NCBI GenBank assembly: GCA_029260855.1
Contig: JAJDCK010000001.1
Span: forward strand, 1,705 to 65,704
DNA from: Candidatus Saccharimonadota bacterium
Lineage (GTDB): Bacteria > Patescibacteriota > Saccharimonadia > Saccharimonadales > OFTM59
DNA: 64,000 nt
Reading direction: 5' to 3'
The notes beneath the pieces were generated by a model. It searched no databases. It had not been told where the DNA came from and worked only from the letters and a program-made list of their open reading frames with translations. The translations under genes and the position numbers were made by a program. This document shows positions 1 through 64,000 of the stretch, piece after piece; position 1 is the first letter of the stretch, and the number at the start of each line of letters is the position of its first letter.

Positions 1-377
1 TCGTAGAAGAAAAAGATTTCGCTTTGGTGTGGCACTATCGAAATGTATCACCGGATCTAGCCTTTGTGCGCAAGGAAGAGCTAAAGATGGATCTTCAAGG
101 CCAACTTAGCGACAGCGAAATAGGTGTATTTGAAGGTAACAAGATTATTGAGATTAAACCAAAAAATATGCACAAAGGCGCGATTGTCGCTGAACTATTA
201 TCACAAGATAAGTGGGATTTCATAATGGCTATCGGAGACGATTATACCGACGAAGATATGTTCCGCGCCTTGCCAGAGCGGTCATATAGCATTCGTGTCG
301 GAGGAGGCGATACCGCGGCTCGGTATCAACTAGATAGTGTTGATGAGGTGATAAATTTGCTGGCAAATCTTAAGTAG
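1..377 (+). CDS. otsB: trehalose-phosphatase (HAD-IIB), C-terminal part; 5' end lies outside the window
   Basis: The frame is open from nt 3 (VEEKDFALVWHYRNV...). The HAD motif AIGDDYTDEDMF is typical of trehalose-6-phosphate phosphatases. Confidence 0.7.
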   Translation, partial: VEEKDFALVWHYRNVSPDLAFVRKEELKMDLQGQLSDSEIGVFEGNKIIEIKPKNMHKGAIVAELLSQDKWDFIMAIGDDYTDEDMFRALPERSYSIRVGGGDTAARYQLDSVDEVINLLANLK

Positions 378-422
378 GTTAGGATTATATACGCAAACCT
401 AAGAGAACATTTAGGAGGTGTC

Positions 423-815
423 ATGCTCAAAGACTCGAAAGCGTTCAGCGGTTTTTCAATTATGAATATTACAGAATCTAAGAAGTTCTATGTAGAAACA
501 TTGGGGCTTGATGTCTCAGAAGACTGGATGGGACTAGTCCTCAAAATCCCAGACAGCAACAACGTGTTCTTGTACCAAAAGGACGACCATACACCTGCAA
601 CATTTACAGTTCTTAACTTCCCCGTGGACGACATAGACAATGCGGTTAATGAATTGGTTAGTAGAGGGGTCGTTTTTGAACATTATGACGACCTGGGAAA
701 CGGTGCAAAAACAGACGGAACAGGCGTGCTGCGCGGTAGATCGGCGAATATGGGGCCAGATATTGCCTGGTTTAAAGACCCTTCCGGCAATATACTTTCC
801 GTATTACAGAGCTAA
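423..815 (+). CDS. VOC/glyoxalase-bleomycin resistance family protein
   Basis: 130 aa with the size and pattern of a single VOC domain. An AGGAGG RBS lies upstream of the ATG. Confidence 0.6.
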
Positions 816-906
816 TAGGTGTGCGGGTCTTCGTTGATTAGTATCTCACTGCCTACAGATCAGCTATAATGACATTCAACGTAAGTAAAATTGATCAAAG
901 GCTTTT

Positions 907-2568
907 ATGATATTGTCAGCAAATATTCGGGAGAAATCATTTGGCAGCAACCTGCTGTATAGTGGTGTAGATCTTGAGATTCAAAATGGTGAAAAGGTCG
1001 GCCTGATAGGTCGGAACGGTACGGGCAAGTCAACGTTATTCAATATCTTAAACGGCAAAGATAAAGACTATCAAGGCGAGGTCCAGATTAAGCGCGGGGC
1101 GATCGTTATTAGCAGCCGACAAGAACACCACGGCCACGAAGATAAGACTGTTCTAGAATATATTCAGGGCGACCTGCCAGACTATAAGCGCTTAACACAC
1201 ATTATAGACACTTATCCGGATTCAATGGGCAGCAACCAGACAAAGATCCAGACATTCAGCGATGCTCTGGTCAGATTTAATGAGCTCGGTTACTATCAGT
1301 TAGAGGATGAGATCAAGCAAGCCTTTGCTGTCTATCAGATTGACCCGTCCAATATGCATCGGGTTCTTGGGTCGCTTAGTGGCGGCCAAAAGCGCATGGT
1401 AGAACTTATCAAGGTGCAGCGCAGCCGAGGACATATTGCGCTAATCGATGAGCCCACAAACCACATGGATTACGTTGCAAAGCAGGCTTTTATCAAATGG
1501 CTACGCGCAGCAGATGAGGCTGTTTTGGTTATTACACATGACCGAGACGTGCTTAATAATGTCGACCGCATAATAGAAATACGCGACGGAAAAAGCTATG
1601 CCTTCCGCGGCAACTACGATACATACCTCCGAACCAATAAGGGCCAAATAACAGCCGAGGTAATAACGTATGATCTGACACAAAAACGGCTAGTCACACT
1701 CGCAGAAGACGTTGTGCGTTTCCGGCGCATGAAGGAAAAAGCTAGAACACCCGGAACCATCCGTAGGTTTAAGTCACAAGAGCAAAAAGCCAAAGATGAG
1801 CTAAATTTATTAAGTGCTCTTGAAAAACCGTCCTTTTGGATAGATCAAGAGTCGGCTAGTGGCATGACCCACAAAATGACCAGTACCTACGATAAATATA
1901 AGGCCACTAATATTAAAGTGCGCACACGCACGAAGGAAGCTACAGATAATAGCAACGCATTACTAAAAATTGACAAGTTGAGTTTAGGATATAACGGCAA
2001 AGCACTGTTTGAAAACGTAAGTTTCTCACTACGAACCGGCGAAAGACAAAGGCTTCATGGCCGCAATGGAGCCGGCAAAACTACGTTTGTTTCTGCGATC
2101 ATGGCAGAGGCACAAGGAGCCAACCCTACATCAGAACGTTTGTTCGGGAGTATTCAGATTGACAAGGGGCTTCGTATTGGACATTATGAGCAAGAAATTG
2201 ATTCTAAATACTTGAAGCTGACATTAAACGAGGCCCTTGAAAATGTTTTGCGCGACAAGGGGCTACCGATTAGTTCACAGCATATCAAGCAGCTTTTGAG
2301 TGATTACTTGTTTAACCCGTCTGTTGATGGAGATATGCCTGTAAGCCGTCTCAGTGGCGGTCAAAAAGCGCGCCTACAAATAATTTCTATGCTTGTTGAT
2401 GATCCTCAAATACTCATATTAGACGAGCCCACGAACCATTTAGACCTACCCAGCATTGAAGAGCTTGAAAACGCACTCATCCAATATCATGGAGCAATTA
2501 TCTACATTTCGCATGATAGTTTTCTGGCCACTAAACTTGGTGGTAAAACAGTTCTAATTGGGGAGTAG
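907..2568 (+). CDS. ABC-F family ATPase (two ABC domains, no TM domain)
   Basis: Two Walker A motifs (GRNGTGKST, GRNGAGKTT), two LSGGQ signatures and two Walker B motifs (LIDEPTNHMD, ILDEPTNHLD), with a charged inter-domain linker. Confidence 0.85.
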   Translation: MILSANIREKSFGSNLLYSGVDLEIQNGEKVGLIGRNGTGKSTLFNILNGKDKDYQGEVQIKRGAIVISSRQEHHGHEDKTVLEYIQGDLPDYKRLTHIIDTYPDSMGSNQTKIQTFSDALVRFNELGYYQLEDEIKQAFAVYQIDPSNMHRVLGSLSGGQKRMVELIKVQRSRGHIALIDEPTNHMDYVAKQAFIKWLRAADEAVLVITHDRDVLNNVDRIIEIRDGKSYAFRGNYDTYLRTNKGQITAEVITYDLTQKRLVTLAEDVVRFRRMKEKARTPGTIRRFKSQEQKAKDELNLLSALEKPSFWIDQESASGMTHKMTSTYDKYKATNIKVRTRTKEATDNSNALLKIDKLSLGYNGKALFENVSFSLRTGERQRLHGRNGAGKTTFVSAIMAEAQGANPTSERLFGSIQIDKGLRIGHYEQEIDSKYLKLTLNEALENVLRDKGLPISSQHIKQLLSDYLFNPSVDGDMPVSRLSGGQKARLQIISMLVDDPQILILDEPTNHLDLPSIEELENALIQYHGAIIYISHDSFLATKLGGKTVLIGE

Positions 2569-2687
2569 CTCACGGCGCCACGTTTTTCTATGCGGTAAGA
2601 GAAGCGCAAACAATAATTATGATGATTGCGGCTGTATATGTTTTGTGTGACTAAAATTTAAGATATAACACGAGGCAGACCAAGAAT

Positions 2688-3587
2688 TCAAAGAATTGTG
2701 CATAGTGCCCCTGGTAAGTTAGTAATCACGACTTCCGTGCTACCTTTAAGCCCGACTATTTCTCCATCAAGTTGCAGCAATGTATCTTCGCAGACATCAA
2801 AAGCATATGAGGAAGCACGTGTTGATTTCGGGGGTTTGGCCTGCGCCATTTGAATAAGCTGCTTAATCCTGTGTGACGGTGACCTAAACCCAATCATCTG
2901 TACTTCAAACAAGCCGTCATCCATACTTGACTCATCGGACAGCGTCAACCACCTTGCCATTTTTGGAGTGTTTGAAAAAATTAGACTATCAATTTTTTTA
3001 TATCTGCCGCGCCGTTTGATTTTGACCGGCTTAAACTTTGCGATAGATTTCGCTGCTATAATCTTATCGTTAAAGTTATTTACATCCGTAGAGTTTAGCT
3101 CCTTGCCGATGTACGGAGATAACCCTAGGCCTATATAAGAGTGAGCATATCTTTCCGTTCGCTGACCATTTTCGTTAGTGTACTGCGCCCCGAGTAAGTC
3201 TACCTGGCGAGTCCGGTTGTGCTGTATATTCGCAATCAGGGTTGATTCATTGCCTTTTAAGCTGCGAAAATGGTCGTTGGCATGACCAGCAGGTAGCACT
3301 CCGCAGATTGGCATTATTTTTGTTCGCGCCCGTACTTTCATAGCCCCATTGATTAGCTCGTTATAACCCCCGTCTCCGCTCGCAGCCAGAAGGACCACGT
3401 TCTCGCCACCGTGTTTTTCCGCCAGCTCTATAGCATGAAGCGCGTATTCGGTCGGGATGACCCGCACCGTTAAGCTTGGCATGGTTTTTTTTAACTGCTT
3501 CTCCAGCTTTAAAGACATTTTTCTACCAGGGCCGGTACTCACCGGGTTGTAGACTATTACTACCTCTTGTATTGCTTGATTACTCAT
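2688..3587 (-). CDS. diacylglycerol/lipid kinase family protein (YegS/BmrU-like)
   Basis: DAGK catalytic-domain pattern: VIVYNPVSTGPG ... LLAASGDGGYNELING. Confidence 0.7.
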   Translation of the reverse strand: MSNQAIQEVVIVYNPVSTGPGRKMSLKLEKQLKKTMPSLTVRVIPTEYALHAIELAEKHGGENVVLLAASGDGGYNELINGAMKVRARTKIMPICGVLPAGHANDHFRSLKGNESTLIANIQHNRTRQVDLLGAQYTNENGQRTERYAHSYIGLGLSPYIGKELNSTDVNNFNDKIIAAKSIAKFKPVKIKRRGRYKKIDSLIFSNTPKMARWLTLSDESSMDDGLFEVQMIGFRSPSHRIKQLIQMAQAKPPKSTRASSYAFDVCEDTLLQLDGEIVGLKGSTEVVITNLPGALCTIL

Positions 3588-3701
3588 AGCGCTGACACTA
3601 CATTATATGGGATTGCGCCATTAAGCGACACATTTTAACAATAAGCCGATTTCGACTGCGTGATTGAACAGACAATATTTAAAGACAGGCACTAAAAAAT
3701 T

Positions 3702-4712
3702 TTATACAGGGGTCTTCTTTTTGGATGACTGCGCATTAACTTCGTAACTAGTGTTGATAGATTCAAAGAAGTTAACAAGCTCAAGCGTATCATTAGCTGT
3801 AGCCATCCATTTAGCTGGGTTACTGACTTTGTACTCAGCCTCAAAGCCAAGCTCTTCCAGTCTACGATCCGCCAGATATTTAACGTATTGATTTATGTAG
3901 TCAGCGTTCAGCCCCAATATACCATTAGGAAGCAGGTCTTTATTATATTGCTCTTCCATAGCAACACCGTCTAGTATCATTTGTTTGATTTCTTGTGCAA
4001 ACTCTTCGGTTTGCAAGTCCGGGTTTTCTTCCAGCACGGTCAGTATTAGGTTGATCCCGAACTTGAGGTGGAGGGACTCATCCCTTACAACCCAACTGAT
4101 TAGTGATCCGAAGTTGCGTAGCAAATTGCGCTGGCGGAAAGACAGAGCAACCATGAAACCGCTATAGAACCAAAGTCCTTCTAGGATAATATTGTAGGCC
4201 ACTAAATTACGGACAAAATCTTTCTTGCCCTCAGTGGTAGTAATATCTATTTGGTTCTCGGTCATGCGTTTGATGAATTTGACCTCAAATTCTTCTTTTT
4301 TGATCATTGAGGGAACTGTTACATGGGCGGCATACGAATCTTCGCGCTCGATAGGAAATGTTTCCAGCACATACTCGAAACTCATGCAATGATTAGCTTC
4401 TTCCCACATCTGTTTGGCCAGGTACATGTGCGCTTCTGGCGCGTTGATGTATGGATAAACACCAAAGGCCAGAGCCTTATTGACTAACAGCTCATTTGGA
4501 TTAAAATAGCTCATTAAAAATTTTAGAGCGTGTTTCTCTTCGTCGCTGAATCTTTTGAAGTCAGCCAGATCTAAGTCAAGCTGAATCTCGTTAGGAAACC
4601 ATGTGTTACGCACCGCTTGCTCGTATAAATCATAGGCCCACTGATAACGGATCGGTTTAAGCAATAAGCCGTCTTGTATACCTGTCCCTAAAATACCCTT
4701 TGGTTGCGCCAT
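3702..4712 (-). CDS. nrdB: ribonucleotide reductase small subunit R2, class Ic-like (Phe at the radical site)
   Basis: Start taken at MAQPKGILG, ATG at 4710-4712, 1 nt after the upstream stop. Ferritin-like ligands are E74, E105-x2-H108, EGLWFYSGF and RDESLHLKFG. It aligns by eye along its length with Chlamydia trachomatis R2. Confidence 0.9.
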   Translation of the reverse strand: MAQPKGILGTGIQDGLLLKPIRYQWAYDLYEQAVRNTWFPNEIQLDLDLADFKRFSDEEKHALKFLMSYFNPNELLVNKALAFGVYPYINAPEAHMYLAKQMWEEANHCMSFEYVLETFPIEREDSYAAHVTVPSMIKKEEFEVKFIKRMTENQIDITTTEGKKDFVRNLVAYNIILEGLWFYSGFMVALSFRQRNLLRNFGSLISWVVRDESLHLKFGINLILTVLEENPDLQTEEFAQEIKQMILDGVAMEEQYNKDLLPNGILGLNADYINQYVKYLADRRLEELGFEAEYKVSNPAKWMATANDTLELVNFFESINTSYEVNAQSSKKKTPV

Positions 4713-4713
4713 C

Positions 4714-4923
4714 TTATTCACACCCTTCGCACTGAAACGCGTCTTGCGGGTCAACAGGCGCATTTATATTCAACCCCTTAATTTTTGCCCGAGCCTTTTG
4801 TTGTTCGGCTGCAATCGCTTGGGCGATCTGATTTAATTTTTCTTCTATATCCTCTTCAGCGTCGTCGATAGCGTCAACTGCATTCATTAATTTTTGTATT
4901 GTTTTGTTTGTGCTAGAAGCCAT
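4714..4923 (-). CDS. small helical protein with a C-terminal CEGC motif, between nrdA and nrdB
   Basis: 69 aa with AGGAG 8 nt upstream of the ATG. Its stop lies 1 nt before the nrdB ATG (TAA G ATG). The C-terminus is ...DAFQCEGCE. Confidence 0.65.
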   Translation of the reverse strand: MASSTNKTIQKLMNAVDAIDDAEEDIEEKLNQIAQAIAAEQQKARAKIKGLNINAPVDPQDAFQCEGCE

Positions 4924-4946
4924 GCTGTTTTCTCCTATTTATTAGT

Positions 4947-7340
4947 TTATGCGCTTGTTCGCTTAGCAAACCCGAAGCCTGCTTTGTTCTTTGAAATACT
5001 GGTAGACTTATTAACCTTAACCGTGCTTTGTTCTGCCGTGTGCCGCGGCTTCATATGCAGGTAATATGTGGTCTTTAGGCCTTTTTCCCACGCCTTGGTA
5101 TAGATATCGACCATATCGTCTATTTCGCGTGTTTCTAGGTACATGTTTCGTGACATGGATTGGTCAATCCACTTTTGGGCTCGTGCAGCTACCTCTATAA
5201 AAGCATATGGCGATAACTGGAACGAGGTCTTGTACACATCCCGGACTTCCTGAGGTATAGCCTCTATCTCCTGAATATCACCTTGAGCACGCAAAATATC
5301 TTCGCGAACTTCTTCCCATATACCTAACTCTTTTAGGTCATTCACAAGGTTAGCGTTCACTTCTAGGAACTTGCCATTTAGAGTGGCTCTGCTGAAAATC
5401 TGTGAAAACTGCGGATCAATTCCTGGTGTTGTGCCAGCAACATGGGCAATATTGGCCGTTGGTGCTATGGCCATCAGCGTTGCGTTGCGCATGCCCTTCT
5501 TGACTTTTTTGCGCAGCTTAGCCCAGTCCATTCTTTGAGTACGGTTTACTTCAATTTTGACTTTTCGATCCTTAGCAGTTGTTTCAAGCGTATCAAACGG
5601 GACCACACCTTGACTCCAGCGTGAACCTTTGTAGTTCGGGTAGCTTCCACGCTCTTCTGCTAGGCTAGCGCTTTCATCAATCGCATGGTAGCTGACAAAC
5701 TCCGCAATGCGATCGCTAAGCTCATAGGCCTGCTCGCTGTCGTACGGGAAACCAAGTCGCTCAGTTACGTCCGTAAAACCCATCACGCCCAGGCCAACGG
5801 CTCTGTTCATTTTGTTGGAATGCATGGCTTCGGGAATTGGGGTGGTTGTTATGTCAATCAGGTTATCTAGCTGGCGAATAGCAGAACGAACGCTAGATTC
5901 TAGGCGCTTCCAGTCAAAATCTTTCTGTTCATCTAGTAGGTGAGCCGACAAGTTAAGGCTAGCCAGGTTACACACCGCAATATTGTTCTCATCTTGCGGT
6001 AAGCATATCTCAGTACAAAGATTAGACATGTGAATAGTACCCGTGTTGTTGTTGAGGGCGCGGTTGTTGGTGGTGTCCTTCCAGGTCAGCCACGGATGCG
6101 AGGTAGTTTGTAGACTCATCAGTATTGATCTGAACTGCTCGCGCGCCTTAATTCTCTTGAATACACGCATCTTTCCGGATTCGGCTAGCTTGACATATTC
6201 GTTGTAACGCTTAGAAAAGGCAGAGCCGTAAAGCTCGTTTAGATCACTGACTTCAGCTGGGTCAAACAAATACCAGTCAGCGTCATTTTTCACTCGTTTC
6301 ATAAACTCGTCCGAAATCCATACGGCAGTATTGGCCGTTCTGGCGCGACGATAGGGGTCGCCAGAGTTTTGTTTAAGGTCAAGATACTGTGGGAAGTCGA
6401 GGTGCCAGTTTTCTAAGTAGAAACAAAGCGCGCCTGCCTTTTTCCCTTTGCGGCTGACAGCTCGCAAAATCGAGTCAACGGTATGCATGTAGGGTATAGG
6501 GCCAGTAGACACCGTATTTGTGCTGCGTACTGGCGAACCCTCCGCGCGAAGCTTGGTCATACTAAGGCCTATACCGCCAGTACCCTTACTCATCCACATG
6601 ACGTCACGGTTGGCTTTTGCGATTGATTCAATATCGTCCTGGACCTCCATCAAGAAACAGTTAGCTAGTTGCGGGAAGTGCGTACCAGCGTTAACGTTAG
6701 TTGAGCCGCCAGGGATATAGTCCAAGCGAGACATGTGCTCATAAAAGTTCAGTGCTGCTTCTGTTGGGTTCTTTTCGTTGAAGCTCAACCCCATCGCAAC
6801 ACGCATACGCGAATACTGAGGCACCTCAATCGTCTCGCCGTCTAGTCTACGCAAAGAGTAGCGATTCCGGCTAGTAATAACCCCAAGGTACTTCATAAGA
6901 TTGTCTCTTGAAGGGTCAATAGCAAGCGCAAGCTTTTTAAGGTCAAAAAGTTTGTCGTTCATGCGCTTGTCAAGTAGCCCCTCACGGACGCCATCCTTGA
7001 TATATTGAATAAATTTGGTCCGGTGAAGTTCTACCAGTTCTTCGTCAGTGTTGAAGTCGCCCAAAACTTGCTTGTAAATAGTTTTGAGCAGCAAGCGTGC
7101 CGCTATCGTGTCATAGTCAGGATCATCTTTGACGTTCTGTAGCGCAGTGTTGATCGCCGCTTGGTCCAGCTGCGTAGTAGTAATACCGTCAAACAATGTC
7201 AGCGACAGCTCAGTCGCAATCTGAACCACCTTAGAAATTTGGTCTGGGAGACCCCTTGACGCGCGCTCCAGCGCACGATTGATTCTGTCGGCGTTGTACG
7301 GCTCTCTCTTACCGTCGACGTGCTGGACAGTGATATCCAT
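4947..7340 (-). CDS. nrdA: ribonucleotide reductase large subunit R1 (class I)
   Basis: N-terminal ATP-cone-like segment (VDGKREPYNADRINRALERA) and active-site SNLCTEI. 797 aa, with no Cys in the last ~40 residues. Confidence 0.92.
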   Translation of the reverse strand: MDITVQHVDGKREPYNADRINRALERASRGLPDQISKVVQIATELSLTLFDGITTTQLDQAAINTALQNVKDDPDYDTIAARLLLKTIYKQVLGDFNTDEELVELHRTKFIQYIKDGVREGLLDKRMNDKLFDLKKLALAIDPSRDNLMKYLGVITSRNRYSLRRLDGETIEVPQYSRMRVAMGLSFNEKNPTEAALNFYEHMSRLDYIPGGSTNVNAGTHFPQLANCFLMEVQDDIESIAKANRDVMWMSKGTGGIGLSMTKLRAEGSPVRSTNTVSTGPIPYMHTVDSILRAVSRKGKKAGALCFYLENWHLDFPQYLDLKQNSGDPYRRARTANTAVWISDEFMKRVKNDADWYLFDPAEVSDLNELYGSAFSKRYNEYVKLAESGKMRVFKRIKAREQFRSILMSLQTTSHPWLTWKDTTNNRALNNNTGTIHMSNLCTEICLPQDENNIAVCNLASLNLSAHLLDEQKDFDWKRLESSVRSAIRQLDNLIDITTTPIPEAMHSNKMNRAVGLGVMGFTDVTERLGFPYDSEQAYELSDRIAEFVSYHAIDESASLAEERGSYPNYKGSRWSQGVVPFDTLETTAKDRKVKIEVNRTQRMDWAKLRKKVKKGMRNATLMAIAPTANIAHVAGTTPGIDPQFSQIFSRATLNGKFLEVNANLVNDLKELGIWEEVREDILRAQGDIQEIEAIPQEVRDVYKTSFQLSPYAFIEVAARAQKWIDQSMSRNMYLETREIDDMVDIYTKAWEKGLKTTYYLHMKPRHTAEQSTVKVNKSTSISKNKAGFGFAKRTSA

Positions 7341-7589
7341 TGTACCCTCCTTATTTTTGTAAGTTTTAATTTTGCCTCAAGCTCGCCCGTTCAGGGTTAG
7401 CTAAAAAGTAAAAGCTCCCACTTTCACATCCAGCTTACACGTGCTGCCCAAAAACGTAAAGACCAAATTTTGGGGCAACTATACCGAACGCAATGGCGTC
7501 TGGCGTCGCAGTTACAGTTTAAAAACTACTGTTTTTAAACATTTTCAGGGGAAAACCTGAAATTCCGGACGCTGGGTGTAGTGCTTAGT

Positions 7590-7645
7590 ACACCATATGT
7601 AGCGCTCGTATTTGAGTATACTACTCTATGGGTAGTTGTTGTCAA
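7590..7645 (-). promoter_or_regulatory. putative nrdA promoter with two imperfect palindromes
   Basis: On the minus strand: TTGACA (7640-7645), then 16-19 nt, then TAGTAT/TATACT (7615-7623). The palindromes are CTACCCATAGAGTAG (7621-7635) and GCGCTACATATGGTGT (7590-7605), with centres ~31 bp apart. Confidence 0.4.
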
Positions 7646-7820
7646 ACAATTTTCGTACTAGAATTTACTACAAGTTTGTTTTAAGGAGTTGGATTTCGTG
7701 TCTCATCTGGTCTGAAACATAAGTGAATACAAGGGGTTGCGAAACAGTCTGATAAATAACTAATAGCCAACTATATTTATAGTAGCTAAGCTGTAGGCGT
7801 TAATCTAATAAGGGGGGGTT

Positions 7821-7982
7821 ATGGCTAAATCAAACCGTGGGTTTGCGAGTATGAACAAGGCTAAGCAGAGAGAAATCGCCAGCATGGGTGGAAGTCGCAG
7901 CCCAAGCAATTTTAAAAACGACAGGGCCAAGGCCAGCCGGGCCGGTAAAAAAGGGGGGCGAAGTAGCAGACAAAGTCGGTAG
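7821..7982 (+). CDS. KGG-repeat general stress protein (YciG/Con-10-like), 53 aa
   Basis: Below the ORF-track size cutoff. Translation is MAKSNRGFASMNKAKQREIASMGGSRSPSNFKNDRAKASRAGKKGGRSSRQSR. A G-rich RBS lies upstream, and the repeat pattern matches KGG stress proteins. Confidence 0.7.
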   Translation: MAKSNRGFASMNKAKQREIASMGGSRSPSNFKNDRAKASRAGKKGGRSSRQSR

Positions 7983-8167
7983 TAATCTTCAGGATATGCC
8001 GGTTACAAGCCTGTGTCGCTCATGACTTGTGCTGAAATTGGGTACAAGGCTATACACTTGGCTTGGCTGTGGTTACCAGGCTTTACGGGATCATACATAG
8101 AAGCCCATGTCAAGCCACGAGAGTGTGTGGTTTGACCAAAGCAGGCATAGTGTGCTTGAATCGGATC

Positions 8168-8725
8168 ATGGCTAAAAAACAGTTAGGGTATTTACGCTCG
8201 TGTGTTGTTAGGGCCACTCGCGTACACTTCGCCTTAGTGTTTGTCTTGGCTTCTTCTATAGTGATATTTGACGGGTGGAACTACATTACTCTTGAGAATG
8301 CGCTAAACCGCTGGATGATTGTTGCGGCTTTATTGGTGGTCAATACAGTCGTCTGGTATGCCTCACGTAACCTTGGAAAAAAATCAGGATACTATAAGGC
8401 TTTGATGCTGGGGCTAATAGTGTCAGATATAGCTGTCGCGGCAATGTTCGTGTATAACGATCGAGGCATCGCTAGCCCCGCTGTTATGTTGTACGCCATC
8501 CCAATAGCCACTTCTGCAGTCCTGTACAGCCGTCGCGCTCTATTTGCCACCGCAGCCCTTTGTACCGCAGCTTACAACCTGACTGTTGTAAGCTACTTTG
8601 TCCTCAATTTTAATGAAGCAATTACTGTTCAACTTTACGGAACAGCTGCTCTGTACAGTGCTGTTTTCTTTGTAATTGCTGCCCTGCTATGGGTAGTAAT
8701 CACTCCATACGAACAAACCGACTAG
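8168..8725 (+). CDS. multi-pass membrane protein, unknown function
   Basis: Start taken at the internal MAKKQLGYL. About 5 hydrophobic helices. Confidence 0.55.
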   Translation: MAKKQLGYLRSCVVRATRVHFALVFVLASSIVIFDGWNYITLENALNRWMIVAALLVVNTVVWYASRNLGKKSGYYKALMLGLIVSDIAVAAMFVYNDRGIASPAVMLYAIPIATSAVLYSRRALFATAALCTAAYNLTVVSYFVLNFNEAITVQLYGTAALYSAVFFVIAALLWVVITPYEQTD

Positions 8726-8743
8726 GACTAAGTGACTCGCCTA

Positions 8744-9358
8744 CTAAATCATCAACTGCTTACGCTTGAAGAATAGTTTTGCCAAAAGCGCAAATATGAG
8801 CACACCAACGTAAAGTAGAGAGAAAGAGGCCGCGAAGACTACCAGGCTATATGTGTTTGTGTCCGCAAATAGCCTTTGCGCCAAAATTGCTACTAAAGGC
8901 GTGAGCACAAAACCCATAAGCATCCCCCATAAGACAATCAGTCCGTACAAAAGAATATGGGCAGAGAACTGAACGAAAACCTCACCCCAGAACCGCCAGC
9001 GGGTGTAATTGCTGGGATGCATGAAATGGGTGTCTACGTTAACGTCGTTTTTTACTTCGGCGTAGACATTATAGACAGACTGCGCCAGACTAAACACAAA
9101 CAAGCCGGTTAGGCTCCAAAATATAAAGACCGCACTTGACGGAACAAAAGTCAGGCCTTCGATAAATTCAAAGAACTTATCTGAATACATACGAAAAACA
9201 TCTTCGCCTGTCTGGGGTACATTACCGGTTTGATTTAGTAGATATGTAGTTATGTATGTGAGATTTGCAACGAACACTATTGCTACGGCGACAAAAAAAT
9301 ATAGCAAAACCTCAAGTTTGCTGGGGACAAGGTAGTCGCTAACTGTGTTCTTTAACAT
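8744..9358 (-). CDS. multi-pass membrane protein, unknown function
   Basis: Start taken at MLKNTVSDYL, because the longer ORF would overlap the sodA 3' end. Several TM helices. Confidence 0.55.
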   Translation of the reverse strand: MLKNTVSDYLVPSKLEVLLYFFVAVAIVFVANLTYITTYLLNQTGNVPQTGEDVFRMYSDKFFEFIEGLTFVPSSAVFIFWSLTGLFVFSLAQSVYNVYAEVKNDVNVDTHFMHPSNYTRWRFWGEVFVQFSAHILLYGLIVLWGMLMGFVLTPLVAILAQRLFADTNTYSLVVFAASFSLLYVGVLIFALLAKLFFKRKQLMI

Positions 9359-9441
9359 ATTTGTATAACGTTTACTGTGTTCATATAATACAGTCTTTGT
9401 CCGTTTTACTGTTAGGGGTTTATATAATTTTGTCGTTGGAC

Positions 9442-10032
9442 CTAAAGTCTTTTTGCTACAGCCGACCAGTTTACTACGCTCCACCAGTTCTCAATATACT
9501 CAGGCCTACGGTTTTGGTATTTCAAATAGTATGCATGCTCCCAAACATCAAGTCCAAGTAACGGTTTTATTCCATTCATGATCGGCGAATCTTGGTTGGG
9601 GGTGCTTATAATTTTTACACCGTTCCCGTCCTTCAGAAGCCAGACCCAGCCACTACCAAAACGAGCGGCGCCCGCACTAGCAAACTGTTTTTTGAACTCT
9701 TCAAAACTATCAAAAGACACTTTTATCCTATCGCTTAATTCACCGCTTGGTGAATTTTCACCTCCGGGTACCATCAGTTCCCAGAACAAACTATGGTTAT
9801 AATGTCCACCGCCATTGTTCTGTACGGCCGTGCGCTTATCTTCTGGTAACGATGAAAGATTTTGCAGCACCTCTTCAATGGTCTTGTCTGCCCATTCTGT
9901 AGCTTCCAGCGCAGTATTTAGCTTGTCAACGTATGTTTGATGGTGCTTGGAATGGTGCAACTCCATTGTTTTGGCGTCTATGTATGGCTCAAGTGCATCA
10001 TAGCTATATGGCAGTTTTGGTAGTAAAAACAT
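9442..10032 (-). CDS. sodA: Fe/Mn superoxide dismutase
   Basis: [19 protein letters not shown] and DVWEHAYYL motifs. Confidence 0.92.
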
Positions 10033-10089
10033 AGTGGCCTCCGGTTACCATACCAGTATATCAATAAGCTGGCATATAAGGCATCTAGC

Positions 10090-10962
10090 TTAGTTCTCGC
10101 TAAGGTGCTCCTTGTATACTTGCCATTCGCGGCTATTCAGTGGCAGGGCTGCCGCTAAATCAGCATAGCTAAGATTTGTGCTGAACTCGCCTTCGTCTAT
10201 AAATTCACTTGCAAGCCTGGCGGGCCTTACCGCCGTCTCCCATAAGCGGTCGTTAAAGTTTTCAACAAACTCACGGTCTGCTCCAAAATAGTAATGCATA
10301 AAGTGGTTGCCTACAGTTGTAGCCAAACGCTCCGGAAACGCTATAGAGTAATACTCAAAAATCGCGTCTTTTGACATATTTTCTATATCAGGGGTGAGCA
10401 CCAGACTAGGCGGGGCTAATTCACTAGCAACTCTCCCCATCAAACTAGCTATCCCTAATCTTTGAGTCGCTAGCGTTCTTAACCATTGCGGATCCTGCAC
10501 ACGATTTAATAAAATGCCCGCTAAACGGCCAAGCTCCCATGCCCACGTCATGTCTCTTACCTCATCTTTATGATACCGACTGTTCATTGATAACGAGGTG
10601 TCTTTTATATGGCCATATATGTTTAGGTGTATCTTAGCTACACTCATCCCCTTTGCATGCATCAGCTGCTCTTGCAAGTTTCCCCCAAAAGTCACGTCAG
10701 TATCTGTAGCTATGCTATGCGAGTCAACTGTCACATAGCCGCTTGCTTTTAGCCGGTCTGATACCCCTACTCCGTGTTTTAAAGGGACCTCCATGAGGCT
10801 TAAAGCGCTACTAACAAGCCCGATTCGTGACTCGAACATCTCAACCACATCAATCAACCCGCCTCGTTCCTTGGTAGTGTGGCGCTCATAACTGATCTGA
10901 TGAACGTTTGTCTCTAGCTCCGGATTATTCGAGCCGTCAAGCGAACTATTAACTACATGCAT
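10090..10962 (-). CDS. hypothetical protein
   Basis: 290-aa ORF in an operon-like position after trmD. No recognisable motifs. Confidence 0.55.
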   Translation of the reverse strand: MHVVNSSLDGSNNPELETNVHQISYERHTTKERGGLIDVVEMFESRIGLVSSALSLMEVPLKHGVGVSDRLKASGYVTVDSHSIATDTDVTFGGNLQEQLMHAKGMSVAKIHLNIYGHIKDTSLSMNSRYHKDEVRDMTWAWELGRLAGILLNRVQDPQWLRTLATQRLGIASLMGRVASELAPPSLVLTPDIENMSKDAIFEYYSIAFPERLATTVGNHFMHYYFGADREFVENFNDRLWETAVRPARLASEFIDEGEFSTNLSYADLAAALPLNSREWQVYKEHLSEN

Positions 10963-10983
10963 TTACTTTTTATATCATTATTA

Positions 10984-11664
10984 TTAATTTTGTTCAACCG
11001 CACGGCTATTTTTGTTACGCCATTTTTCAATTTCGGCATGATGACCCTTCAATAAAACGTCCGGTACCTTCATGCCCCGAAAGTCTTCCGGGCGGGTATA
11101 TTGTGGAAATTCTAGAGTCTTACCATCACTAAAACTTTCTATCTCAGTGCTTTTAGCACCGCCGAGCACCCCCGGCAAAAGCCTCACAACCGCATCCGTC
11201 ACGATCATAGCGGGCAGCTCACCACCAGTTAATACATAATCGCCTATTGATATCTGCTCGTCTATAAAAGCTGTCACGCGCTCATCATAGCCCTCGTAGC
11301 GAGCACAGACCAGGATCAGATTATCGAGCTGCGCAAGCTCTTTAGCTTTAGCCTGATTAAACCGCTCCCCTCGCGGCGTCATTAGAACCACTTTTTGCTT
11401 TTTGCTTTTTGCTTTTTGCGATTCATTCCCGTCATACGCTTTAGCTGCTTCAATAGCTGCCACAAGCGGCTCAGGCTTAAGCAGCATACCGTCGCCCCCA
11501 CCGTAAGGAGTATCATCAACCGTCTTGCGCTTTCCTAGGCCAAAGTCACGCAGATTTATATACGAATATTCAACAATTCCCTTGTCTTTAGCCTTGAACA
11601 ACATGCTAGTCTCCAGCACGGGCGGGAACATCTCTGGGAATAAACTAATAATCTGTATTAACAT
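10984..11664 (-). CDS. trmD: tRNA (guanine37-N1)-methyltransferase
   Basis: TrmD pattern: DDTPYGGGDGMLL, RYEGYDERV, SIGDYVLTGGELPAM. Confidence 0.92.
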   Translation of the reverse strand: MLIQIISLFPEMFPPVLETSMLFKAKDKGIVEYSYINLRDFGLGKRKTVDDTPYGGGDGMLLKPEPLVAAIEAAKAYDGNESQKAKSKKQKVVLMTPRGERFNQAKAKELAQLDNLILVCARYEGYDERVTAFIDEQISIGDYVLTGGELPAMIVTDAVVRLLPGVLGGAKSTEIESFSDGKTLEFPQYTRPEDFRGMKVPDVLLKGHHAEIEKWRNKNSRAVEQN

Positions 11665-11898
11665 CTCTAGGTATCATCCCATAAAATACAAAAACCTGCA
11701 ATTAAGCAGGTTTTTGTATCACATAAAGCTCCCATCTTCGCCAAGGCTTCGATGGGTAAACCCATTTTTTCCTCGAACGACTATGGCTCGCAGAGCTTTT
11801 ATATTTTTGTATTTGTTTTTTAACGCTGACGTCGCAGCCGTCAATAACTCAGCTATTGTAGCTGATTATGTTTTACCAAACAAGCCGTTTTCCACATA

Positions 11899-12354
11899 TT
11901 AAATATCTAGGTCGTCAAGGTCGCTAAGTTCTTGGCGGGTTCTTCGCAAAGCGTCACTTTCTTTTTCTTCTGGTTCTTCAGCCGGCCCCTGACTTGATGA
12001 TATTTCGTCTGGAGAGGTGTATTCGTCATTATCATCGTTACTGGTCTGGGCAGGCACGGTAGCTGCGCTGGCGTCGTCAGAGCTGCGCGTTGGACGTTCG
12101 CCATTTGACGTATCGATAATTTTCAGGTTGTAGCGGGCGTCATTTTTGGTGCCAAGTGCACGCAGTAATGTGCGTAGGCTTTGAGCAGTTGCACCACGCT
12201 TGCCGATTACCCTGCCCAGGTCTTCTGGGTCTACGGTGAGTTCAAGCAAGACGCCTTTTTCATCAACCCGTCTGTCAACCTTGACCGCGTCTGGTTTACT
12301 GACTACTGATTTTACGATAAATTCTATAAACTGTTGGTCAATAGTCGCATTCAT
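11899..12354 (-). CDS. KH-domain RNA-binding protein (YlqC/UPF0109-like) with an acidic C-terminal tail
   Basis: VIGKRGATAQSLRTLL KH core. Located between rpsP and trmD. Confidence 0.75.
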   Translation of the reverse strand: MNATIDQQFIEFIVKSVVSKPDAVKVDRRVDEKGVLLELTVDPEDLGRVIGKRGATAQSLRTLLRALGTKNDARYNLKIIDTSNGERPTRSSDDASAATVPAQTSNDDNDEYTSPDEISSSQGPAEEPEEKESDALRRTRQELSDLDDLDI

Positions 12355-12443
12355 GTACTGTCTATCCCTCCTTTTTCAGTCACTTGATGTACTGCCATTA
12401 TAGCAAATAAGTTGCTTATGTTCAGTGGCAAAAGATAAATATA

Positions 12444-12950
12444 TTAGATAATTTTTTCGTCATTAGCCGGCTTTTCAGAGCTTGCTTCAACAGCAATTTC
12501 TGTAGCGACGGAGGTTTCTGCTGGGGATTCTGCTACTGCTTCCACGACGACTTCAGCTGAGGTATCTGTGGTTTCAACTACAGCTTCTTCAGTTAGCTCC
12601 TCTTGCGGAGTCTTGGCAGCTGGAGTAGCTTTCTCGGCCGGGCGGTTGCGGCGGAGTTTGTCAGTATTCTTGATAACACCTTTTTTCTTGGCAGCAACCT
12701 GGACCCAGTCAGGCAATTTAACCTTTTCAGACTTCAGGATAGTTACGACACGAGGTGATGGTTGAGCTCCATTCTCAAGGTAAAAAGTAGCTTTTTCTTT
12801 GTCTAAAACCGTTAGCTTAGAGTGAGGGTTATAATGACCTAGCTGAGCGACAACCTTTCCGCTGGCAGGCGAGCGGCGGGCATCCTGAACAATCACGCGG
12901 AACTCTGCGTGACCTTTACGACCTGTACGTTGCATACGAATAGCTAGCAT
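12444..12950 (-). CDS. rpsP: 30S ribosomal protein S16 with a long low-complexity C-terminal extension
   Basis: Start taken at MLAIRMQRTGRKGHAEFRVIV. Canonical S16 N-terminus. Confidence 0.9.
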   Translation of the reverse strand: MLAIRMQRTGRKGHAEFRVIVQDARRSPASGKVVAQLGHYNPHSKLTVLDKEKATFYLENGAQPSPRVVTILKSEKVKLPDWVQVAAKKKGVIKNTDKLRRNRPAEKATPAAKTPQEELTEEAVVETTDTSAEVVVEAVAESPAETSVATEIAVEASSEKPANDEKII

Positions 12951-13057
12951 GTATCTTGTTCTCTTCTCTCCACCCAACGGCGAATTTATAGCTTATACAA
13001 CAATCCTGTGTATTCTACAGATAACCACCCCTTATGTCAACCTTATGGAATATTTGT

Positions 13058-13474
13058 TCAGTTATAGACACTAAGACAGGGAATATTTATTTCATGCAGT
13101 ACTGCGTCTTTACGCACCATACTTACTAATAAATCGGCCTCTCGGAGTGTTGCTGTTCCCAGTATTTTGCCCTGTTCTAGTCTTCTGAGGGTGTCAGCTG
13201 TTTGTTCAAAGCGCTTTTCAACCTCTAAAGGTTCAATGCCATTTATTCCGCTAATACGGCTTTTTATGCCTTTTATGTCTAGCGTGGTAACAGGTTGGTG
13301 GTTTTTGTCTTCTTCCTGAGCACTAAGTCTTAAGGCTAGTTCACCGCAGCTTAGTTTATAATAATCATGCAAAGGATCAAATGGCCGACTATCGGCCAAA
13401 CCAAGGGCTTCTTGCACCAAACCCGTTAGTTGTCTTAGCGGCTCACGCCGTACATCCATATATGGCATAGACAT
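13058..13474 (-). CDS. hypothetical protein
   Basis: 138-aa ORF with a TGgTATAAT-like element upstream. No recognisable motifs. Confidence 0.5.
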   Translation of the reverse strand: MSMPYMDVRREPLRQLTGLVQEALGLADSRPFDPLHDYYKLSCGELALRLSAQEEDKNHQPVTTLDIKGIKSRISGINGIEPLEVEKRFEQTADTLRRLEQGKILGTATLREADLLVSMVRKDAVLHEINIPCLSVYN

Positions 13475-13570
13475 ATATTTATCCTTTTTGTCTATATTAC
13501 TACATCTGTAGAATATATAATATTCACGTATATAATTATATTATACCACAGTTGTAAAGTATTTACAACT

Positions 13571-14269
13571 TTAAGTCTGGTATTTTTTAAGAGCGGCTTC
13601 GGCAGCGCCGACTTGGCCGATTTGCTTACTGGGGCCAGTCCCTTTGCCTTGTAATACACCGTTCACGTATACGCCCACGGTAAATATCTTATCGTGATCA
13701 GGGCCTTCTTCTGCTAATACTTTATAAACAGGCGTAAAACCATCTTGGTTTTGTACAAGCTCTTGCAGGTTGGATTTTGGATCCATCCATGACCCTGCCT
13801 TAAGAATCCCCTCAAATGTAACAAGCAAGCTCTTGGCTATGAAGTCTTTGGTAGCCTCGTAGCCTTTGTCCAAATACAATGCGCCTACAACAGCTTCGTA
13901 ACAATTAGCGAGTATCTGGGCCCTTGCCCTATTCGTGCCACGCTTCTCGCCGCGACTCAGCCGTAACAACGGCTCAAAGTCAAAACGATGTGCTGCAGCA
14001 CCGATACTCTCTGTGCGTACTAGTGAGCTTCGCCAATTAGTCAGGGTGCCCTCTGGTTCTGTAAAGTTGGCGTATAAGTATTCTGTGACTATTAGCTCTA
14101 GCACAGCGTCACCCAAAAACTCCAGACGCTCATTGTGTTCAGAAGCTGTCTTACGATGTTCGTTTACGTAGGACCGATGAGTAAAAGCCGTTACAAGCAA
14201 GCTCGCGTCGCTAAACACTACGCCTAGCTTATCTTTGGCAAATGCTTGGTAGATTGAAGTGTCTTGCAT
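13571..14269 (-). CDS. rnc: ribonuclease III
   Basis: NERLEFLGDAVL signature plus a C-terminal dsRBD. Confidence 0.92.
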   Translation of the reverse strand: MQDTSIYQAFAKDKLGVVFSDASLLVTAFTHRSYVNEHRKTASEHNERLEFLGDAVLELIVTEYLYANFTEPEGTLTNWRSSLVRTESIGAAAHRFDFEPLLRLSRGEKRGTNRARAQILANCYEAVVGALYLDKGYEATKDFIAKSLLVTFEGILKAGSWMDPKSNLQELVQNQDGFTPVYKVLAEEGPDHDKIFTVGVYVNGVLQGKGTGPSKQIGQVGAAEAALKKYQT

Positions 14270-14274
14270 AAATT

Positions 14275-14775
14275 CTACGTGTTAAAGTTCCTGATCTTTT
14301 TTAATCCAAGTAGGATTAGTTTTCCAATGTCATCATACTCTATTTTATCTAGCGCCTCACTGGCGGGGAACCATTTGATTCCGTTCATCCAGTCTTCTGG
14401 GTGCACGTCATCAGTGTCTCCAAGCCCTTGGATTAGAAAAATCTCGGTGGTCATCAGCACTAAGCTTGAGCCTCTGCGGTAACGAAAATTGATCTTACCC
14501 AACCAGTTAAGCACCTTCATCGCTTTCAGGCCAGTTTCTTCACCAACTTCACGCTCGGCAGTTTCTTTGGCGGACTCCCCTTCTTCTATGTGCCCTTTGG
14601 GGATAGTCCAGCGATTTTTGGCATCTTGAATTAACAGTATTTCAACTTCGTTGGTTCTTTGGTCGCGCCTGAACACAACGCCACCAGCTGTAGGTTCGCG
14701 CACAACTTCGTTGATCGTCGGCTTCCGATTAGCAACAAATTTTTTAAATCCATGGATGGGTTTAGGTCTTTTCAT
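14275..14775 (-). CDS. NUDIX hydrolase
   Basis: Nudix box GHIEEGESAKETAEREVGEETGL. Confidence 0.85.
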   Translation of the reverse strand: MKRPKPIHGFKKFVANRKPTINEVVREPTAGGVVFRRDQRTNEVEILLIQDAKNRWTIPKGHIEEGESAKETAEREVGEETGLKAMKVLNWLGKINFRYRRGSSLVLMTTEIFLIQGLGDTDDVHPEDWMNGIKWFPASEALDKIEYDDIGKLILLGLKKIRNFNT

Positions 14776-15251
14776 AATTCTTTGGCCTTATCGTTGAGGT
14801 GAGTCTTCTTGACTGGTCTCGATTTATCTTGTCGTTGACGTAGAACTGTTCCTAGAACACCGTTGACAAACTTAGAAGAGTTGTCGCCCCCAAATCCTTT
14901 CGCCAATTCCACCGCTTCGTTAATCACAACTTTCGGCGGGATACTCTTCTCGTGCAGCAGTTCATAAACCCCCAGCCTTAGTACCAATCGGTCCATGCGA
15001 GCTATCTGGTCAATGGGCCATTCGGGCGCCACCGGTTGAATGATTGCGTCTAGCTCGTCTTTGCGCTCGGTTATACCGTTAACTAGGCGCTCAATAAAGT
15101 CTTCGTCGTCAACTAGCGTCTTGTAGCGATGTATATTGCGTTTTGTAGACTGCTTCAGGTTAAAATTGTTGTCCTGACACTCCTGTCGAAGTTCTTGTTC
15201 GTACAGCGTCTGCAGTGCAATGATACGGCCGAGATGACGATTAGCACTCAT
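14772..15251 (-). CDS. nusB: transcription antitermination factor NusB
   Basis: NusB-like helical protein (RIIALQTLYE ... INEAVELAK). 4-nt overlap with the downstream gene. Confidence 0.85.
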   Translation of the reverse strand: MSANRHLGRIIALQTLYEQELRQECQDNNFNLKQSTKRNIHRYKTLVDDEDFIERLVNGITERKDELDAIIQPVAPEWPIDQIARMDRLVLRLGVYELLHEKSIPPKVVINEAVELAKGFGGDNSSKFVNGVLGTVLRQRQDKSRPVKKTHLNDKAKEL

Positions 15252-15302
15252 ATTGTTAAGTTAGTCCTTATCGTTCCAGTATACGCTCTGGATGGGCGTG
15301 TT

Positions 15303-15473
15303 TTAATTTTTTTCTGATTTACTGGCGGCCGAAACTGCTCTGCCGCTTTCACGCCTGGTTGTAAATGCTTTGACTGGTGATTTTGCGTTTACAGCACGAG
15401 CCAATTTAAGCACTAAATGACTGCGACGCATACCTGTCCGGCGGGGTGATGTGCGTTTTTTGGGTTTTCCCAT
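15303..15473 (-). CDS. rpmF: 50S ribosomal protein L32, 56 aa
   Basis: Below the ORF-track cutoff. Translation begins MGKPKKRTSPRRTGMRRSHLVLK..., the typical L32 N-terminus. GGAG lies upstream. Confidence 0.8.
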   Translation of the reverse strand: MGKPKKRTSPRRTGMRRSHLVLKLARAVNAKSPVKAFTTRRESGRAVSAASKSEKN

Positions 15474-15629
15474 AGCTTAGATAGCACTCCTTCTCTCTGT
15501 ATTACCGATGTATTATTCCCCCTATTCTACCCCAAATAACGACTAAAAACAACAGCTCACCCTTGTATCAGCAAAACACGCTATTACGGTTTTAATATAA
15601 TCATTAATTGTCTAAGCGCTGGACATGTA

Positions 15630-18059
15630 TTAGATTACGAAGTTAATGAGTTTGTTGGGTACATAAATAACTTTTTGAGCGGCTTTACCTTGCAAGTATT
15701 CAGCAATCTTTTCGTGCGATTGAGCGAGTTTTGTGACATCACTCTCGCTACTGGCAGCAGGCATCTCTATATTAGCCCTGACTTTGCCGTTAACCTGGAT
15801 AACAATTGTCATAGTTTCGCTTATCAGCAATTTTTCATCCCAAGATGGCCACTCACTGGTGTGGACCGACCCAGTATTACCCAGCCGTTGCCATAATTCT
15901 TCCGTTATATGAGGCGCAAAAGGCGCCAGCAATTGAATAAGCGTAGTCAACACAGCCTTCCATTGGGCTGATCCTAGTTTTGTAATCGTCTTGAGTTTGT
16001 AAAGCTCGTTGACTAGCTCCATAAGCGAGGCAATTGAGGTATTAAAACCAAGCTCGTGCATGTCTAGACTAACTGCCTTGGTAGCTTTTGCTAAAGCCCG
16101 TGGTAATTCTGGTGTGATGTCTTCAGATTCTTCTGACGCAATATGTTCCTGAACCAGTGTCCAAACACGCTGCAAAAATCTAAATGTGCCGCCCATACCT
16201 TCTACGCTCCAGGCCGCTGATTGATTCCAGGGGCCGATAAACAGTTCCATCAAACGGATAGAGTCCGCTCCGTAGCCTTGGCTAATCAGTTCATCGGGAG
16301 ATATTACATTGCCCTTGCTTTTACTCATTTTCTGGCCATCGGGGGCTAGAATATTGCCCTGATTACGGAGAGTCTTAAATGGTTCCTTAAATTCTATAAG
16401 GCCTTCATCAAACATCACCTTTGTCCAAAAACGAGCATAGAGTAAATGCATAACTGCATGGTCTGCTCCGCCAATGTAATCATCTACAGGCAGCCAGAAC
16501 TCAGCCTTACTTTTATCAAAGGCCGCATTGGCGTTATGCGGGTCAGCAAAACGTAAAAAATACCAACTACTACAGGCAAAACCATCCATAGTATCGGTTT
16601 CTCGCTCGGCCGGGCCGCCGCATTTAGGACAAGGCACATTGACAAATTCCTCTACGCGCGCCAGTGGGCTTCTGCCATCACCGCTGGGTTCATAGCTTTC
16701 TATTTCTGGAATGATCACTGGCAGTTGATCTTCTGGCACAGCTACCGCACCGTCCTTAGGACAATGGATTATCGGTATCGGCGCGCCCCAGTAGCGCTGA
16801 CGACTGATTAGCCAATCGCGGATTTTATAGTTGACGTGCTCGTCAGCAACACCGCTCTTATTTAGGTCAGCCACAATTTGCTCACGTGCTTCTTCTGAGC
16901 GCATGTCATCATATATACCGGAATTCATCATTAAACCCTCGTCGTGGGTGCAGGCCTCATCTGGTGCCTCATTTTGAACTACACGTATAATCGGCAGTTT
17001 GTATTTCTTTGCAAACTTCCAGTCACGTTCATCGTGCGCCGGCACTGCCATAATCGCTCCAGTTCCATAACCGCCAAGTACGTAGTCCGCAATCCAAACA
17101 GGAATTTTTGCATTATTTGCGGGGTTAGTGGCATATGAGCCTGTAAAAATACCTGTCTTTTCCCTGTCTGTTTCTTGCCTTTCTATATCACTTTTGGCCT
17201 GTGATTCTTTGACATAATCTTCTATGGATTTTTTCTGTCCAGTAGTTGTTATACGTTTAACCAGTGGATGTTCTGGAGCTAGGACCATAAAAGTGGCTCC
17301 GAATAAAGTGTCTGCCCTAGTAGTAAAAACGCGTATAACTTCACTACCCTCAGCCAGTTTGAAATCTATTTCAGCACCGGTGCTTTTGCCAATCCAATTT
17401 CGCTGCATTGTTTTGATTGCGTCGGACCACTCCAGATCTCCCAAATCCTCCAACAAACGATCGGCATACTCTGTGATTTTAAAGAACCATTGTTTTAAAG
17501 ATTTCTTCTCTACGTCACTACCACAGCGCCAGCACTTACCAGCTTCAACTTGCTCGTTTGCCAGTACAGTTTTATCAACAGGGCACCACCATTGGAGTCC
17601 TGTTTGCTGATAAGCTAAGCCTCTCTTATACAAAAGTAAAAACAGCCACTGTGTCCATTTATAATAACTTGGGTCGCTACTGTTTATTTCTCGTGACCAG
17701 TCGTAACTGAAGCCCATCTGGGCCAACTGTTCTTTAAATTTTGCCGATGCCTCTTTAATCATCAGGCTCGGGCTATTACCAGTTTTGATAGCATAATTTT
17801 CAGCCGGTAATCCAAAAGCATCCCAGCCCATAGGGTGGAGTACGTTTTGACCCTGCATGCGTGCAAAGCGAGCAATAACATCACCGATAGCATAATTACG
17901 TACATGGCCAACATGCATTGCTGCGCCACTTAAGTAAGGGAAAAATTCTAATACATACCGCTTGGGTTTGCTCGGATCTTCGCTGGCACGATAAATACCC
18001 TGCTCTTCCCAGGTTTTCTGCCACTTAGGTTCAATCTCTTTCGGATTATAGCGTTTCAC
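15630..18059 (-). CDS. leuS: leucyl-tRNA synthetase
   Basis: HVGH (HIGH) and KMSKS motifs. 809 aa with LeuRS-type CP1 and a zinc region. Confidence 0.95.
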   Translation of the reverse strand: MKRYNPKEIEPKWQKTWEEQGIYRASEDPSKPKRYVLEFFPYLSGAAMHVGHVRNYAIGDVIARFARMQGQNVLHPMGWDAFGLPAENYAIKTGNSPSLMIKEASAKFKEQLAQMGFSYDWSREINSSDPSYYKWTQWLFLLLYKRGLAYQQTGLQWWCPVDKTVLANEQVEAGKCWRCGSDVEKKSLKQWFFKITEYADRLLEDLGDLEWSDAIKTMQRNWIGKSTGAEIDFKLAEGSEVIRVFTTRADTLFGATFMVLAPEHPLVKRITTTGQKKSIEDYVKESQAKSDIERQETDREKTGIFTGSYATNPANNAKIPVWIADYVLGGYGTGAIMAVPAHDERDWKFAKKYKLPIIRVVQNEAPDEACTHDEGLMMNSGIYDDMRSEEAREQIVADLNKSGVADEHVNYKIRDWLISRQRYWGAPIPIIHCPKDGAVAVPEDQLPVIIPEIESYEPSGDGRSPLARVEEFVNVPCPKCGGPAERETDTMDGFACSSWYFLRFADPHNANAAFDKSKAEFWLPVDDYIGGADHAVMHLLYARFWTKVMFDEGLIEFKEPFKTLRNQGNILAPDGQKMSKSKGNVISPDELISQGYGADSIRLMELFIGPWNQSAAWSVEGMGGTFRFLQRVWTLVQEHIASEESEDITPELPRALAKATKAVSLDMHELGFNTSIASLMELVNELYKLKTITKLGSAQWKAVLTTLIQLLAPFAPHITEELWQRLGNTGSVHTSEWPSWDEKLLISETMTIVIQVNGKVRANIEMPAASSESDVTKLAQSHEKIAEYLQGKAAQKVIYVPNKLINFVI

Positions 18060-18084
18060 GCATTCACCTTATCACAAGAGGTGG

Positions 18085-19023
18085 CTAGGAGACAATCTGG
18101 CGCCAGTTGCCGAAGTCGTTGTCAGTGCCGCGCTGAACGGCTTCATATTTTTGCATAAGTTTGTTTGTAATCGGTCCGATGGCGCCACCATTGATTGGAC
18201 GCTTATCTACAGACAATACCGGGGTGATTCGTACGCTGCTGCCGCAGAGAAATGCTTCCTCGCATTTGTATAGTTCCGTCCGGTCAATACTGCGTTCTTC
18301 AACTTCTATGCCAAGTTTTGGAGCGATTTCCAGCAGGCTGTCGCGGGTAATGCCTTCCAAAATATCGGTCGAGGTATCTGGTGTTGCAAGTTTTCCATTA
18401 CGAACGACAAACAAATTTGCTACTGTCGCCTCGGCAACGTGTCCATTATGATCAAGCGCGATTGCTTCGTCGTAGCCATTCAGTAGGGCCTCGTTTTTCA
18501 TGAGTGAGGCGTTTACGTAGCTGCCGTTTATTTTGGCTTTGGCAGGGATTGAATTATCAACATTGCGCACCCAGCTGGAGATACAGGCATTAATACCGCT
18601 CCGCGACAGCACTTCTCCGAGAGGATAAATATAGGCGCTTAAACTATTCTTTAAGCCGTGTATTTTTGTACCAGCTACCAGCTCATCAACAAACACTGTC
18701 ACCCGAACCAGCGCGTCTTCCTGGATATTGTTACGGTTGATAAGCTCCAGCATGGTTTGCTCGAATTTTTCCCACGGCCACTCGCTGGCGAAGCTGTCAA
18801 AATCCATAATCTTCGCAGAGTTCACCAGCCGGCTGTAATGCTCTCGCAGCCGAAAAATATATAGCTTTTGCTGTTGCTTATTCCAGTTCAAACTAAAAAC
18901 CGTGTAGACAGAAAGCCCATACAAAACCGGCGAACTAGCAATGCTGACGTTTGCTTGTTCAAACGGTACGAAATCATTACGAAAAAACGCTTCACTTTTT
19001 TTATAATCAAACATGTTTCCCAT
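18085..19023 (-). CDS. class IV aminotransferase (branched-chain or D-amino-acid aminotransferase)
   Basis: Fold-type IV pattern (NGYDEAIALD, EATVANLF, GITR). Its position next to ddl and murF suggests a D-amino-acid role, which is inference. Confidence 0.75.
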   Translation of the reverse strand: MGNMFDYKKSEAFFRNDFVPFEQANVSIASSPVLYGLSVYTVFSLNWNKQQQKLYIFRLREHYSRLVNSAKIMDFDSFASEWPWEKFEQTMLELINRNNIQEDALVRVTVFVDELVAGTKIHGLKNSLSAYIYPLGEVLSRSGINACISSWVRNVDNSIPAKAKINGSYVNASLMKNEALLNGYDEAIALDHNGHVAEATVANLFVVRNGKLATPDTSTDILEGITRDSLLEIAPKLGIEVEERSIDRTELYKCEEAFLCGSSVRITPVLSVDKRPINGGAIGPITNKLMQKYEAVQRGTDNDFGNWRQIVS

Positions 19024-19032
19024 TATACCTTC

Positions 19033-19944
19033 TTAAAGTTTATAGTCTCGTTTCACTAACTCAACAAATTTTTTCATAAGTTCTGGGAAAGTCATGCCTG
19101 CTACTGCTGCAGCTTTGGGGTATAGGCTTTGGTTGGTCATCCCTGGTATTGTGTTAATTTCTAATATAATCAAATCTCCACTAGGACGTACGATCATGTC
19201 TACGCGTGATAAGTGCCGGGCACCTGTGACTTTATGTACTTGCTCCGCCAAAAATTTAGCTTTTGTTTGTAGGGCCTCATCAATAGAGACAGGCGGACAA
19301 AGCTCTTCAGTCTTGCCGTTATATTTGTTTTCATAATCAAATTCTCCCGCTTCAGGCGGTCTAATCTCAATGACAGGTAGCGCTGTTTGATCTAATATAG
19401 GCACCGTAATCTCTATGCCCTCAATTAACTCTTCTATTACAGCGCTCTGACTAACACGAAACACTTCAGCCAATTTTTCCGGGCTAGCGTCTTTAGGGTC
19501 ACGGACAATAAGCGTACCGATGCTTGACCCGCCCCCTACCGCCTTTACTACATGTGGCAGCTTGCGTAGGTCACTACTTTCATAGGCTTCCTCGGTAATT
19601 AATTCGCCCTTTGCAACCGGCAGCCCGGCTTCTTGTAGCGCTCTCCTGGTTAGCCACTTATCAAAACACATTGTGGAGTTTGTGCTGTCTGTACCTAGAT
19701 ATGGAAGTCCCCGCTGCTCTAATTCTGCTTGTATACTACCGTCTTCACCGCCAGCACCATGTAAAATCGGAAAGACTATGCCTTCTTGAACAATTAGCTC
19801 GTCCAAAACCGACAAGCCCTCAGTCGGGTCAGCAAAAGTATTTTCAAATCCTGCCTCTTCCAGTGCTTGACTAACTGCTGTTGCCGAACGTATTGACACA
19901 TCTCGCTCCGGTGAATTCCCGCCGCCAAGAACTAATACTTTCAT
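19033..19944 (-). CDS. ddl: D-alanine--D-alanine ligase
   Basis: MKVLVLGGGNSPERDVSIRS N-terminus and an ATP-grasp C-terminus (EINTIPGMT). Confidence 0.9.
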   Translation of the reverse strand: MKVLVLGGGNSPERDVSIRSATAVSQALEEAGFENTFADPTEGLSVLDELIVQEGIVFPILHGAGGEDGSIQAELEQRGLPYLGTDSTNSTMCFDKWLTRRALQEAGLPVAKGELITEEAYESSDLRKLPHVVKAVGGGSSIGTLIVRDPKDASPEKLAEVFRVSQSAVIEELIEGIEITVPILDQTALPVIEIRPPEAGEFDYENKYNGKTEELCPPVSIDEALQTKAKFLAEQVHKVTGARHLSRVDMIVRPSGDLIILEINTIPGMTNQSLYPKAAAVAGMTFPELMKKFVELVKRDYKL

Positions 19945-21227
19945 TATTTATCACTGTCTCGATGAAATTGCTTTGATTTTTTACTCAGCCAATCTGGTGT
20001 TTGACGTACAAGCTGTTTTTCGTCCTTCGGATCTGCCAGAAAATATTTAATAGCTTCTTCCGCATATACTCCGTTCTGCGAACCTTTGGCTAAGATAACC
20101 GCGCCGGGCTTTATAGCCTTTTTTATAAACTCGCCCGCCTCATATGGGCTATTAAAACGCTCTACCTTGCAGCCGCGTTTTTCTGCCGCTTCTGCAAGGT
20201 AACGATTAGCGTCAGGCCCGAGCGTAATAACTACATCTAATTTGTTAGGGTCACAATATTCGCCTACTTCGGCGTGGGCTCGTGCTGAATAATCACCCAG
20301 TTCGTTCATATTACCAAGAAGCGCTATTCGTTGAGGCGCGTCCGATTTATAAAGCGCGTCTAAAGCTGCTTTTACCGCGACAGGGCTTGCATTGTAGGTA
20401 TCATCAATTATAAGAGATTCGCTCAGGCCTTTAAGAAGTTTCATGCGGCCATTAAAGGCTTGTAATTGACCGATGCCTTCTATTATTTTAACCGCCGGGA
20501 TGCCAAGCTGATGTGCTACAGCTGAGGCCGCACATACAGAATAGAGCTCAACGTCAGCAACCCCCTTATACTGCGCACTAAGGCTTTGTCCATTGGCAAT
20601 AGTGATACTGATATCGTATTGGTTATCTTCAAAACTGTTGATAGTCGTACGGTAGTCGGCCAGCTCTTTGATAGAGTATGTGTAATATTCTTTATTAATT
20701 TCATCAATGTATTTTTGTGCACACAGATCTTTGTTGACCAACAGCACTTTAGAAAACGTCTGGGCAATTAGCTCTTCGCGCGCAACAGCGTCCAAATCTG
20801 CAAAAAACTCCATGTGCTCGGGCGTAATGGCCGTAATTACTAGCAGGTCTATTGATAAGTATTTAGAAAATTTCTGGATTTGACCAGGCGCATCGGTTCC
20901 TAGCTCTAAAACTACTACATCATAAGGGTATTCACCATAAATCTTTTTTTCGTTTGAGAGAATAGTTCTTAACCACGCCAGGGGACTAAACAAGCTAGGA
21001 ATGGGTTTATTGAAGAAGATCAGTGGTACGCTGACAATATCATTATAATTCCCATCTTGGTAACAAACTCTTTTATCGGTGGCCAAAAGCTTGGCAATAG
21101 CTCGTTTTGTGCTTGTTTTACCAATACTTCCCGTAACCGCAACAATACTAACAGGATGCTTGCGTACTAAGCGGCGTACTTGCCATCCAAGTATATTGGT
21201 AATTATGGCCTTAAAAGCCTTTTTCAT
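19944..21227 (-). CDS. murF: UDP-MurNAc-tripeptide--D-Ala-D-Ala ligase (Mur ligase family)
   Basis: VTGSIGKTSTK P-loop, DDTYNASP and GNMNELG. Directly upstream of ddl. Confidence 0.85.
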   Translation of the reverse strand: MKKAFKAIITNILGWQVRRLVRKHPVSIVAVTGSIGKTSTKRAIAKLLATDKRVCYQDGNYNDIVSVPLIFFNKPIPSLFSPLAWLRTILSNEKKIYGEYPYDVVVLELGTDAPGQIQKFSKYLSIDLLVITAITPEHMEFFADLDAVAREELIAQTFSKVLLVNKDLCAQKYIDEINKEYYTYSIKELADYRTTINSFEDNQYDISITIANGQSLSAQYKGVADVELYSVCAASAVAHQLGIPAVKIIEGIGQLQAFNGRMKLLKGLSESLIIDDTYNASPVAVKAALDALYKSDAPQRIALLGNMNELGDYSARAHAEVGEYCDPNKLDVVITLGPDANRYLAEAAEKRGCKVERFNSPYEAGEFIKKAIKPGAVILAKGSQNGVYAEEAIKYFLADPKDEKQLVRQTPDWLSKKSKQFHRDSDK

Positions 21228-21268
21228 CTTTAAAATTATAGGCGACAGGCTGATGAAATACTAATTAC

Positions 21269-22402
21269 TTAAAGCTCTTGCTCGTGGGTGGATAAAGAAT
21301 TTTGAAGTAGAGCGTTATTCGTTCTCACGCCTTTCAGTATGGCCCCGTAAAGCTCCCCAATGAGCTCTGTGATCGGACGAGCCCCTTCTGGCTTGCTGAT
21401 ATTGACCTTGTCGTACTGCACATTTATCTCAAAGGTACCTCTTATACTATTGGTCTCTTCGTCCTGTTTTGTAGTGCGACCAGTAAGCTTACTGATAGTT
21501 GTGCTTTTCTTGTCTACCCAGATGGTTAGCGGGGTTATATCACCATCAGCCAGTACATCATGATCAATTACGTGACTCGTGTCGATGCATTTTTTAATGC
21601 TCCTAAATACCGACAGCTCGTCAAGCCCTTCGCTAAACTCCGCTCCCTTGTTGTCATCAATCTCCAGCTCAAATTTTGTGGCAGAGCGACCGTTCACTGT
21701 GTCAGAAGAGACACTCTTAATGGTGACGAACGGGGCTTCATCATAACGACTTTCAAGCAGCTCCAGGTCCTTTTCTGTCATAGCAAACGGGAATATATCA
21801 ACAAGACATCTTGACCCCGCCTGGCTTAGCAGGGCTTCGTCTACTTCAAACCACTGATCTGCCAGTTTGTTGTTAACGAAATCAATCACCGAAACATATT
21901 CTGAGCTAAATAACTGCACCAAACTTTTTATACCATCAAGGTTACCGGTTTTGAGATAAAGGTTTTGCCCAATGCCACGCATCTCGCTCGTGACAGTAAA
22001 ATGGTTCACCGATATAGCAAGCTCAAACCGAAAAGCCCTCGCATCAACGTCAGTCTGACCAACAGTGCTTACCTTTACCGCCACCCTTTCAGCTGAGGGG
22101 TTTATGCTCTCAATGTTAATCACACTCGAAAAATTGCTTTGACGCTGTTTTGCCGTATTTACATAAGCACGCTTGAGTACATTTTCGGGGCGGTTCGGCA
22201 CCACAATGCCATAATATGTGGCCGCCAAGCTTCCGATCAAGAGCAAAGCTGCTATAGCAACAACTCTCTTTAGACTAAGCCCTTTATTTTTGCCCGGTCC
22301 ATTTAACGCTGGTTCGATCGTGGCGGCCGACCTAGCAACATATTGAGCGTCTGGTTGGTCATGATCCTCTACTGTTAATGGAGTTGACTTATCTTCGTCC
22401 AT
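21269..22402 (-). CDS. N-terminally membrane-anchored hypothetical protein
   Basis: One N-terminal TM helix (VVAIAALLLIGSLAATYYGIV) followed by a ~300-aa extracytoplasmic region. Confidence 0.55.
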   Translation of the reverse strand: MDEDKSTPLTVEDHDQPDAQYVARSAATIEPALNGPGKNKGLSLKRVVAIAALLLIGSLAATYYGIVVPNRPENVLKRAYVNTAKQRQSNFSSVINIESINPSAERVAVKVSTVGQTDVDARAFRFELAISVNHFTVTSEMRGIGQNLYLKTGNLDGIKSLVQLFSSEYVSVIDFVNNKLADQWFEVDEALLSQAGSRCLVDIFPFAMTEKDLELLESRYDEAPFVTIKSVSSDTVNGRSATKFELEIDDNKGAEFSEGLDELSVFRSIKKCIDTSHVIDHDVLADGDITPLTIWVDKKSTTISKLTGRTTKQDEETNSIRGTFEINVQYDKVNISKPEGARPITELIGELYGAILKGVRTNNALLQNSLSTHEQEL

Positions 22403-22461
22403 TTCAGGCGCTCCTAGGTTAAAGTGGTTGATGAGTCACGCACACAAAAAGCTAAAAATGT

Positions 22462-23367
22462 TTACTGTATATTCTGGAGCCTAGCTTGCAGTTCTTCAAT
22501 CGGTATCGTTTCTTCGGGCAGTGTTATTAAAGTTTCGTGGCCATAGCTGCTATATGCTTCCTGGCGAGCCGAACCAGCAAAAGCTACAGAAACAACCTGC
22601 CTAGAGGGCCCGTCTATCGTCATACTGAACTGAAACGGCTCTGCGTCAACAAAAGACAACGGATCAAGCTGTTCCAGCTGAGTCAGCCCCACGGCACGTG
22701 CGAATTCTTTCAGCATAGCTATATACTTGTCTGACCTCACTGATACATCGTAAGTGTAGTGGCTTCGCCCGCGTATAATCTCGCGCTTAGTTTTAGAGAA
22801 ATCAACCTCGTACACGACTTGATCTTTGATGATGTTTATAATTTCCGCTCGCTTCTCGTGCGGAACAAATCCCACAGGTATCACCCCGAGTACGTTCTCG
22901 CCAAACAACTCGCCGCGTGTTTCGCCGTCTTGCTCTGCTCCCCCGGATTTACCCCAAAAGCCAACTACATCGTTGAAGTCCAACGGCTGTCCGCTCAGGC
23001 CCTTCTGATCTGTATCTATAGAAAGGTAGCGAACAAAGTCTTCCGTAGGCGTGCCAACACTTTGCGTCCTAACAGAGGTCGCCTCCCCTTGCGTTAAGGT
23101 TGTCAACGAGCTGACTTGGGCGTTGTGCCCTGTAACAAGAGAAGATCGCTGCTCAAGCTTTTGAGAACCATTATCTTGCTCAACAAACCTGCCTATGCTG
23201 CGGGTTTTCATGCTATTGTCCAACGCTTTGTAAAACACATTTTCGGGGCTGCTAGCTATGTTCTTCCACCACACCGCCCCAGCTCCAATAAACATAATTA
23301 TGCCTATTAAAAAAAGCGTACGGGCTAGACTTATGCTTGTCCTTGCTTGTTTTGACTCGTTTGCCAT
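22462..23367 (-). CDS. N-terminally membrane-anchored hypothetical protein (same architecture as its neighbour)
   Basis: Start taken at MANESKQ (cat at 23365-23367). The longer track ORF reads through tRNA-Ala. Confidence 0.55.
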   Translation of the reverse strand: MANESKQARTSISLARTLFLIGIIMFIGAGAVWWKNIASSPENVFYKALDNSMKTRSIGRFVEQDNGSQKLEQRSSLVTGHNAQVSSLTTLTQGEATSVRTQSVGTPTEDFVRYLSIDTDQKGLSGQPLDFNDVVGFWGKSGGAEQDGETRGELFGENVLGVIPVGFVPHEKRAEIINIIKDQVVYEVDFSKTKREIIRGRSHYTYDVSVRSDKYIAMLKEFARAVGLTQLEQLDPLSFVDAEPFQFSMTIDGPSRQVVSVAFAGSARQEAYSSYGHETLITLPEETIPIEELQARLQNIQ

Positions 23368-23459
23368 GTCAGTACTATAACATCTACAATTAAAATATTT
23401 GTTTAGAGTGCTGAAAATATAGGAGTTTCGGCTCAAGCACGGCGTATTCCCGCACCTTT

Positions 23460-23536
23460 TGGTGGAGCATAAGGGATTCGAACCCTTGACCTCTTCCATG
23501 CCATGGAAGCGCGCTAGCCAGCTGCGCCAATGCCCC
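23460..23536 (-). tRNA. tRNA-Ala(GGC)
   Basis: Manual cloverleaf: acceptor GGGGCAT/ATGCTCC with G3:U70, anticodon loop AUGGCAU, T-loop TTCGAAT, encoded CCA. Confidence 0.9.
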
Positions 23537-23561
23537 TTCAAAAAGTGCGGAGGCACATGCA

Positions 23562-23591
23562 ATTATAAATTATTGACGTGTGTCCCCTCAA
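23562..23591 (-). promoter_or_regulatory. putative promoter of tRNA-Ala
   Basis: On the minus strand: TTGAGG, 18 nt, TATAAT, about 25 nt upstream of the tRNA 5' end. Confidence 0.35.
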
Positions 23592-23764
23592 AAACTCAAC
23601 CGATTATAACAAAAACTACCCTTTATAGGTAGTTCTTGGTTTCGTGCGCGCCCACCCGGCGGCGGGTGGTTTTGTTTTGATTTTTGTTTCACGCGGCCGC
23701 CATGGACGCACGAGATACTTTTACCATAAGATTTATAAATCAACTTGTCAACCCAATTGTTTGG

Positions 23765-24499
23765 CTAGTTGCGCATCCTCCCTTCTAGAGGCTCGCTACG
23801 CTCATTTTCTAACGGCATAACGTAGATCGTGAGGCTTATGGCAAATATAACTGCGAAACCGCACATGATACTAGGCAGGCCCATTGCAGTGTGTGGCCAC
23901 AGTAAGTTAATAGTGCTCGTTGGTATAATAAATGCAGCGTAGCTTAAAATCTGGGCTTTCAGAGCCTTGCGGACAGAAAGCTTTGCTTTGCGCGCAAAGC
24001 TAGAAGCAAAATACATAGTCACAAACAGCCAGATATAATAATGAATAAAAAACAGCCCACCAATAGGTGGCTGCAGCTGAAATATTACGTAATTACCCCC
24101 GCATGTATACCCTGTAAATGCTTGTGGGCTCAGCATAAATAGCCCCAGCCACAGGGCGCTGGTAGTATAAGCCAAAACCGTTATGCGACCCATCGGTTTC
24201 TTGGCAATCGCATGCGTCAAATGAAGTCCAAGCGACGGCAGCACTGTAATTGCAGCATATCCTATCCGCGACCAAGTTGGTGCGTTTACGCCCAGGCCAC
24301 CGCATACGAAGTATTCGGCTAGTTGAAAGGTTGCCAAACACACCAACAAGGTCGCGACCAGCCTTGTTACGCGACTCATCCTATATTTGAGCAACACGTA
24401 AGCGGCCATTCCAAGCTCAAGTAAAAAGGTCGCCATCATAACCGGTGGCGAAAAGCAGTATAGTTTGTTTGTTTTTTGTTTCACGATCAGCCTTGGCAC
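23765..24499 (-). CDS. multi-pass membrane protein, unknown function
   Basis: 244 aa with ~7 hydrophobic helices. Confidence 0.55.
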   Translation of the reverse strand: MPRLIVKQKTNKLYCFSPPVMMATFLLELGMAAYVLLKYRMSRVTRLVATLLVCLATFQLAEYFVCGGLGVNAPTWSRIGYAAITVLPSLGLHLTHAIAKKPMGRITVLAYTTSALWLGLFMLSPQAFTGYTCGGNYVIFQLQPPIGGLFFIHYYIWLFVTMYFASSFARKAKLSVRKALKAQILSYAAFIIPTSTINLLWPHTAMGLPSIMCGFAVIFAISLTIYVMPLENERSEPLEGRMRN

Positions 24500-24532
24500 T
24501 ATATTAACAGGCTTAATGTGAGTTGTGAAAAC

Positions 24533-26557
24533 TTAATTCAGCAAGCCTAGTAGTTGCTTTTCGTGTATAACGTGCGTACCAAACTTTTCAGCTCTAGCAA
24601 GTTTATTGGCGCCGACGTTAGCGCCCACCACTAAATAGTCCGTATCTTTGCCTAGGGATGACTGGAAGGTACCACCAAGGGCACGAATCCTTTCGGCTGC
24701 TTCTTCACGGCTCATGGACTCTAAGGAACCGGTAACTACAAATCTTTTCCCAGAAAGCTTGCCGCCGACCGTCTTAACATCTTGGGGCCACACACCAAGG
24801 CTGCGGAACTTGGCCAAAATACGCTGATTGTCATCATCCTCAAACCAAAACAGGATAGATTCGGCCACAATATCTCCGACACCTTCTACCTCCCTCAAGT
24901 CATTAAACGTAGCGTTGCCGAGGGTGTCTAAGCGTTTAAATCGATTAGCTAGATCTACTGCGGTTTGTACGCCCACATGCCTTATACCTAATCCGTACAA
25001 AAATCTGGCTAGCGGCGGGGTTTTTTGGGATTGTATGGCGTTAACCAGTTTTGTGGCCGATATTTCTGCAAAACGGTCCAGTCCTAGCAAATCTTCTTTT
25101 TTAAGTTCATATATATCCGCCGTGTCATTTATTAGACCAGAGTTGAGTAGTGCTATAACGTTCTTCTCGCCCAAGCCTTCTATATCAAGTGCCGCTTTGC
25201 TGGCGTAGTGCTGAATCCTCTTCCAGACGCGTGAAGGACAGCTGTTGTTCGGGCAGCGCCAGACAGCTTCGTCAGCCTTTAACTTTACCAGTCTAGTGCT
25301 GCATTCCGGGCAGTCCAAAGGCATCGTGAACTCTTTTTCCGTACCGGTGCGCAGTCTTAGTAAAGGCTCGATAACTTCGGGTATTATGTCTCCCGCCTTA
25401 TGGATAATCACCGTGTCGCCAACACGAATGTCCTTGCGTTTTACTTCGCTTTCGTTATGCAGGGTAGCCATCTGCACAGTGCTTCCGGCAACTAAAACGG
25501 GCTCCAATATAGCTACAGGCGTGGCCGACCCGGTACGGCCGATTGATATGAATATGTCTTTGACTTTTGTGGTCGCCTGTTCGGCTGGATATTTGTAAGC
25601 TGCAGCGCCACGCGGGGCCTTACCTACCACACCTAACCTGGCGTAAAGCAAACGATCGTTCACTTTTATAACCAGCCCATCAGTATTAAACGGCAGCTTG
25701 GCTCGCTTTTCTTCCCATTGATTTGCAAAATCCAGAATGTCTTTGCTGTCTTTTGCAAGCTTTGTTTCTGAATTTGCCTGTAGACCCAACTCACGTATAG
25801 CCTTGTATGCAAAATTATTAGTCACCACCTCACCGGGATCGTCGCGCAGTATGTCATACGAGTGAAAATGCAGCGGCCTTTCCGCAACTAGATTAGGGTT
25901 GAGCTGTCTTATTGTACCGGCGGCCGTGTTGCGAGGATTAGCAAATAATGGCTGTCCACTGGCGGCACGGGATTCGTTTAGTCTGGAAAAGTCTTTTTTA
26001 TACATGACTATTTCACCGCGAATTTCAGTGCGTCCTTTTAAAAATTTTTCGTACCCTGCGGCCTTACGCAGTCTGAGCGGCACCGACTCAATAGTTCGCA
26101 CATTAGCCGTTACGTCCTCACCAACCCGCCCATCGCCGCGAGTAACCGCACTAGTCAATATTCCATCTTCATAAACCAGCGCTGCCGCGAACCCGTCCAT
26201 CTTTAAGTCCATAAAATACTCCAGCCTAACGCTTGGCGGCAAAAATTTTTTAATCCGTTTAATCCACGCTTCTAGCTCGATTTGGTTAAACACATCGTTA
26301 AGACTGAGCATAGGTATACGATGCCCGATTGTTCGAAACCCTGAAATGGGCTCACCCGCCACCCTCTGGGTTGGCGAGTCCGGGGTTATTAGATCCGGGT
26401 ACTGGTCTTCAAGCTGGGTCAGCTCATGCTTAAGACTGTCGGCCGCCGCCTCGCTCATGACCGATTCGTCAAGCACGTGGTAGTGATACCTGTAGTCAGA
26501 TATTAGTTCGCGTAGTTTTTTAATACGCTCAGCTGCTTTTAGTTTATCGTTTTTCAT
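24533..26557 (-). CDS. ligA: NAD-dependent DNA ligase
   Basis: Start taken at MKNDKLKAAERI. KMDG adenylation motif, four-Cys zinc finger (CPECSTRL...CPNNSC), HhH and C-terminal BRCT. Confidence 0.93.
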   Translation of the reverse strand: MKNDKLKAAERIKKLRELISDYRYHYHVLDESVMSEAAADSLKHELTQLEDQYPDLITPDSPTQRVAGEPISGFRTIGHRIPMLSLNDVFNQIELEAWIKRIKKFLPPSVRLEYFMDLKMDGFAAALVYEDGILTSAVTRGDGRVGEDVTANVRTIESVPLRLRKAAGYEKFLKGRTEIRGEIVMYKKDFSRLNESRAASGQPLFANPRNTAAGTIRQLNPNLVAERPLHFHSYDILRDDPGEVVTNNFAYKAIRELGLQANSETKLAKDSKDILDFANQWEEKRAKLPFNTDGLVIKVNDRLLYARLGVVGKAPRGAAAYKYPAEQATTKVKDIFISIGRTGSATPVAILEPVLVAGSTVQMATLHNESEVKRKDIRVGDTVIIHKAGDIIPEVIEPLLRLRTGTEKEFTMPLDCPECSTRLVKLKADEAVWRCPNNSCPSRVWKRIQHYASKAALDIEGLGEKNVIALLNSGLINDTADIYELKKEDLLGLDRFAEISATKLVNAIQSQKTPPLARFLYGLGIRHVGVQTAVDLANRFKRLDTLGNATFNDLREVEGVGDIVAESILFWFEDDDNQRILAKFRSLGVWPQDVKTVGGKLSGKRFVVTGSLESMSREEAAERIRALGGTFQSSLGKDTDYLVVGANVGANKLARAEKFGTHVIHEKQLLGLLN

Positions 26558-27521
26558 GCGGTAGAAGTTCCCTGTAAAAACCATACATATAGCTGTGCAC
26601 TACAGCCAGACTAAGCATGGTTAAAACAAAAAAAGTCCATTCGGCAACAGGCGTCACATACAAGATTAGGGGGACCATGATTATCGCGGCCAGTAGCACT
26701 AAAATCACAGGCAAAAATATGACCTTTCTCATAGCCGACCATCGACGATGGCGGACTAGCCCCCTAGCCGAGCGAAGTGCTTGCATAGGGCGCATATCCG
26801 GTAGGGTCACTACGTACAGCGCAAAAATCGACGAGCTAATCATATAGAGAGACAAGAGCCCTGTCATGCCTAGCAGTAACTGCCAAACAACTTTTTCGCC
26901 AAGATTAATAGCCAAACCATTTCCTACGACCAATCCATATATTGTCGTACCGATTACGAGCGGTATTAGCTGCAAACCAATCACCAACATAACAATAATA
27001 AAAGGTATGAGCGGTGACATGCCGTTATAAAATGCATCGCGAATGCCTACCTTGCTGTTAGCGTGCGCTTGCCGAAGCGCCCATATTAAAGCCAGACTAA
27101 TTATTACGAGTAGCATTGATTGGTATATTGACGCCGTTTCACTCTCTACATTACCGGACGATGTGGCTAGAAAACCAAATATAGCAACGCTCGTGATAAG
27201 TTTGCCGTCACCGTCCGTAAGGGCCTCTTCCAGAGCTGACTTTATAGCTGGTAGGTTATTGCTTACCCCTAAGCCTTTTACTAGCATTATAGTCAATAAG
27301 AGATAGATGAGCATGATCCCAAAAAAAAGTTTTTTGTTAGCTACAAGTCGCCTGATCGCCGTTTTAAATAGTTTAAATGAGCTGGGTAGAGGGGGTCCCG
27401 GGTGCTTGATACGCTTACTTAAACGGAACGAACTATAGGTTGGTGGCCGGATCTTTCGCGATGATTTATTGGCTGCTATGGGAGCCTTTTTGGGGGGTAT
27501 TTTTTTGCTAGTTTTAGACAT
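26544..27521 (-). CDS. membrane protein with a K/P-rich N-terminus, unknown function
   Basis: Start taken at MSKTSKK, 1 nt after the htpX stop. About 6 TM helices. Confidence 0.55.
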   Translation of the reverse strand: MSKTSKKIPPKKAPIAANKSSRKIRPPTYSSFRLSKRIKHPGPPLPSSFKLFKTAIRRLVANKKLFFGIMLIYLLLTIMLVKGLGVSNNLPAIKSALEEALTDGDGKLITSVAIFGFLATSSGNVESETASIYQSMLLVIISLALIWALRQAHANSKVGIRDAFYNGMSPLIPFIIVMLVIGLQLIPLVIGTTIYGLVVGNGLAINLGEKVVWQLLLGMTGLLSLYMISSSIFALYVVTLPDMRPMQALRSARGLVRHRRWSAMRKVIFLPVILVLLAAIIMVPLILYVTPVAEWTFFVLTMLSLAVVHSYMYGFYRELLPHEKR

Positions 27522-27522
27522 T

Positions 27523-28401
27523 TTAGGCTCCACGCCCCATGTCTCGTAGGGCCTTAACTCGCTGCTCTATAGGTGGGTGGGTGCTGAATAAACTCGCCAG
27601 CGCTCGGCCTTTAAGAGGATTTGCAAAAAACAAATGGGCCGTAGAGGCGTTTTGGCGTTGCAGCCTACTACCTTGTGTGCCGATTTTTTCTAAGGCGCTA
27701 GCCAATCCCTCGGGGTAACGTGTCATCAAGGCTCCGCTGGCATCGGCCAAATACTCACGGCGCCTGGAAATCGCGAGCTGTATCAGTGTTGCAACAATTG
27801 GAGCCAAGACCGCCCCGACTATGCCTAAGACAAAAAAGACCTGGCTACTGTTGTTTTCGCCATCACGGTCCCTAAACCAGGTCATCCGCAGCATTATGTC
27901 GGCAAGTATGGAGATCACCGCTACTAACGCAAATACTACAAGCGACACCCTTATGTCGTAGTTCTTGATATGGCCCAGTTCATGAGCCATAACACCTTCC
28001 AGCTCTTGGTCGGTCGTTGCGTTAAGCAGCCCCGTAGTCACACCAACCACGGAATGGTTTGGGTCCCTTCCGGTTGCAAATGCATTCAATGCACGATCTT
28101 CAATGACATAAATCTTCGGCATCGGCAAGCCTTCTGTAATAGCCAGGTTCTCTACGATACGCCAGAGCCTTGGGTCGTCGCTTTTTTTAATCTCATGCGC
28201 TCCGTTCAAGCCAAGCGCCATCTTAGTGCCGGCTAAGTAACTGATAAGCGCATATATAGCCGCGCCAACCAGCACAAACGGCGTAATCGCCGGTTGGCCT
28301 GCATACTCGCCGAACAACCACCCCAGGCCAGCTACCATCGCCACGAACAGAGCCATCATCAGTACAGTCTTCCGCTTATTGGCAGCAATTTGTGAATACA
28401 T
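27523..28401 (-). CDS. htpX: M48 zinc metalloprotease HtpX
   Basis: HELGHIKN zinc motif, TM helices and REYLAD. Confidence 0.9.
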   Translation of the reverse strand: MYSQIAANKRKTVLMMALFVAMVAGLGWLFGEYAGQPAITPFVLVGAAIYALISYLAGTKMALGLNGAHEIKKSDDPRLWRIVENLAITEGLPMPKIYVIEDRALNAFATGRDPNHSVVGVTTGLLNATTDQELEGVMAHELGHIKNYDIRVSLVVFALVAVISILADIMLRMTWFRDRDGENNSSQVFFVLGIVGAVLAPIVATLIQLAISRRREYLADASGALMTRYPEGLASALEKIGTQGSRLQRQNASTAHLFFANPLKGRALASLFSTHPPIEQRVKALRDMGRGA

Positions 28402-28419
28402 CTTAGCCCCGGTGTTTGA

Positions 28420-28977
28420 CTAAAATTTAACTGTCGTAGGGTTAGCAATATTGGCTGATTCGGTTTCATCCACCTCAAAGAATTCGCGTTCCTTGAAACC
28501 CATCGTGCCAGCAAAAATATTTGTAGGGAATGTTTGAGCTTTTATGTTAAGGTCACGAGCTGAACCGTTATAAAAGCGCCTGGCAGCCTGAACCTTATCT
28601 TCGGTATCTACCAGCTCTTCTTGCAAGTGCTTAAAGTTCTCGTTGGCTTTGAGGTCAGGATAAGCCTCGGCTACAGCAAAGATGCTTTTCATGGCTGACT
28701 GAAACATATTGTCAGCCTTAGCTGCTTCGTGTGGCGTCTGTGCTCCCAGCATACTGGCGCGCGCTTTGGTAACACTTTCAAACGCTTCTTTCTCGTGTGT
28801 GGCGTAACCCTTGACGGTTTCAACTAGGTTAGGCACCAAGTCGGCCCGGCGCTTTAGCTGGACCGTGATATCGCTCCACGCTTCGTTTACACGCACATTA
28901 GCGCGGACCAAACCGTTATACATTGCAATTAAGCCAATTATTACAACCGCGACAATTATCAAAATAATAGTTAACAC
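28420..28977 (-). CDS. lemA: LemA family protein
   Basis: N-terminal TM helix plus LemA pattern (YNGLV, WSDITVQLKRRADLVPNLV, RFYNG). Typical lemA-htpX pair. Confidence 0.88.
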   Translation of the reverse strand: MLTIILIIVAVVIIGLIAMYNGLVRANVRVNEAWSDITVQLKRRADLVPNLVETVKGYATHEKEAFESVTKARASMLGAQTPHEAAKADNMFQSAMKSIFAVAEAYPDLKANENFKHLQEELVDTEDKVQAARRFYNGSARDLNIKAQTFPTNIFAGTMGFKEREFFEVDETESANIANPTTVKF

Positions 28978-29112
28978 TGCAGTTCCCCCTTTATGCTAGT
29001 ACCTTAATTATAACACTGCTACGCTTAAAATATTCATACAATTATGCCGCAAAGATGTGCTCTGTTCGCAGACAAGAAAAAAGCCCTATCCATTTAGATA
29101 GAACCTTTTTCG

Positions 29113-29198
29113 TGGTGGGCGAGGAGGGACTCGAACCCTCAAGACTTTTGGTCAGCGGATTTTAAGTCCACCGCGTATACCAATTCCGCCACTCGCCC
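29113..29198 (-). tRNA. tRNA-Leu(UAA)
   Basis: Manual fold: acceptor GGGCGAG/CTCGCCC, anticodon loop CUUAAAA, long variable arm, encoded CCA. Confidence 0.9.
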
Positions 29199-29219
29199 GG
29201 CGTGGATAAGGACGCAGTC

Positions 29220-29227
29220 ATTATACA
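29220..29227 (-). promoter_or_regulatory. extended -10 (TGTATAAT) upstream of tRNA-Leu(UAA)
   Basis: On the minus strand, TGTATAAT ends ~21 nt before the tRNA 5' end. Confidence 0.35.
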
Positions 29228-29300
29228 GGACGGGCACAGGGGTCCCCAAGCCGAGAGGATTCGACTTGGGGTAAAGCGAGGCTGTGCACGGAAGCTGGAA

Positions 29301-29328
29301 GTAAAAAGCTTCCGGTTTTTACGGAAGC
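29301..29328 (-). terminator. intrinsic terminator after tRNA-Cys
   Basis: On the minus strand: GCTTCCG-TAAAAAC-CGGAAGC followed by TTTTTAC. Confidence 0.55.
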
Positions 29329-29346
29329 TGAAGCTGCACAATGAGC

Positions 29347-29420
29347 TGGAGGCGCGTACCGGAATCGCACCGGTGTACAGGGTTTTGCAGACCCTTGCCT
29401 AACTACTCGGCCAACGCGCC
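29347..29420 (-). tRNA. tRNA-Cys(GCA)
   Basis: Acceptor GGCGCGT/ACGCGCC, anticodon loop CUGCAAA, discriminator U73 (a Cys identity element), encoded CCA. The T-loop TGCGATT is unusual. Confidence 0.85.
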
Positions 29421-29437
29421 ATCACGAAATCCCTACC

Positions 29438-29446
29438 ATTCTACCA
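29438..29446 (-). promoter_or_regulatory. extended -10 (TGGTAGAAT) upstream of tRNA-Cys
   Basis: On the minus strand, TGGTAGAAT lies ~17 nt upstream of the tRNA 5' end. Confidence 0.3.
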
Positions 29447-29501
29447 GACTACCATCGCTGCACAGTAATAGTGTGTCTGGATTTTCGCGTAATCCGAGCA
29501 G

Positions 29502-29529
29502 TTGTAAGTCTTGTAGAATGCGATATAAT
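29502..29529 (+). promoter_or_regulatory. putative promoter of the 29579 gene
   Basis: TTGTAA, 16 nt, TATAAT, about 50 nt upstream of the ATG. Confidence 0.4.
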
Positions 29530-29578
29530 ACAAACTAAGTAAACATAAGTACCGTCAAAATAGGTCTGGTTAATAAAA

Positions 29579-29935
29579 ATGACAGAGGGGTTGACAGGGC
29601 GCACAGGAAGCGAAAAGATGAGCAGTAACGAGTGGTTGCAGCTTTATGAAGCGGCGGTTGACGATTTACGCAGCGCGAACGTCGATATTGCCTCTAGCTT
29701 TTTGAACGGCCGTCAACCGGGCCAATACCCACTCTCTACACTACTTATTGCCCAAGCTAGGGCCGACAATGCGGGAGCAATGTTAGATTGTCTTTTGGCT
29801 GATTGGCCCGAGTTTGCCGCAAGGGTTAACGAGCCTCTAGAGCAAAAGGCTAGCAAAGAAGTTGCTGATGATTCGCAGCGGCTTTTACGCCCTACCTTTG
29901 TTCAAAAGATCGCTAATTTTTTAAGCACATCCTAG
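29579..29935 (+). CDS. hypothetical protein
   Basis: 118-aa ORF, one of the few plus-strand genes, with its own promoter-like element. Confidence 0.5.
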   Translation: MTEGLTGRTGSEKMSSNEWLQLYEAAVDDLRSANVDIASSFLNGRQPGQYPLSTLLIAQARADNAGAMLDCLLADWPEFAARVNEPLEQKASKEVADDSQRLLRPTFVQKIANFLSTS

Positions 29936-29992
29936 GTAAACGAATCAGTCTTAAGCTTGCCCGCACTTTCGTGACCGAGCTTTATGTGTGAG

Positions 29993-30256
29993 TTATTTTC
30001 GCTTAGTTTTTGTGGAAAGTCTGTCTAATAATGATGATTGGAGCAGGTTCCAGACAATTGAATTTACAAAAAAAGCTGCAATAGCAATTAGCGCTATAAG
30101 TACTATGTTGTGGCCCAACTCACCATTGAATAGACTGATAATTCCTGCGAGCATTACGACTATCACAGTCAACGCCAGATAGGCATGCTGCAGCTTTTGC
30201 CGTTCACTCTTTTGCGCATTCCAACTATTTAGCGAATCTTTTAGAACCTCAAACAT
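29993..30256 (-). CDS. small two-TM membrane protein
   Basis: GGAGAT RBS 4 nt before the ATG and two clear TM helices. Preferred over the antisense 29988..30182 ORF. Confidence 0.55.
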   Translation of the reverse strand: MFEVLKDSLNSWNAQKSERQKLQHAYLALTVIVVMLAGIISLFNGELGHNIVLIALIAIAAFFVNSIVWNLLQSSLLDRLSTKTKRK

Positions 30257-30502
30257 CCATATCTCCTATAATTAGATATATTATACTACCATTATATTTT
30301 TATGTCAATTTTATATTATTCCTATGTAGTTAGTCAGTTAAAAAAGTTATATATTGAAAAAAGTGCCCTATACGCGTCTCTTTTGGTTTCAGTTTGGTGC
30401 GGAGCTACAGAATTTACTTAAACTTTTTGGAGCGCTGGTTGACGGTAGTCTATCAAGCGCACCGCGCATTCCTGTTTCGCTCAAAAGCAGGGAGCTTGTT
30501 AT

Positions 30503-31459
30503 CTATTGAGCCTTACGCAAGCCCTCACGCCCCAGGCTGAGCCAATAATCAGTCTCTTCTGTGTCATTACCGTTTATATACTTCTCTTGGTGTGCGCCCA
30601 TAAATTCCATAGCTACGCCAGCAAGTGCGTATGCAGGTAGATACTTGCGCTCCTGGTCGGTCAGTGGGCAAAACTCACCATACTCATCTGCTACCAGCTC
30701 GCATTTCCGCTCTAGTGTCTCTGTACCGTTATCGTGAAGTAAGTTGGCAACAATTACCGCCAGCTCCTGTATGCGCGGGTAGTGATTGGCAACTGAAAAA
30801 TCTAGGATATATATCTTGCCGTCTTCGCCTTTAATAACATTCGCTTTAGTGAAGTCACCGTGTACAAAACAGTGTGGCAGGTCGTCTGTAGGGATAGCAT
30901 CATAGCCTGCAATCGCTTGCTCAACTAATGGTAAGTCTTCTGGCGCAATATACTGCTCTACCTTTTCAAGCATCGCGTGAATGTTTGGAATAGCCCAGCT
31001 ATCAAATAAATAGGGTGGTTCATAATCAATACTGTTTACCATAGCTGCTTGTTCCAGTACGTCTTTACGCTCTTCGTCTGATGGGGAGCGGTCTAGCTCC
31101 AAGAAACTCTTACCTTCAACAAATCGCATTAAAACGAGCGTAACGCCACTATCGCTATATGTCGTTTCGCCAGTATCAGTTGTTAATAGTTCTGGGTGAT
31201 GTACCCCAGCCTGTACGACCTTTTCCATTGTGGTGGCATAGCGAGTAATGTCTTCTGGTGTTCGTGTCTTAGCAAACATTTTGGCGACAAACTTTGCTTG
31301 GTCGGTTTCTATAATGACATTGCAATCTTCATAACCGACTTCAACGATACTACTCGCACTCAACTGACCAACGCCATAAGTTTCACAGACACGCTCAATG
31401 ACTGGCGTAAGGTCGCCTGTGTAATTTAGCCGGTCCGCTGGTGTTTGAAGTTCAGACAT
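30503..31459 (-). CDS. aminoglycoside/choline-kinase-fold phosphotransferase (APH family)
   Basis: Brenner motif HGDFTKAN and ILDFS. Start taken at MSELQT (ATGTCTGA overlaps the upstream stop). Confidence 0.75.
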   Translation of the reverse strand: MSELQTPADRLNYTGDLTPVIERVCETYGVGQLSASSIVEVGYEDCNVIIETDQAKFVAKMFAKTRTPEDITRYATTMEKVVQAGVHHPELLTTDTGETTYSDSGVTLVLMRFVEGKSFLELDRSPSDEERKDVLEQAAMVNSIDYEPPYLFDSWAIPNIHAMLEKVEQYIAPEDLPLVEQAIAGYDAIPTDDLPHCFVHGDFTKANVIKGEDGKIYILDFSVANHYPRIQELAVIVANLLHDNGTETLERKCELVADEYGEFCPLTDQERKYLPAYALAGVAMEFMGAHQEKYINGNDTEETDYWLSLGREGLRKAQ

Positions 31460-32285
31460 CAGCCAATAATTCCAAGTCTTGCGCGGATAACTCAATTGCA
31501 GTTGCCGCAATATTTTCGTCAATGTGCTGCTTATTTATAGCTTTAGGGATAGGCAATGTACCCTGTGTAAGCAACCACGCTAAAGCGACCTGAGCTGCTG
31601 TAGCATTGTGAGCCTTTGCAATATCTTGTATGACTTCACTATCTAGCACTTCCTGCCTCTTAACAGGTTGATAGGCAACTATATGGATATTATTTTCTCG
31701 GCAGTAATCCCAAAACTCTTGATTAACTTCATCTTTATAAAGCACATTGTAGTTCATTTGATTTGCCACAATCGGATGCTTTGCAATTTTGCGTGTTTGC
31801 TCCATATCGGCAACCGTGAAGTTACTAACTCCAAAATCGCGGACTATTCCTTCGTCAATCAATTCGTCTATTTGCGGAATAGCTTCCTGCCAGTTCACCT
31901 CATCCCAAGGTGCGTGAATGTACAGCATATCTAGATAGTCAGTACCCAGCTTTTTGAGCATCTGTTCAACCGTTGCACGGACTAAGCCATCGCCAACGCT
32001 TGTTTTCCATAGCTTATCAGCAATATATAAATCTTCACGCTTTAAGCCAGCGATTGCTTGACCGACAACCTCATCGGTATGAAATGCCCCGTACAGCTCA
32101 GCACAATCAATATGGTTCTGACCTTTGGAAATTGAATAGCGTATAGCCTCAGTCTCGGCTGCTTCATTATCGTAATTAGGCTCAGCTCCTTTGTACTTAG
32201 CACCTGGGTCAGCAGTGAATGTGCCGCCAATGTTCCAAGTACCGATGCCGATTGGAAAAAGTGTTTTGCCTGATTTTGTTTTCAT
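31452..32285 (-). CDS. aldo/keto reductase
   Basis: AKR pattern (IGIGTW, DCAELYG, HAPW, GVSNF). Start is uncertain: M at 32285, 32294 or 32297. Confidence 0.8.
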   Translation of the reverse strand: MKTKSGKTLFPIGIGTWNIGGTFTADPGAKYKGAEPNYDNEAAETEAIRYSISKGQNHIDCAELYGAFHTDEVVGQAIAGLKREDLYIADKLWKTSVGDGLVRATVEQMLKKLGTDYLDMLYIHAPWDEVNWQEAIPQIDELIDEGIVRDFGVSNFTVADMEQTRKIAKHPIVANQMNYNVLYKDEVNQEFWDYCRENNIHIVAYQPVKRQEVLDSEVIQDIAKAHNATAAQVALAWLLTQGTLPIPKAINKQHIDENIAATAIELSAQDLELLADV

Positions 32286-32310
32286 GTATCTCATCATAAC
32301 AAAATATGCC

Positions 32311-34941
32311 TTAAGTTTTTGCTGCTTTAGCTCGCTGCTTAATATCGGCAACCCAGTCCTTTAGGATTTGTAAGTGGTCTTTCAGATTGTCTGGAGTAGG
32401 TGTCTCTGTGCTACCAGCTTCGGCAGCTGGGTCATGCATATACTTTGCGCAGGTATGCATATTATCTGCGATGAGCTGCTTATCGGCATCGTCAATGAAA
32501 ATATCGTTAATGTTTCCCGGTTTCACATCTCTGCGATAGCGGATTACAATCCCGTTCAATAAAACTTCCTCTATCGCTCTTTCCCAGGTTCTCCTTAAAT
32601 CCTTATAAAAACTTTCTGTCTCGGTCTTGTAGTCTTCCTCATTATTTTCAAACTTGGCTTTAATGGGGTTTACTCGCTTCTCAAGAAAGTCAATTCGCTG
32701 TCCAGTCTTCATAGTGTCAAAGGGTAGGCTTTCACGCACGACACCAGGGCTTGAAACCTTTTCAATTGACCTAGCTGTATACCGTCCGCCAAGGTCGTTC
32801 ATAGCTCTCTCTAGCTCACTTGCGAATAGAACATTATGTGTAAATACAATCACCTGCCGAGTAAGCGCCTCTTGTGCTATGCGTTTTGCTATTCGCTCAA
32901 CATTGTGATGGTCCAATGAAGTTACAGGGTCATCAAAAACAATCGCTGATGTTGATGGGGTTATTGATAATTCTGCAAAAAATCCAGCAAGCGCAACACC
33001 TCTTTGTTCGCCCTCACTCATAATCTTCTCAATGTTGTCGCCCTTAAGGTCACCTGACTTGCCCGAGAGAATAATGGCACTAGAGGGAACGCCTTTTGTA
33101 GTTCTTCCTTTTACTAACTTCGCAGTAATTTTACCTAGGAATATTGCGTCAAGCTCGTCATTAAAAGTTTTGGCAAGTTTATCAATGATTAAACGCTCAC
33201 TTATATCACCAATTTTAGTACTTACTGCAAAAGTTTTGCTTGAATTTATTGCGTCCTGTAATACCTTCTTATCCTGATGAATATTAATATTTTCAAGGAT
33301 TTGTTTTTCGTAAGTGCTTAATGCCTTTTTTGATTTTAGATTCTTCAGCTTATCTAGGTCGGTCTGTAGCTGTCGCCTGAATTCATCGTCATCAAGAGGG
33401 GTCTTTATCTCTTCCCCTAATGCATTTACACATTCACTAAACCTAGTTATTTCTGCCTCAAGTTTTTTCAAGTCAGCGTACTTATCTATCTCATTAGAGC
33501 CATTGAAGATAGCCAGGTAATCTTGGTGCGCGTCTCTCGCCGTCTTAATGCTAGCCGAAAGTTTGGCGATGTCCTTATAGTCATCTCCGCTAAAATTTAC
33601 CAGCAGATTATCGTATGTGTCATCTAGGAGGTTGGCTCTGATAAACCCATCTCTAAGGGATTTGAAGACTGTATCTGCATTAGTAGCCAAGGACTGGCTC
33701 TTGTCATTAACAAAGCTAACAAAGTCACTGAACTTATCTGTGCTAGCCGATGAGATTGGCTGCTGACAAAGTACACACTTTGCCTGCTCGCCCGTGTGCG
33801 GAAAGGTATGCTCAGGATACGCAGACTTAGACGAGAATTCTTGTGCTGCTTCCCATAGGTTTTTCCATAAATCATTGCCCGTCCCGGTAATAAAGTTTTC
33901 ATTTTCAAACTTCTTTTTGCCAGCTTCGTCTGCCAACTTGCGCTTACTAACTGCGTCATCACGGGCGGTTATTATCTTATCTACATTTTCTGGGTCAAGC
34001 GCCTCCTGTAGCGTGTTGAGTTGAGTAAGTAAACCATTAAGCCTGGTGTATAGCTTGGTCCTCTCATCTCTAATTTTTTGTGGAGACTTCGTCTGCCTTA
34101 AGACAGTATCTTTTTCTAAAGCTATGATTTCTTGCTGTTCATCTAAAGTAAGGACCTTTTGAGCCTTAAAATCGTTTAGTGCCGTTTTGCCTGACAAGCC
34201 GCCGATTAATTCATGTGCCTTTGTACCGCTAAACTCCACAAAACTGGTTTCAAGGTTGTTAAGTGTGTCCGTCTTTGCTTGCAGGTCATCTTTCAGCTTT
34301 TGCGCAATAGCTTCAATAGCAATAGAGAGGCTGTCTAGAATATCCATACCAGCGGGCATGAATACCAAATCGTTCTCAGAGATTAAATAGTTGTGTCCGC
34401 TTTTACTATCAAAAACATGGACTGATTTTAACTGGGGGTCAGCTTCGCTACTGTTATCTAGCTGAAAGCTATGACTGCTTCCGTCAACTTCATAAAGGAT
34501 ATTGGCAATGCACTCACGCTCATGCTCACTATGCACATTGCCGCGTAGTTGCTCGCTATGACGACAATTACAACTATTTTTAAGAATTCTAGTGTATCCA
34601 GATTTACCAGAGGCATTATCCCCGTAAATCATGTTCAGCCCCACCTTTTCTAGAGGGAGCGGTGAACCATCGGTAATTGCATTTATATTTTGCGTTGCTT
34701 TAACTTCTGAAATTCTAACCCCGCCAGCAGAAGTTGCTCCGGTGTACTCATACTCCTCTAGCGGACTGCCTACTTTTTCGGCATATGCTTTTGGGTCAGT
34801 AGCTGCTTCAATTGCTTGAGCTGCGTAGAACCTGTATCGTTTATCATCAAGTTCGCCGCCAGAAAGAAGTTCAGCAACCAAAACTTGCTGCCACACGGGC
34901 TGACTTAAAGCCCACTTAACTATCTCGTCAATAATCTCCAT
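32311..34941 (-). CDS. RloC/PrrC-like ABC-type ATPase with a coiled-coil/CxxC zinc-hook insert (AAA_13-type); candidate anticodon nuclease
   Basis: Walker A GDNASGKS (107-114). About 420 aa of heptad-rich sequence with CVLC (389-392) near its midpoint. Signature SEGEQ (642), Walker B AIVFDD (666-671) and THN (701-703). The C-terminal ~170 aa contains LRRTWERAIEE and CAKYMHD. Confidence 0.6.
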   Translation of the reverse strand: MEIIDEIVKWALSQPVWQQVLVAELLSGGELDDKRYRFYAAQAIEAATDPKAYAEKVGSPLEEYEYTGATSAGGVRISEVKATQNINAITDGSPLPLEKVGLNMIYGDNASGKSGYTRILKNSCNCRHSEQLRGNVHSEHERECIANILYEVDGSSHSFQLDNSSEADPQLKSVHVFDSKSGHNYLISENDLVFMPAGMDILDSLSIAIEAIAQKLKDDLQAKTDTLNNLETSFVEFSGTKAHELIGGLSGKTALNDFKAQKVLTLDEQQEIIALEKDTVLRQTKSPQKIRDERTKLYTRLNGLLTQLNTLQEALDPENVDKIITARDDAVSKRKLADEAGKKKFENENFITGTGNDLWKNLWEAAQEFSSKSAYPEHTFPHTGEQAKCVLCQQPISSASTDKFSDFVSFVNDKSQSLATNADTVFKSLRDGFIRANLLDDTYDNLLVNFSGDDYKDIAKLSASIKTARDAHQDYLAIFNGSNEIDKYADLKKLEAEITRFSECVNALGEEIKTPLDDDEFRRQLQTDLDKLKNLKSKKALSTYEKQILENINIHQDKKVLQDAINSSKTFAVSTKIGDISERLIIDKLAKTFNDELDAIFLGKITAKLVKGRTTKGVPSSAIILSGKSGDLKGDNIEKIMSEGEQRGVALAGFFAELSITPSTSAIVFDDPVTSLDHHNVERIAKRIAQEALTRQVIVFTHNVLFASELERAMNDLGGRYTARSIEKVSSPGVVRESLPFDTMKTGQRIDFLEKRVNPIKAKFENNEEDYKTETESFYKDLRRTWERAIEEVLLNGIVIRYRRDVKPGNINDIFIDDADKQLIADNMHTCAKYMHDPAAEAGSTETPTPDNLKDHLQILKDWVADIKQRAKAAKT

Positions 34942-35093
34942 TAGAATAAGTTTACATCTGTAAACAGAGTTTGCATATCATTCGTTTTTATTACCAACTA
35001 TTTTAGTACTTTAATACTACTAAATGGGCGGGGGTGGTCTCCCTTCACCCCCGTTAATGACACTCCGCTGTATAAATGCCCAATTTTTGGGGG

Positions 35094-35372
35094 TAGAATG
35101 ACCAAGCGTTTTTTTGGGAGGAAAAAGGAAGTGCCGAATTTATGGGACTGACTTTGAAAAACACATTTTTTGATACAATAGGGTTACATTAACAATCAAC
35201 CGAATTCATTGTGTAGCCAACGCGGAGACTGGACCGCTTCAAAAAACTTCAGGGGCGTTTACAGCGAATTAACTGTGTAGGAATTACGAGGACGGCTCGG
35301 CATAAAACGGACTTACTAGCGGACTAACTGAGGTTTTTACTTCAAGGGGTCACACGGGATGTCCGTTTTTTT
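35094..35372 (+). ncRNA. candidate structured RNA or leader upstream of the recombinase gene
   Basis: TAGAAT -10-like element at 35094-35099. There are no ORFs longer than 26 codons on either strand. A 9-bp long-range stem AAAACGGAC/GTCCGTTTT (35304-35312 / 35361-35369) is followed by a T7 run. Confidence 0.3.
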
Positions 35373-35538
35373 ATTACAAAACAACCTAGAGCTGAGTATG
35401 GTGTCGTTGCTCAGCATCCTTTCAAGCTACGCTGAAACAGCAAACCAAGAGAAACCATATCTAGTAAAAGATGGCGTTAAAATCATTTTATAGACATACG
35501 CCTAAAGCTGCTTAAACTCTGTAAAGGATTATATACTT

Positions 35539-37239
35539 ATGGGTATGGCAGAACTTACCAGTACCCAGAAACTACTAGAGCTACTTCAAGCCGGTCTACC
35601 AAAAGCCCCAGGGGATGTGGATACAGGTACTATTAACTACGCCCTGTACGCTAGGAAATCTACTACCAGCGAAGATAGACAAGCCTCATCTATTGAAGAC
35701 CAGGTAACAGAGTGTATGGAAAAGGTTGTTGTACCAAACGACCTAAATATTGTTAAGGTCTATGAAGAGAGCTTCTCGGCAAAGATTGCTGATACGCGCG
35801 ATGAGTTTAAAGCGCTCATTAACGAGATAGAGAACGGTCATATTGATGGTCTCATTGCTTGGCATCCTGACCGTCTAGCGCGCAATATGAAAGAGGCGGG
35901 GGCGATTATTGACCTTGTAGACAGAGGACTAATTAAAGACCTCCGCTTTCCTACCTTCACCTTTGAAAACACTCCCGCCGGTAAAATGCTGCTCGGCATT
36001 ACATTTGTTATGGCTAAGCAGTATTCGGAACACCTTGCGGAAAGCGTTGACCGTGGGAACAAGCGAGCCATAGAGGACGGCGAGTTTATTGGTAAATTCA
36101 AGCACGGCTACACGGTTGATATTAACCGTACATTCCAGCCCGACCCTCGCAACTTCACGAAGGTTAAACATATGTTTACTATGGCTGTTGAGGGCAAGTC
36201 TCAAAAGCAAATCCGCGAGTGGATAAACGAGCAAGGCTACACGGTCCAAAAGCGCCCAGGTGGCGAGTATGAGCCTCACAAATGGGATAAGGACGATGTC
36301 TCAAAGCTCATCCGAGACCCGCACTACGCAGGTGTCCATAAATGGGGCAAGAACTTCACTGACCTTATGGAGGCTTACGATTTTGAGCCAATGATTTCAG
36401 TAGATGACTTCTTAAAGATAAACAAAGTTGATAGTCTCAACTCTGCAAAGATACTTGCCATTAGTAGACCACGAGGCGGCAACATTCGGGCAGACCTACT
36501 GAGGGGCAAGGTTTATTGTGGCGCGTGTAATAAGACACTCACCTCAATGTTGATTGATAAAAGGGATAAAGAAACCAAGGAAATTATTCAGTCACGCTAC
36601 TACTACAAATGCGAGACTGAGGGTTGCGCCGTAGAGGGTAGTTCTGCCCGTGCTGGATTAGTTGTCAGCGCCGCACAGCAGTTCTTTCAGGATTATTTAT
36701 TCATTACCAAGGGCAACTACGCCCACTTCGTTAAAGAGGCTGAAAAAGAGGCAAAGCGTAAGTCCGCAGAGTTTGACAGCATTATTGCTCGGTCAAAAAT
36801 CACTATCGCCAACAAGGAAAAATCATACGAGCGCACTAAAGATCTCATCCTCAAAAACCCTGACCTCAAAGAGCATTATGACCTAGATAAGTACAGCAAA
36901 GAGATTGAGAAAATAAGGAAGGACTTCGTTAAAGCTACGAAACAGCGCGACAACATCAAGAGCGCCATACCAACATTTGAAGAATACCTTAAACTTTTAG
37001 AAACCACCCCTGTTATCCTGGGCAAGATACGGGATATGAAGGTAATGGATGTGCTGCTAAGGATTTTCTTCTCTAATTTCACCATAATTCCAGGCGAAGA
37101 CGGCTTCCGTAAGGGGTCAACAGTGACCATAAAACTAAACGAACCCTGGGAAGGGTTCGTTGTTGCCAATGATTTCGTTCGTGGTGCGGGTAAAGGGACT
37201 CTAACCCTTGGCCTCGTCCTTGGCAAGGACGCGCTCTAA
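35539..37239 (+). CDS. large serine recombinase (integrase)
   Basis: N-terminal resolvase domain (YALYARKSTTSEDRQASSIEDQ), recombinase domain, Cys-rich zinc ribbon (CGACNK...YYYKCETEGC) and a coiled-coil C-terminus. The last 58 nt are antisense to tRNA-Gly. Confidence 0.88.
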   Translation: MGMAELTSTQKLLELLQAGLPKAPGDVDTGTINYALYARKSTTSEDRQASSIEDQVTECMEKVVVPNDLNIVKVYEESFSAKIADTRDEFKALINEIENGHIDGLIAWHPDRLARNMKEAGAIIDLVDRGLIKDLRFPTFTFENTPAGKMLLGITFVMAKQYSEHLAESVDRGNKRAIEDGEFIGKFKHGYTVDINRTFQPDPRNFTKVKHMFTMAVEGKSQKQIREWINEQGYTVQKRPGGEYEPHKWDKDDVSKLIRDPHYAGVHKWGKNFTDLMEAYDFEPMISVDDFLKINKVDSLNSAKILAISRPRGGNIRADLLRGKVYCGACNKTLTSMLIDKRDKETKEIIQSRYYYKCETEGCAVEGSSARAGLVVSAAQQFFQDYLFITKGNYAHFVKEAEKEAKRKSAEFDSIIARSKITIANKEKSYERTKDLILKNPDLKEHYDLDKYSKEIEKIRKDFVKATKQRDNIKSAIPTFEEYLKLLETTPVILGKIRDMKVMDVLLRIFFSNFTIIPGEDGFRKGSTVTIKLNEPWEGFVVANDFVRGAGKGTLTLGLVLGKDAL

Positions 37240-37258
37240 ACAACTGAGCTACACCCGC
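37182..37258 (-). tRNA. tRNA-Gly(GCC)
   Basis: Manual fold: acceptor GCGGGTG/TACCCGC, D-arm GCTC-AGTTGTTTA-GAGC, anticodon arm CGTCC-TTGCCAA-GGACG, T-arm AAGGG-TTAGAGT-CCCTT, encoded CCA. Confidence 0.85.
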
Positions 37259-37312
37259 ATGTTTGAACTGACATATTCTGTCAGAGTTCTGTGAGTTTTT
37301 AAAGAGCACGTT

Positions 37313-37330
37313 CTTGGCCTGGCAAGGACG
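37313..37330 (-). pseudogene. tRNA-Gly anticodon/variable-region remnant with a 7-nt deletion
   Basis: cttggcc|tggcaaggacg equals 37207-37213 plus 37221-37231 of the intact gene, lacking tcgtcct. Confidence 0.5.
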
Positions 37331-37358
37331 GTCACGCTAGCGCAACCACATTCTGCGG

Positions 37359-37507
37359 CCCCGACACTGACTTACTTGAAACAAGTTTCAAATCAGTCAG
37401 ATGTCCTTGCAATGAGCCACCAGCTCATCTCACCCGAAGCCTCCTTACTTTAAACAAGTTTAAAATCTGAAAGGCTTCCTTGCGAACTGCCACCGGGCAG
37501 TTCTCAC
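37359..37507 (-). repeat. two tandem ~75-nt structured modules (A 37434-37507, B 37359-37433)
   Basis: Shared frame GTGAGA-hairpin1-TYGCAAGGA-hairpin2(CTTG loop)-TCGG(GG), with covarying stems. See findings. Confidence 0.75.
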
Positions 37508-37533
37508 TCTAAACAACTGAGCTACACCCGCAT
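37507..37533 (-). pseudogene. truncated 5' copy of tRNA-Gly (positions 1-25 plus 2 upstream nt)
   Basis: 27-nt perfect direct repeat of 37234-37260. Confidence 0.8.
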
Positions 37534-37716
37534 CTTTGCGAAGCAAAGTTTGGCGCCCCCTCCCAAACAGCGGACTAAAGTCCTCTTTCGCTCAGTCATG
37601 CTCAGAGTAAACTTTTGCGCGCGACTTCGCTTCACCGACTGGTCGCTACGCGACCTTCCAGTTCGAGCCTGTGCGGCCATATAAATATTACAGTCTGATG
37701 ACTGAAATATTTATAA

Positions 37717-37792
37717 TGGTGGCTCCTCCCAGACTCGAACTGGGGACACAAGGCTCTTCAAGCCTCTGCTCTACCAACTGAGCTAAAGAGCC
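37717..37792 (-). tRNA. tRNA-Phe(GAA)
   Basis: Acceptor GGCTCTT/AGGAGCC, D-arm GCTC-AGTTGGTA-GAGC, anticodon loop TTGAAGA, encoded CCA. Confidence 0.88.
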
Positions 37793-37816
37793 ACGTCGGA
37801 ACCGATGGCCAGCTTA

Positions 37817-37838
37817 CACAAAAGCCATTGTTGGCTTT
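37817..37838 (-). terminator. intrinsic terminator downstream of the SPFH-MazG operon
   Basis: On the minus strand: AAAGCCA-ACAA-TGGCTTT followed by TTGTGT. Confidence 0.45.
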
Positions 37839-37945
37839 CGTTCCATCTTCTGGTCGATTCCTCCTCACAATTTTCCATACAGTCGCCTAATGGCTCCATG
37901 GTTTGAAAAATTGGCTAGGACAAGGGTTATTCTACTTCAAAGAGG

Positions 37946-38284
37946 CTATTTCTTCAAGAAGTGTTTCTTTTTGAAGCGGCCCTTGTCCCGACTTTCTAGT
38001 TTCGCTATTGAGTTTTCTAGCGCTGCATCCAGATCTATGCCTTCACTGTTAGCAACACAAATAATGCTGTATATAATATCGGCCAGCTCGTCAGCCAGGT
38101 CTTCGTGCTCTTCGTCTGCCTTTTTGGGTTTGTCGCCATATTTGTGATTAAGGATCCGCGAGACCTCACCAACCTCTTCTATGATTCGGGCCAGCTGACT
38201 TAACTGATGCCAATAAGGTTTTTCGTAGGCCTGCAATTCATCGTCAACTTGTTTCTGGTAACCTTTTAAGTTCATATGGCTCAT
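37946..38284 (-). CDS. MazG-like nucleotide pyrophosphohydrolase
   Basis: EEVGEVSRIL ... DELADIIYSIICVAN, characteristic of small MazG-family proteins. Confidence 0.75.
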   Translation of the reverse strand: MSHMNLKGYQKQVDDELQAYEKPYWHQLSQLARIIEEVGEVSRILNHKYGDKPKKADEEHEDLADELADIIYSIICVANSEGIDLDAALENSIAKLESRDKGRFKKKHFLKK

Positions 38285-38285
38285 T

Positions 38286-39029
38286 TTATTGCTTGTTTTG
38301 GCGTAGAACGTCTATGAGCTCCATCGGGAACGCAAAGAATGTCTTCTGGGAGGGTTCCGCAGAAATACGCTCTAAGGTGTTCAACGTACGGAGGTTAATT
38401 GCACCTGGCGTACCACTAAGCAACTTTGCTGCATCCGCCAGCGTCTGGGCCACCATTCGTTCAGCGTCGGCGTTAATAACGTTTGCACGTCGCTCACGCT
38501 CAGCCTCAGCCTGCTTTGCCATAGCCCGTTTCATATCCTGTGGCAGTTCAATGTTTTGAAGTTTGACGTTTTCAACATCTATACCCCATTTGTCGGTCTC
38601 AGCGTCTACAATTTTTTTAATCTGCATGCTGATTTCTTCTCGCTTTCCTAGAAGTTCGTCTAGCTCAACATTACCCACTACGTCGCGAAGCGCAGCTTGT
38701 GCGAACTGTGAAGTAGCATAGGTGTAGTTAGTCGTCTCAAGAACCGCCCTAGCTGGGTCAATTACCCTGAAGTAAACAACCGCGTCTACGCCAATAGTGA
38801 CGTTGTCTTTGGTAATAACTTCTTGCTTAGGCACATCAACCGGCGTGGAGCGTACATCAACTTTTCTTATGATCTGTATAACGGGGATAATGATATTAAA
38901 GCCGGGGCTACGTATACCCGTAAACTTACCCAGAGTCAGGACAATGCCGCGCTCGTATTGATTAATAATACGGATCCCGTTGATCAGTATTATGGTTATA
39001 AAAATTAGTGCGGTAGAGATTATAAACAT
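38286..39029 (-). CDS. SPFH/band-7 (stomatin/HflC-like) membrane protein
   Basis: N-terminal TM helix, then an SPFH core (YERGIVLTLGKF ... ALRDVVG) and a coiled C-terminus. Confidence 0.88.
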   Translation of the reverse strand: MFIISTALIFITIILINGIRIINQYERGIVLTLGKFTGIRSPGFNIIIPVIQIIRKVDVRSTPVDVPKQEVITKDNVTIGVDAVVYFRVIDPARAVLETTNYTYATSQFAQAALRDVVGNVELDELLGKREEISMQIKKIVDAETDKWGIDVENVKLQNIELPQDMKRAMAKQAEAERERRANVINADAERMVAQTLADAAKLLSGTPGAINLRTLNTLERISAEPSQKTFFAFPMELIDVLRQNKQ

Positions 39030-39057
39030 AGCACCCTAAGACCTCCGTTATGTTCTT

Positions 39058-39086
39058 ATTGTAGGTTTATTCTGTTAAGTTGCCAA
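39058..39086 (-). promoter_or_regulatory. putative promoter of the SPFH-MazG operon
   Basis: On the minus strand: TTGGCA, 17 nt, TACAAT, about 28 nt upstream of the start codon. Confidence 0.45.
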
Positions 39087-39196
39087 AAGATTTTATTTTT
39101 ATCCATGCCATGTCTTCTTCTACCACTACTCAGCACGCCACGTTCTTTAGTTTTTCATATCAATACCTTGTGGGCTGCCGCCTATAAGTATTGGTA

Positions 39197-39220
39197 ATAA
39201 AAAAGCCTGCTCCTTGCAGG
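39197..39220 (-). terminator. intrinsic terminator after the tRNA-Val 3'-end duplicate
   Basis: On the minus strand: CCTGC-AAGGA-GCAGG followed by CTTTTTTATT. Confidence 0.6.
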
Positions 39221-39228
39221 TTATTTAT

Positions 39229-39247
39229 TTGGTGGGTGATGAGGGAC
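39229..39247 (-). repeat. 19-nt duplicate of the tRNA-Val 3' end (T-stem 3' strand, acceptor, CCA)
   Basis: ttggtgggtgatgagggac is identical to 39411-39429. Confidence 0.8.
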
Positions 39248-39378
39248 AGCAGACTCCGTCCTTTATCCGCTGCGGCATGCTCGGAGCAAACTCCTGCGCG
39301 TGTCCTCACTACAACGACCCCGACCTTTGCCAGCTAAAGCTGTCAAGTCGGAGAACCGCGTCTGATTACATAGCCAAT

Positions 39379-39402
39379 ATAAAAACCCCGTGTAATACGG
39401 GG
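39379..39402 (-). terminator. intrinsic terminator directly after tRNA-Val
   Basis: On the minus strand: CCCCG-TATTACA-CGGGG followed by TTTTTAT. Confidence 0.6.
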
Positions 39403-39411
39403 CCTTTATAT

Positions 39412-39488
39412 TGGTGGGTGATGAGGGACTCGAACCCCCGACCCTCTCGGTGTAAACGAGATGCTCTAGCCAACTGAGCTAATCACCC
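39412..39488 (-). tRNA. tRNA-Val(UAC)
   Basis: Acceptor GGGTGAT/ATCACCC, anticodon arm TCTCG-TTTACAC-CGAGA, T-loop TTCGAGT, encoded CCA. Confidence 0.9.
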
Positions 39489-39516
39489 TTGATTGTCAAT
39501 ATAATAGCACATCTTT

Positions 39517-39603
39517 TGGTGCGGATGAGAGGACTTGAACCTCCATGAGCCGAAGCCCACTAGCCCCTGAAGCTAGCGCGTCTACCAATTCCGCCACATC
39601 CGC
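39517..39603 (-). tRNA. tRNA-Leu(CAG)
   Basis: Acceptor GCGGATG/CATCCGC, anticodon arm CTAGC-TTCAGGG-GCTAG, 15-nt variable arm, encoded CCA. Confidence 0.9.
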
Positions 39604-39659
39604 ATACTGTAATCAATGGTTCAAGATGTAATTATAAAGGACTTGGTCACGTCCCGCGA

Positions 39660-39732
39660 CCCCGAAACTTCGCTATTGGCAACAAGTTGCCATCGGAAGA
39701 TTTCCTTGCGAAGTGCCACCGGCACTTCTCAC
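39660..39732 (-). repeat. structured module C (third copy of the 37359-37507 family)
   Basis: GTGAGA-AGTGC CGGTG GCACT-TCGCAAGGA-...TGGCAA CTTG TTGCCA...-TCGGGG. Confidence 0.75.
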
Positions 39733-39795
39733 CTCCATGAGCCGAAGCCCACTAGCCCCTGAAGCTAGCGCGTCTACCAATTCCGCCACATCCGC
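39733..39795 (-). pseudogene. truncated 5' copy of tRNA-Leu(CAG) (positions 1-63/65)
   Basis: Part of a 66-nt perfect direct repeat (39731-39796 equals 39539-39604). It lacks the T-loop and the 3' acceptor strand. Confidence 0.85.
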
Positions 39796-39851
39796 ATTTT
39801 AGAGCAGCTGAGGATTGAACTTTACAATCTTACGAGGTATAAGCACAAAAC

Positions 39852-40139
39852 TCAAGCGTGGGGTGGAACTTTAGTATGCTTCTTCGAAAGTCGTCTACGC
39901 TCGTGAATGGACGTAATACCACGCAGGGCTACGATGACCCACACAACATCAAGCACGACGCTGATGTGTGCACTGCGGTTTAGGTTGTAGATCATCAACA
40001 ACCCAGCACCGAGCAAGTTATCTAGCTCATACCAGAACGATGTGTTTGTCCACCGTCCTATACTGGTCCTATAAAAACCAAACAATATCAGAGCTGCACC
40101 AGTAGTACCTATAAATGTAAGCAAAGCATCGGACATCAA
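39852..40139 (-). CDS. small three-TM membrane protein
   Basis: 95 aa with three hydrophobic helices and a basic C-terminus. Confidence 0.5.
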   Translation of the reverse strand: MMSDALLTFIGTTGAALILFGFYRTSIGRWTNTSFWYELDNLLGAGLLMIYNLNRSAHISVVLDVVWVIVALRGITSIHERRRLSKKHTKVPPHA

Positions 40140-40142
40140 TTA

Positions 40143-41780
40143 TTAGTTTCTCGGCATATGATCATACAGATGCTCCATTGAGTATTCTTGCCTGAGCAGT
40201 GGCTTGATGTCGTCAAGCTTTACGTTGATTTTTACACCTGGATTCAAGATGCCGTACGGATCAAACACCTGCTTAATCTTCTGGAAAAGTTCATAAATGT
40301 CTGCTCCATACAGCTGCTCAAGGTAAGGTGCACGCAAACGCCCGTCGTTGTGCTCGCCACTAGTACTGCCACCCAGCGCTATAACCATCTTGTAGTACTC
40401 ATCAATCAGCTTAAACACCTTCTGGCGATCACCGACCTGGCCCAGGTCCAAAAACGGTTGCATGTGCAGATTTGCATTTCCGGCGTGGCCCCATAACGCA
40501 GATCGTAGATGATAACGGCCAAATAATTCGTAAACATTTTGAATGTATTTTTGAAAATTTTCAACCGGTACTATGCCGTCCTCAATAATGGGCAAGGCTC
40601 GAAGATTGCCCTCTGTATGAGCTATGAGGGCGGCGGCACTGTGTCTAATCTTCCAAAGATCTTCTTTTTTTTCCGGAGTCTTTTCTACTTGATATGTCAC
40701 CTGATACTTACTTAATATTTTTATTGTTTTTTTTGTGAGCCGCTTTTGTGTGCGGTCATTTGGGTTATCGAACTCTACCAACAAAACAAGCTTCGGAAAG
40801 GGCGCGTCAACAATACCTTTAAGCTGGTTCGGGTTATGTTCGTGCAAAAAGTTCAGCAGATTTTCGTCAACCATTTCAATTGCGCTCGGAGTTTCCGGAA
40901 GTTCGCGAAGCTCCATCACGACCTGTTCTGCTACTTGGATGTCGTCAAAAAAAGCTGCTATCAGAGTTGTGTCCGGGTTATAAACTTCTGTCTCCACCGT
41001 AGCTTCTGTAACAATTGCCAGGGTACCTTGCGAGCCAACAATAAGTGGCGTCAGATCAAACGAGCCATCTTTGCGTTTGACTTCTGACAGCGCGTATCCA
41101 GCAGAGTTCTTGCTTACGCCGATTACAGACTTGCTGATAATTGCTTTATTATCTTCTATTAGCGTGTCAATGCTACGATAAACCTCGCCTTCAAAAGTCG
41201 CCAGGCCAAGTTTTTTGTTAAGCTCCCTTTTGTTCAAGCGACGCGTTTCTATAATTTCACCGTTGGCCAGAACGACCCTTAATGCTTTGACATAGTCACG
41301 AGTGCTACCATATTTGATGGTTTTCTCGCCGGAAGCGTTATTAGCTACAGCGCCGCCTAACGTACAGTACTCAATTGAGGACGGAAATGGTGGCAAAAAA
41401 CGGTTATGTGTATGTAGTGCTTGTTGCATTTTGCCATAATTGATTCCGGGTTCAACTGTAATAGCCCCGCTCTTGCCGTCTAATTCGATAATGCGATTCA
41501 TGTGTGCCGGGAACACCACCATAATGCCAGCACCTAATGCGCCACCCGCCTGATCCGTGCCGGCTCCTCGGGCGGTAATAGGCACTACTCGACCACGCTC
41601 TGCCAGCTGCCAGCTAAATCTGGCGGTTTTACGCACATCATTTTCATTGCGCGGATAGACAATTATAGAAGGCGTAACGGTAAACACACCGCCGTCAGTG
41701 GAAAAATATTTACGAGCATCCGCGGAAGTTATAACTTCGCCAGTTAAGTGCTCTTGCAAGTAATGTGCAACTTTATTCAT
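40143..41780 (-). CDS. FAD-binding oxidoreductase (GlcD/D-lactate dehydrogenase family)
   Basis: FAD_binding_4 pattern (ARGAGTDQAGGALG, LGGAVANNASG) and a C-terminal FAD-oxidase domain (GSTSGEHNDGRLR). Confidence 0.85.
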   Translation of the reverse strand: MNKVAHYLQEHLTGEVITSADARKYFSTDGGVFTVTPSIIVYPRNENDVRKTARFSWQLAERGRVVPITARGAGTDQAGGALGAGIMVVFPAHMNRIIELDGKSGAITVEPGINYGKMQQALHTHNRFLPPFPSSIEYCTLGGAVANNASGEKTIKYGSTRDYVKALRVVLANGEIIETRRLNKRELNKKLGLATFEGEVYRSIDTLIEDNKAIISKSVIGVSKNSAGYALSEVKRKDGSFDLTPLIVGSQGTLAIVTEATVETEVYNPDTTLIAAFFDDIQVAEQVVMELRELPETPSAIEMVDENLLNFLHEHNPNQLKGIVDAPFPKLVLLVEFDNPNDRTQKRLTKKTIKILSKYQVTYQVEKTPEKKEDLWKIRHSAAALIAHTEGNLRALPIIEDGIVPVENFQKYIQNVYELFGRYHLRSALWGHAGNANLHMQPFLDLGQVGDRQKVFKLIDEYYKMVIALGGSTSGEHNDGRLRAPYLEQLYGADIYELFQKIKQVFDPYGILNPGVKINVKLDDIKPLLRQEYSMEHLYDHMPRN

Positions 41781-41901
41781 ACCCGTTACTGACTAGTATA
41801 CCCTCTATTAGCATTACCATATCTCTAGAGAAACATGATAGCACAGAAGACCAGCCACTAGGAAAATTGTCTTGGCATAAAAACTCTGTTTTTGAAAAAT
41901 T

Positions 41902-42423
41902 TTATTGAACTTTTTTAATAATTTTATCTACGATACGTTCAACTGGTTGAGTGGCGTCAATCATCGTAGCTCCATGTTGACGATAGGTGTCTTCTGATGA
42001 TTTATGCCAGCTTAAAACGGCTTCCTGTTCGTGCGGAGCAAATGCGAATTCTGTTGAGAGCCTATTTTTCATTCTTTGTCTAAGTGTAGCCTCGTCCAAG
42101 TACAGATAAACTAACTCACCAAATAAATCCAATACGACTTTGTCGTTTTGAGTTGTACCACACAAGAATATAGGCTTGTTTTGAGCTTGTTTTGCAAGTT
42201 GCTTAACGTGCTTTCTGTCCATCATATAATGACGGGTTTTGTGCCACTCTCTAGTCCGTCGCTCCGACGACCCGTTCCACTCGCTTTGTTCGCCAGTGAC
42301 CTTATCGTAGTAGTGGGCTATACCTTCATCAATATCACAAGCTTCGTATCCACGCCTCAATAGCTCTTTACACACTGTTGACTTTCCTGCAGTCTCAATA
42401 CCTGTTATGTATATTAAAGCCAT
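41902..42423 (-). CDS. P-loop NTPase/kinase-like protein
   Basis: Start taken at MALIYITGIETAGKSTV (Walker A). The longer track ORF reads into tRNA-Leu(GAG). Confidence 0.55.
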   Translation of the reverse strand: MALIYITGIETAGKSTVCKELLRRGYEACDIDEGIAHYYDKVTGEQSEWNGSSERRTREWHKTRHYMMDRKHVKQLAKQAQNKPIFLCGTTQNDKVVLDLFGELVYLYLDEATLRQRMKNRLSTEFAFAPHEQEAVLSWHKSSEDTYRQHGATMIDATQPVERIVDKIIKKVQ

Positions 42424-42457
42424 TTTCTCTTCAGTACCAAACCCTATGCTCCTATAT

Positions 42458-42544
42458 TGGTGCGCGAGAGAGGACTTGAACCTCCACGTCCTTGCGGACA
42501 CTAGAACCTCAATCTAGCCTGTCTACCAATTCCAGCACTCGCGC
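42458..42544 (-). tRNA. tRNA-Leu(GAG)
   Basis: Acceptor GCGCGAG/CTCGCGC, anticodon arm CTAGA-TTGAGGT-TCTAG, long variable arm, encoded CCA. Confidence 0.9.
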
Positions 42545-43219
42545 CAACAATGCCTTACTAGCATACGGATCTGTTCTGATGAAATCAATAAATTTAATCC
42601 GTTTTCTGCTAAGTGATAATGCATTTATATCCGCATACATGAATGCAAAAAGTTTTTGAGAATCCGTTTTAGCATAAGTTAGAGTTAAACCGCCTCTATT
42701 TGGCTTAATCTTACCCGGGCTAGTATTTACAAGCTCTGTATTCATGGTTTGAATCCATTGTAAAAATTTTGAGCTCGCATTTATGAACCCCGTGTAATAC
42801 ATAAAACTATTTGACCAACGCTTATCCCAATATCCATAGACCGTGCCGTCACCATCAAAATAACCTCTTAAAAAACCAGCGTAGTATTCGCTAGGTAGGA
42901 CAATCTTTCCCATCGTCTTGCTCTTGGCAGTTGTAAGGCCTGACAGTAGCAAAAAATCATAAAATGCTACATTACTAAACTGGAGGTGATAAGCCATGTT
43001 TCCGTAAGGGCTTTGCTTCGTCGAAACTTTGACATTCATACACATTATCTGTTGCACGATATCTATTATTTCTTTGTCTTTTGATGTCACGTTAATATGC
43101 CTACCGTTATTAATCAGGCAACCGTCTGCCGCAATAAGCCCCACGATATAGGCGAGTTCGGAGTTCCATGTATAAAACTTTTTATATTTATAACGGCTCA
43201 TGTATAAATAGTATACCAT
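42509..43219 (-). CDS. free-standing LAGLIDADG homing endonuclease
   Basis: Two LAGLIDADG motifs (LAYIVGLIAADGCL and FLRGYFDGDGTV). The last 12 codons (ARVLELVDRLD*) are encoded by nt 1-36 of tRNA-Leu(GAG). Confidence 0.8.
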   Translation of the reverse strand: MVYYLYMSRYKYKKFYTWNSELAYIVGLIAADGCLINNGRHINVTSKDKEIIDIVQQIMCMNVKVSTKQSPYGNMAYHLQFSNVAFYDFLLLSGLTTAKSKTMGKIVLPSEYYAGFLRGYFDGDGTVYGYWDKRWSNSFMYYTGFINASSKFLQWIQTMNTELVNTSPGKIKPNRGGLTLTYAKTDSQKLFAFMYADINALSLSRKRIKFIDFIRTDPYASKALLARVLELVDRLD

Positions 43220-43276
43220 TTAATATAACTTGCTCGGGAGACACCCAGCCACATACCACAATCTACCTACTACTTT

Positions 43277-45061
43277 CTACTCTTTGTTTGTCCTACCCTG
43301 ACGAATCATCCAGTTATGTACGTTGCTTAGACGGTCCGATGCGCTGTTTGCGGTTTTCACATCAAAGTTAAATAGGTTACCCCGAACTATATACAGCAAG
43401 CGGGGTTGGTACAGGGCCAATGCGGGGGCATCGTTTCGCCAAGCCTCTAGAAATGGCTTATATTTAACTGCTCTCAACTCGGGGTCAATCCTAGTGCGAC
43501 CACCTTCCAGCGCCTGGTCAGCGGGCACAGAGCTGTATTCGCTGAAATTTAAACGGTTAGTAGCCTGTGCCGCCCCCTGTGTGCTGTGCCAGTAAGCATA
43601 TACGTCCGGGTCTGCGCCCAGGCCAATCCCATTCAATAGAGCACCGTAGTTATGGTCCCTAACAATTGTTTGAAAATCTGTTTCTTCTTGTTGCTCAATT
43701 TTTACCTGCACGCCGACGCTATGCCAAGATTTTTGCAAGAATTGTGTAACATATGTAAATTCGCTGCTGTTCTGAGCCTGTAGGGTAAAGGTTAGCGGCT
43801 GCCCGTCTTTTGCTCGCACACCATTAACACCCCTTAGCCACCCCGCTTCATCTAGGAGCCGGTTAGCTTCTTCGGTGTTCGTTTCTAGCTGGACTAGTTT
43901 TCGGTCATACGCAACATGATTGCGTAAAAAGGGGCCGTCCGCCGCAATAGCTGGATAAGCTAGACCGTTTACTAGCTCTACCCTGTCTACTGCACGAACA
44001 AGCGCCTGCCGGACACGCACATCACCCAACTGCTCGTGCGAGATTCTGAAGAACACCATCACCGCCCCCGTTATAGGCACGCTGTATGCTTTAGTAGCTT
44101 CGGCCTGTTCCACAAAATCAGGCACACTATTAAGACCAACCATAGCGTTAACTTCTTTTTCCTCAAAACTCTTTAACAGCCGCTGGTCATCCCTAAAAGT
44201 ACGCACTATGAATCGCTGTAGTTTTGGGCTACCAGCATGGTAACGGCTGTTCGGAGACAAAGCTATACGCTCTTCGCGCTCCTCGGGCGTAGCGCCGCGA
44301 ACTTCAACCGTTTCCCACTTGAACGGGCCTGACCCTATCGGATTAGCGGTATTGAAATTCACAGAGCGTAGCTGGCTAACAGGCACGTCTTTGAGCAAGT
44401 GCTTTGGTACCAGCCCACTTGTTAACGAGTGCGGGAACGAAGCCAAAATATTCGGCAATGTAAATATGACCGTACTAGCATCAGGGGCTTCAACAGTGAT
44501 ACCTCGCCAACTAATAAACAGCGGAGACTTTGCATCAGGGTTCTGTATGAGTTGATAAGTAAATAAAATATCCTCCGAGGTGAGGGGTTGACCGTCGTGC
44601 CAAAAAAGCTGGTCCCTGAGCACCACAGTATACCGCCGGCCACTCTCGTCTACCGACCAGGACTTCGCTAGATCACCAACAAGTACACTTCGCTCGTCAT
44701 ACTTGAGTAATCCGGCAAAGATTAGACTTGAAACTGTTTTGTCCACCCCGGCTACTGCGTATATCGGGTTCGCGTTTGTGAATGAGCCAATAACACCCTC
44801 GGTATAAATTCCTCCAGGTACAGGGCGAAAATCACGGTAATACGAGCTCAGAGCTCGTATCTCGGTAACAACAATACCTGCCAATAGGATTAGCAGCGTC
44901 ATCCAGCTAATAACAAAACGACGCACCACATATAGTCTGCTAAGCCTACGGAAAAAATGCCGTTCTATTTGTTCCTCAGCCTGCTCACCGATATCTTCTA
45001 CCTGGCGACGCCTGTGTTTATAGCGTCTGCGCCAAATTAAACGCGTAGTTCTATTTATCAT
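43277..45061 (-). CDS. ABC transporter substrate-binding protein, family 5 (peptide/nickel), membrane-anchored
   Basis: N-terminal TM anchor followed by an SBP_bac_5-like body of about 500 aa. Confidence 0.8.
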   Translation of the reverse strand: MINRTTRLIWRRRYKHRRRQVEDIGEQAEEQIERHFFRRLSRLYVVRRFVISWMTLLILLAGIVVTEIRALSSYYRDFRPVPGGIYTEGVIGSFTNANPIYAVAGVDKTVSSLIFAGLLKYDERSVLVGDLAKSWSVDESGRRYTVVLRDQLFWHDGQPLTSEDILFTYQLIQNPDAKSPLFISWRGITVEAPDASTVIFTLPNILASFPHSLTSGLVPKHLLKDVPVSQLRSVNFNTANPIGSGPFKWETVEVRGATPEEREERIALSPNSRYHAGSPKLQRFIVRTFRDDQRLLKSFEEKEVNAMVGLNSVPDFVEQAEATKAYSVPITGAVMVFFRISHEQLGDVRVRQALVRAVDRVELVNGLAYPAIAADGPFLRNHVAYDRKLVQLETNTEEANRLLDEAGWLRGVNGVRAKDGQPLTFTLQAQNSSEFTYVTQFLQKSWHSVGVQVKIEQQEETDFQTIVRDHNYGALLNGIGLGADPDVYAYWHSTQGAAQATNRLNFSEYSSVPADQALEGGRTRIDPELRAVKYKPFLEAWRNDAPALALYQPRLLYIVRGNLFNFDVKTANSASDRLSNVHNWMIRQGRTNKE

Positions 45062-45064
45062 ATT

Positions 45065-45277
45065 CTAGGCAGCAACATGCAGGACAAGGGAGGCAGCGAA
45101 CACAAAAGCCAGAATAATTGTTGCTTGATGTAGTGTTCGGTCGGAACCCCTCCTGACGGTGTTGACTTCCGCACTCCCGCCAAGTCCGGCCCCCAGGCTT
45201 GCTCCGCGTGTCTGAATTAGAATAAAGATAGTCAATAAGATTCCCGAGATGATGGTGAGTAGGTTGTAAATGCTCAT
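45065..45277 (-). CDS. secG: preprotein translocase subunit SecG
   Basis: 70 aa, two TM helices, and LIQTRGASLGAGLGG typical of SecG. Confidence 0.7.
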   Translation of the reverse strand: MSIYNLLTIISGILLTIFILIQTRGASLGAGLGGSAEVNTVRRGSDRTLHQATIILAFVFAASLVLHVAA

Positions 45278-45636
45278 CGTTCCTCCAAAATAGTCGTCAC
45301 CAAATAGTTTACCAGTCCTATAACGATACCCGCAATTATCGCCGAGGTAAAGCTCGTTACATACAGCTCCGGATATAACCGGCTAACTATGGCGACCATA
45401 AGTCCATTTACTACAATCATAAAAAGCCCAAGGCTGAATAGAATTGCGGGCAAAGATAAAATAATAACTATGGGTTTTATGATGCTGTTTACTATGGCAA
45501 GAATAAGCCCTGCTATTATGATGACCCCGATACGGCTATCGTATGTGATACCACTAAAAAGACCAGCGGCTACCCACAGCCCGAGGCTACATACGAACCA
45601 GCGCACAGCAAATCGATACATTCCACTATGTGACAT
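45274..45636 (-). CDS. holin superfamily IV-like (YvlD/PF04020-type) membrane protein
   Basis: 120 aa, 4 TM helices, with the characteristic IINSIIKPIV..LSLP pattern. Confidence 0.65.
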   Translation of the reverse strand: MSHSGMYRFAVRWFVCSLGLWVAAGLFSGITYDSRIGVIIIAGLILAIVNSIIKPIVIILSLPAILFSLGLFMIVVNGLMVAIVSRLYPELYVTSFTSAIIAGIVIGLVNYLVTTILEER

Positions 45637-45654
45637 AATCCCGCCTATTGTAAT

Positions 45655-46872
45655 TTAGAACAGGGATTGGAGCAAGCCAGCGCTTAGATTGTCAACACCG
45701 CCATCAGTAATCACTACGTCATCTTCTATTCTTACACCTATACCCTCTTCGGGTATATAAATCCCGGGTTCAACAGTTAGCACTGTGTTGACCTCAAGCG
45801 GATGTTCAACCTCACCAGCATCGTGTACATCAATGCCCAAGTAATGTGAGCTAGAGTGCGGATAGTATTTGCGTATGCTTTCGCGGTCAATGGTTTTGAT
45901 AAGACCCAGCCCTCTAAGCTTTTCACCCATAAATTTTTCTATCTGCTCTTCATACTCGCGCAATAAAACGCCAGGCTTCAGCAAACTAACGGCAAAATTC
46001 TGAACCTCCGACACGCTACTATGCACTGCTTGTAGTCTTGTGCTGGGTTGGCGAGCCCAAGTCCTAGTCAGGTCGGCCGCATAATTGCGGTATTCTGCCC
46101 CTACGTCTATAAGTAGTGCATCGTTGGCCCCAACCGGAGCTCTGTTGTTCACCGGGTGTATCTGGCATCCCCGGGCACCAGCCGCAATAATTGGGACAAA
46201 ACTGTGTCCTGAACCACCCCGCCCGACAAATTCCCTGCTAAGCTCTAGCTCAATCTCAAACTCACCTTCATAAAGATTTTTATTAAACTTGCTATGGACG
46301 ACCGTTAATGACTCGACTGTTATGTCCACCGCCTTAGCTATTGCCTCAAGTTCAGCCGGTTGCTTTATCATTCGCATACGCTGTAGATGCGCCCTCAGGT
46401 CCAACAACTTAATGTCTTGGTTAAAATATTCTATGTCTTTAACGAGCTTACGTCTTGCGGGGTTAGTATACATCCCTAGTGATTTGATAAATGCAGGCGA
46501 AGGAGATAGGGTGGCTACATTTTTGACTTTCTTAATGCGTGAACCCAGGCGCTTCCAGCCATCTTTTTCGGAGAATACTTGGCTAATGCCGCTCACCGTC
46601 TTTAGTGCTTCGATATCTATAGCGCCGTCAAACGCCTCACGCACAACTGAGAGTTCGGGAATTATCAAATACTCATTCCCTTTATCTATGACAAGTAGAA
46701 TATTGGGGACATCAATACCTGTTAAGTACCAGAAGCTGCCGTCTTGTTTAAACGGAAAGGTGCTATCCATGCTTCGCTGTAAAGCTCCGTTAGCAGTAAG
46801 CACAATGAGCGAGCTGTCATTAAAGAGGCTCAATAATTTAGAGCGGTTTCCTTTGAAAAAATCGGCGTCCAT
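45655..46872 (-). CDS. pepP: M24 family Xaa-Pro aminopeptidase
   Basis: Pita-bread metal ligands (DVGAEYRNYAADLTRT, HYLGIDVHD, EPGIY, RIEDDV). Confidence 0.85.
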   Translation of the reverse strand: MDADFFKGNRSKLLSLFNDSSLIVLTANGALQRSMDSTFPFKQDGSFWYLTGIDVPNILLVIDKGNEYLIIPELSVVREAFDGAIDIEALKTVSGISQVFSEKDGWKRLGSRIKKVKNVATLSPSPAFIKSLGMYTNPARRKLVKDIEYFNQDIKLLDLRAHLQRMRMIKQPAELEAIAKAVDITVESLTVVHSKFNKNLYEGEFEIELELSREFVGRGGSGHSFVPIIAAGARGCQIHPVNNRAPVGANDALLIDVGAEYRNYAADLTRTWARQPSTRLQAVHSSVSEVQNFAVSLLKPGVLLREYEEQIEKFMGEKLRGLGLIKTIDRESIRKYYPHSSSHYLGIDVHDAGEVEHPLEVNTVLTVEPGIYIPEEGIGVRIEDDVVITDGGVDNLSAGLLQSLF

Positions 46873-46881
46873 ATCGGCTGT

Positions 46882-47598
46882 CTAGTATACGCGCCTGCTC
46901 AGCTCGCTCCAAAAAGCCTTGTGCCAGTTGTGATGCCCCCGATTATTCGGATGAAAATAGTCAGCAGCATAAATAAATAAATTGTCGTTAGCTTTGGTTG
47001 TTTCGTGTAATCGCGCAGTGCTCAGTTTCTTTCGGTTGGTTAGTTCATGAATTATCTTGTTTGCACGGGGCACGTTCTCTTCAACCCCACGCTTAATCCC
47101 GCCGCCAAAATACGGTATTTCGGCAACGACAGTATTAGCAGGCAGACCGTCCACTAGCTTTTTCATGTCACTACGGAACACATCCTCATCCCAGCCCTGA
47201 GCCAGATCATTAGACCCAAGGCCTACTGTCACCACATCCGGTTGGTAGGCCTTAAGTGCTGGCAATTGTTTTTCAATGCCATCGTTAATTTTTGCGCCAG
47301 ACTTACTTAAGTTAACGACTCGAACGGGCTGGCCCGTTTTTTGTTCCAGTGACTCTGCTATAAGCCCTACATATCCTTTGTTAGGAGAACTGGCTCCGAT
47401 ACCCACACCAACAGAATCGCCTAACGCCACGTACAGTAGTTCGTCGGCCTGATAAGACACGCTAGCACGTGCTTTCCAATATTTTCCGTAGCGGCTGCCT
47501 TGGTGCGCAAGAATGACTAAAAAAATAATTTCTATTAATACCGCCAGGAGGAGTAGGGTTCCGACTATAATCACTATGAGTTTATTATACTTCTTCAT
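46882..47598 (-). CDS. SGNH/GDSL hydrolase, membrane-anchored
   Basis: N-terminal TM helix, GDS block (VALGDSVGVG), GLGSNDL and a C-terminal DxxH-like block (DYFHPN). Confidence 0.8.
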   Translation of the reverse strand: MKKYNKLIVIIVGTLLLLAVLIEIIFLVILAHQGSRYGKYWKARASVSYQADELLYVALGDSVGVGIGASSPNKGYVGLIAESLEQKTGQPVRVVNLSKSGAKINDGIEKQLPALKAYQPDVVTVGLGSNDLAQGWDEDVFRSDMKKLVDGLPANTVVAEIPYFGGGIKRGVEENVPRANKIIHELTNRKKLSTARLHETTKANDNLFIYAADYFHPNNRGHHNWHKAFWSELSRRVY

Positions 47599-49117
47599 TA
47601 AACTTCGCTGGACTGGCTTTATGTTCGGAGCTCAAATATTGGCGCAGTATGGTTGTTTTTTTTACGCCCAGTATCTTTTCTAGTTCTATCTGCCGAGCCT
47701 GCATGATGCCCTTCATGGAACCAAACGTCTTCAGTAGCTTCCTGCGCGTAGCTGGCCCGATTGTTGGTATGTCGTCAAGTAAGCTCGTGGTCTGGCGTTT
47801 TGATTTCAGTGTTGTGTGGTAGCTGACCGCAAAGCGGTGCGATTCGTCACGGATTCTTTGCAAAAGTTTTATGACATTTGTGTTTTTGGGCAAGTTCACT
47901 AGCGTGTAGTCGTCGGTCTCTGCTATGAAGCCACCAAGCTTATACACAAACTCGGTATTCAAATCAACTGACGATTTATGCTTATTAACTACAATCTGTT
48001 CTTCGCGCTTGGCCAGTCCGATAAAAGGCAATCGCACCAATCCGTGCTCGTCGCGGGCACGAATAGCTGCATCTAGCTGCCCTTTGCCACCGTCAACAAG
48101 CACCAGACTCGGCAAGCCCCATTGCTTTGTGTTGCGCGCACTAAGACGCCGCGCAATCGTTTCGTGCATATTATAGAAGTCGTCGTTATGATTAAACTGA
48201 GTTTTGAATTTGCGATACTCGCTTTTATTGCTTGCGCCATTTGTAAAAACAACCATGCTTGCGACAACGTCAGTGCCTTGCTGATGGCTGATATCGTAAC
48301 CTTCAATCCGCTTAGGAAACGCTTCCAGCCGAAGCAGATCAACCAGCTCGCCCAGAGCGTGATCCTTGCTTATATCTAAAAACTCCTTGTCACTAAAAAT
48401 TACCTGTCGCGATAAACGCTGCAACGCGAACAACTGGTTTCTGCTTTTCACCGCTTTTTCAAACTCAGCTTTCTTGGCGTATGTTTTCATTTCTTTTTCC
48501 AACTCATGCTCAATACTTTTACGCTTACCTTCAATAACCATCATAAGTTTGCGTAAATTTGCACGGTATTCTTCAAGCTTAGTTTTGCCTTCTTCTAGCC
48601 CCGGGTCCAACCCCAAATGATAGTGCAAATTTGCACGTTTTTGTCCTGGTATTCGTTTAGTCGCAAAAGGGAACACTTTTCTAAGGAGTTTTAGTGCCTG
48701 GCTAACGCTCCCTGCGCTCAGGTACGGGCCATAGTACCGCGCCCCATCATCTAGGGGGCGACGCGTCGTACCAACAGTAGGAAAATCACTATTGTAGTCA
48801 ATCCTTATGTAAACCATCGATTTATCATCGCGTAGCAAAATGTTATAACGCGGCATGTAGCGTCGCACCATTTCGGCTTCAAGAAACAACGCCTCAAGCT
48901 CACTGTCCACGCACATCCAGTCAACATCTACAATTTCCGCCACAAGCGCTTCTGTCTTGGCGTCACGCGCACGACTCTTTTGAAAATACTGGCGTACGCG
49001 GTTACGCAGACTGGCCGCCTTACCCACATACACAATCTCCCCTGATTGATTTTTATGAAAATACACGCCCGGCTCTTTGGGCAACTCCTTGAGTTTTTTT
49101 TCTAATTTCTCGGTCAT
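47585..49117 (-). CDS. uvrC: excinuclease ABC subunit C
   Basis: GIY-YIG N-terminus (GVYFHKN...YVGKA), UVR domain, endonuclease domain and C-terminal HhH. Confidence 0.9.
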   Translation of the reverse strand: MTEKLEKKLKELPKEPGVYFHKNQSGEIVYVGKAASLRNRVRQYFQKSRARDAKTEALVAEIVDVDWMCVDSELEALFLEAEMVRRYMPRYNILLRDDKSMVYIRIDYNSDFPTVGTTRRPLDDGARYYGPYLSAGSVSQALKLLRKVFPFATKRIPGQKRANLHYHLGLDPGLEEGKTKLEEYRANLRKLMMVIEGKRKSIEHELEKEMKTYAKKAEFEKAVKSRNQLFALQRLSRQVIFSDKEFLDISKDHALGELVDLLRLEAFPKRIEGYDISHQQGTDVVASMVVFTNGASNKSEYRKFKTQFNHNDDFYNMHETIARRLSARNTKQWGLPSLVLVDGGKGQLDAAIRARDEHGLVRLPFIGLAKREEQIVVNKHKSSVDLNTEFVYKLGGFIAETDDYTLVNLPKNTNVIKLLQRIRDESHRFAVSYHTTLKSKRQTTSLLDDIPTIGPATRRKLLKTFGSMKGIMQARQIELEKILGVKKTTILRQYLSSEHKASPAKFNEEV

Positions 49118-49668
49118 GGCTTCAGTTTCTTGATATTCTCAACTGGCCGATAAGCGCTCATTAGTTTTCGTTCAACTTGGCGAGTTCTGAAGATACGATC
49201 CAGCGGGTTGTCGTTACCTAGACCCCCAACCCAGATAGTAGTCATACCCGCACGTTTGGCGCCCCACATATCAGCTATAAGCTTATCTCCAATCATGGCA
49301 GTCTCGGCTGGCTTAGAGTTGAGCTCTTTATAAACGCGCTCAAAGAAACGCTTGCTTGGTTTACGGGTAAACAGTGTGGCGCGCACGACTTTTGCTTCTA
49401 TACTGTTAGCCAGGGGTTGTAGATCATTAGTTATGCGATTACTTGCAATGCACCATTTTTTAAAAAGATGGCGCTTGCTGCGCAGAAACTGCTTGGTCAC
49501 GCGCATCATGGTCTTGCCGCGAAAGTTCACCAGCGTACTGTCGGCATCAAAGGCAACATAATGGATGCCGTGTTTTTTCAGCAGAGCAAAATCAATGTCA
49601 TCCAGCGACGATGCCATATAGTCCGGCACAAATCGGGGCGTTCGCGCACCCCTTTTTAACGCTATCAT
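49114..49668 (-). CDS. HAD-IIIA phosphatase, YqeG-like
   Basis: Start taken at MIALKRG. FDADSTLV motif I and a C-terminal GDKLIADMWGA. Confidence 0.7.
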   Translation of the reverse strand: MIALKRGARTPRFVPDYMASSLDDIDFALLKKHGIHYVAFDADSTLVNFRGKTMMRVTKQFLRSKRHLFKKWCIASNRITNDLQPLANSIEAKVVRATLFTRKPSKRFFERVYKELNSKPAETAMIGDKLIADMWGAKRAGMTTIWVGGLGNDNPLDRIFRTRQVERKLMSAYRPVENIKKLKP

Positions 49669-49675
49669 GTAGCTA

Positions 49676-50539
49676 TTATAAGGCAGAACTCGCCTGGACC
49701 ACCACACACTGCTCGCAATATTCGGTAGATACACAAGATGGACAAACCAACACCAGACGATTGCAGGCTACGTTGCTACAGTTGGTGTGGTTGCTTGTGT
49801 CACCCTGGCAGTGTACGCATTTTCCAATATCTTTACTATTTTCTGAAAAACCTACGTTCAAGCGCTTGTCGAATACATAACATTTCCCCTCCCACAAACC
49901 CTCATCTTTGAACTCTTGACCGTATTTTACGATACCGCCGTCTAGGTGATAGACCTCACCAAAACCTTTGTGCCGCATATAGGCACTTAAGTATTCACAC
50001 CGCACGTCACCGGTACAATACGTTAATATTGGCTGGTCTTTGGGCAGTTTTTCAAGCTCATGCTTTATGTCGCGAAAGTTTTTAATTTTTGGCTTAATGA
50101 CATTCCTGCCCTTAAATGCGCCGATCTCGCTTTCATAATCATTGCGCGCATCTAGCACTATGGCATCAGGGTTCTTTTCAAGGTAGCTGTGCCAAGCTTT
50201 CGGCTTAAGGCCTTTAGTGCTGTTAAATACATCGAAATTCTCCTCGGGCGCTAATGCTACAAGCTCCGGCCGGACTTTTATAGAGAGGCGCGGGAAATCA
50301 TCACGCTCACCATCACTCCATTTGTATTGGGCTTTTTTAAACAGCGGGTGCCTGTTCATATCCCGAATGTACATTTTCACGTTTTCCATTTCGCCACCGA
50401 CCGTACCATTGATTCCTTGTTTAGCAATAATGATACGCCCTTTAAGATTAAGCCGCTCACATAAATTTCTTTGCCAAAACATGACGGTCTCCGGGTCAGG
50501 TACAGGAACAAATTTATAGTACAAAATAATCTTTTGCAT
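49676..50539 (-). CDS. trhO: rhodanese-domain protein TrhO/YceA (UPF0176)
   Basis: N-terminal YYKF...LKGRIIIAKQGINGT, rhodanese active-site CTGDVRCE, and a C-terminal Cys cluster. Confidence 0.85.
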   Translation of the reverse strand: MQKIILYYKFVPVPDPETVMFWQRNLCERLNLKGRIIIAKQGINGTVGGEMENVKMYIRDMNRHPLFKKAQYKWSDGERDDFPRLSIKVRPELVALAPEENFDVFNSTKGLKPKAWHSYLEKNPDAIVLDARNDYESEIGAFKGRNVIKPKIKNFRDIKHELEKLPKDQPILTYCTGDVRCEYLSAYMRHKGFGEVYHLDGGIVKYGQEFKDEGLWEGKCYVFDKRLNVGFSENSKDIGKCVHCQGDTSNHTNCSNVACNRLVLVCPSCVSTEYCEQCVVVQASSAL

Positions 50540-50608
50540 AGTCCTTTATTATACCAAACTAATCTATACCGTATTCATAATTACGACGGCCGTACTATAA
50601 TTGAATAC

Positions 50609-51091
50609 ATGGCTCAATTAAGCCCGTCTGCAAGGTATGTACTTGAAGCACTTATTCCCTACAGTGAGGCTAACTTGCGGTTAGCGTTTAAGCCCGCGTC
50701 CTTCTTCCAGATTTTAGAGAAAAAAAGCAAAACCAAGCAACGCACACTAAGAAGCGCCTATTATCGAGCTGTGCAAAAAGGATTGTTGACGATTGACGAT
50801 ACAGGAATTCCACGCCTAACAGCAAAGGGCCGACACAAGATTAAGCCCTATAACCCTGTAAGCCTCGCAAGAAACTCTTGCCTGCTAGTAGTCTTTGACA
50901 TTTTAGAAACCGAGCGCGCCAAACGTAATCATTTGCGGGCATTGTTACGTGAACTTTCCTTTAAAAAGGTCCAGCAAAGCGTATGGGTGTCACAGTATGA
51001 TCACCGTGAATATTTGGCGATGGAGCTTAAAGAATATGATCTACTAGCCAGCGTGCTGGTATATGAAGCACTAAAACTCCCTCTTAAGTAA
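50609..51091 (+). CDS. PaaX-like / Cas2-fold domain regulator-like protein
   Basis: Start taken at MAQLSPSARY. The C-terminal LLVVFDILETERAKRNHLRALLRELSFKKVQQSVWVS resembles the PaaX C-terminal/Cas2-like fold. Confidence 0.5.
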   Translation: MAQLSPSARYVLEALIPYSEANLRLAFKPASFFQILEKKSKTKQRTLRSAYYRAVQKGLLTIDDTGIPRLTAKGRHKIKPYNPVSLARNSCLLVVFDILETERAKRNHLRALLRELSFKKVQQSVWVSQYDHREYLAMELKEYDLLASVLVYEALKLPLK

Positions 51092-51430
51092 GTTTCATTT
51101 TTGCGACGGCCGTCAGTGTTTTGAATATGGTGGTGTGTATTTTTTATCTTTCGTTCGGCAATCTTTAGGGCTAGCGCTTTATAAGAACTGGGTGGGAAGG
51201 TTTGGAAAAATTTTGGAAAATCCTTTATAACAGTGGTATAATTGTTGACATTATTACAAATTTAAGGAAAGGGCTGTACCAATAGTGTTCTGTAATTCTG
51301 TCAATGACTTTATCTGTGCTAACTTAGCCGCCCTGACCACTTCATAGCCATCCAGCAAAATTCTGAAATAAAAAGATAGTTTTTAAATCGTGTTTCATTA
51401 ATAAATGTGGGGGAAGGAGACTCCCGTATA

Positions 51431-53212
51431 ATGCCAAAAAGCCTTAACGAACAAGCGATCAGACTTGTGCTCTCACATTACTGGCAGCAACTGAAGCTAG
51501 ACAAGCGCTACGCTTTGCCTGGTTTGTTGTTGCCAGGTATCTGCAGTATTTTGGTGTTTTACGTGCCACCTATAATTATCGCTAAGATTCTAAACTTTTT
51601 AGGCGCAAACCCAGACTTCAATATTGTTCAGCTGATGCCTTACGTTGCTGCCTTTGCAGGATCATGGCTACTTGGTGAAATTTGTTGGCGTATCGGCGAA
51701 CATTATGTTATACGGGCTGAGACGCAAGGTAATCAGCGGTTATCTGTTAATGCGATGGATTATCTTTTCGAAAAAGACCTGGGTTTTTATAACGATAATT
51801 TTGCTGGATCACTTACAAAAAAAGTTATGGGCTATACGGGCAGCTATATTCGACTGTTTGATACATTATTGTTCAATATTAGCCCCCGGCTCATACCACT
51901 GATATTTGTCATCTTTGTGCTGGCTAGCTTCTCGCCATGGTTGATCGTGACCTTACTGGGTATGACCACCCTCACCTTGTTGATTGTTTTGCCTAGAATA
52001 AAACACCGTCAAAAACTTGTCGTTGCCCGTGAGCGGGCCGCGAACGTATTGTCTGGTAACATCTCTGACACTATTGCTAATATGGCCGCAGTGAAGGGAT
52101 TTGCGAAAGAACTCTACGAAAAGTCTCGGCACACTTCATACAGCCAAGACCACAGCGACAAAATCAAGCAATCATGGGATTATCAGAACTTACATATAAA
52201 TACGATAATCTCCCCGCTTTACGTATTAACAAACGCACTAGGGCTTGTGCTGGCTTTGACCGTAAGCCGCGGCAACGCTTCGGCAGTTGAAGTTGTTGTT
52301 GTTACCTTCAGCTACTTCACATTAGTGACTCGGGTCATGTGGGAGTTCAACATGGTTTACCGTGTTATTGAAACTAATCTGACTGAGGCTGCTCAATTTA
52401 CAGAGTTGCTGCTCAGCAGACCGACGATTTCGGATGCAAAAAATTCTGAGCCTCTTAATGTCAAGCAAGGAGTTATAAGGTTTCATGATGTTGTTTTTCG
52501 TTATCATGATAATCGTGGTGACCATCTCTTCAGTGATTTTAATCTTGATATAAAGGATGGGGAGAAAATCGGTCTGGTTGGACGTTCTGGCGGAGGAAAA
52601 ACCACTCTGACCAAACTTCTTCTGCGGTTTATGGATATTGATTCAGGGAGTATTTCCATCGACGGACAAGACATTACTAAGCTTAAACAGCATGATCTCA
52701 GAAGCGCTATTACCTATGTACCCCAGGAACCATTATTATTCCACCGTAGTCTTAGAGAAAATATACGATACGGTGATACCGATGCGGTTGACGCAGAAAT
52801 TGAAAAAGCGGCTAGGTTAGCCCACGCACATGAGTTTATAGAAAAACTACCTGACGGGTACAGGACGCTGGTGGGCGAACGTGGAGTCAAACTGTCGGGC
52901 GGACAACGACAACGTATAGCAATCGCTAGGGCCATGCTTAAAAATGCGCCGATACTTTTATTGGACGAGGCAACTAGCGCTCTAGACTCAGAGAGCGAGG
53001 TATTAATTCAAGACGCCTTGTGGAAATTAATGAAAAACAAAACAGCAATAGTTATTGCCCATCGTTTAAGCACCATTCAGCGCATGGATCGTATTATCGT
53101 GCTGGATGAGGGTAAAATCGTTGAAGAAGGCAGTCACAGAGAATTGCTAGCTAAAAGCGGAACGTATGCTCGTCTGTGGGCCCATCAATCGGGTGGATTT
53201 TTAGAAGATTAA
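51431..53212 (+). CDS. ABC exporter, fused permease-ATPase (MsbA/MdlB-like)
   Basis: AGGAGA RBS 9 nt before the ATG. Six TM helices followed by an NBD (GRSGGGKTT, LSGGQRQR, LLLDEATSALD). Confidence 0.9.
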   Translation: MPKSLNEQAIRLVLSHYWQQLKLDKRYALPGLLLPGICSILVFYVPPIIIAKILNFLGANPDFNIVQLMPYVAAFAGSWLLGEICWRIGEHYVIRAETQGNQRLSVNAMDYLFEKDLGFYNDNFAGSLTKKVMGYTGSYIRLFDTLLFNISPRLIPLIFVIFVLASFSPWLIVTLLGMTTLTLLIVLPRIKHRQKLVVARERAANVLSGNISDTIANMAAVKGFAKELYEKSRHTSYSQDHSDKIKQSWDYQNLHINTIISPLYVLTNALGLVLALTVSRGNASAVEVVVVTFSYFTLVTRVMWEFNMVYRVIETNLTEAAQFTELLLSRPTISDAKNSEPLNVKQGVIRFHDVVFRYHDNRGDHLFSDFNLDIKDGEKIGLVGRSGGGKTTLTKLLLRFMDIDSGSISIDGQDITKLKQHDLRSAITYVPQEPLLFHRSLRENIRYGDTDAVDAEIEKAARLAHAHEFIEKLPDGYRTLVGERGVKLSGGQRQRIAIARAMLKNAPILLLDEATSALDSESEVLIQDALWKLMKNKTAIVIAHRLSTIQRMDRIIVLDEGKIVEEGSHRELLAKSGTYARLWAHQSGGFLED

Positions 53213-53955
53213 GACTGGTTGTCGTTGGGTTTAGGTTCTTTTTGTTGTTTAGTGCCTGGCTGGTCCTCTGCGGACTGCGGCTCTTGGTCAGCGCCAGCTC
53301 CATGTTCGGACTCAACATCCTCGGCTTCTCCAGCCGTTTGCTCTGCATGTTCAGCAGCTGCGGCATTGGCTTCTGCTTCTTGGTCTTTTGGCATTTCCAC
53401 GACCGCTAACTGTGTTTCGGGAGGAGTTAAGACCGTTACACCAGCGGGAACCTTTAGATCTGCGACCGTAAGGTGGTCACCAACTTCAGCCAAGGTAGAT
53501 GGATCAATAAGCAGCTGGTCGGGCAGGTCTTTTGGCAGTGCCTTTACCTCAACATGGTCAAGCTGCTGTAAGATCATAAGGCTAAGCTTCTCTGCCGGAA
53601 TGTCTACGTCCATAAACTCAACTGGAATTTCAGCTTCTACGGCTTCGTTTTGTCTTATGGCCTGAAAAACTACGTGGCGCATGCGCCGTTTGGCCGGCTC
53701 ATAATCCACATCTTTTATAAGTGCCAAATGGTTTTTAGCACCGACTTTTAATTCTACAGGGTGGTGCTTTCCCGCCGCCGCATACGCCTTGCTTAAGGCT
53801 ACATAATCGCCCGACACATGGATAGACGGCTTGCCGTGATCATGAATAACCGCAGGGACTAGACTCTTTGCGCGCAAACCCTGCAAACCCTTGCCTATAA
53901 TTGTGCGTTCTACTAACTCAATACCGATACTGTCGCTGGACATTTGTTCCTCCAA
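53209..53955 (-). CDS. rplY: 50S ribosomal protein L25/Ctc form with an acidic C-terminal tail
   Basis: L25 N-domain (GKGLQGLRAKSLVPAVIH) plus a Ctc-type C-domain. Confidence 0.85.
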   Translation of the reverse strand: MEEQMSSDSIGIELVERTIIGKGLQGLRAKSLVPAVIHDHGKPSIHVSGDYVALSKAYAAAGKHHPVELKVGAKNHLALIKDVDYEPAKRRMRHVVFQAIRQNEAVEAEIPVEFMDVDIPAEKLSLMILQQLDHVEVKALPKDLPDQLLIDPSTLAEVGDHLTVADLKVPAGVTVLTPPETQLAVVEMPKDQEAEANAAAAEHAEQTAGEAEDVESEHGAGADQEPQSAEDQPGTKQQKEPKPNDNQS

Positions 53956-53999
53956 ATTTTCTGTTTCCTTATTATAGCAAACAAGTTAACCTTATAGGT

Positions 54000-54653
54000 A
54001 TGTTTGATGTTGCACAGCTCATACAAGCAGGCGGCATTTTACTAATTGCAGCAATCGTGTTTGCTGAGTCCGGCTTGTTGGTCGGCTTCTTTCTCCCTGG
54101 CGACTCACTTTTGTTCGGGGCTGGTCTGGCGGCCTCTCAGGGGCGATTTTCACTTTTAGCTTTGATCTTGGCCGTGATAGCCGCAGCGATAATTGGTGAT
54201 AACGTCGGCTACAGTATCGGTAGACGTGCAGGACCTCGTCTTTTTCGTCGCAAGGACAGTTTATTTTTTAGGCAAGAATATCTGGAACAGGCCGAAAAGT
54301 TTTATAAACGTCATGGCGGAAAAACCATAATACTAGCGCGCTTTACGCCAATTGTAAGAACATTCGCTCCCGTCGTCGCAGGTGCTAGCAAGATGTCTCG
54401 CGAACGTTTTCTGCTTTTTAACGTTGTTGGCGGGGTAATATGGGGCGCCGGGCTACCTCTATTGGGCTACTGGATAGGTGGGAGAATCCCGCACCTTGAT
54501 AGACACATCGAAACTGTCATGATTGGTGTTGTTGTCGCCAGCTTGGGGCTAGCCTTATTTCACTTACTGAAAGACCAGGAGACACGCAAACTCCTAGCCG
54601 ATAAGGCTCGTGTCGTGCTTCGTAATATCCTTCTGAACAAAAAAATAGACTAG
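54000..54653 (+). CDS. DedA/VTT-domain membrane protein
   Basis: Start taken at MFDVAQLIQ. FAESGLLVGFFLPGDSLLF and ARFTPIVRTFAP motifs. Confidence 0.85.
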   Translation: MFDVAQLIQAGGILLIAAIVFAESGLLVGFFLPGDSLLFGAGLAASQGRFSLLALILAVIAAAIIGDNVGYSIGRRAGPRLFRRKDSLFFRQEYLEQAEKFYKRHGGKTIILARFTPIVRTFAPVVAGASKMSRERFLLFNVVGGVIWGAGLPLLGYWIGGRIPHLDRHIETVMIGVVVASLGLALFHLLKDQETRKLLADKARVVLRNILLNKKID

Positions 54654-54656
54654 ATT

Positions 54657-57467
54657 CTACAGAGTTTTTTTCAGAAACTGCCCCGTATAGCTTTTGCCGT
54701 GTCTTGCAACAACATCTGGAGTCCCCTCAGCAACAATCTGACCACCCGCATCGCCACCTTCGGGACCCATGTCGATTACATGGTCCGCGTTTTTAATGAC
54801 ATCAATGTTATGCTCGATCACTATCATACTGTTGCCTGCGTCCACGAGCGCATGCAACACACTGAGCAGCTTATTAACATCAGCAACGTGTAGACCCGTC
54901 GTAGGTTCATCAAGTATATAAAGCGTACGCCCGGTCGGTCGGCGCGATAGCTCGGTAGCTAGCTTAACTCGCTGTGCCTCGCCACCAGATAAAGTAGTAG
55001 CGGGCTGCCCAAGTGTGATGTAGCCTAGGCCAACCTCTACTAAAGTCTGTAGCTTACGTGCTATTACTGGAATATTATTAAAAAATTCTGACGCAGTTTC
55101 GCAGGTCATTTCAAGAATGTCACTGATAGCCCTGCCTTTATAGTGGACTTCTAGAGCTTCACGGTTATAGCGCTTGCCTTTGCACATATCGCACGGCACG
55201 TATACGTCAGGCAAAAAATGCATCTCAATTTTTATGATGCCGTCACCGGCACAGTTTTCGCATCGTCCACCGCGGACATTGAAACTAAATCTACCCGGGC
55301 CATAGCCCCGGACCTTAGCTTCAGGCACACTGGCAAATAGTTCACGAATTGGGGTAAACAGCCCTGTATAGGTTGCGGGATTTGAGCGAGGGGTGCGTCC
55401 GATTGGTGACTGATCAATAATAATGGCTTTATCGAGGTGCTTTATACCTTCTATGTCGTCATGCCGCCCCGGTACAGTATTGGCGCGCATGAGTCGGGCC
55501 GACAGCTCTCTCGCTAGAATATCGTTGATCAAAGATGATTTGCCGGAGCCAGATACGCCACTCACAACCACCAGCTTACCCAAAGGAATACTGACGGTTA
55601 CGTCTTTTAGGTTATTCTCCTTCGCTCCTCGAATAATAAGCTGCTTGCCACTTCCGGGGCGTCGCTTTTTTGGAACAGGAATGTTTTTTTCACCACGCAA
55701 ATACTGCCCGGTGATACTGTTTTTTGACTTCGCTACTTCGCTTGGTTTTCCTTCGGCTACAATATGACCACCATGTATACCCGCTCCGGGGCCCATGTCG
55801 AGAAGATAATCTGCAGTTCGAATCGTTTCTTCGTCATGCTCAACTACAATTACTGTATTCCCCAGATCTCTTAGGTGCTTGAGTGTACGGATTAAGCGTT
55901 CATTGTCGCGCTGATGTAGCCCGATACTGGGTTCGTCCAACACATACAGAACCCCCTGAAGCCCAGAGCCAATCTGAGTAGCCAAGCGAATTCGCTGCGC
56001 CTCACCGCCTGAAAGTGTTACTGCACTGCGCGCAAGATTCAAGTAGTTGAGCCCTACATCCTGCATGAAAGTTAGGCGAGCGCGGATTTCTTTTAATATT
56101 TGGCGAGCTATCTGTGATTCTTTTGCATCAAGCTTCAGACCATCAAAAAACTTGATCGCCTCATCGATGCTTAGCTCGCAAATATCCATGACTGAAAGTT
56201 TGGCAACGGTAATAGCTAATACTTCCGGCCGAAGACGACGGCCATGGCATTCGTGACAAGGGCGCTCCCTCATAAAACGCTCTATGTCACGACGCATAAA
56301 ATCACTATCTGTTTCTTTATGGCGACGCTCTAGGTTCGGTATTACCCCTTCATAAGTTGTCTCAAACGAGCGCCCCATACTTAGGCTAACTTTGTATTTA
56401 TCGCTGCCGGTTCCGTAAAGGATTTTGTCCAAATCTTGCTGCCTAAGCTCACTTGTAGGCACACTAAGACTAAACCCGTATCTGTCCGCGACAGCTTGCA
56501 TTTTTTTCATATACCAGGCGTCAGCGTTGACGCGATTAAATGGACGAATTGCGCCTTCTGAGATTGTGAGCCGCCCGTTCGGTATCACTAGCTCAGGATC
56601 AACTTCCATACGTGAACCCAGCCCGGTACAAACTGGGCACGCACCATGCGGGCTGTTAAAACTAAACGTTCTAGGTTCTAGTTCTGGTATAGCCACATCC
56701 GGATGCTCAATGCATGCATACATCAAACTATAAATAAATTCTTCACCGCTATCGGCGTTAACGATTTTCAGTCGCCCGTCCGCAATATCAAGCGCCTGTT
56801 CTACGGACTGCGTTAGCCGGCTCTTCCCCTCGTCGTCATTAATTAACCGATCAACCACAAGATCAATTGTGTGTTTGAATTTTTTATCTAGCTCAGGGAA
56901 TTCATCCAGGGCGTAAACTACGCCATCCACACGCACGCGCGCAAACCCTGCTCGTTGATATTGTTCGGGTATATGCTCAAATGCCCCCTTTTTATCCATA
57001 ACTATGGGTGACAACACCATCAAGCGGACACCCTTGGGAAGCGAAGAAACTTTATCAACTATTGCAGTTGATGTCTGGCGCACAACTGGACGAGCACAAA
57101 TCGGGCAATGAGGTATGCCAACTCGCGCAAACAGCAAACGCAAATAATCATAAACTTCGGTTACGGTAGCTACCGTACTGCGCGGATTACGGGAGGTTGA
57201 TTTTTGGTCAATACTAATGGCTGGGCTGAGACCATCAATCTGGTCAACGTTGGGCTTTTCCATAAGGCCCAGGAACTGTCGGGCATAGCTACTAAGGGAT
57301 TCGACGTAGCGACGCTGCCCTTCAGCGTAGATAGTATCAAACGCTAAAGACGACTTACCGGACCCGCTGAGCCCAGTAATAACAACTAATTTACCGCGAG
57401 GAATCTCAACATTAACATTTTTCAGATTGTGTTCACGCGCACCCTGGACCTTTATAACGTCTCCCAT
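54657..57467 (-). CDS. uvrA: excinuclease ABC subunit A
   Basis: 936 aa with two ABC modules ([18 protein letters not shown]), zinc modules and LSGGE signatures. Confidence 0.95.
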
Positions 57468-57552
57468 AAACCTCCTTTAGGGTCAGGAGAGTATAGCAAA
57501 AATCAGGGAAAGATTCCAGTCTTCTGAGCCGTACACCTCTGCAATAATGTTT

Positions 57553-58299
57553 TTATGTATTGATTAAATCACTGTTGGTATGAATCGAAACCTTACAGTC
57601 AAAATCACCAAGCGCCAGTCGGCCGATTGTAGGAATGTACTGCATAAGCTCCTCCCGCAGCAAATTTCTTTCGTCCCACGATGAATCCTCAGGGAATCTG
57701 GCCGATGGAATGCCTGGAGGTGACATATATGGCGATGCAGCTTTTTTAGACTGAGAATGTCCTATCAAAGCTCTTGCTAATATGCCAGCTTGATCTTTCA
57801 ACATATCAGTCACTGGTAAACTCTCAGACAACGTGAGCACTAGGTCCTTGGTGTTAAGTAAATAGTTCGGCTGAATCATCAAATCGTCACAACAAATTTG
57901 AACTCCTTCTTGTTTTGGTATGTCGTGCTGAAGACCGCTCTGTTCCAGGTTTCTGCGCAATTCACTTTTGTGTCTCCGGTTCGGGTTTAATTCATTTACA
58001 AGCCAGTTAAAGTTAGAGTGCACATTGAGTCGCAGTGGGGCTTGCAAGTAAAGAAGGGTTAGATGCGGCTTATCATTGACACTGAGCCTGGGCGATCCAG
58101 TATCCTGCACTAAGTATCGGGTTGTCGCTTTATCTCCACACTCAACGTTGTACGGAGTAGAGTATGAAGTTATTCCGTCATTACCAAAGATCTGATAGCC
58201 GTAGTGGTGTACCAGTCCAAGAAATTTGTCCAGCCCTCTAACTCGGCGGAATACTTCAAGAGAGCTATAGCCCTCTTGCTCTCGATTTGGTGATGCCAT
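57553..58299 (-). CDS. hypothetical protein
   Basis: 248-aa ORF containing KPHLTLLY. No confident family assignment. Confidence 0.5.
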   Translation of the reverse strand: MASPNREQEGYSSLEVFRRVRGLDKFLGLVHHYGYQIFGNDGITSYSTPYNVECGDKATTRYLVQDTGSPRLSVNDKPHLTLLYLQAPLRLNVHSNFNWLVNELNPNRRHKSELRRNLEQSGLQHDIPKQEGVQICCDDLMIQPNYLLNTKDLVLTLSESLPVTDMLKDQAGILARALIGHSQSKKAASPYMSPPGIPSARFPEDSSWDERNLLREELMQYIPTIGRLALGDFDCKVSIHTNSDLINT

Positions 58300-58357
58300 T
58301 ATAAGTAAGCTCGCATATTATTGCATTATATCAGTTTTATGACCTCGTTTTTAGAGC

Positions 58358-59236
58358 TCAGGTGTTTATGTTAACTATAGCTCTTGGGGGGTAAAAGGAT
58401 ATGTTGGGTGGAGGCAGGTCCGTATCTATTGTAGAATTGCCGTAAGCCCTAAAGACGGTTATATGAGGATAGAATCTCTGGACACTCCTGTCAATTACAC
58501 TAGGTTTAAAGTCTTCTTCGTACACTAGATAGTCTACTACTTCTTTTCTCTCAGTATGAATCTGGTCGTTGGCATCTAGGCCTACAGCATACTTAAAATG
58601 GCCCACTTTTTCTAGCACTTGGTTTACGGCATATCGAGCCGGCGTCCATAAAATTCGTGGGGAGCCTACGTCAGCTTGCTGGCGCTCTAAAATGGCAAGG
58701 CGTTCTTCCTCGGACCAACCATTAAGAAATTGCTTGCAGGGATTTTGTATTTGTTCTCCTGGCTTTGCTGCGCGACTATCCGAAAACTCCGCATCTACTT
58801 CGCTCAGGTTGACCTCAAGCATAAATCCAAAACCCCAACGATCTTCTCCTTCAGCGTGTTGATTAAATCGCTTTGCAAGCTGCCTCATGCGTTGTATAAC
58901 AGCGCGTCGGTCTTGAAATAACTTATCCTGGAATCCCAGGTTAATAGCAGTAGCGGTCACGAGAGTGCATCCCATGTCGCTCAATCGTCTTGGCTCACCC
59001 TTCCCATAATTTTTTTCACCTAGATCATCAAGGTAATCGTTCCAGACCTTTTTTTCTTCTACATCGCCATAGTTTACTTTTCGCACTATGCGCAATTCGG
59101 GCGATCGTAGCCCGCTTTTTACGGGATGATTGTCTTGGATACCCCTCATATCCTTATAAGTATCTCCACGATTTCGGTTGCCACTGCCCGTCATTTGCAT
59201 ACGTTGTGCCATGTATGTTTTACCCTCACCCACCAC
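58358..59236 (-). CDS. hypothetical protein
   Basis: 292-aa ORF containing YPHITVFRAY. No confident family assignment. Confidence 0.5.
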   Translation of the reverse strand: MVGEGKTYMAQRMQMTGSGNRNRGDTYKDMRGIQDNHPVKSGLRSPELRIVRKVNYGDVEEKKVWNDYLDDLGEKNYGKGEPRRLSDMGCTLVTATAINLGFQDKLFQDRRAVIQRMRQLAKRFNQHAEGEDRWGFGFMLEVNLSEVDAEFSDSRAAKPGEQIQNPCKQFLNGWSEEERLAILERQQADVGSPRILWTPARYAVNQVLEKVGHFKYAVGLDANDQIHTERKEVVDYLVYEEDFKPSVIDRSVQRFYPHITVFRAYGNSTIDTDLPPPNISFYPPRAIVNINT

Positions 59237-59451
59237 TTTGTTTTAAAGTTTTGAACTTATGTTCAGTGTAGCAGCATATGTTTCTGCCCGCTAGTATTTT
59301 TGTGTTAGGCTTGTTCGTGTTATGAATATTAAAGCCCCGATTCAGGGTCAGGAAGTTTTTTGGTCGCAATATTTGGGCGCCAGGGCTGTGAAATGACATT
59401 ACTTGGAAGTTACGTAGCCGGCAAATCATAAGAGAGGGGTATAGTATAGGG

Positions 59452-59868
59452 ATGCGACATGTGCGACAGATTATTTTAGATGGTCTTGGGATACTGCTCA
59501 TCTTGGCCGCGCCATTCCTCGGTATACTACCAGGCCCGGGTGGAATCTTAGTATTCGCAGCTGGCTTGTGGCTTTTAGGCCACAATCATGGCTGGGCCAA
59601 AAGATGGCTCGAAAAAACAAAACAAAAAAGCCTGAACTTGGTTGATAGCTTTTTTGTAAACAATCCGTTAGTTCAGGCTCTTTATGATCTTGTAGCCGTT
59701 TTATTAATAATACTTGGCGTGTATATACTAGATACGCGTAGCGGCACCATACCAATTACTTTTGCTAGTCTTTTCAATGTGCTTGGCTTAAGCGTAATTC
59801 TTGGCAACAGAAAACGACTTCAGCGCTTAACAAAGTATCTTTCCGAACTAACCAGTACCAAGAAATAA
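59452..59868 (+). CDS. PGPGW-type small membrane protein
   Basis: ILPGPGGILVFAAGLWLL motif and 3-4 TM helices. Preferred over the overlapping antisense ORF 59226..59585. Confidence 0.6.
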   Translation: MRHVRQIILDGLGILLILAAPFLGILPGPGGILVFAAGLWLLGHNHGWAKRWLEKTKQKSLNLVDSFFVNNPLVQALYDLVAVLLIILGVYILDTRSGTIPITFASLFNVLGLSVILGNRKRLQRLTKYLSELTSTKK

Positions 59869-60122
59869 TTTATAGCATAAGAATTTATAGAATATACTTG
59901 CTTTTTCTTCAATTACTGTATATTCTATACTAATTAATGGTGTGACGGTTATGCTAGAGTTCATCGTTCTTGGCCAAGTGCCTGGAACACATATTCAACT
60001 TACTTTTCCCCAAATACTTACCGTATCTGAACTATACATTCTGTGTTTACTGGTTTTGTATGAAATACATGTTCGGCGCAATATCGTACTTCGGCTCGGT
60101 GGTACAAAAATTCTGAAAAAAG

Positions 60123-61562
60123 CTATCCTAAATCTGAAGGCATAATTGACTGACCGTACAGTATCAGCTCGTCCAGTATGTAGTTCTGTTCCGGGCTCAA
60201 GCTCTGCCTGGCCTTTAATTCTTCAATCTGTCTAAAGTAGTCTGCCAAGCGACTCTTATTGCCACCCCCAAATAGTTTTTGTTCTTTATAAATATTCCAT
60301 TCGGCACGTTCCTTGTCTGTTAGATATTTATAAAAATTACGTGCTTTATATAGGGGCAAAAGAGCCTGAAGCCGCTGGTCCTTAAAGTTTACGTCCAGAC
60401 CCGCCAGGTCATCACTTCCGGCCGCACGTACGATACTCATTTTGGTTTTGTCCAAGTCGCCAAAGAAACCTTCATACAAACGAGCATCTACGTCATCTTC
60501 TGTTTCTAGTAATCGTGCCTGCTGCTTTTCGTCTAACAGCTCCAGGGCGTGCAAAACAGATCCAATAAATTCTTTGCTTTCCTTTAAAACCTTAAGGTTT
60601 TTTTTGATTTGTGCCATGTTAAGCCCTAGCCGCTCCCTGCTTGCTTCGTCTAGAACCGACAAAGGGGCAATGGCTGGACATCTGTTAAACTGTATGGTTT
60701 TAATTGGTAAGCGCGGATCTGAGGAGTCTTTTTTCCAGCGCCATGCTTCAGCAAGAGCAGGAGGCGATAGTTTCAGAAACGGGGTCGGGTCCTCTCGCAA
60801 GTCATATACCAGTGCACCTTTTCTTTTCGGGTGATCTGCAAGCTTACGTACAATGGTGGTTTTTTGGTGTTTGTGGTCATATTTTCCGGAAGTATAAATA
60901 AATGGCTGATCCCTGTTTACCAGTTCATCAACTTGGTTGCGCCCGCGCATACTAAGCAGAAAATCAAAAAGCTTTGGTTGTTTGTTCTTAATAAGCCTGG
61001 CTAGCGCCAGGGTTGCGTTGACATCACTAAGCGCATCATGGGCATCATGATGATCCAGGTTGTTGATAGCTGCCATCAGCTCTAAGCGACAGCTTGGCTT
61101 GCCTGTAGAGTCCACTGGCCACTCAATACCATCCGGTCTAAGCGCCCTGGTCATCCTAACTACATCTAGCAAATCCCAACGCGAACGACCCTCTTGCCAC
61201 TGCCATTCATACGGATCATAGAAATTGCGATAGTGTAAATAGCGCATAAACTCGTCATCAAACCGCACAGTGTTAAACCCAGCGAAGATAGTATCGGGCA
61301 CGACAACCTCGGCATGGAATATTCTTAAGAAATCCGCCTCTGTAATACCGTCAGCGCGGCTTTGCTGAGGAGTTATACCAGTCACAAGCACCGCTGCTGG
61401 GTCAGGTAGCACGTCATCACTTAACGCAACCAAGAAGTTGTAAGGGTTGCCTAGCGGTTTTAGGTCTAGGTCTGTACGTTGACCAGCAAACTGCACAATA
61501 CGCGCATTCCTAGGGTTGAACCCTGATGTTTCTAGGTCATAAAAGAAAAAACTGGTTGCCAT
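60123..61562 (-). CDS. sbcB: exodeoxyribonuclease I
   Basis: DEDDh exonuclease N-terminus (FFFYDLETSGFNP ... HDALSD) plus an SH3-like/helical C-terminus. 479 aa. Confidence 0.9.
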   Translation of the reverse strand: MATSFFFYDLETSGFNPRNARIVQFAGQRTDLDLKPLGNPYNFLVALSDDVLPDPAAVLVTGITPQQSRADGITEADFLRIFHAEVVVPDTIFAGFNTVRFDDEFMRYLHYRNFYDPYEWQWQEGRSRWDLLDVVRMTRALRPDGIEWPVDSTGKPSCRLELMAAINNLDHHDAHDALSDVNATLALARLIKNKQPKLFDFLLSMRGRNQVDELVNRDQPFIYTSGKYDHKHQKTTIVRKLADHPKRKGALVYDLREDPTPFLKLSPPALAEAWRWKKDSSDPRLPIKTIQFNRCPAIAPLSVLDEASRERLGLNMAQIKKNLKVLKESKEFIGSVLHALELLDEKQQARLLETEDDVDARLYEGFFGDLDKTKMSIVRAAGSDDLAGLDVNFKDQRLQALLPLYKARNFYKYLTDKERAEWNIYKEQKLFGGGNKSRLADYFRQIEELKARQSLSPEQNYILDELILYGQSIMPSDLG

Positions 61563-61641
61563 TGGGTACTAGTTTAGCACCCCCTAATTACACAGTCTTC
61601 ACTTATACACCTTTATGCTACAAGGATGCACGATTGATTTT

Positions 61642-62916
<1,275 letters not shown>

Positions 62917-62949
62917 TTAGTTAAGAGTACAGAGGTTAGGGGGTTGCGT

Positions 62950-64000
62950 CTAGTAGATAAACCGGTAGTTACTAAACTGGTCAGGGGTAATTGTGCGGTA
63001 AGTAACCCGACCCCACGACGGGTAGTTCATGTCTGATACCCGGAAAGAGCCGTCAGGATTTTCTTCCTCAACATATGCTACATGGCCGAGCCCACCGATA
63101 TTTGCATGCCACAAGACAGCTCCAGCAACAGGCTTAGTCCCTATGGTTAATCCTGAGCGCTGCGCTAAATAATACCAGCTAATAGCGTTACCAAGGTTTG
63201 TTGGCAGGGGCCTACCGGACTCAATACGGCGTCTGGCGGCATGCCAAGTACACCAGCCGTAGTCGTAGCCGTTACCACCGTAACGTGCGGTCATAGAGCC
63301 AACCGCAAAACTGTTGGCCGTTGCAGAGTAAATAGGACGTCTATTGGGCTGCACACCATCGGCAATAATGATACGGTCGCCTACTTGCAGGCCGCTTATT
63401 TCAGCATCGTTCATCTCAATCAATTTTTGCTTGTTAGCATTGTAGCGCTGCGACAAACTATCAACTGTATCCCCAGCCTTGACCACATAAACAATCCCGT
63501 TAGTTGGCGGAATAAACAGCTCCTGATTAGCTTGTAGATTATCGCCGCTCAGCCCGTTTGACCACCGTATTGAATCAGACGTAACACCAAACTTGGTGGC
63601 CAAACTCGCAACAGTGTCTCCTGGCTGGACTGCATACTTAGTGATGTCTTTTTTAGATTTAAGTTCGGTATTAACAATCTGGGGTTTGGCGACGACCGAG
63701 TTCTCTGCTGGCGAGACCGCTAGCTGCGCGTTTACACTGTCTGCATGATTTACCACGGCAACCGTTTCATCTAATCGCGTCATTTTAGCCACATGTACGG
63801 CAATGTCGGCTGAGGATAGCTGATCAAGCGGATTTGCAGGGGTGCCCGAATTAGCTGTTTTTGCAATTGCGTTATGAGCCACAGGACCTACCGCCGGGGA
63901 GTCGTTGGATACAAAAACAATAACCGCAGCCAGTAAAGCCAGATTTGCAAATAAAAGGCTATAGCGAACTACCCGTTTCTTAGAACGGTGGATATGCTTC
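62950..64000 (-). CDS. secreted or anchored peptidoglycan hydrolase: 2x LysM + CHAP domain; 5' end lies outside the window
   Basis: The frame stays open upstream of the GTG at 63882 through a TM/signal segment (YSLLFANLALLAAVIVFV) to the window edge. Two LysM repeats and a C-terminal Cys/His CHAP pattern (GWCTW ... GHVAYV). Confidence 0.8.
   Translation of the reverse strand, partial: KHIHRSKKRVVRYSLLFANLALLAAVIVFVSNDSPAVGPVAHNAIAKTANSGTPANPLDQLSSADIAVHVAKMTRLDETVAVVNHADSVNAQLAVSPAENSVVAKPQIVNTELKSKKDITKYAVQPGDTVASLATKFGVTSDSIRWSNGLSGDNLQANQELFIPPTNGIVYVVKAGDTVDSLSQRYNANKQKLIEMNDAEISGLQVGDRIIIADGVQPNRRPIYSATANSFAVGSMTARYGGNGYDYGWCTWHAARRRIESGRPLPTNLGNAISWYYLAQRSGLTIGTKPVAGAVLWHANIGGLGHVAYVEEENPDGSFRVSDMNYPSWGRVTYRTITPDQFSNYRFIY

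What the first reader, a model, noticed from the sequence alone, without database searches (positions are those of the whole stretch)
4714..4923. Stand-alone 69-aa protein ending in CEGCE inserted between nrdA and nrdB, while NrdA has no C-terminal cysteines
Class I R1 proteins normally end in a flexible tail with a Cys pair that re-reduces the active-site disulfide (E. coli CESGAC). Here NrdA ends ...KNKAGFGFAKRTSA with no Cys in the tail. A separate gene follows 23 nt later in a different frame, with its own AGGAG RBS. It encodes a charged, helical 69-aa protein whose last residues are FQCEGCE, and its stop lies 1 nt from the nrdB ATG. This suggests the redox-shuttle tail has become a separate, translationally coupled subunit. 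Alternatively it may be a fixed frameshift that is tolerated.
Basis: partly seen in the sequence, partly recalled or inferred. Interest (0 to 1): 0.6.

Follow-up and report, generated by a model that had tools for sequence, protein, structure and literature searches.

The report
Detached redox tail of ribonucleotide reductase
The cysteine-bearing tail that normally ends the large subunit of class I ribonucleotide reductase is here a separate, conserved 69-residue protein, and relatives of this small protein are also carried by phages that have no reductase genes nearby.

Summary
All three genes lie on the minus strand: nrdA (7340..4947, no Cys after residue 457), a 69-aa ORF (4923..4714) with its own AGGAG, and nrdB (4712..3702, TAAgATG junction). 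The 23-nt spacer has stops in all frames, and two independent assemblies reproduce it, so this is not a frameshift error.

The ORF belongs to an unannotated family: about 56 clusters at 50% identity, no Pfam, NCBIfam or PHROG model. Members have a helical hairpin and a flexible tail ending P-[VIL]-D-P-x-D-x3-C-E-G-C-Q. Synonymous sites are saturated while pN is 0.07-0.31.

The tail matches the C-terminus of full-length NrdA in Parcubacteria. In a metagenome sample, 64 of 64 NrdAs next to a separate tail gene had no tail Cys, and 11 of 11 fused NrdAs had the Cys pair. Split NrdAs form one clade, Saccharibacteria plus a high-GC branch. The high-GC branch includes a Microbacterium MAG, where the tail is an uncalled 22-32-aa ORF.

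The family also occurs in phage genomes without RNR genes in the stretch fetched, and as glutaredoxin-tail fusions.

Best reading: a trans-acting dithiol shuttle for a tail-less class Ic RNR. It parallels split class II NrdJa/NrdJb but is not homologous to NrdJb. No biochemistry or complex model was obtained.

The parts
4947..7340 (-). nrdA, class I RNR catalytic subunit, 797 aa (ATP-cone, all-alpha domain, barrel). It ends shortly after a conserved KxGFGFAK motif and has no C-terminal cysteine pair. The active-site cysteines C228, C442 and C457 are present.
   Evidence: Pfam PF03477, PF00317 and PF02867. NCBIfam NF005101 matches profile positions 1-788 of 822. Cysteine positions. Best PDB relative is 5im3.
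4924..4946 (-). 23-nt nrdA/small-ORF spacer with the Shine-Dalgarno AGGAG at 4936..4932, 8 nt before the ATG. It has stop codons in all three frames.
   Evidence: Sequence read directly. Equivalent SD-like sites precede the ORF in L001, L004, L005, L008 and L009.
4714..4923 (-). Small ORF of 69 aa plus stop: the stand-alone NrdA-tail protein. It has a helical hairpin (residues 7-17 and 26-48) and an unstructured tail (residues 49-69).
   Evidence: Homologues. dN/dS. AF2 model with mean pLDDT 75.5. No Pfam, NCBIfam or PHROG family.
4717..4758 (-). Conserved C-terminal module P56-V-D-P-Q-D-A-F-Q-C65-E-G-C68-E69, proposed to be the redox-active CxxC shuttle. D58, P59, C65 and C68 are invariant in 60 family members.
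   Evidence: Alignment A2. The same motif ends fused NrdA proteins.
3702..4712 (-). nrdB, radical-generating subunit, 336 aa, with the class Ic signature. Its ATG is 1 nt after the small ORF's stop (TAAgATG), which suggests translational coupling.
   Evidence: Pfam PF00268 and NCBIfam NF007186. Best PDB relatives are C. trachomatis R2c 1syy and 4d8f. Phe aligns with Ct F127 and Glu with the first metal ligand.
7618..7645 (-). Promoter-like site TTGACA-16-TAGTAT, about 275 nt upstream of the nrdA ATG. It is a possible operon promoter.
   Evidence: Consensus scan only, and no more such sites than in shuffled sequence. Weak evidence.

Best explanation
The 69-aa ORF encodes the detached C-terminal redox tail of the class I (Ic-type) RNR large subunit.

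An ancestral nrdA encoded a barrel, a KxGFG motif, a variable linker and a tail ending ...DPxDxxxCEGCQ. This gene was split just after the GFG motif. NrdA kept the catalytic machinery, including the C228/C457 pair that is oxidised at each turnover, but lost the cysteine pair that re-reduces it.

The small protein now supplies that pair in trans. Its flexible tail (C65-x-x-C68) would enter the NrdA active site and reduce the disulfide by thiol-disulfide exchange. It would then be re-reduced by a thioredoxin, glutaredoxin or NrdH-type redoxin encoded elsewhere. The added helical hairpin, with its conserved LEEKLxxI face, probably provides the affinity that covalent tethering used to give. The stop-1nt-ATG junction with nrdB couples its synthesis to that of the reductase.

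Shown here: homology of the tail, complementary distribution, purifying selection, operon linkage, independence as a gene, and the helix-plus-tail architecture. Inferred: the redox shuttle activity, the docking role of the helices, and the identity of the external reductant.

Phage-borne copies, some fused to a glutaredoxin domain, most likely feed electrons to the tail-less NrdA of the host during infection.
For: 1. Tail homology. Fused NrdA relatives end ...(V/I)HxPEDPxDxxxCEGCQ or ...CP[VI]DPxxxLQC[DE]SCQ. The small ORF ends APVDPQDAFQCEGCE.

2. Complementarity. 64/64 NrdAs encoded beside a separate tail ORF have no Cys after the YY dyad and end about 43 aa after it. 11/11 fused NrdAs carry the pair about 96 aa after it.

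3. The split NrdAs form one clade, distinct from the fused clade named Nomurabacteria/Pacebacteria.

4. It is a real gene. The family has about 56 representative clusters, with D58, P59, C65 and C68 invariant. dN/dS is 0.03-0.14. Every locus examined has its own SD.

5. It is an independent unit. It lies between nrdA and nrdB in about 65 sampled loci, after nrdB in one subclade, and in phage replication modules with no RNR gene in the fetched stretch.

6. Link to redox chemistry. Glutaredoxin (PF00462, CAPC)-tail fusions occur in L132, L175 and L054.

7. The window NrdA retains the active-site cysteines, so it still needs re-reduction.

8. AF2 gives two helices and a flexible C-terminal tail.

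9. Precedent. In split class II RNR, NrdJb carries the C-terminal cysteines and mediates thiol-disulfide exchange for NrdJa (PMC4520616). The normal role of the alpha tail cysteines is described in PMC11903788 and PMC6187632.
Against: - There is no biochemical evidence and no model of the complex. The only attempt to see where the tail docks gave mean pLDDT 54 and is unusable (AF2 of a fused NrdA).
- No thioredoxin, glutaredoxin, NrdH or thioredoxin reductase gene lies in the 64-kb window, so the electron source is unidentified.
- A free 69-aa protein, and even more so a 22-32-aa peptide in the actinobacterial relatives, loses the high local concentration of a tethered tail. Efficient turnover therefore requires a binding site that has not been shown.
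- A CxxC preceded by acidic residues could also bind a metal.
- The taxonomic labels rest on a few named records.
Confidence: 0.8

Rival explanations
1. A sequencing or assembly frameshift, or programmed recoding, so that in reality a single NrdA polypeptide with a CxxC tail is made.
For: The small ORF follows nrdA closely and in another frame. In some high-GC relatives the mini-ORF overlaps the nrdA stop as ATGA. Some long-read assemblies of relatives contain indel errors: nrdA is broken in L006 and L007.
Against: The 23-nt spacer has stops in all three frames, including the small ORF's own frame. Two independent assemblies have the identical junction. The ORF has a conserved N-terminus and its own SD across homologues down to 52% identity. 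Spacing varies from an overlap to about 90 nt. In some lineages the gene lies after nrdB or in phages.
Confidence: 0.02
2. The small protein is a metal-handling or assembly factor for the class Ic NrdB Mn/Fe cofactor. It would use the acidic DPxD and CxxC end to bind metal, rather than acting as an electron shuttle for NrdA.
For: It is translationally coupled to nrdB (TAAgATG). NrdB has the class Ic signature and needs a heterodinuclear cofactor. CxxC motifs with nearby carboxylates can bind metals (general knowledge).
Against: The motif is homologous to the NrdA tail of fused relatives. It is present as a separate gene exactly where NrdA has lost its own cysteines. Glutaredoxin fusions point to dithiol chemistry. 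Fused-NrdA clades with similar NrdB do not have the extra gene.
Confidence: 0.05
3. The small protein regulates or inhibits the reductase. It would be a tail mimic that occupies the NrdA active-site entrance, as yeast Sml1 interferes with the R1 C-terminal tail. Tail-less NrdA would be reduced directly by a redoxin or a small-molecule thiol. Phage copies would then manipulate host dNTP synthesis.
For: Phages carry the gene without RNR genes in the stretch fetched, which is compatible with host manipulation. NrdJa alone shows a small activity with DTT, so active sites can be reached directly by small reductants (PMC4520616). The Sml1 analogy is from my own knowledge and was not tested here.
Against: Both cysteines are invariant, and the gene is tightly linked to and coupled with nrdA and nrdB in the operon. 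This fits an obligatory stoichiometric component better than an inhibitor. An inhibitor would not need a redox-competent CxxC or a fused glutaredoxin.
Confidence: 0.07
4. The ORF is a decaying remnant of the old tail with no present function. The reductase would use an external reductant directly.
For: The literature notes that some RNRs without C-terminal cysteines may use small-molecule reductants (class II discussion in 10.1101/2022.04.23.489257).
Against: Synonymous sites are saturated while the protein is conserved. D58, P59, C65 and C68 are invariant and L30 and I33 are conserved in at least 90% of 60 divergent members. The family has acquired a new conserved helical domain and has spread to phages.
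Confidence: 0.02

Closest known systems
Split class II RNR NrdJa/NrdJb (Pseudomonas aeruginosa and a few gamma-proteobacteria; PMC4520616)
   Same: The catalytic polypeptide lacks the C-terminal cysteines, and a second, adjacent gene product carries them. NrdJb was shown to mediate reductive dithiol exchange. The split lies at the C-terminal extension of an ancestral single chain.
   Different: That enzyme is class II and B12-dependent, with no NrdB. [quoted passage not shown] The protein here is 69 aa, all-helical plus a tail, with only two cysteines and no detectable homology to NrdJb. The class II split was described as confined to a few close relatives; this class I split spans Saccharibacteria, a high-GC actinobacterial branch and phages.
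Canonical class I NrdA C-terminal tail (E. coli C754/C759; B. subtilis NrdE C695/C698; PMC11903788)
   Same: A flexible C-terminal segment with a CxxC at the extreme end, which in known enzymes re-reduces the active-site disulfide and is then reduced by thioredoxin, glutaredoxin or NrdH. The small ORF's end is homologous to such a tail in fused relatives.
   Different: Here the tail is not part of NrdA. It is a free polypeptide with its own start, SD and an added helical hairpin. [quoted passage not shown]
Glutaredoxin fusions to RNR components (Facklamia ignava Grx::NrdB and viral Grx::NrdA/NrdB; PMC6187632)
   Same: Parts of the RNR electron-delivery chain are covalently rearranged, often in viruses. 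The fused Grx acts as the reductant of the NrdA tail cysteines.
   Different: In the phage proteins found here, the glutaredoxin is fused to the tail module alone, with no NrdA or NrdB attached. The window's protein has no redoxin domain.
NrdH, thioredoxin and glutaredoxin, the small CxxC proteins that serve RNR
   Same: Small size, a CxxC pair and genomic association with RNR genes. All would carry reducing equivalents to the enzyme.
   Different: The small ORF has no thioredoxin fold: no Pfam hit, and the AF2 model is two helices plus a coil with no beta-sheet. Its CxxC sits at the extreme C-terminus of a disordered tail, not at the N-terminus of a helix in a folded domain.

Membership tests
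Class I RNR alpha C-terminal redox tail (as a detached module) | CxxC pair at the extreme C-terminus of a flexible segment | tested here: met
   C65-E-G-C68-E69-stop. AF2 shows residues 49-69 without secondary structure, pLDDT about 62. Both Cys are invariant in 60 members.
Class I RNR alpha C-terminal redox tail (as a detached module) | Sequence homology to the tail of full-length NrdA in related enzymes | tested here: met
   Fused NrdAs end ...PEDPxDxxxCEGCQ or ...P[VI]DPxxxLQC[DE]SCQ. A concatenated query aligned over 100% of its length to fused fragments P0059, P0097, P0103 and P0109.
Class I RNR alpha C-terminal redox tail (as a detached module) | The partner NrdA lacks its own tail cysteines but keeps the active-site cysteines | tested here: met
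   Window NrdA has Cys only at 228, 306, 442, 446 and 457. 64/64 split-locus NrdAs have no Cys after the YY dyad.
Class I RNR alpha C-terminal redox tail (as a detached module) | Reduces the active-site disulfide and is re-reduced by a redoxin | not testable with these tools
   Needs enzyme assays. The only indirect support is the glutaredoxin-tail fusions.
Split RNR of the NrdJa/NrdJb type | Catalytic chain without C-terminal cysteines, plus an adjacent gene encoding them | tested here: met
Split RNR of the NrdJa/NrdJb type | Class II (B12-dependent) catalytic subunit with no NrdB | tested here: not met
   NrdA matches class I equivalog NF005101 at 1411 bits against a cutoff of 988. A nrdB gene follows.
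Split RNR of the NrdJa/NrdJb type | The second chain is a folded, cysteine-rich NrdJb-like protein | tested here: not met
   The protein is 69 aa with two Cys and no Pfam or NCBIfam hit. The model is helical hairpin plus coil. The NrdJb domain content is taken from PMC9669993.
Class Ic RNR (R2c-type NrdB) | Phe in place of the radical Tyr, and Glu in place of the first Asp metal ligand | tested here: met
   Alignment to C. trachomatis R2c 1syy: query EEANHCMSF against EEAVHTHTF, and FNPNELLV against FSTAESLV.
Class Ic RNR (R2c-type NrdB) | Mn(IV)/Fe(III) cofactor as radical initiator | not testable with these tools
   Requires spectroscopy and metal analysis.
Thioredoxin-fold redoxins (Trx, Grx, NrdH) | Thioredoxin fold with the CxxC at the start of a helix | tested here: not met
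   No PF00462 or PF00085 hit for the window ORF. The AF2 model has no strands. tblastn with the phage glutaredoxin-tail fusion matched only the ORF's tail, residues 76-99 of that query.
YfaE-type ferredoxin of nrdAB operons | 2Fe-2S ferredoxin domain with four ligand cysteines | tested here: not met
   Only two cysteines and no ferredoxin Pfam hit.

The most novel reading that the evidence does not exclude
Class I RNR in Saccharibacteria and a high-GC actinobacterial branch that includes a Microbacterium MAG has a third, diffusible micro-subunit: a dedicated electron shuttle of 22-75 aa. This subunit replaces the covalent alpha tail. Phages exploit the arrangement by carrying only this micro-subunit, sometimes pre-fused to a glutaredoxin, as a minimal auxiliary gene. 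It would plug into the host's tail-less NrdA and raise or re-route dNTP synthesis during infection.
Probability: 0.5. Interest if true: 0.85.

Novelty: new variant of a known kind. Interest (0 to 1): 0.72.

Why it matters
Reviews and primary papers state that class I RNR carries its re-reducing cysteine pair on the NrdA C-terminus (PMC6187632, PMC9669993). This clade breaks that rule in a way that can be tested cleanly.

- A detachable tail would allow the re-reduction half-cycle of a class I RNR to be titrated, mutated and labelled independently of the catalytic subunit. That is hard to do with a tethered, disordered tail.
- The 22-32-aa versions in high-GC actinobacterial contigs are absent from the gene calls at the loci checked. 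NrdA in those genomes would therefore look reductant-less to automated surveys.
- Phage copies suggest a new and very small auxiliary metabolic gene aimed at host nucleotide supply. They could also serve as a marker linking phages to hosts that have tail-less NrdA.
- The family has no Pfam, NCBIfam or PHROG model, and none of the ten members looked up carries a name from its source.

Tried and rejected
- AF2 of a natural fused NrdA (P0184, alignment A3 of 123 sequences, mostly at least 80% identical) was meant to show where the tail docks. Mean pLDDT was 54, so the model is unusable.
- Scanning the NrdA + small ORF concatenation against NCBIfam extended the NF005101 match only to profile position 803 of 822. 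This was inconclusive, because the linker is longer than in the profile.
- phmmer of a fused tail region against PDB sequences gave no hit. No solved structure could be tied to the motif.
- tblastn of a family member against INPHARED cultured-phage genomes gave no match. The phage copies are known only from IMG/VR and metagenomes.
- The search for related loci with the 60-member alignment failed for lack of a conserved 7-10-column stretch. It was replaced by a degenerate DNA pattern. That pattern requires D-P-x-D-x3-C-E-G-C-Q-stop (TAA or TAG), so C[DE]SCQ variants and TGA stops are under-sampled.
- The genome-contig scan found only one GTDB representative, because its patterns came from the narrow 6-member alignment.
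- Rfam found only tRNAs in the window and nothing in the nrdA leader.
- Text searches found no paper describing a split class I tail. The library is incomplete, so prior description cannot be excluded.
- The YlbD_coat Pfam hit (E = 0.0095, below the cutoff) was dismissed as a low-complexity helical match.
- The fused example P0084/L007 was set aside. It comes from an indel-prone assembly and lacks the GFG motif.

Full report
**1. What is in the window**

All three genes lie on the minus strand.

- nrdA (7340..4947) encodes a 797-aa class I catalytic subunit. It has an ATP-cone, an all-alpha domain and the barrel (Pfam).
- It scores 1411 bits against NCBIfam NF005101. It matches only profile positions 1-788 of 822, so the C-terminal end of the family profile is missing.
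- Its cysteines are at 228, 306, 442, 446 and 457. By motif, these include the active-site pair (LANCFL, AVCNLAS) and the thiyl-radical cysteine (SNLCTE). No cysteine follows, and the protein ends ...KNKAGFGFAKRTSA.
- After the TAA stop comes a 23-nt spacer, actaataaataggagaaaacagc. AGGAG sits 8 nt before an ATG.
- A 69-aa ORF follows (4923..4714), ending FQCEGCE. Its TAA is separated by one G from the nrdB ATG at 4712.
- nrdB (4712..3702, 336 aa) is closest to Chlamydia trachomatis R2c structures (1syy, 4d8f). It has Phe at the radical-tyrosine position and Glu at the first metal ligand. The operon is therefore class Ic-like.

**2. Not an artefact**

- The spacer has stops in all three frames, including TAA in the small ORF's own frame 15 nt before its ATG. 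No single indel fuses the ORFs.
- Two Logan assemblies from different sequencing runs reproduce the nrdA-nrdB stretch: 3631/3631 and 3627/3631 identical bases.
- Homologues at 88, 84, 74, 72 and 52% identity keep the start (MAxSxN), the length and the end. The 52% homologue (L001) keeps the nrdA-small-nrdB order. The 74% homologue (L004) has nrdB directly after the small ORF, with its contig ending upstream.
- Between these homologues synonymous sites are saturated (pS 0.6-1.0) while pN is 0.07-0.31. dN/dS is 0.03 and 0.14 for the two pairs where dS can be computed.
- Each locus has its own SD-like site, and several keep the stop-1nt-ATG junction with nrdB.

**3. A sizeable, unannotated family**

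- A profile of the six close homologues was searched against 1.84 billion cluster representatives. It found 58 hits at E <= 1e-3, and about 56 of them are 47-88-aa proteins.
- In the 60-member alignment, D58, P59, C65 and C68 are invariant. L30, I33, G67 and Q69 are at least 90% conserved.
- The architecture is a variable N-terminus, an amphipathic helix (LEEKLxxI[A/D]xA), a linker, and P-[VIL]-D-P-x-D-x3-C-E-G-C-Q at the very end.
- AF2 on this alignment gives helices 7-17 and 26-48 and an unstructured residue 49-69 tail (mean pLDDT 75.5).
- No Pfam, NCBIfam or PHROG family matches. None of the ten members looked up carries a name in its source database.

**4. The tail is the NrdA tail**

- A query made of the last 133 residues of NrdA joined to the small protein retrieved two kinds of NrdA C-terminal fragment.
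- Some fragments align over the whole query and end ...CP[VI]DPxxxLQC[DE]SCQ or ...GPEDPQDKLVCDSCQ. Others stop right after a conserved GFGFG motif with no cysteine.
- I then scanned metagenomes with a degenerate DNA pattern for D-P-x-D-x3-C-E-G-C-Q-stop.
- 75 of these loci included the NrdA C-terminus.
- In 64 the tail motif is on a separate ORF. All 64 NrdAs lack any Cys after the YY dyad and end a median of 43 residues after it, just past (R/K)KxGFGFAK.
- In the other 11 the motif is the end of NrdA itself, about 96 residues after YY. These read KRGFAxLRDK, a variable linker, then (V/I)HxPEDPxDxxxCEGCQ.
- The fission point is therefore just after the GFG motif.
- The fused proteins carry source names such as Candidatus Nomurabacteria and Pacebacteria. 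Named split examples are Candidatus Saccharibacteria.
- In a neighbour-joining tree of NrdA, all split enzymes form one clade separate from the fused clade. A GC-63% contig is the basal branch of the split clade. A single fission is the most parsimonious history.

**5. Micro-ORFs in actinobacterial relatives**

- NrdA fragments named Microbacterium sp. and Rhodoglobus sp. also end ...GFGFGG..KAGE with no cysteine.
- A 22-32-aa ORF sits directly after the tail-less nrdA, or overlaps its stop, in every such locus examined:
  - MMNEEYYVPVDPMDELQCDSCQ in L006
  - MRANQTSTTSSTSFTYEVPIDPMDELQCESCQ in L189, a Microbacterium MAG
  - MMNEENSIGGYSIPVDPMDDLQCDSCQ in L190
  - MMNEHDNVGEYMVPMDPMDLLHCEGCQ in L010 and L093
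- None of them appears in the gene calls for L006, L189 or L190.
- Here only the tail module survives, which suggests that this module can engage NrdA on its own.
- The window's NrdA is as similar to these high-GC enzymes as to many other Saccharibacteria enzymes: 68-70% against 66-79% for NrdA, and 75-81% against 68-88% for NrdB.
- This would fit gene transfer between Saccharibacteria and Actinobacteria, which from my own knowledge are known hosts of Saccharibacteria. I did not test the direction of transfer.

**6. The gene behaves as an independent unit**

- In about 65 sampled loci it lies between nrdA and nrdB. In one NrdA/NrdB subclade it lies about 0.5 kb after nrdB (L013, L029, L034, L036, L037, L056, L111).
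- About 20 metagenomic loci, and nearly all of 59 IMG/VR viral contigs found with the same pattern, have it with no nrdA or nrdB in the fetched stretch.
- The neighbours of these copies are phage genes (PHROGs). They include terminase large subunit, portal, major head protein, RNA ligase, polynucleotide kinase and a DNA-polymerase exonuclease subunit.
- Using six marker proteins from two of these phages (seven query sequences), 37 of 59 viral and 16 of 120 metagenomic loci carry phage markers. 87 of 120 metagenomic loci carry RNR genes. No locus carries both.
- The search pattern forces the last 12 residues, so I built a profile from the family alignment with the last 14 columns removed. It still matches 39/59 viral and 96/107 metagenomic ORFs at E < 1e-3, with no reversed decoy below 0.014. 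The phage proteins are real family members.
- Three loci (L132 and L175 viral, L054 metagenomic) encode a glutaredoxin domain fused directly to ...APIDPSDALACEGCQ. The domain is PF00462, E = 1.3e-14, with a CAPC active site. In the two viral loci the gene lies near a terminase-like gene.

**7. Mechanism**

Established knowledge of class I RNR applies here (PMC11903788, PMC6187632). The active-site cysteine pair is oxidised at each turnover. [quoted passage not shown] That pair is in turn reduced by thioredoxin, glutaredoxin or NrdH.

The window's NrdA keeps the active-site cysteines but has no tail pair. The only nearby source of a homologous pair is the small protein. The most likely mechanism is that the small protein acts in trans as the dithiol shuttle:

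- Its helical hairpin, or for the mini-peptides the PVDP motif itself, would provide binding.
- C65/C68 would reduce C228-C457.
- A redoxin encoded outside this window would regenerate it. tblastn with E. coli Trx, Grx, NrdH and TrxB found none in the 64 kb.

The stop-1nt-ATG junction suggests coupled translation with nrdB.

Homology, distribution, selection and architecture are shown here. Thiol-disulfide exchange, docking and the reductant are inferred. The glutaredoxin-tail fusions are the strongest indirect support for a redox role. Phage copies most plausibly raise or re-route electron supply to the host's tail-less NrdA. This is inference only.

**8. Comparison with known systems**

- The closest functional precedent is the split class II RNR NrdJa/NrdJb of P. 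aeruginosa, in which NrdJb carries the C-terminal cysteines and mediates dithiol exchange (PMC4520616). The present case works like that.
- It is not a member of that family. The enzyme is class I with NrdB, and the small protein has no NrdJb-like domains.
- It is not a thioredoxin-fold redoxin: it has no such domain, and the model has no strands.
- It is not a YfaE ferredoxin, because it has only two cysteines.
- Grx fusions to NrdA, NrdB, NrdD and NrdJ are known, including in viruses (PMC6187632). I did not find a Grx fused to the tail alone described anywhere.
- Large surveys of RNR C-termini describe class I as using a C-terminal CXXC. They discuss split enzymes only for class II (PMC9669993 and 10.1101/2022.04.23.489257).
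- Full-text searches found no description of a split class I tail. The library is incomplete.

**9. Limits**

- There is no biochemistry and no model of the complex. The one docking attempt failed.
- Phage loci are partial stretches of the contigs, so an RNR gene elsewhere on those contigs is not excluded.
- Host assignment of the phages is not established.
- GNAT proteins ending in the same 12-residue pattern (L038, L092, L123) remain unexplained. They may be a chance match forced by the pattern.

**10. Verdict**

This is a new variant of a known kind: a split RNR with a detached redox tail, now in class I, as a micro-protein that is also phage-borne. Confidence is about 0.9 that it is the detached tail homologue and about 0.8 for the whole mechanism as stated. 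Interest is 0.72.

Noticed in passing
L130-L188 (IMG/VR) and L015, L016, L017, L030, L041-L043, L052, L058, L060, L084, L085, L101: Stand-alone homologues of the small ORF sit in phage genomes, next to terminase, portal, major head, RNA ligase, polynucleotide kinase and DNA-polymerase exonuclease genes. No nrdA or nrdB lies in the fetched stretch, and no sampled locus carried both phage markers and RNR genes.
   Followed up: yes
L132 7678-7977, L175 2178-2465 (coordinates on the strand of the match), L054 221-508: A glutaredoxin domain (PF00462, CAPC) is fused directly to the RNR tail module (...APIDPSDALACEGCQ). In the two viral loci, L132 and L175, it lies about 1.3-1.5 kb upstream of a terminase-like gene. 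It looks like a reductant and shuttle in one polypeptide.
   Followed up: partly
L006 4594-4662; L189 591-689; L190 958-1041; L010 736-819; L093 7336-7419: High-GC contigs carry 22-32-aa ORFs ending ...VP[VI]DPMDxLQC[DE][SG]CQ immediately after, or overlapping, the stop of a tail-less nrdA. One is a named Microbacterium MAG. None is in the gene calls of L006, L189 or L190, the loci where calls were available.
   Followed up: yes
L038 6713-7294, L092 2-358, L123 1-1296 (oriented): GNAT acetyltransferase proteins (PF00583) in high-GC contigs end in DPADDALCEGCQ or DPADETACEGCQ and are not next to RNR genes. The match is forced by the search pattern, and the three proteins are homologous to each other. 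Chance or module capture is unresolved.
   Followed up: partly
window 4712 vs 4763 (minus strand): Public gene calls (L002, L003) start nrdB at the ATG at 4763, giving 353 aa and overlapping the small ORF by 50 nt. Alignment with homologues (MxxxGILGTGxQ) supports ATG 4712, giving 336 aa, one nucleotide after the small ORF's stop.
   Followed up: partly
window 3702-4712 (minus strand): NrdB has the class Ic signature: Phe at the radical-tyrosine site and Glu as the first metal ligand. Its best PDB relatives are C. trachomatis R2c. The operon's NrdA and NrdB are about as similar to high-GC actinobacterial enzymes as to other Saccharibacteria enzymes, which hints at gene transfer.
   Followed up: partly
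L013, L029, L034, L036, L037, L056, L111 (also L039, L121): In one NrdA/NrdB subclade (NrdB about 70% identical to the window's), the small gene lies about 0.5 kb downstream of nrdB instead of between nrdA and nrdB.
   Followed up: no
window 7341-7645 (minus strand): A promoter-like TTGACA-16-TAGTAT (7645..7618) leaves a leader of about 275 nt before the nrdA ATG. No Rfam family matches it, and I saw no clear NrdR box by eye.
   Followed up: no
window 23463-42544: Eight tRNA genes lie on the minus strand. Nearly all long ORFs in the window are on the minus strand, and GC skew is negative throughout. This is consistent with one replichore and co-oriented genes.
   Followed up: no
L104 1035-1343: A 102-aa protein with a different N-terminal region ends ...YFVPVDPNDLNECEGCQ. 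It lies near a peptidase-like gene (the M23 type was judged by eye, not tested). This looks like another context for the tail module.
   Followed up: no

Follow-up and report, generated by a model that had tools for sequence, protein, structure and literature searches.

In textbook large serine recombinase (LSR) systems, attP lies beside the int gene and not within it, and attB is usually found in a protein-coding gene, not at the 3′ end of a tRNA. The closest analogues of the locus described here appear instead to be tyrosine integrases, namely IntP of phage Mx8 and the archaeal SSV-type 'suicidal' integrases; the island would work in a similar way without being a member of either group. The attB sites of Mx8 are located in tRNA-Asp genes, and SSV-type integrases also target tRNA genes; in the latter the split falls in the body of the integrase gene and inactivates the enzyme. 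Tycheposons form arrays at tRNA genes. Broussard and colleagues are said to have described, in 2013, integration-dependent immunity in cluster G, N and P mycobacteriophages, in which a tyrosine integrase reportedly acts on an attP within the repressor gene and the tail of the repressor serves as a degradation tag. For Mx8, the passages on IntP and IntX in PMC6070905 (citing Tojo 1996 and Magrini 1999) place attP within the integrase coding sequence, with integration replacing the 3′ end of the gene and thereby altering the C-terminus; the modified integrase is reported there to be still active with altered properties. The passages on SSV1, pTN3 and pT26-2 in PMC8371274 describe integrases whose recombination site lies in their own gene, which is partitioned on integration so that the complete gene exists only in the circle, and present self-disrupting recombinases as exclusive to archaea. 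In the tycheposon study, 910 of 937 elements have tyrosine recombinases and many carry replication genes (bioRxiv 10.1101/2020.12.28.424599). A literature search turned up no account of an LSR gene that contains its attP, or of a split-gene layout for a serine recombinase.

The window, meaning the whole stretch of 64,000 nucleotides analysed here, very probably contains such a layout. The segment 30395–37189 is best read as a 6.8-kb integrative island in a Saccharibacteria genome, inserted by its own LSR at the last bases of tRNA-Gly(GCC), with attP located in the LSR gene and the gene split by integration. As in the account of Mx8 IntP, attP lies in the recombinase gene and the C-terminus is changed on integration; in contrast to Mx8, a 49-kb proteobacterial phage with a tyrosine recombinase, the island family uses an LSR, spans 2.6–8 kb, is devoid of virion genes and shares 6–9 bp of identity with its target. 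As in the accounts of SSV-type integrases, the recombinase gene contains its own recombination site and is partitioned; unlike those tyrosine recombinases, this is a bacterial serine recombinase that loses only the last 35 of 585 residues and keeps its catalytic and DNA-binding domains intact. The protein resembles the integrases of phiC31, Bxb1, A118 and SPbeta in having a catalytic domain with YxRxSxxxQ, a recombinase domain and a four-cysteine zinc ribbon followed by long predicted helices, and its att sites would likewise be short, with a tiny common core and half-sites of imperfect dyad symmetry, whereas the location of attP within the LSR gene and of attB at a tRNA 3′ end departs from textbook phage LSRs. 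The island shares with the cluster G, N and P mycobacteriophages an attP in a coding gene and a C-terminus altered by integration at a tRNA, which in those phages is a switch of behaviour, but there the repressor is split and here the recombinase gene itself. Tycheposons are similar in that they too are small, integrate site-specifically and carry cargo that is modular and exchangeable, and the island family shows tandem accretion at the tRNA; the differences are the use of an LSR and the lack of any replication-related Pfam domain among the genes called on circular forms. The features of the locus are as follows, in window coordinates:

30350..30394, minus strand: chromosomal B arm, which natively follows tRNA-Gly on its downstream side and here lies 6.8 kb from it
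30395..30402, plus strand: attL core TGGTGCGG, repeated directly as the attR core and complementary to CCGCACCA, which ends the tRNA on its 3′ side
30396..30509, plus strand: detached LSR 3′ end, the P′ arm of attP, coding for GA, then ELQNLLKLFGALVDGSLSSAPRIPVSLKSRELVIY and a stop
30503..31522, minus strand: APH-fold phosphotransferase, 339 aa, cargo (Pfam APH, 4.3e-17)
31452..32351, minus strand: aldo-keto reductase, 299 aa, cargo (Pfam Aldo_ket_red, 9.4e-55)
32311..34941, minus strand: AAA_13/SMC-like ATPase, 876 aa, cargo (PADLOC PDC-S06, 2.1e-190; Pfam AAA_13, 1.2e-13)
35285..35375, plus strand: conserved non-coding leader with a covarying hairpin, upstream of the micro-ORF
35359..35493, plus strand: conserved 44-aa micro-ORF ending in KPYLVKDGVKIIL and a stop, about 45 bp upstream of the LSR
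35539..37188, plus strand: LSR gene, codons 1–550, the part remaining at the tRNA-proximal end of the island (Pfam, PHROG)
37138..37161, minus strand: 10-bp hairpin and T-rich tract, 21 nt downstream of the tRNA 3′ end, in LSR codons KLNEPWEGFV and the P-arm region of attP
37182..37189, plus strand: attR core TGGTGCGG, inside the 3′ end of tRNA-Gly
37182..37258, minus strand: intact chromosomal tRNA-Gly(GCC), which supplies the B′ arm of attB (ARAGORN, Rfam)
37189..37239, plus strand: integration-made LSR tail, KGTLTLGLVLGKDAL and a stop, read from antisense tRNA-Gly

The LSR ORF (35539–37239, plus strand) encodes 566 aa with Resolvase, Recombinase and Zn_ribbon_recom domains (Pfam) and, as the initial annotation had noticed, runs antisense into tRNA-Gly; the overlap measures 58 nt and comprises one base of an Arg codon and 19 codons including the stop. 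The catalytic domain (PF00239, 2.1e-21, residues 35–181) carries the motif residues Y35, R37, S39 and Q46, which are invariant in 73 homologues. The protein also contains the Recombinase domain (PF07508, 1.8e-13) and a zinc ribbon that scores 20.7 bits, under the 25.3 cut-off of PF13408, with C325, C328, C356 and C361 invariant. Long helices are predicted past the zinc ribbon at 389–437 and 447–473 (AlphaFold model) and may form a coiled coil. The protein matches the PHROG 95 integrase (1.8e-58), and its sole solved structural relative is a catalytic domain at 2.4e-7, a very distant similarity. Together these are the hallmarks of an LSR, and the protein is a serine recombinase.

The tRNA-Gly(GCC) that the ORF enters is intact, on the agreement of ARAGORN and Rfam (67.8 bits). 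The 8-mer TGGTGCGG occurs as a direct repeat at 30395 and 37182, with one copy in the tRNA 3′ end, and the LSR gene abuts the tRNA. An island bounded by tRNA-Gly and by the 16-mer tggtgcggagctacag at 30395–30410 had been proposed at the outset, and the proposal holds: the 16-mer marks the true far junction. The 8-mer by itself is not above chance (three occurrences in the window where 1.36 are expected, a number that 16 of 100 shuffles attain); the junction is significant because the 111 nt past the 8-mer encode, in the frame of the LSR, the native C-terminal tail of the LSR family. The third window copy of the 8-mer is the 3′ end of tRNA-Leu(CAG). On the chromosomal side, the reverse complement of the B arm (AACTGAAACCAAAAGAGACGCG...) aligns with the sequence immediately past tRNA-Gly in the empty site of a related locus, L059 (CGCTGAAACCATTAGAGACGC), and the B arm also aligns with the attL-like site of L015. 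Island G+C is about 0.40–0.45, compared with about 0.47–0.50 in the flanks, and the boundaries are further supported by the smallest integrated element of the family, which measures 2.65 kb.

Joining codon 550 of the LSR in frame to the detached segment (35539–37189 to 30403 onward), as at a virtual circle junction, yields a 585-aa ORF with the tail ELQNLLKLF...VIY. This tail matches those of 582–583-aa LSRs encoded by circular contigs as small as 4.7 and 5.2 kb, and a tblastn search with it against an independent circular contig gave E = 2.9e-13, the reciprocal search giving 1.6e-14. From the join and this homology it follows that attP is placed within the 3′ coding region of the LSR gene; attP lies within the recombinase ORF, and integration partitions the gene and changes the protein. 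The free circular form encodes a protein of 582–585 aa with a conserved 35-aa C-terminal tail (xxQNLLKLF...[VI]IY), while in the integrated state codons 1–550 stand beside the tRNA and the 35 tail codons lie at the opposite end of the island, at a distance of 6.8 kb. Other integrated copies likewise have a tail segment at their far end, namely L003 (where the LSR is 7.8 kb away), L090, L061 and L092. Its length is exactly 37 codons in all ten DNA examples, in which QNLLKL and IY never vary, either V or I stands at position 35, up to four synonymous codons are used at one position and all three stop codons occur. The fixed length and the invariant motifs, maintained despite synonymous changes, indicate selection on the protein. 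In the AlphaFold model the native tail has a pLDDT below 50 and one short helix, with no structural hint of a role.

The initial annotation had left open whether an att site lies in the integrase gene or the C-terminus was made by integration, and both are the case: the LSR ORF holds attP, and its last 17 residues are read from antisense tRNA. Among the 120 closest LSR homologues, 100 are integrated at tRNA-Gly and four carry the native tail. An antisense-tRNA type of tail is found in 64 of the 120, and 36 stop right after GAG. The residues past GAG, between 0 and 17 in number and incidental, with 17 here, follow the sequence variant of the host's tRNA-Gly. That 36% of the integrated copies stop after GAG shows that the tRNA-encoded tail itself has no function.

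The crossover is placed within TGGTGC, the complement of the last 6 nt of the tRNA (GC-A-CCA), and the tRNA is rebuilt unchanged. TGGTGC is the smallest block common to attP and attB across the family, in which 6–9 bp are shared, up to CCCGCACCA; the crossover is limited to it because TGGTGCAA stands in the attL of both L003 and L090 and in the attP of L002, as against TGGTGCGG in the attR of L003. Centred on the core, an imperfect dyad symmetry relates the P arm to the P′ arm (GATTTCGT / ACAGAATC). The D-arm likeness of an 8-mer in the distal junction, noticed in the initial annotation, is a coincidence and no relic of the tRNA, since other elements show atctacag, tcgaacag, ctgaacag or gattacag at that place. 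The comparison with island-free relatives, set beforehand, bears out the site: in L059, tRNA-Gly is followed directly by the flank lying left of 30395 here, and the occupied L061 is identical base for base with the empty L049 and L067 from CCCGCACCA onward.

Circular forms are seen for relatives of the element (L002, L008 and L009), not for the copy in the window. The L002 contig has a 30-nt (k−1) terminal overlap, a circular signature; L008 and L009, which come from two samples, match each other without mismatches as exact rotations of a single 4727-bp circle, with attP internal to both. No tRNA is present on these contigs. When metagenome contigs were scanned for the attP signature, there were three matches and no free circles: L094 and L095 are junctions within tandem arrays at tRNA-Gly, and L093 is a fragment at a contig edge. 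The two array junctions imply that a full-length LSR gene can also arise in arrays.

Comparison of family members shows an invariant module of the tail, a structured leader, the 44-aa micro-ORF and the LSR, the rest being exchangeable and largely defence-type cargo. Part of this module occupies a 600-bp region at first described as free of ORFs, which in fact holds both the conserved micro-ORF and the leader. The leader is kept in the window, L001, L061 and L078 even though each frame is interrupted by stop codons, and its hairpin has 13 pairs with compensatory changes (RNAalifold, on four sequences only). Every LSR is preceded by such a micro-ORF. The C-terminal motif of the micro-ORF is present upstream of the LSR in L001, L002, L003, L005, L009, L090 and L091, and more weakly in L061; the micro-ORF has no PHROG match, no recognised directionality factor was found, and its product is a candidate directionality factor or regulator. 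The suggestion that the neighbouring genes are accessory cargo was correct, as the kinase, reductase and ATPase are not a syntenic core and other copies carry quite different genes; the APH-fold phosphotransferase, located between attL and attR, is missing from the other copies. The PDC-S06 match of the ATPase spans its full length and its PrrC match is weak (PADLOC), making it a candidate defence protein of family PDC-S06. Among relatives, the matches are to KAP NTPase together with QatB and TatD, to GmrSD, or to a bacterial HORMA protein accompanied by an AAA ATPase and a weak match to CARF. The cargo thus matches known or candidate defence systems in its predicted function.

The split may serve as a state switch. 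Excision would restore the full 585-aa gene; the full-length LSR, made only from the circle, would be the integration-proficient form, and the truncated LSR, made only from the integrated copy, would differ in activity, stability or directionality and may act with the micro-ORF product as directionality factor. The 35-aa tail may be needed for attP × attB synapsis, or may tag the protein for turnover; its loss may permit or block attL × attR, and direction would then be set by the state of the encoding DNA and not solely by a directionality factor. In that case gene topology would work in the way it does for IntP and IntX of Mx8. We put forward such a built-in directionality and copy-control switch of a serine recombinase only tentatively. 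If true, it would give the archaeal 'suicidal' integrases their first counterpart among bacterial serine recombinases, and would offer a ready-made integration tool for the conserved tRNA-Gly site in Saccharibacteria. It is also possible, though doubtful, that the island and the split gene are real and the swap of tails has no function, attP lying in the last codons through compactness only and both forms of the LSR behaving alike. The loss amounts to 6% of the protein, downstream of all recognised LSR domains; the native tail is mostly disordered in a low-confidence prediction; and the replacement tail is irrelevant, as 36 of the 100 integrated homologues have nothing beyond GAG and in the other 64 the tails vary as the tRNA dictates. 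Against this stand the constant 37 codons and the two motifs held at the protein level, and the invariant last three residues lie about 100 nt from the crossover, beyond the 40–50 bp described as typical of a serine-integrase att site.

An unlikely reading takes the circular contigs as self-replicating, plasmid-like or satellite replicons that rarely integrate, with the chromosomal copies as dead ends that never excise. Many decayed copies lacking the LSR and tandem arrays occur at tRNA-Gly (L015, L033, L034, L094, L095), which together with the lack of a recognised directionality factor would fit this; but the circular contigs are devoid of replication-related Pfam domains among their called genes, the smallest integrated element measures just 2.65 kb, and integrated LSR ORFs and detached tail ORFs are intact across many genomes. 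The 58-nt overlap of the LSR ORF with the tRNA had raised the idea that the integrase gene carries the island's own copy of the tRNA 3′ portion, which takes the place of the original in the manner of tRNA-targeting tyrosine-integrase islands. This is highly improbable: it is contradicted by circular forms that lack a tRNA and have just TGGTGC(GG) at the junction, by an attL holding 8 nt of tRNA sequence and not 58, and by residues past GAG that track each host's tRNA variant, and the replacement segment originally envisaged in the island gives way to the 6–9 bp shared by attP and attB. That there is no mobile element at all, the recombinase and its neighbours being conserved chromosomal genes and the 16-mer a chance match, could draw on the chance-level frequency of the 8-mer, but is contradicted by the homology of the tails, the circular forms, the empty sites and the variation in cargo and is hardly credible.

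In the preferred reading of an integrated island with a split LSR gene, the sequence downstream of the tRNA is displaced. With the neighbouring SPFH gene as anchor, 53 tRNA-Gly(GCC) loci were compared, and in most of them a terminator lies directly past the tRNA. The hairpin in codons KLNEPWEGFV is a possible substitute for this displaced terminator; it is the best terminator-like match within 29900–37900, folds with −17.2 kcal/mol here and with z = −3.6 in L003, and is kept in all elements.

The recombinase gene of the integrated island (30395-37189) runs antisense into tRNA-Gly(GCC), as the initial annotation described, and the final 58 nt of its open reading frame (ORF) are the reverse complement of tRNA positions 20-77. 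Both features are present:

37182-37258, minus strand: tRNA-Gly(GCC), intact (ARAGORN and Rfam)
35539-37239, plus strand: large serine recombinase (LSR) ORF, 566 aa, with Resolvase, Recombinase and zinc-ribbon domains

The domain content is that of an LSR, and the protein matches PHROG 95 'integrase' at 1.8e-58. The enzyme is remote from all solved LSRs: a PDB sequence search found a catalytic-domain relative only. An exact look-up of the window protein matched no record. An Rfam scan of 29000-38000 returned nothing besides tRNAs.

Homologues of the LSR fall into classes according to their C-termini. Among the 120 closest of roughly 1600 homologues, these 120 being Saccharibacteria/CPR proteins, the common sequence extends to ...FVxGA(G), after which the endings diverge. 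The antisense tRNA-Gly ending xGTLTxGLxLGK[DE]AL is found in 64, and 36 stop immediately after GAG. This second class is likewise inserted at tRNA-Gly(GCC), where the host tRNA variant TGGTGCGGGTTAG produces the immediate stop. A third class (four proteins of 582-586 aa) ends in xxQNLLKLF...IIY, and the remaining 16 have other endings. On this comparison, the tRNA-encoded replacement tail is clearly incidental, amounting to 0-17 residues or more.

The initial annotation proposed the 16-mer tggtgcggagctacag, found beside an AT-rich stretch at 30395-30410, as a distal junction. Taken alone, the 8-mer TGGTGCGG is not significant (three copies in the window versus 1.36 expected), the third copy being the 3' end of tRNA-Leu(CAG) at 39517. 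A virtual circle, in which window 35539-37189 is joined to 30403 onward, represents the expected product of excision between the two TGGTGCGG copies and contains a 585-aa ORF that ends in ELQNLLKLFGALVDGSLSSAPRIPVSLKSRELVIY and a stop codon. Its tail belongs to the third homologue class, and the window tail matches that of contig L001 by tblastn (2.9e-13; reciprocal 1.6e-14). The tail homology of the joined ORF therefore identifies the distal 16-mer as the point where the detached 3' portion of the LSR gene begins. Thus the 16-mer stands as the distal junction, but not as a fusion of tRNA D-arm and acceptor sequences, which is rejected.

It had also been proposed that either the att site and a tRNA replacement segment lie inside the integrase gene, or the C-terminus arose by integration. 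The predicted circle junction, attP, is inside the LSR gene, as the 585-aa joined ORF indicates, but a tRNA replacement segment borne by the island is rejected: no tRNA was found in the traced class-three contigs, and the tRNA is left unchanged because the element supplies at most 6-9 identical bases. Comparison of the two arrangements shows an LSR gene that is intact solely in the circular form: integration at tRNA-Gly takes off the final 35 codons, which would be regained on excision. For the window copy, the predicted attP junction is ...GATTTCGTTCG-TGGTGCGG-AGCTACAGAATTT... and the predicted restored empty site, attB, is ...TTTGGTTTCAGTT-TGGTGCGG-GTAAAGGGACTC.... The original observation is confirmed and its interpretation supported, with these corrections.

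Contigs were traced for three of the four class-three proteins; they are 4.7-6.8 kb in length and have circular signatures, and all of them contain the attP junction away from the contig ends. Contig L002 has a terminal overlap of 30 nt (k-1), and an overlap of 30 nt is also present in both L008 and L009. These two contigs come from two sequencing runs and represent a single 4727-bp circle, opened at different points (exact rotations; offset 2170, 0 mismatches). A scan for the family attP signature gave no matches in viral contigs and three in metagenome contigs, none of them a free circle: L094 and L095 are junctions within tRNA-Gly tandem arrays, and L093 is a fragment at the edge of a contig.

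The tail segment comprises 37 codons in all ten DNA examples, with invariant Q, N, L, L, K, L and final I and Y, and V or I at position 35. Conserved positions use up to four synonymous codons, all three stop codons occur, and the terminal motif lies ~100 nt away from the crossover. Serine-integrase att sites are typically 40-50 bp, as stated in an abstract; the synonymous variation and the position of the terminal motif beyond that size therefore indicate constraint at the protein level. The tail itself lacks a conserved start codon, and in integrated copies the ORFs that hold it begin in unrelated flanking DNA. When a full-length homologue was modelled with AlphaFold2 (mean pLDDT 73), only a short, low-confidence helix at 550-562 was predicted in the tail; the model is uninformative on the docking site of the tail, because tail pLDDT is below 50. 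A further protein search, with the C-terminal 83 aa as query, gave only 25 candidates, but turned up ORFs at the distal end (attL) and tail-carrying LSR fragments.

The family attP reads …GAACCCTGGAAAGGGTTC-N10-ATGATTTCGTTCG, followed by the core TGGTGCGG and then nnnnACAGAATnTACTTAAACTTTTT…. The P' side is TGGTGCAA in attL of L003 and L090 and in attP of L002, whereas the tRNA-proximal end (attR) of L003 has TGGTGCGG, which narrows the obligatory shared block to TGGTGC. Its complement, GC-A-CCA, corresponds to the final two bases of the acceptor stem, followed by the discriminator base and CCA. We read GATTTCGT, to the left of the core, and ACAGAATC, to its right, as a putative imperfect dyad with the core at its centre, the arrangement expected of a serine integrase site. 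The motif CG..GAAAyCATT is common to the P arm and the chromosomal B arm. At 39517-39524, tRNA-Leu(CAG) has the same terminal 8-mer (CCGCACCA) as tRNA-Gly, yet is unoccupied, so the core alone does not define the target.

Comparison with relatives lacking the island, suggested at the outset, yields empty sites. The survey covered 80 loci in species-representative genomes, anchored on the neighbouring SPFH gene, and recovered 53 tRNA-Gly(GCC) genes, most with a terminator hairpin directly after the tRNA; five of the 53 have an LSR 3' end or its remnant. The surveyed loci also place the source organism in Saccharibacteria. The occupied locus L061 aligns base for base with empty L049 and L067 from CCCGCACCA onward, and the left flank of the window island (AACTGAAACCAAAAGAGACGCG, the reverse complement of sequence left of 30395) is homologous to the empty attB of L059 (…CCGCACCA followed by CGCTGAAACCATTAGAGACGC). 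Locus L015 is a closer relative, judged by an adjacent 87-aa gene (87% identity), and holds a 1.36-kb remnant without an LSR (11337-12698) between the tRNA and an attL-like site. A scan of metagenome contigs gave no match to the empty attB predicted for the window strain.

Integrated copies differ in what lies between the LSR and its tail. The window cargo comprises a PDC-S06 candidate defence ATPase (2.1e-190), an aldo-keto reductase and an APH-fold kinase. In L003 the LSR and tail segment are 7.8 kb apart, separated by KAP NTPase and TatD genes and a faint QueC-like match; its relative L005 has the same kind of cluster, with QatB. The tail lies at the far end of islands bearing other cargo in L090 and L092, and L061 is a minimal 2.65-kb element with tail, leader, micro-ORF and LSR only. 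The L092 tail and P' arm (7869-7983) are almost identical to window 30395-30509 (33 of 35 residues), and L092 encodes a bacterial HORMA protein, an AAA ATPase, a weak CARF/Card1 match and a 2-hydroxyacid dehydrogenase. Near-identical tails with different cargo bear out the proposal that these genes are accessory; the cargo is therefore modular, which points to exchange within one element lineage.

Three further features accompany the LSR gene:

35359-35493, plus strand: conserved micro-ORF, 44 aa in the window
35285-35375, plus strand: non-coding leader upstream of the micro-ORF, with the conserved stretch TACGAGGACGGCTCGGCATAAAACGG...ACTGAGGTTTTTACTTCAAGG
37138-37161, minus strand: perfect 10-bp hairpin and T-rich tract, 21 nt downstream of tRNA-Gly, within LSR codons KLNEPWEGFV

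The micro-ORF (~41-52 aa across the family, ending KP[YF]L[VI]K[DN]G[VI]KIIL) lies ~45 bp upstream of every family LSR (window, L001, L002, L003, L005, L009, L090, L091 and the minimal L061). It has no database match, and PHROGs searches with the micro-ORF and cargo returned nothing; its product could be a directionality factor, regulator or leader peptide. The leader hairpin has compensatory changes across four elements, and an outer stem encloses the micro-ORF ATG. The leaders of L003, L005, L009 and L090 are of another type, unrelated to this one. A hairpin at 35354-35366 was rejected as a terminator, since its T-run consists of the VFLL codons of the micro-ORF, whose ATG falls in the hairpin loop. 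The KLNEPWEGFV hairpin, conserved in all elements, is the best terminator-like site in 8 kb, and may replace the native terminator of the tRNA, displaced by 6.8 kb.

We propose that the full-length enzyme would be the integrase proper. The truncated enzyme, the sole form an integrated copy can make, would be altered in activity, stability or direction, and may act together with the micro-ORF product. The design resembles that of phage Mx8 IntP/IntX, for which PMC6070905 describes attP within int and a new gene 3' end supplied by integration, and that of self-disrupting ('suicidal', SSV-type) recombinases, which a 2021 review (PMC8371274) describes as exclusive to archaea. The window LSR belongs to neither system because both use tyrosine recombinases, whereas here the enzyme is a bacterial (CPR) LSR. 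No description of attP inside an LSR gene, or of this element family, was found in the searchable literature. The recombination-site-in-own-gene design is extended here to LSRs, in a widespread family of very small mobile elements (2.6-8 kb) that use one hotspot to swap cargo among Saccharibacteria, much of this cargo being of the defence type. Few genetic tools exist for Saccharibacteria; attP and attB of the family can be read straight from sequence, and an LSR whose tRNA-Gly target is conserved and ubiquitous makes a practical integration-tool candidate. The split LSR also offers a simple test of whether a C-terminal tail can set serine-integrase directionality.

Just outside the island, the AT-rich stretch contains a perfect sigma-70 consensus promoter (30280-30308, minus strand; TTGACA-17-TATAAT, 12/12), facing a chromosomal 87-aa membrane-protein gene (29993-30256) whose 87% identical homologue has the same relative position in L015. 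The tRNA-Gly(GCC) gene is itself an accretion hotspot (L094, L095, L091, L015 11337-12698, L033/L034), with tandem arrays, LSR-less remnants that keep the tail or P arm, and foreign islands nested between LSR and tRNA. In L094, tails occur at 550, 2139 and 3788 and tRNA-Gly at 6018; tail ORFs remain open even in LSR-less remnants. Two recurrent, conserved sequences other than tRNA come after TGGTGCAC at the 3' end of the LSR in several genomes (L090 11635, L091 11644), which suggests that other element families insert at the same core. The corresponding LSR endings are GA followed by LDALCFEH... (proteins P0059, P0123, P0124) and G.PK[LI]FT[PR]NQ (P0078, P0084, P0086, P0103). In L090 the neighbour encodes a different serine recombinase, of 468 aa.

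Follow-up and report, generated by a model that had tools for sequence, protein, structure and literature searches.

A strand-specific, structured sequence module in tRNA loops of Saccharibacteria, examined from an interrupted tRNA-Gly copy

Introduction

Why does an intact tRNA-Gly gene in a Candidatus Saccharimonadota genome lie close behind a perfect copy of its own 5' end, and what is the sequence that interrupts this copy? Saccharibacteria (TM7) live as ultra-small epibionts, and with a genome of about 1 Mb every sequence that they retain calls for an explanation. The locus lies in a stretch of 64,000 nucleotides, which was analysed as a whole (hereafter, the window). A reading of the sequence only had proposed that an older tRNA-Gly copy was interrupted by two GTGAGA-type modules, decayed, and was followed by a replacement. 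The analysis presented here places these modules in a family of structured inserts that is apparently undescribed. There is, in our judgement, about an even chance that the module is a strand-specific, structured insertion element of tRNA loops, mobile or formerly mobile, specific to Saccharibacteria and persisting in fold-back partial tRNA copies.

Layout of the tRNA-Gly locus

Coordinates of this unit, and of the tRNA-Leu unit described below, are given along the minus strand. R1 is a covariance model built from about 60 module copies (those of other genomes plus the Leu copy of the window, with modules A and B excluded), and P1, P2 and P3 are the three hairpins of the module.

37507..37533, minus strand: perfect 5' duplicate, AT plus tRNA-Gly positions 1-25, identical to 37234-37260; G37507 is a tRNA base and column 1 of module A as well
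37434..37507, minus strand: module A, of the GUGAGA three-hairpin family (R1, 44.7 bits, E=1.6e-8; the match covers P1 and P2, without P3)
37344..37433, minus strand: module B, complete (R1, 71.8 bits, E=9.4e-15)
37330..37347, minus strand: displaced P3 of module A, GGTTGCG-CTAG-CGTGACC (read from the sequence; aligns with P3 of the module in the orthologous locus L070)
37320..37330, minus strand: continuation of the interrupted copy, tRNA-Gly positions 28-38 (CGTCCTTGCCA, exact 11-nt match)
37294..37319, minus strand: degenerate antisense tRNA-Gly, approximately positions 35 to 14, module-free (local alignment to the reverse complement)
37265..37289, minus strand: hairpin GAACTCTGACA-GAATA-TGTCAGTTC, just 5' of the intact tRNA-Gly (read from the sequence; absent from L070)
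37182..37258, minus strand: intact tRNA-Gly(GCC), CCA encoded (ARAGORN; Rfam tRNA, 67.8 bits)

The 27-nt perfect duplicate, the intact gene and the hairpin (37289-37265) had all been recognized in the sequence-only reading, as had the two modules, both of which are matched by a model built without either. Its placement of both modules at tRNA position 25/26 holds for module A, which alone sits in the tRNA, after G25 and in place of positions 26-27; in accordance with the junction rule given below, the interrupted copy lacks these two positions. Module B lies instead in the P2/P3 joiner of module A (TTCGG^GG). Comparison with a related genome, which had been suggested as a check, revealed that the orthologous locus L070 has the same Gly architecture with a single module and a clean gap at this point, which makes module B an insertion nested within module A. 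What had been taken for about 28 nt of spacer (37360-37330) consists of two hairpins, the P3 of module B and, after it, the displaced P3 of module A. GGTT is common to this displaced hairpin and the end of the one before it; the final C of the displaced hairpin is tRNA-Gly position 28. An 11+7-nt remnant with a 7-nt deletion had also been proposed. GGCCAAG does stand directly after CGTCCTTGCCA (37330-37320), but sense positions 28-38 followed by a degenerate inverted copy align better, and the deletion is unneeded. The score of this antisense alignment was equalled by 12 of 2000 shuffles, and the same sequence is kept in L070. The order of the locus is sense 1-38, antisense about 35-14, hairpin and sense gene.

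With the modules removed, no tRNA could be predicted from the partial copy. An interrupted, non-functional copy upstream of an intact gene was correctly proposed; decay followed by replacement is too simple an account, the layout being stereotyped and orthologously conserved. Base 7 of tRNA-Gly is G in the window and A in L070, each time in fragment and gene alike. The 5' fragment therefore tracks the tRNA of its own genome, implying that it is being homogenised or selected and is not decaying. From the sequences compared, the best reading is that the Gly locus would be an old, vertically inherited case, module A of which was later entered by module B.

Structure and distribution of the module family

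The module is approximately 88-92 nt long and folds into three hairpins. It begins with G-UGAGA and P1 (about 10 bp, GGU loop), continues with a joiner AG and P2 (about 17 bp, CUUG-type loop), and ends with a joiner GG and P3 (7 bp, with a conserved G.U pair and a GAA-type loop). In the alignment of 60 training sequences, 97.6% of the cells of the consensus fold were paired, and compensatory changes were found at 21 of the 34 pairs. These values were reached by none of 500 shuffles, and sliding the structure by 1-3 columns reduced pairing to about 45%. Joiner and loop nucleotides are invariant over about 60 species, with compensatory changes in the stems, although the invariance of some columns is partly due to ascertainment, because the training sequences were gathered with a pattern that forces GTGAGA, GGTGGC and TYGCAAGGA. 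At columns 81-90, 55 of the 60 sequences have a G.U pair, which on the opposite strand would be C.A; this indicates that it is the tRNA-sense strand that folds.

Three occurrences of the pattern TGAGA..GCAAGGA were found in the window (0.11 expected by chance), and a pattern scan of species-representative genomes yielded 70 loci, of which about 65 carry the label Saccharibacteria or Saccharimonadales. R1 matched 81 copies in 68 genome loci, nearly all from Ca. Saccharibacteria, in addition to the three in the window; the further tRNA-module junctions that had been predicted for related genomes do exist. Up to three modules were present per 8-kb locus. A scan of the window against Rfam found tRNAs only; the modules match no Rfam family, and over 37000-40000 nothing overlapped them up to E=10. 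A tighter pattern found no module in viral contigs, and phage records and plasmid records likewise contained none. The looser GTGAGAN{4,7}GGTGGN{4,8}GCAAGGA had given 32 viral-contig matches, all of them coding, lacking hairpin context and mostly from one phage gene, and these were rejected. The literature search returned group I introns in Patescibacteria tRNAs and nothing describing this element.

Insertion sites and junctions

Wherever its flanks are recognizable as tRNA, the module lies in the sense orientation. Judged by eye, about 60 of 84 copies sit in a T-loop; the others occupy the D-loop (7), position 25/26 (4), position 37/38 (3), another module (4) or other sites (3). As the sequence-only reading had noticed, one family therefore occupies different sites in different tRNAs, namely 25/26 in Gly and the T-loop in Leu. 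The microhomology that it had suspected takes the form of a junction G common to target and module, and exactly two target nucleotides lie between this shared G and the last module base in 20 of the 27 informative junctions.

More than 90% of the host copies are truncated or degenerate. Only about 6 of the 84 yield a predicted tRNA when the module is replaced by 0-3 nt (none of those in the window), and plain deletion, tried with 455 boundary combinations per copy, gave almost no tRNAs. Modules are co-oriented with a tRNA gene at a distance of up to about 150 nt, and for about 52 of the 84 copies an intact same-strand tRNA gene with an exact match to at least one flank lies within approximately 500 nt. 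Conversely, when tRNA genes with a nearby fragment of at least 12 nt were counted over the 68 loci plus the window, 51 of 55 had an R1 module within 450 nt, and the other four had other inserts.

The tRNA-Leu locus and the two types of unit

The third module of the window interrupts a partial tRNA-Leu.

39731..39797, minus strand: perfect 5' duplicate, AT plus tRNA-Leu(CAG) positions 1-65, identical to 39539-39605
39645..39732, minus strand: complete module in the T-loop of the partial tRNA-Leu (structure and family alignment; its R1 score of 104.7 bits is circular, since this copy is in the training set)
39606..39644, minus strand: decayed continuation of the partial Leu copy (AAGTCCTtT..)
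39517..39603, minus strand: intact tRNA-Leu(CAG) (ARAGORN, Rfam)

This module is flanked by G53 T54 and C56, with T55 missing. Within 39606..39644 lies a short antisense T-arm piece, CTTGAACC, whose score was reached by 33 of 2000 shuffles. As at the Gly locus, the 5' fragment is perfect and the 3' part is not.

Over dozens of species the same order recurs upstream of the tRNA gene: fragment, module, about 10 nt of tRNA, inverted module-free segment and intact gene. The inverted segment was seen on inspection and in predicted folds; for the upstream type, this layout rests on inspection together with the local alignment at Gly. A mirror-image order occurs downstream of the tRNA gene, where the intact tRNA and a terminator hairpin precede antisense tRNA (from 76 to about 44) and then sense tRNA (44-76), finishing with the tRNA 3' end plus CCA and then a terminator of its own. 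The inverted copy of such units begins with TGG(T) right after the terminator stem, and the antisense arm pairs even with the CCA and extends the terminator palindrome. The inverted copy crosses the insertion site uninterrupted and the module is present in one sense copy only, the exception being L038, where two modules stand tail to tail. A junction-spanning helix with upstream antisense was predicted for 29 of 81 copies (9% of controls); one with downstream antisense (Type 1 layout, like Gly) was not enriched (6 of 81, against 11% of controls). An earlier antisense flank test was significant for 13 of 84 copies, with flank windows that overlapped the antisense itself.

Two mirror-image units in the window carry an unrelated insert, module C.

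37534..37716, minus strand: unit downstream of tRNA-Phe, conserved in L070
37704-37691, minus strand: its hairpin (part 1)
37671-37658, minus strand: its antisense Phe T-arm (part 2)
approximately 37636-37568, minus strand: its module C (part 3)
37567-37551, minus strand: its diverged Phe 3'-end fragment (part 4)
37550-37534, minus strand: its second hairpin (part 5)
39230..39411, minus strand: unit downstream of tRNA-Val, in the order terminator, sense GGTCGGGG, module C (approximately 39317-39248), Val 3' end and terminator
39247-39230, minus strand: exact 18-nt tRNA-Val 3' end of this unit

R1 does not detect module C (its only signal, E=4.8, is at 39356-39316), and module C was therefore handled as a separate family, of which a simple regular expression found two copies only. 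A LAGLIDADG ORF beside tRNA-Leu(GAG) was also considered as a possible module flanked by tRNA fragments and rejected, the fragments being absent.

Mobility and proposed origin

We infer that the module is or has been mobile, and the steps below are proposed on that basis. The element would enter the sense strand at positions that are unpaired in the cloverleaf (T-loop 53-56, D-loop around G18, 25/26 and 37/38), with the equivalent joiner of another module as a further entry site, and would insert after a G, usually with replacement of two nucleotides. Because of this replacement, simple excision cannot restore the tRNA, and a carrying copy would be dead as a tRNA. The survivors in genomes would be modules in redundant partial copies adjoining an intact gene. 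The sense/inverted/sense layout, in which the module-free inverted segment would begin at a hairpin (terminator or upstream hairpin), may be the signature of fold-back (template-switch) DNA synthesis, the probable source of the partial duplicates. Recognition of tRNA loops probably took place on RNA or on single-stranded DNA, which sequence alone cannot separate. For the replacement of two nucleotides and for the inverted copy that lacks the module, the account given here is descriptive and not mechanistic.

Several observations bear on movement. Nested pairs occur in four genomes, and the A-then-B order of the window recurs in L051, L063 and L095. Identity between copies is 0.725 within genomes, equal to that between genomes (0.734), and the closest relatives often lie at other tRNA sites in other genomes; the Leu T-loop copy of the window is 0.96 identical to L094, and the identity of L040 (Pro 37/38) with L078 (Glu D-loop) is 0.93. 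No recent entry into a tRNA was caught together with its empty site; module B entered another module. No transposase, reverse transcriptase, endonuclease or other partner was consistently near modules among the window ORFs and the 68 loci, and ORF clustering over these loci revealed no recurrent partner protein. Only a large serine recombinase recurs beside modules; its ORF extends into tRNA 3' ends, and this cluster is partly due to ORFs reading through the module antisense.

Alternative explanations

A host-functional small RNA, such as a protein- or ligand-binding fold released from tRNA operon transcripts, with mobility secondary or ancient, is possible, if on balance unlikely. The tRNA-derived sense and antisense flanks would then form a helix that sets the ends, stabilises the RNA or couples it to maturation of the neighbouring tRNA. 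The invariant joiners and loops, the compensatory stem changes, the constant co-orientation and closeness to a tRNA gene, the orthologous retention, and the closing of downstream-type units with a tRNA 3' end, CCA and own terminator are all in favour of such an RNA, and predicted folds would place the module at a multi-helix junction closed by a tRNA-derived helix. Invariant single-stranded nucleotides in old orthologues and the concerted evolution of fragment and gene would suit a host-selected RNA function at least as well as a purely selfish element. However, downstream-type units stand so close to the preceding terminator that no space for a promoter is seen, the same architecture is also filled by unrelated inserts (module C, module D, short hairpins), the nested insertion breaks the P3 of module A, and old flanks lose complementarity, as in the Phe unit of the window. 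Moreover, pairing of the antisense arm with the CCA and the terminator palindrome looks like DNA-level duplication and not RNA design.

A bolder proposal, which we consider unlikely, is that the module represents a new class of mobile RNA, about 90 nt long and ribozyme-like or protein-assisted, which would insert at the RNA level into the exposed loops of folded tRNAs (after G18, G26, G37 and G53) and become fixed through a recombining DNA copy; the module-free antisense strand and the adjoining intact gene might be footprints of this process. An equally unprecedented alternative would be a tRNA-scaffolded functional RNA family of Saccharibacteria.

It is very improbable that the module is a true intervening sequence, that is, a new small tRNA intron removed by itself or by host enzymes from copies that are, or recently were, working genes. 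Its sites (37/38, T-loop, D-loop and 25/26) are those of non-canonical tRNA introns, its orientation is sense-only and its fold RNA-like, and a few host copies lack nothing once the module is set aside, including tRNA-Gly in L082 and tRNA-Glu in L085, which have no intact copy in about 8 kb of locus DNA. These few may represent an intron-like state. Against this reading, most host copies are truncated or degenerate, an intact gene for the same tRNA lies next door where flanks can be matched, and two target nucleotides are gone (e.g., T54 T55), so that excision at the borders would leave a 5-nt T-loop; the two ends of the module lie in separate hairpins, and neither a group I or group II model match nor a bulge-helix-bulge was found. 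Since only about 6 of the 84 host copies restore a tRNA, the intron reading is rejected as the general state.

Integrase scars, in which partial tRNA copies are att duplications of islands and modules their conserved ends, are a little harder still to credit. A 566-aa large serine recombinase ORF (35539-37239, plus strand) does end inside the 3' end of the intact tRNA-Gly, comparable ORFs extend into tRNA-Gln (L043) and a module unit (L094), and downstream-type units have the classic form of an intact tRNA followed by its repeated 3' end. Yet the repeats are only 60-250 nt apart with no island between, 5' fragments breaking at 17, 25, 38 and 53 are unlike 3'-end att sites, the module lies within the repeated segment and not alongside it, and recombinase genes are near only a few of the 68 loci. 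Serine recombinases, besides, exchange a 2-bp core and do not produce duplications of 25-67 nt.

Ordinary tandem duplication with pseudogene decay, the view of the sequence-only reading, would account for a partial copy with a degenerate 3' part next to an intact one and for modules as unremarkable local repeats, but it has almost no remaining probability, being contradicted by the wide distribution of the family over dozens of species and tRNA types, its covariation and the conserved L070 orthologue, and also at odds with the stereotyped junctions, the inverted segments and the perfect 5' fragments beside imperfect 3' parts. Further readings were weighed on sequence features alone and dropped, since none of them explains the junctions or the architecture: rolling-circle insertion at GTTC of the IS91 or Helitron kind, hairpin ends as in IS200/IS605, RNase III-excised intervening sequences, a primer-binding site of retroviral type, and a serine-recombinase mini-circle.

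Significance

A conserved, covarying 90-nt fold thus stands at many Saccharibacteria tRNA genes and is absent from Rfam and from the literature searched. If mobile, it would insert specifically in tRNA loops and leave an unusual footprint (two-nucleotide replacement, inverted module-free copy and intact gene), which, to our knowledge, is not fully explained by any known transposition, integration or splicing scheme, and it would bear on the origin of non-canonical tRNA introns and split tRNAs. If functional, it would be a new class of RNA, linked to the tRNA operons of a major lineage that is uncultivated. In either case, module units yield tRNA fragments and pseudo-tRNAs that mislead annotation, as well as spurious ORF extensions (e.g., recombinase ORFs reading through modules), and R1 can be used as a marker for Saccharibacteria contigs in metagenome bins.

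Comparison with known systems

The group I introns of Patescibacteria tRNAs resemble the module in being structured RNA insertions in tRNA genes of the same phylum-level group. They are, however, at least 200 nt long, self-splicing, found by the Rfam group I model, and located in single-copy genes, in the anticodon loop and mostly at 35/36, whereas the usual place of the module is the T-loop of a redundant partial copy; the paper on these introns does not mention the module. Intron_gpI matched nothing over 37000-40000 up to E=10, and the module, at 88-92 nt, is shorter than such introns with their approximately 200 nt or more. The model works on these data, as it found a real group I intron in L038. 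Precise excision restoring the tRNA fails, two target nucleotides being absent at 20 of 27 junctions. Group II introns have a structure with domain V and domains 1-4 and encode a reverse transcriptase; none of the group II models of Rfam gave a match, and a scan of window ORFs revealed no reverse transcriptase domain.

Rickettsia palindromic elements and bacterial MITEs are small non-autonomous repeat elements that invade genes. Like the module, they are about 100 nt long, multi-copy, lineage-specific, non-coding, found in reduced genomes and able to occupy RNA genes, and the module is indeed multi-copy and dispersed. MITEs have terminal inverted repeats and target-site duplications and occur in both orientations. 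By contrast, the 5' GUGAGA and P1 of the module are unrelated to its 3' P3 in the 60-sequence alignment, two nucleotides are replaced with no direct repeat at the junctions, and the module is sense-only, with a covarying RNA-type fold that includes G.U pairs.

With regard to att-site duplication, no island separates the intact tRNA from the repeated 3' end, just a module within 60-250 nt; the Gly and Leu repeats are 5' fragments, and the island with the serine recombinase is on the other side of tRNA-Gly.

In Neurospora, the Mauriceville retroplasmid reportedly integrates at a tRNA gene of the mitochondrion by way of a cDNA that joins tRNA and plasmid sequence and then recombines homologously. 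The likeness is that a tRNA-element chimera recombines with the resident gene and leaves the element between partial and complete tRNA copies. Such integration depends on a reverse transcriptase and on a plasmid of 3-4 kb, whereas the inserts here are about 90 nt long and the window ORFs checked contain no reverse transcriptase.

Tandem inversion duplications are said, in the model of the Roth laboratory, to arise by snap-back or template switching at short palindromes. The module units have the same sense/inverted/sense order with junctions at short palindromes, one of them centred on a hairpin. In plain duplications of this type, all copies have the same content; here, with the exception of L038, only one sense copy carries the insert, which lies some 10 nt from the inner turn-around, and the units are only 100-300 nt long.

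Archaeal tRNA introns form a bulge-helix-bulge, in which intron ends and exons make two 3-nt bulges on either side of a 4-bp helix, and are cut from complete genes by the splicing endonuclease. The module differs in its bacterial host, in its two missing target nucleotides, and in that more than 90% of host copies are partial, usually with an intact gene alongside. Its consensus 5' end lies in P1 (U2-A28, G3-C27) and its 3' end in P3, mutually unpaired, and with the ends in separate hairpins no bulge-helix-bulge can form. Transposed non-canonical tRNA introns and split tRNAs were reportedly described in Archaea (Thermoproteales, Nanoarchaeum) by Fujishima et al. in 2010 and by Randau and Soll in 2008. 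The resemblance to these is extensive: related short sequences occur at the D-loop, 25/26, 37/38 and T-loop of various tRNAs in one lineage, in the sense orientation only, in a reduced-genome symbiont, and with complementary sequences accompanying the tRNA pieces.

Module-bearing loci in the window

The GTGAGA modules are best interpreted as a structured insertion element that is confined to one lineage, specific to one strand, and mobile or formerly mobile. In the window, a bacterial chromosome segment that codes for LeuS, LigA, UvrA, UvrC, Obg and NrdA, all eight tRNA genes lie on the minus strand. The tRNA-Gly locus with a duplicate, modules and an intact gene, as described by the sequence-only reading, was confirmed, and the tRNA-Leu(CAG) locus has the same build.

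Parts of the two loci (minus strand, in order)
37533-37507: AT plus tRNA-Gly 1-25, first part of the Gly locus, identical to 37260-37234
Between this duplicate and the next stretch: two GTGAGA modules
After the modules: a stretch with CGTGAC at its end
Before the hairpin: CGTCCTTGCCA, an exact match to tRNA-Gly 28-38
Between CGTCCTTGCCA and the intact gene: a hairpin
37258-37182: intact tRNA-Gly(GCC), last part of the Gly locus
39797-39731: AT plus tRNA-Leu 1-65, a perfect duplicate that opens the Leu(CAG) locus
Rest of the Leu(CAG) locus: one module, a decayed T-loop continuation, the intact gene

The earlier proposal that one module family occupies differing sites in two tRNAs also holds, with 25/26 occupied in Gly and the T-loop in Leu. 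At both loci, the perfect duplicate takes in the AT directly 5' of the tRNA (37532-37533, 37259-37260, 39796-39797 and 39604-39605), and in L053, a module-bearing locus of another genome, the upstream duplicate reaches at least 8 nt (TGGTGTCT) past the tRNA-Arg 5' end. Elsewhere in the window, the tRNA-Cys/tRNA-Leu(TAA) spacer (29200-29346, minus) contains a hairpin, CCCCAAG-TCGAATCCTCTCGG-CTTGGGG, with a T-loop-like TCGAATCC in its loop, which may be the remnant of a further tRNA-derived unit.

Structure and distribution of the module family

The stems covary among the three aligned window copies, and an alignment of sixty non-identical copies gave a consensus of three hairpins.

Consensus elements, 5' to 3'
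P1: 10 pairs, bulged A4 and G26, GGU loop
P1/P2 joiner: AG, two bases
P2: 17 pairs, CUUG-type loop
P2/P3 joiner: GG
P3: 7 pairs, GAA-type loop

Support for this structure is strong: standard pairs occupy 97.6% of cells in the 60-copy alignment, both-sided changes occur in 21 of the 34 pairs, none of 500 column shuffles attained any observed measure, and sliding the 3' partners by 1-3 columns reduced pairing to 26-47%. The pair of columns 81-90 is G.U in 55/60 sequences and would be a C.A mismatch on the opposite strand, which identifies the tRNA-sense strand as the folding strand. The GTGAGA, GGTGGC and TYGCAAGGA columns were set by the search pattern, and their invariance is partly ascertainment.

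By scanning one genome per bacterial and archaeal species with a pattern of the conserved 5' half, 70 loci were obtained, approximately 65 of which are labelled Candidatus Saccharibacteria, Saccharimonadia or Saccharimonadales. A few loci labelled otherwise (Burkholderiaceae, Mucilaginibacter, Parcubacteria) carry bona fide modules and may be mis-binned. Two obvious chance matches, L075 and L099, were set aside. A covariance model, R1, built from the sixty copies without modules A and B of the Gly locus, found 81 copies across 68 real loci (at most three per 8 kb), so that the further tRNA-module junctions anticipated in related genomes do exist. Exactly three matches were found in the window.

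R1 matches in the window
39732-39645: Leu-locus module, 104.7 bits, a circular score since this copy is in the training set
37433-37344: module B, 71.8 bits
37507-37434: module A, 44.7 bits, without P3

No Rfam match was obtained for the modules in a gathering-threshold scan or in a permissive scan of 37000-40000, and no module-like sequence was found in the viral contigs, phage records or plasmid records searched. No description of the module was found in Rfam 15 or in the full-text literature searched, and one may exist elsewhere.

Insertion sites and unit layout

Wherever recognisable, the tRNA flanks are in sense orientation relative to the module. Sites were tallied by eye from flanking sequence.

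Insertion sites (out of 84 copies)
T-loop: about 60
D-loop: 7
Position 25/26: 4
Position 37/38: 3
P2/P3 joiner of another module: 4
Unassigned: 3

Two arrangements recur. In the upstream type (Gly and Leu in the window), tRNA 1..p is followed by the module, about 10 nt more of the tRNA, an antisense-like segment of the site region, a spacer and the intact tRNA. In the downstream type (Phe and Val in the window), the intact tRNA is followed by a terminator hairpin, then by antisense tRNA that runs from CCA to about position 44 (beginning TGG(T) immediately behind the terminator stem), a short loop, sense tRNA 44-53, the module, sense 56-76 ending in CCA, and another terminator. In neither type does the antisense segment carry a module: it crosses the insertion site uninterrupted, and the module thus emerges from a tRNA-derived helix in predicted folds. 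In a fold-based test, an upstream-antisense helix was predicted in 29/81 copies versus 9% of flank-shuffled controls; a downstream-antisense helix showed no enrichment (6/81 copies versus 11% in controls), and the inverted copy of upstream-type loci therefore rests on inspection and individual alignments. For the antisense alignments in the window, an equal or better score was reached by 12/2000 shuffles for Gly, 33/2000 for Leu and 6/2000 for Phe. A serious rival interpretation is that the module is an RNA used by the host and scaffolded by these tRNA-derived helices, which need not exclude mobility.

Two unusual settings were also observed. In L038, a gap of 8 nt separates two modules in tail-to-tail orientation (16-103, plus; 111-198, minus), with CGAGTCCTA common to both, forming an inverted duplication with a module in each arm. 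In L077, a module (4221-4308, plus) lies 57 nt past the 3' end of a 5S rRNA on the opposite strand, and its flanks were not matched to tRNA.

The architecture extends to other inserts. The loci and the window together contain 94 tRNA genes. For 55 of them, a sense or antisense fragment of 12 nt or more lies no further than 450 nt away; an R1 module is nearby in 51 of these, and the remaining four have other inserts in the same layout.

Other inserts
L036, 3640-3760: relative of module C
L085, 4777-5040 (plus), tRNA-Met array: terminator, antisense T-arm, an insert of about 90 nt, exact 23-nt tRNA 3' end
L053 and L055: short hairpin inserts
Window, about 37636-37568 (minus): module C, Phe unit
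Window, about 39317-39248 (minus): module C, Val unit, then an exact 18-nt tRNA-Val 3' end

The insert after tRNA-Met in L085 is different from the module, and its terminator and antisense part recur identically, giving tandem units. Module C, a second insert family, is found at the T-loop in partial 3' copies of Phe, Val and Ser(GCT) and shares the motifs GGTGA-hairpin-CGCAARAG, AAGTTTRCT, AGCATG and GGAC..GTCC GCTG; it was undetected by R1 and had no Rfam match. No partial tRNA duplicate without an insert was seen among these loci, which were selected for modules.

Junctions and virtual removal of the module

Junctions were read by exact comparison with the adjacent intact gene, where present. 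The G shared by tRNA and module, as proposed by the sequence-only reading, recurs: the G in module column 1 belongs to the target. So does the final module base, a pyrimidine pairing with G77, and exactly two target nucleotides are absent between them in 20 of the 27 informative junctions.

Absent nucleotides
T-loops: T54 T55 or G53 T54
D-loop: the two nucleotides after the first D-loop G (G18)
Gly: positions 26-27
Anticodon loop: two nucleotides

Because of this loss, excision at the module borders would not restore the tRNA. Replacing the module by any 0-3 nt gave a predicted tRNA in only about 6 of 84 host copies, and in neither the Gly nor the Leu copies of the window. A general role as an intron is therefore poorly supported. 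Two genes, tRNA-Glu(CTC) in L085 (8-170, minus; D-loop module) and tRNA-Gly(GCC) in L082 (2700-2860, minus; T-loop module), are otherwise complete, with no intact copy visible within the DNA at these loci; they either received their modules recently or are candidates for an intron-like state.

Neighbouring genes

No reverse transcriptase, transposase or endonuclease turned up among the window ORFs examined, and no recurrent protein family was found near the modules of the loci. Large serine recombinase ORFs terminate within the 3' ends of tRNAs or within module units (in the window at 35539-37239, and in L043 and L094), which looks like a separate phenomenon of islands integrating at tRNA 3' ends; the modules as integrase scars are poorly supported.

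The window ORF (35539-37239, plus; 566 aa, with Resolvase, Recombinase and Zn-ribbon domains) runs into the oppositely oriented intact tRNA-Gly, stopping 58 nt within its 3' end. The neighbours of this ORF are an AAA_13/SMC-like ATPase (32311-34941), an APH-family phosphotransferase and an aldo-keto reductase, and the surrounding low-GC DNA (about 30000-36000, GC 0.42-0.43) resembles a genomic island that integrated into the 3' end of tRNA-Gly. In L043 a similar ORF adjoins tRNA-Gln, and in L094 one adjoins a module unit. The last 36 nt of a free-standing LAGLIDADG_3 homing-endonuclease-like ORF (42509-43219, minus) overlap the 5' end of tRNA-Leu(GAG) (42458-42544), with no flanking tRNA fragments or modules. 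A group I intron (L038, 7202-7409, minus; Rfam Intron_gpI, 74.5 bits) lies on a module-bearing Saccharibacteria contig, indicating that both kinds of insertion coexist.

Some ORFs antisense to the module read through it (L094, 3936-5861, minus; short ORFs in L050, L084, L090 and L103). They cluster by BLAST because of conserved module sequence only, and in annotation they are a source of artefactual protein families and of proteins with falsely extended C-termini.

Conservation, nesting and mobility

L070, a Saccharibacteria MAG locus, has the same gene order as the window, and the whole Phe-Gly interval aligns with 81% column identity. The order in L070 is tRNA-Phe, antisense Phe T-arm, module C (an unrelated insert, here upstream of the Gly fragment), Gly 1-25, one module, CGTCCTTGCCAGGCCAAGG and tRNA-Gly. 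L070 has a clean gap at window module B, between ..TTCGG and P3 of module A, which indicates that B was inserted later and is nested in A, rather than both lying in the tRNA at 25/26 as first suggested. The displaced P3 of module A is located as follows.

37347-37330: GGTTGCG-CTAG-CGTGACC

Accordingly, the supposed 28-nt spacer is P3 of B followed by the displaced P3 of A, and the supposed remnant with a 7-nt deletion, kept in both genomes, fits a description as tRNA 28-38 plus an inverted copy better. Nesting in the same A-then-B order is also seen in L051, L063 and L095. The sole difference between the fragments and tRNAs of the two species is at position 7 (G in the window, A in L070), where the 5' fragment follows its own genome's tRNA, implying that fragment and gene evolve in concert. 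Plain pseudogene decay, with an old copy interrupted, decayed and then replaced, is poorly supported given a locus kept in L070 and a fragment changing in concert with the gene.

The mean identity of copies is 0.725 in one assembly versus 0.734 between assemblies, no higher within than between. The most closely related copy often comes from a different species and a non-homologous site: identity is 0.96 between the Leu T-loop copy of the window and L094, and 0.93 between L040 (Pro 37/38) and L078 (Glu D-loop). The presence or absence of B, the nesting, the copy identities and the relatives at other sites are signs that suggest mobility. A mobile or formerly mobile element of this kind would target sites left unpaired in the tRNA cloverleaf, a preference suggesting that RNA or single-stranded DNA is what is recognised, and would persist only in redundant partial tRNA copies. 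The sense/inverted/sense layout, in which one of the turn-arounds lies at a hairpin, points to fold-back or template-switch DNA synthesis as the probable source of these copies.

Comparison with known systems

The module shows the multi-copy dispersal that defines MITEs, and the units show the sense/inverted/sense order that defines tandem inversion duplications; the remaining defining features tested for known systems were absent from the module. Its closest counterparts are, in Archaea, transposed non-canonical tRNA introns and split tRNAs; in Patescibacteria, the group I introns of tRNAs (PMC13011429); and beyond these, the palindromic repeat elements of reduced genomes, tandem inversion duplications and the tRNA-mediated integration of the Neurospora retroplasmid.
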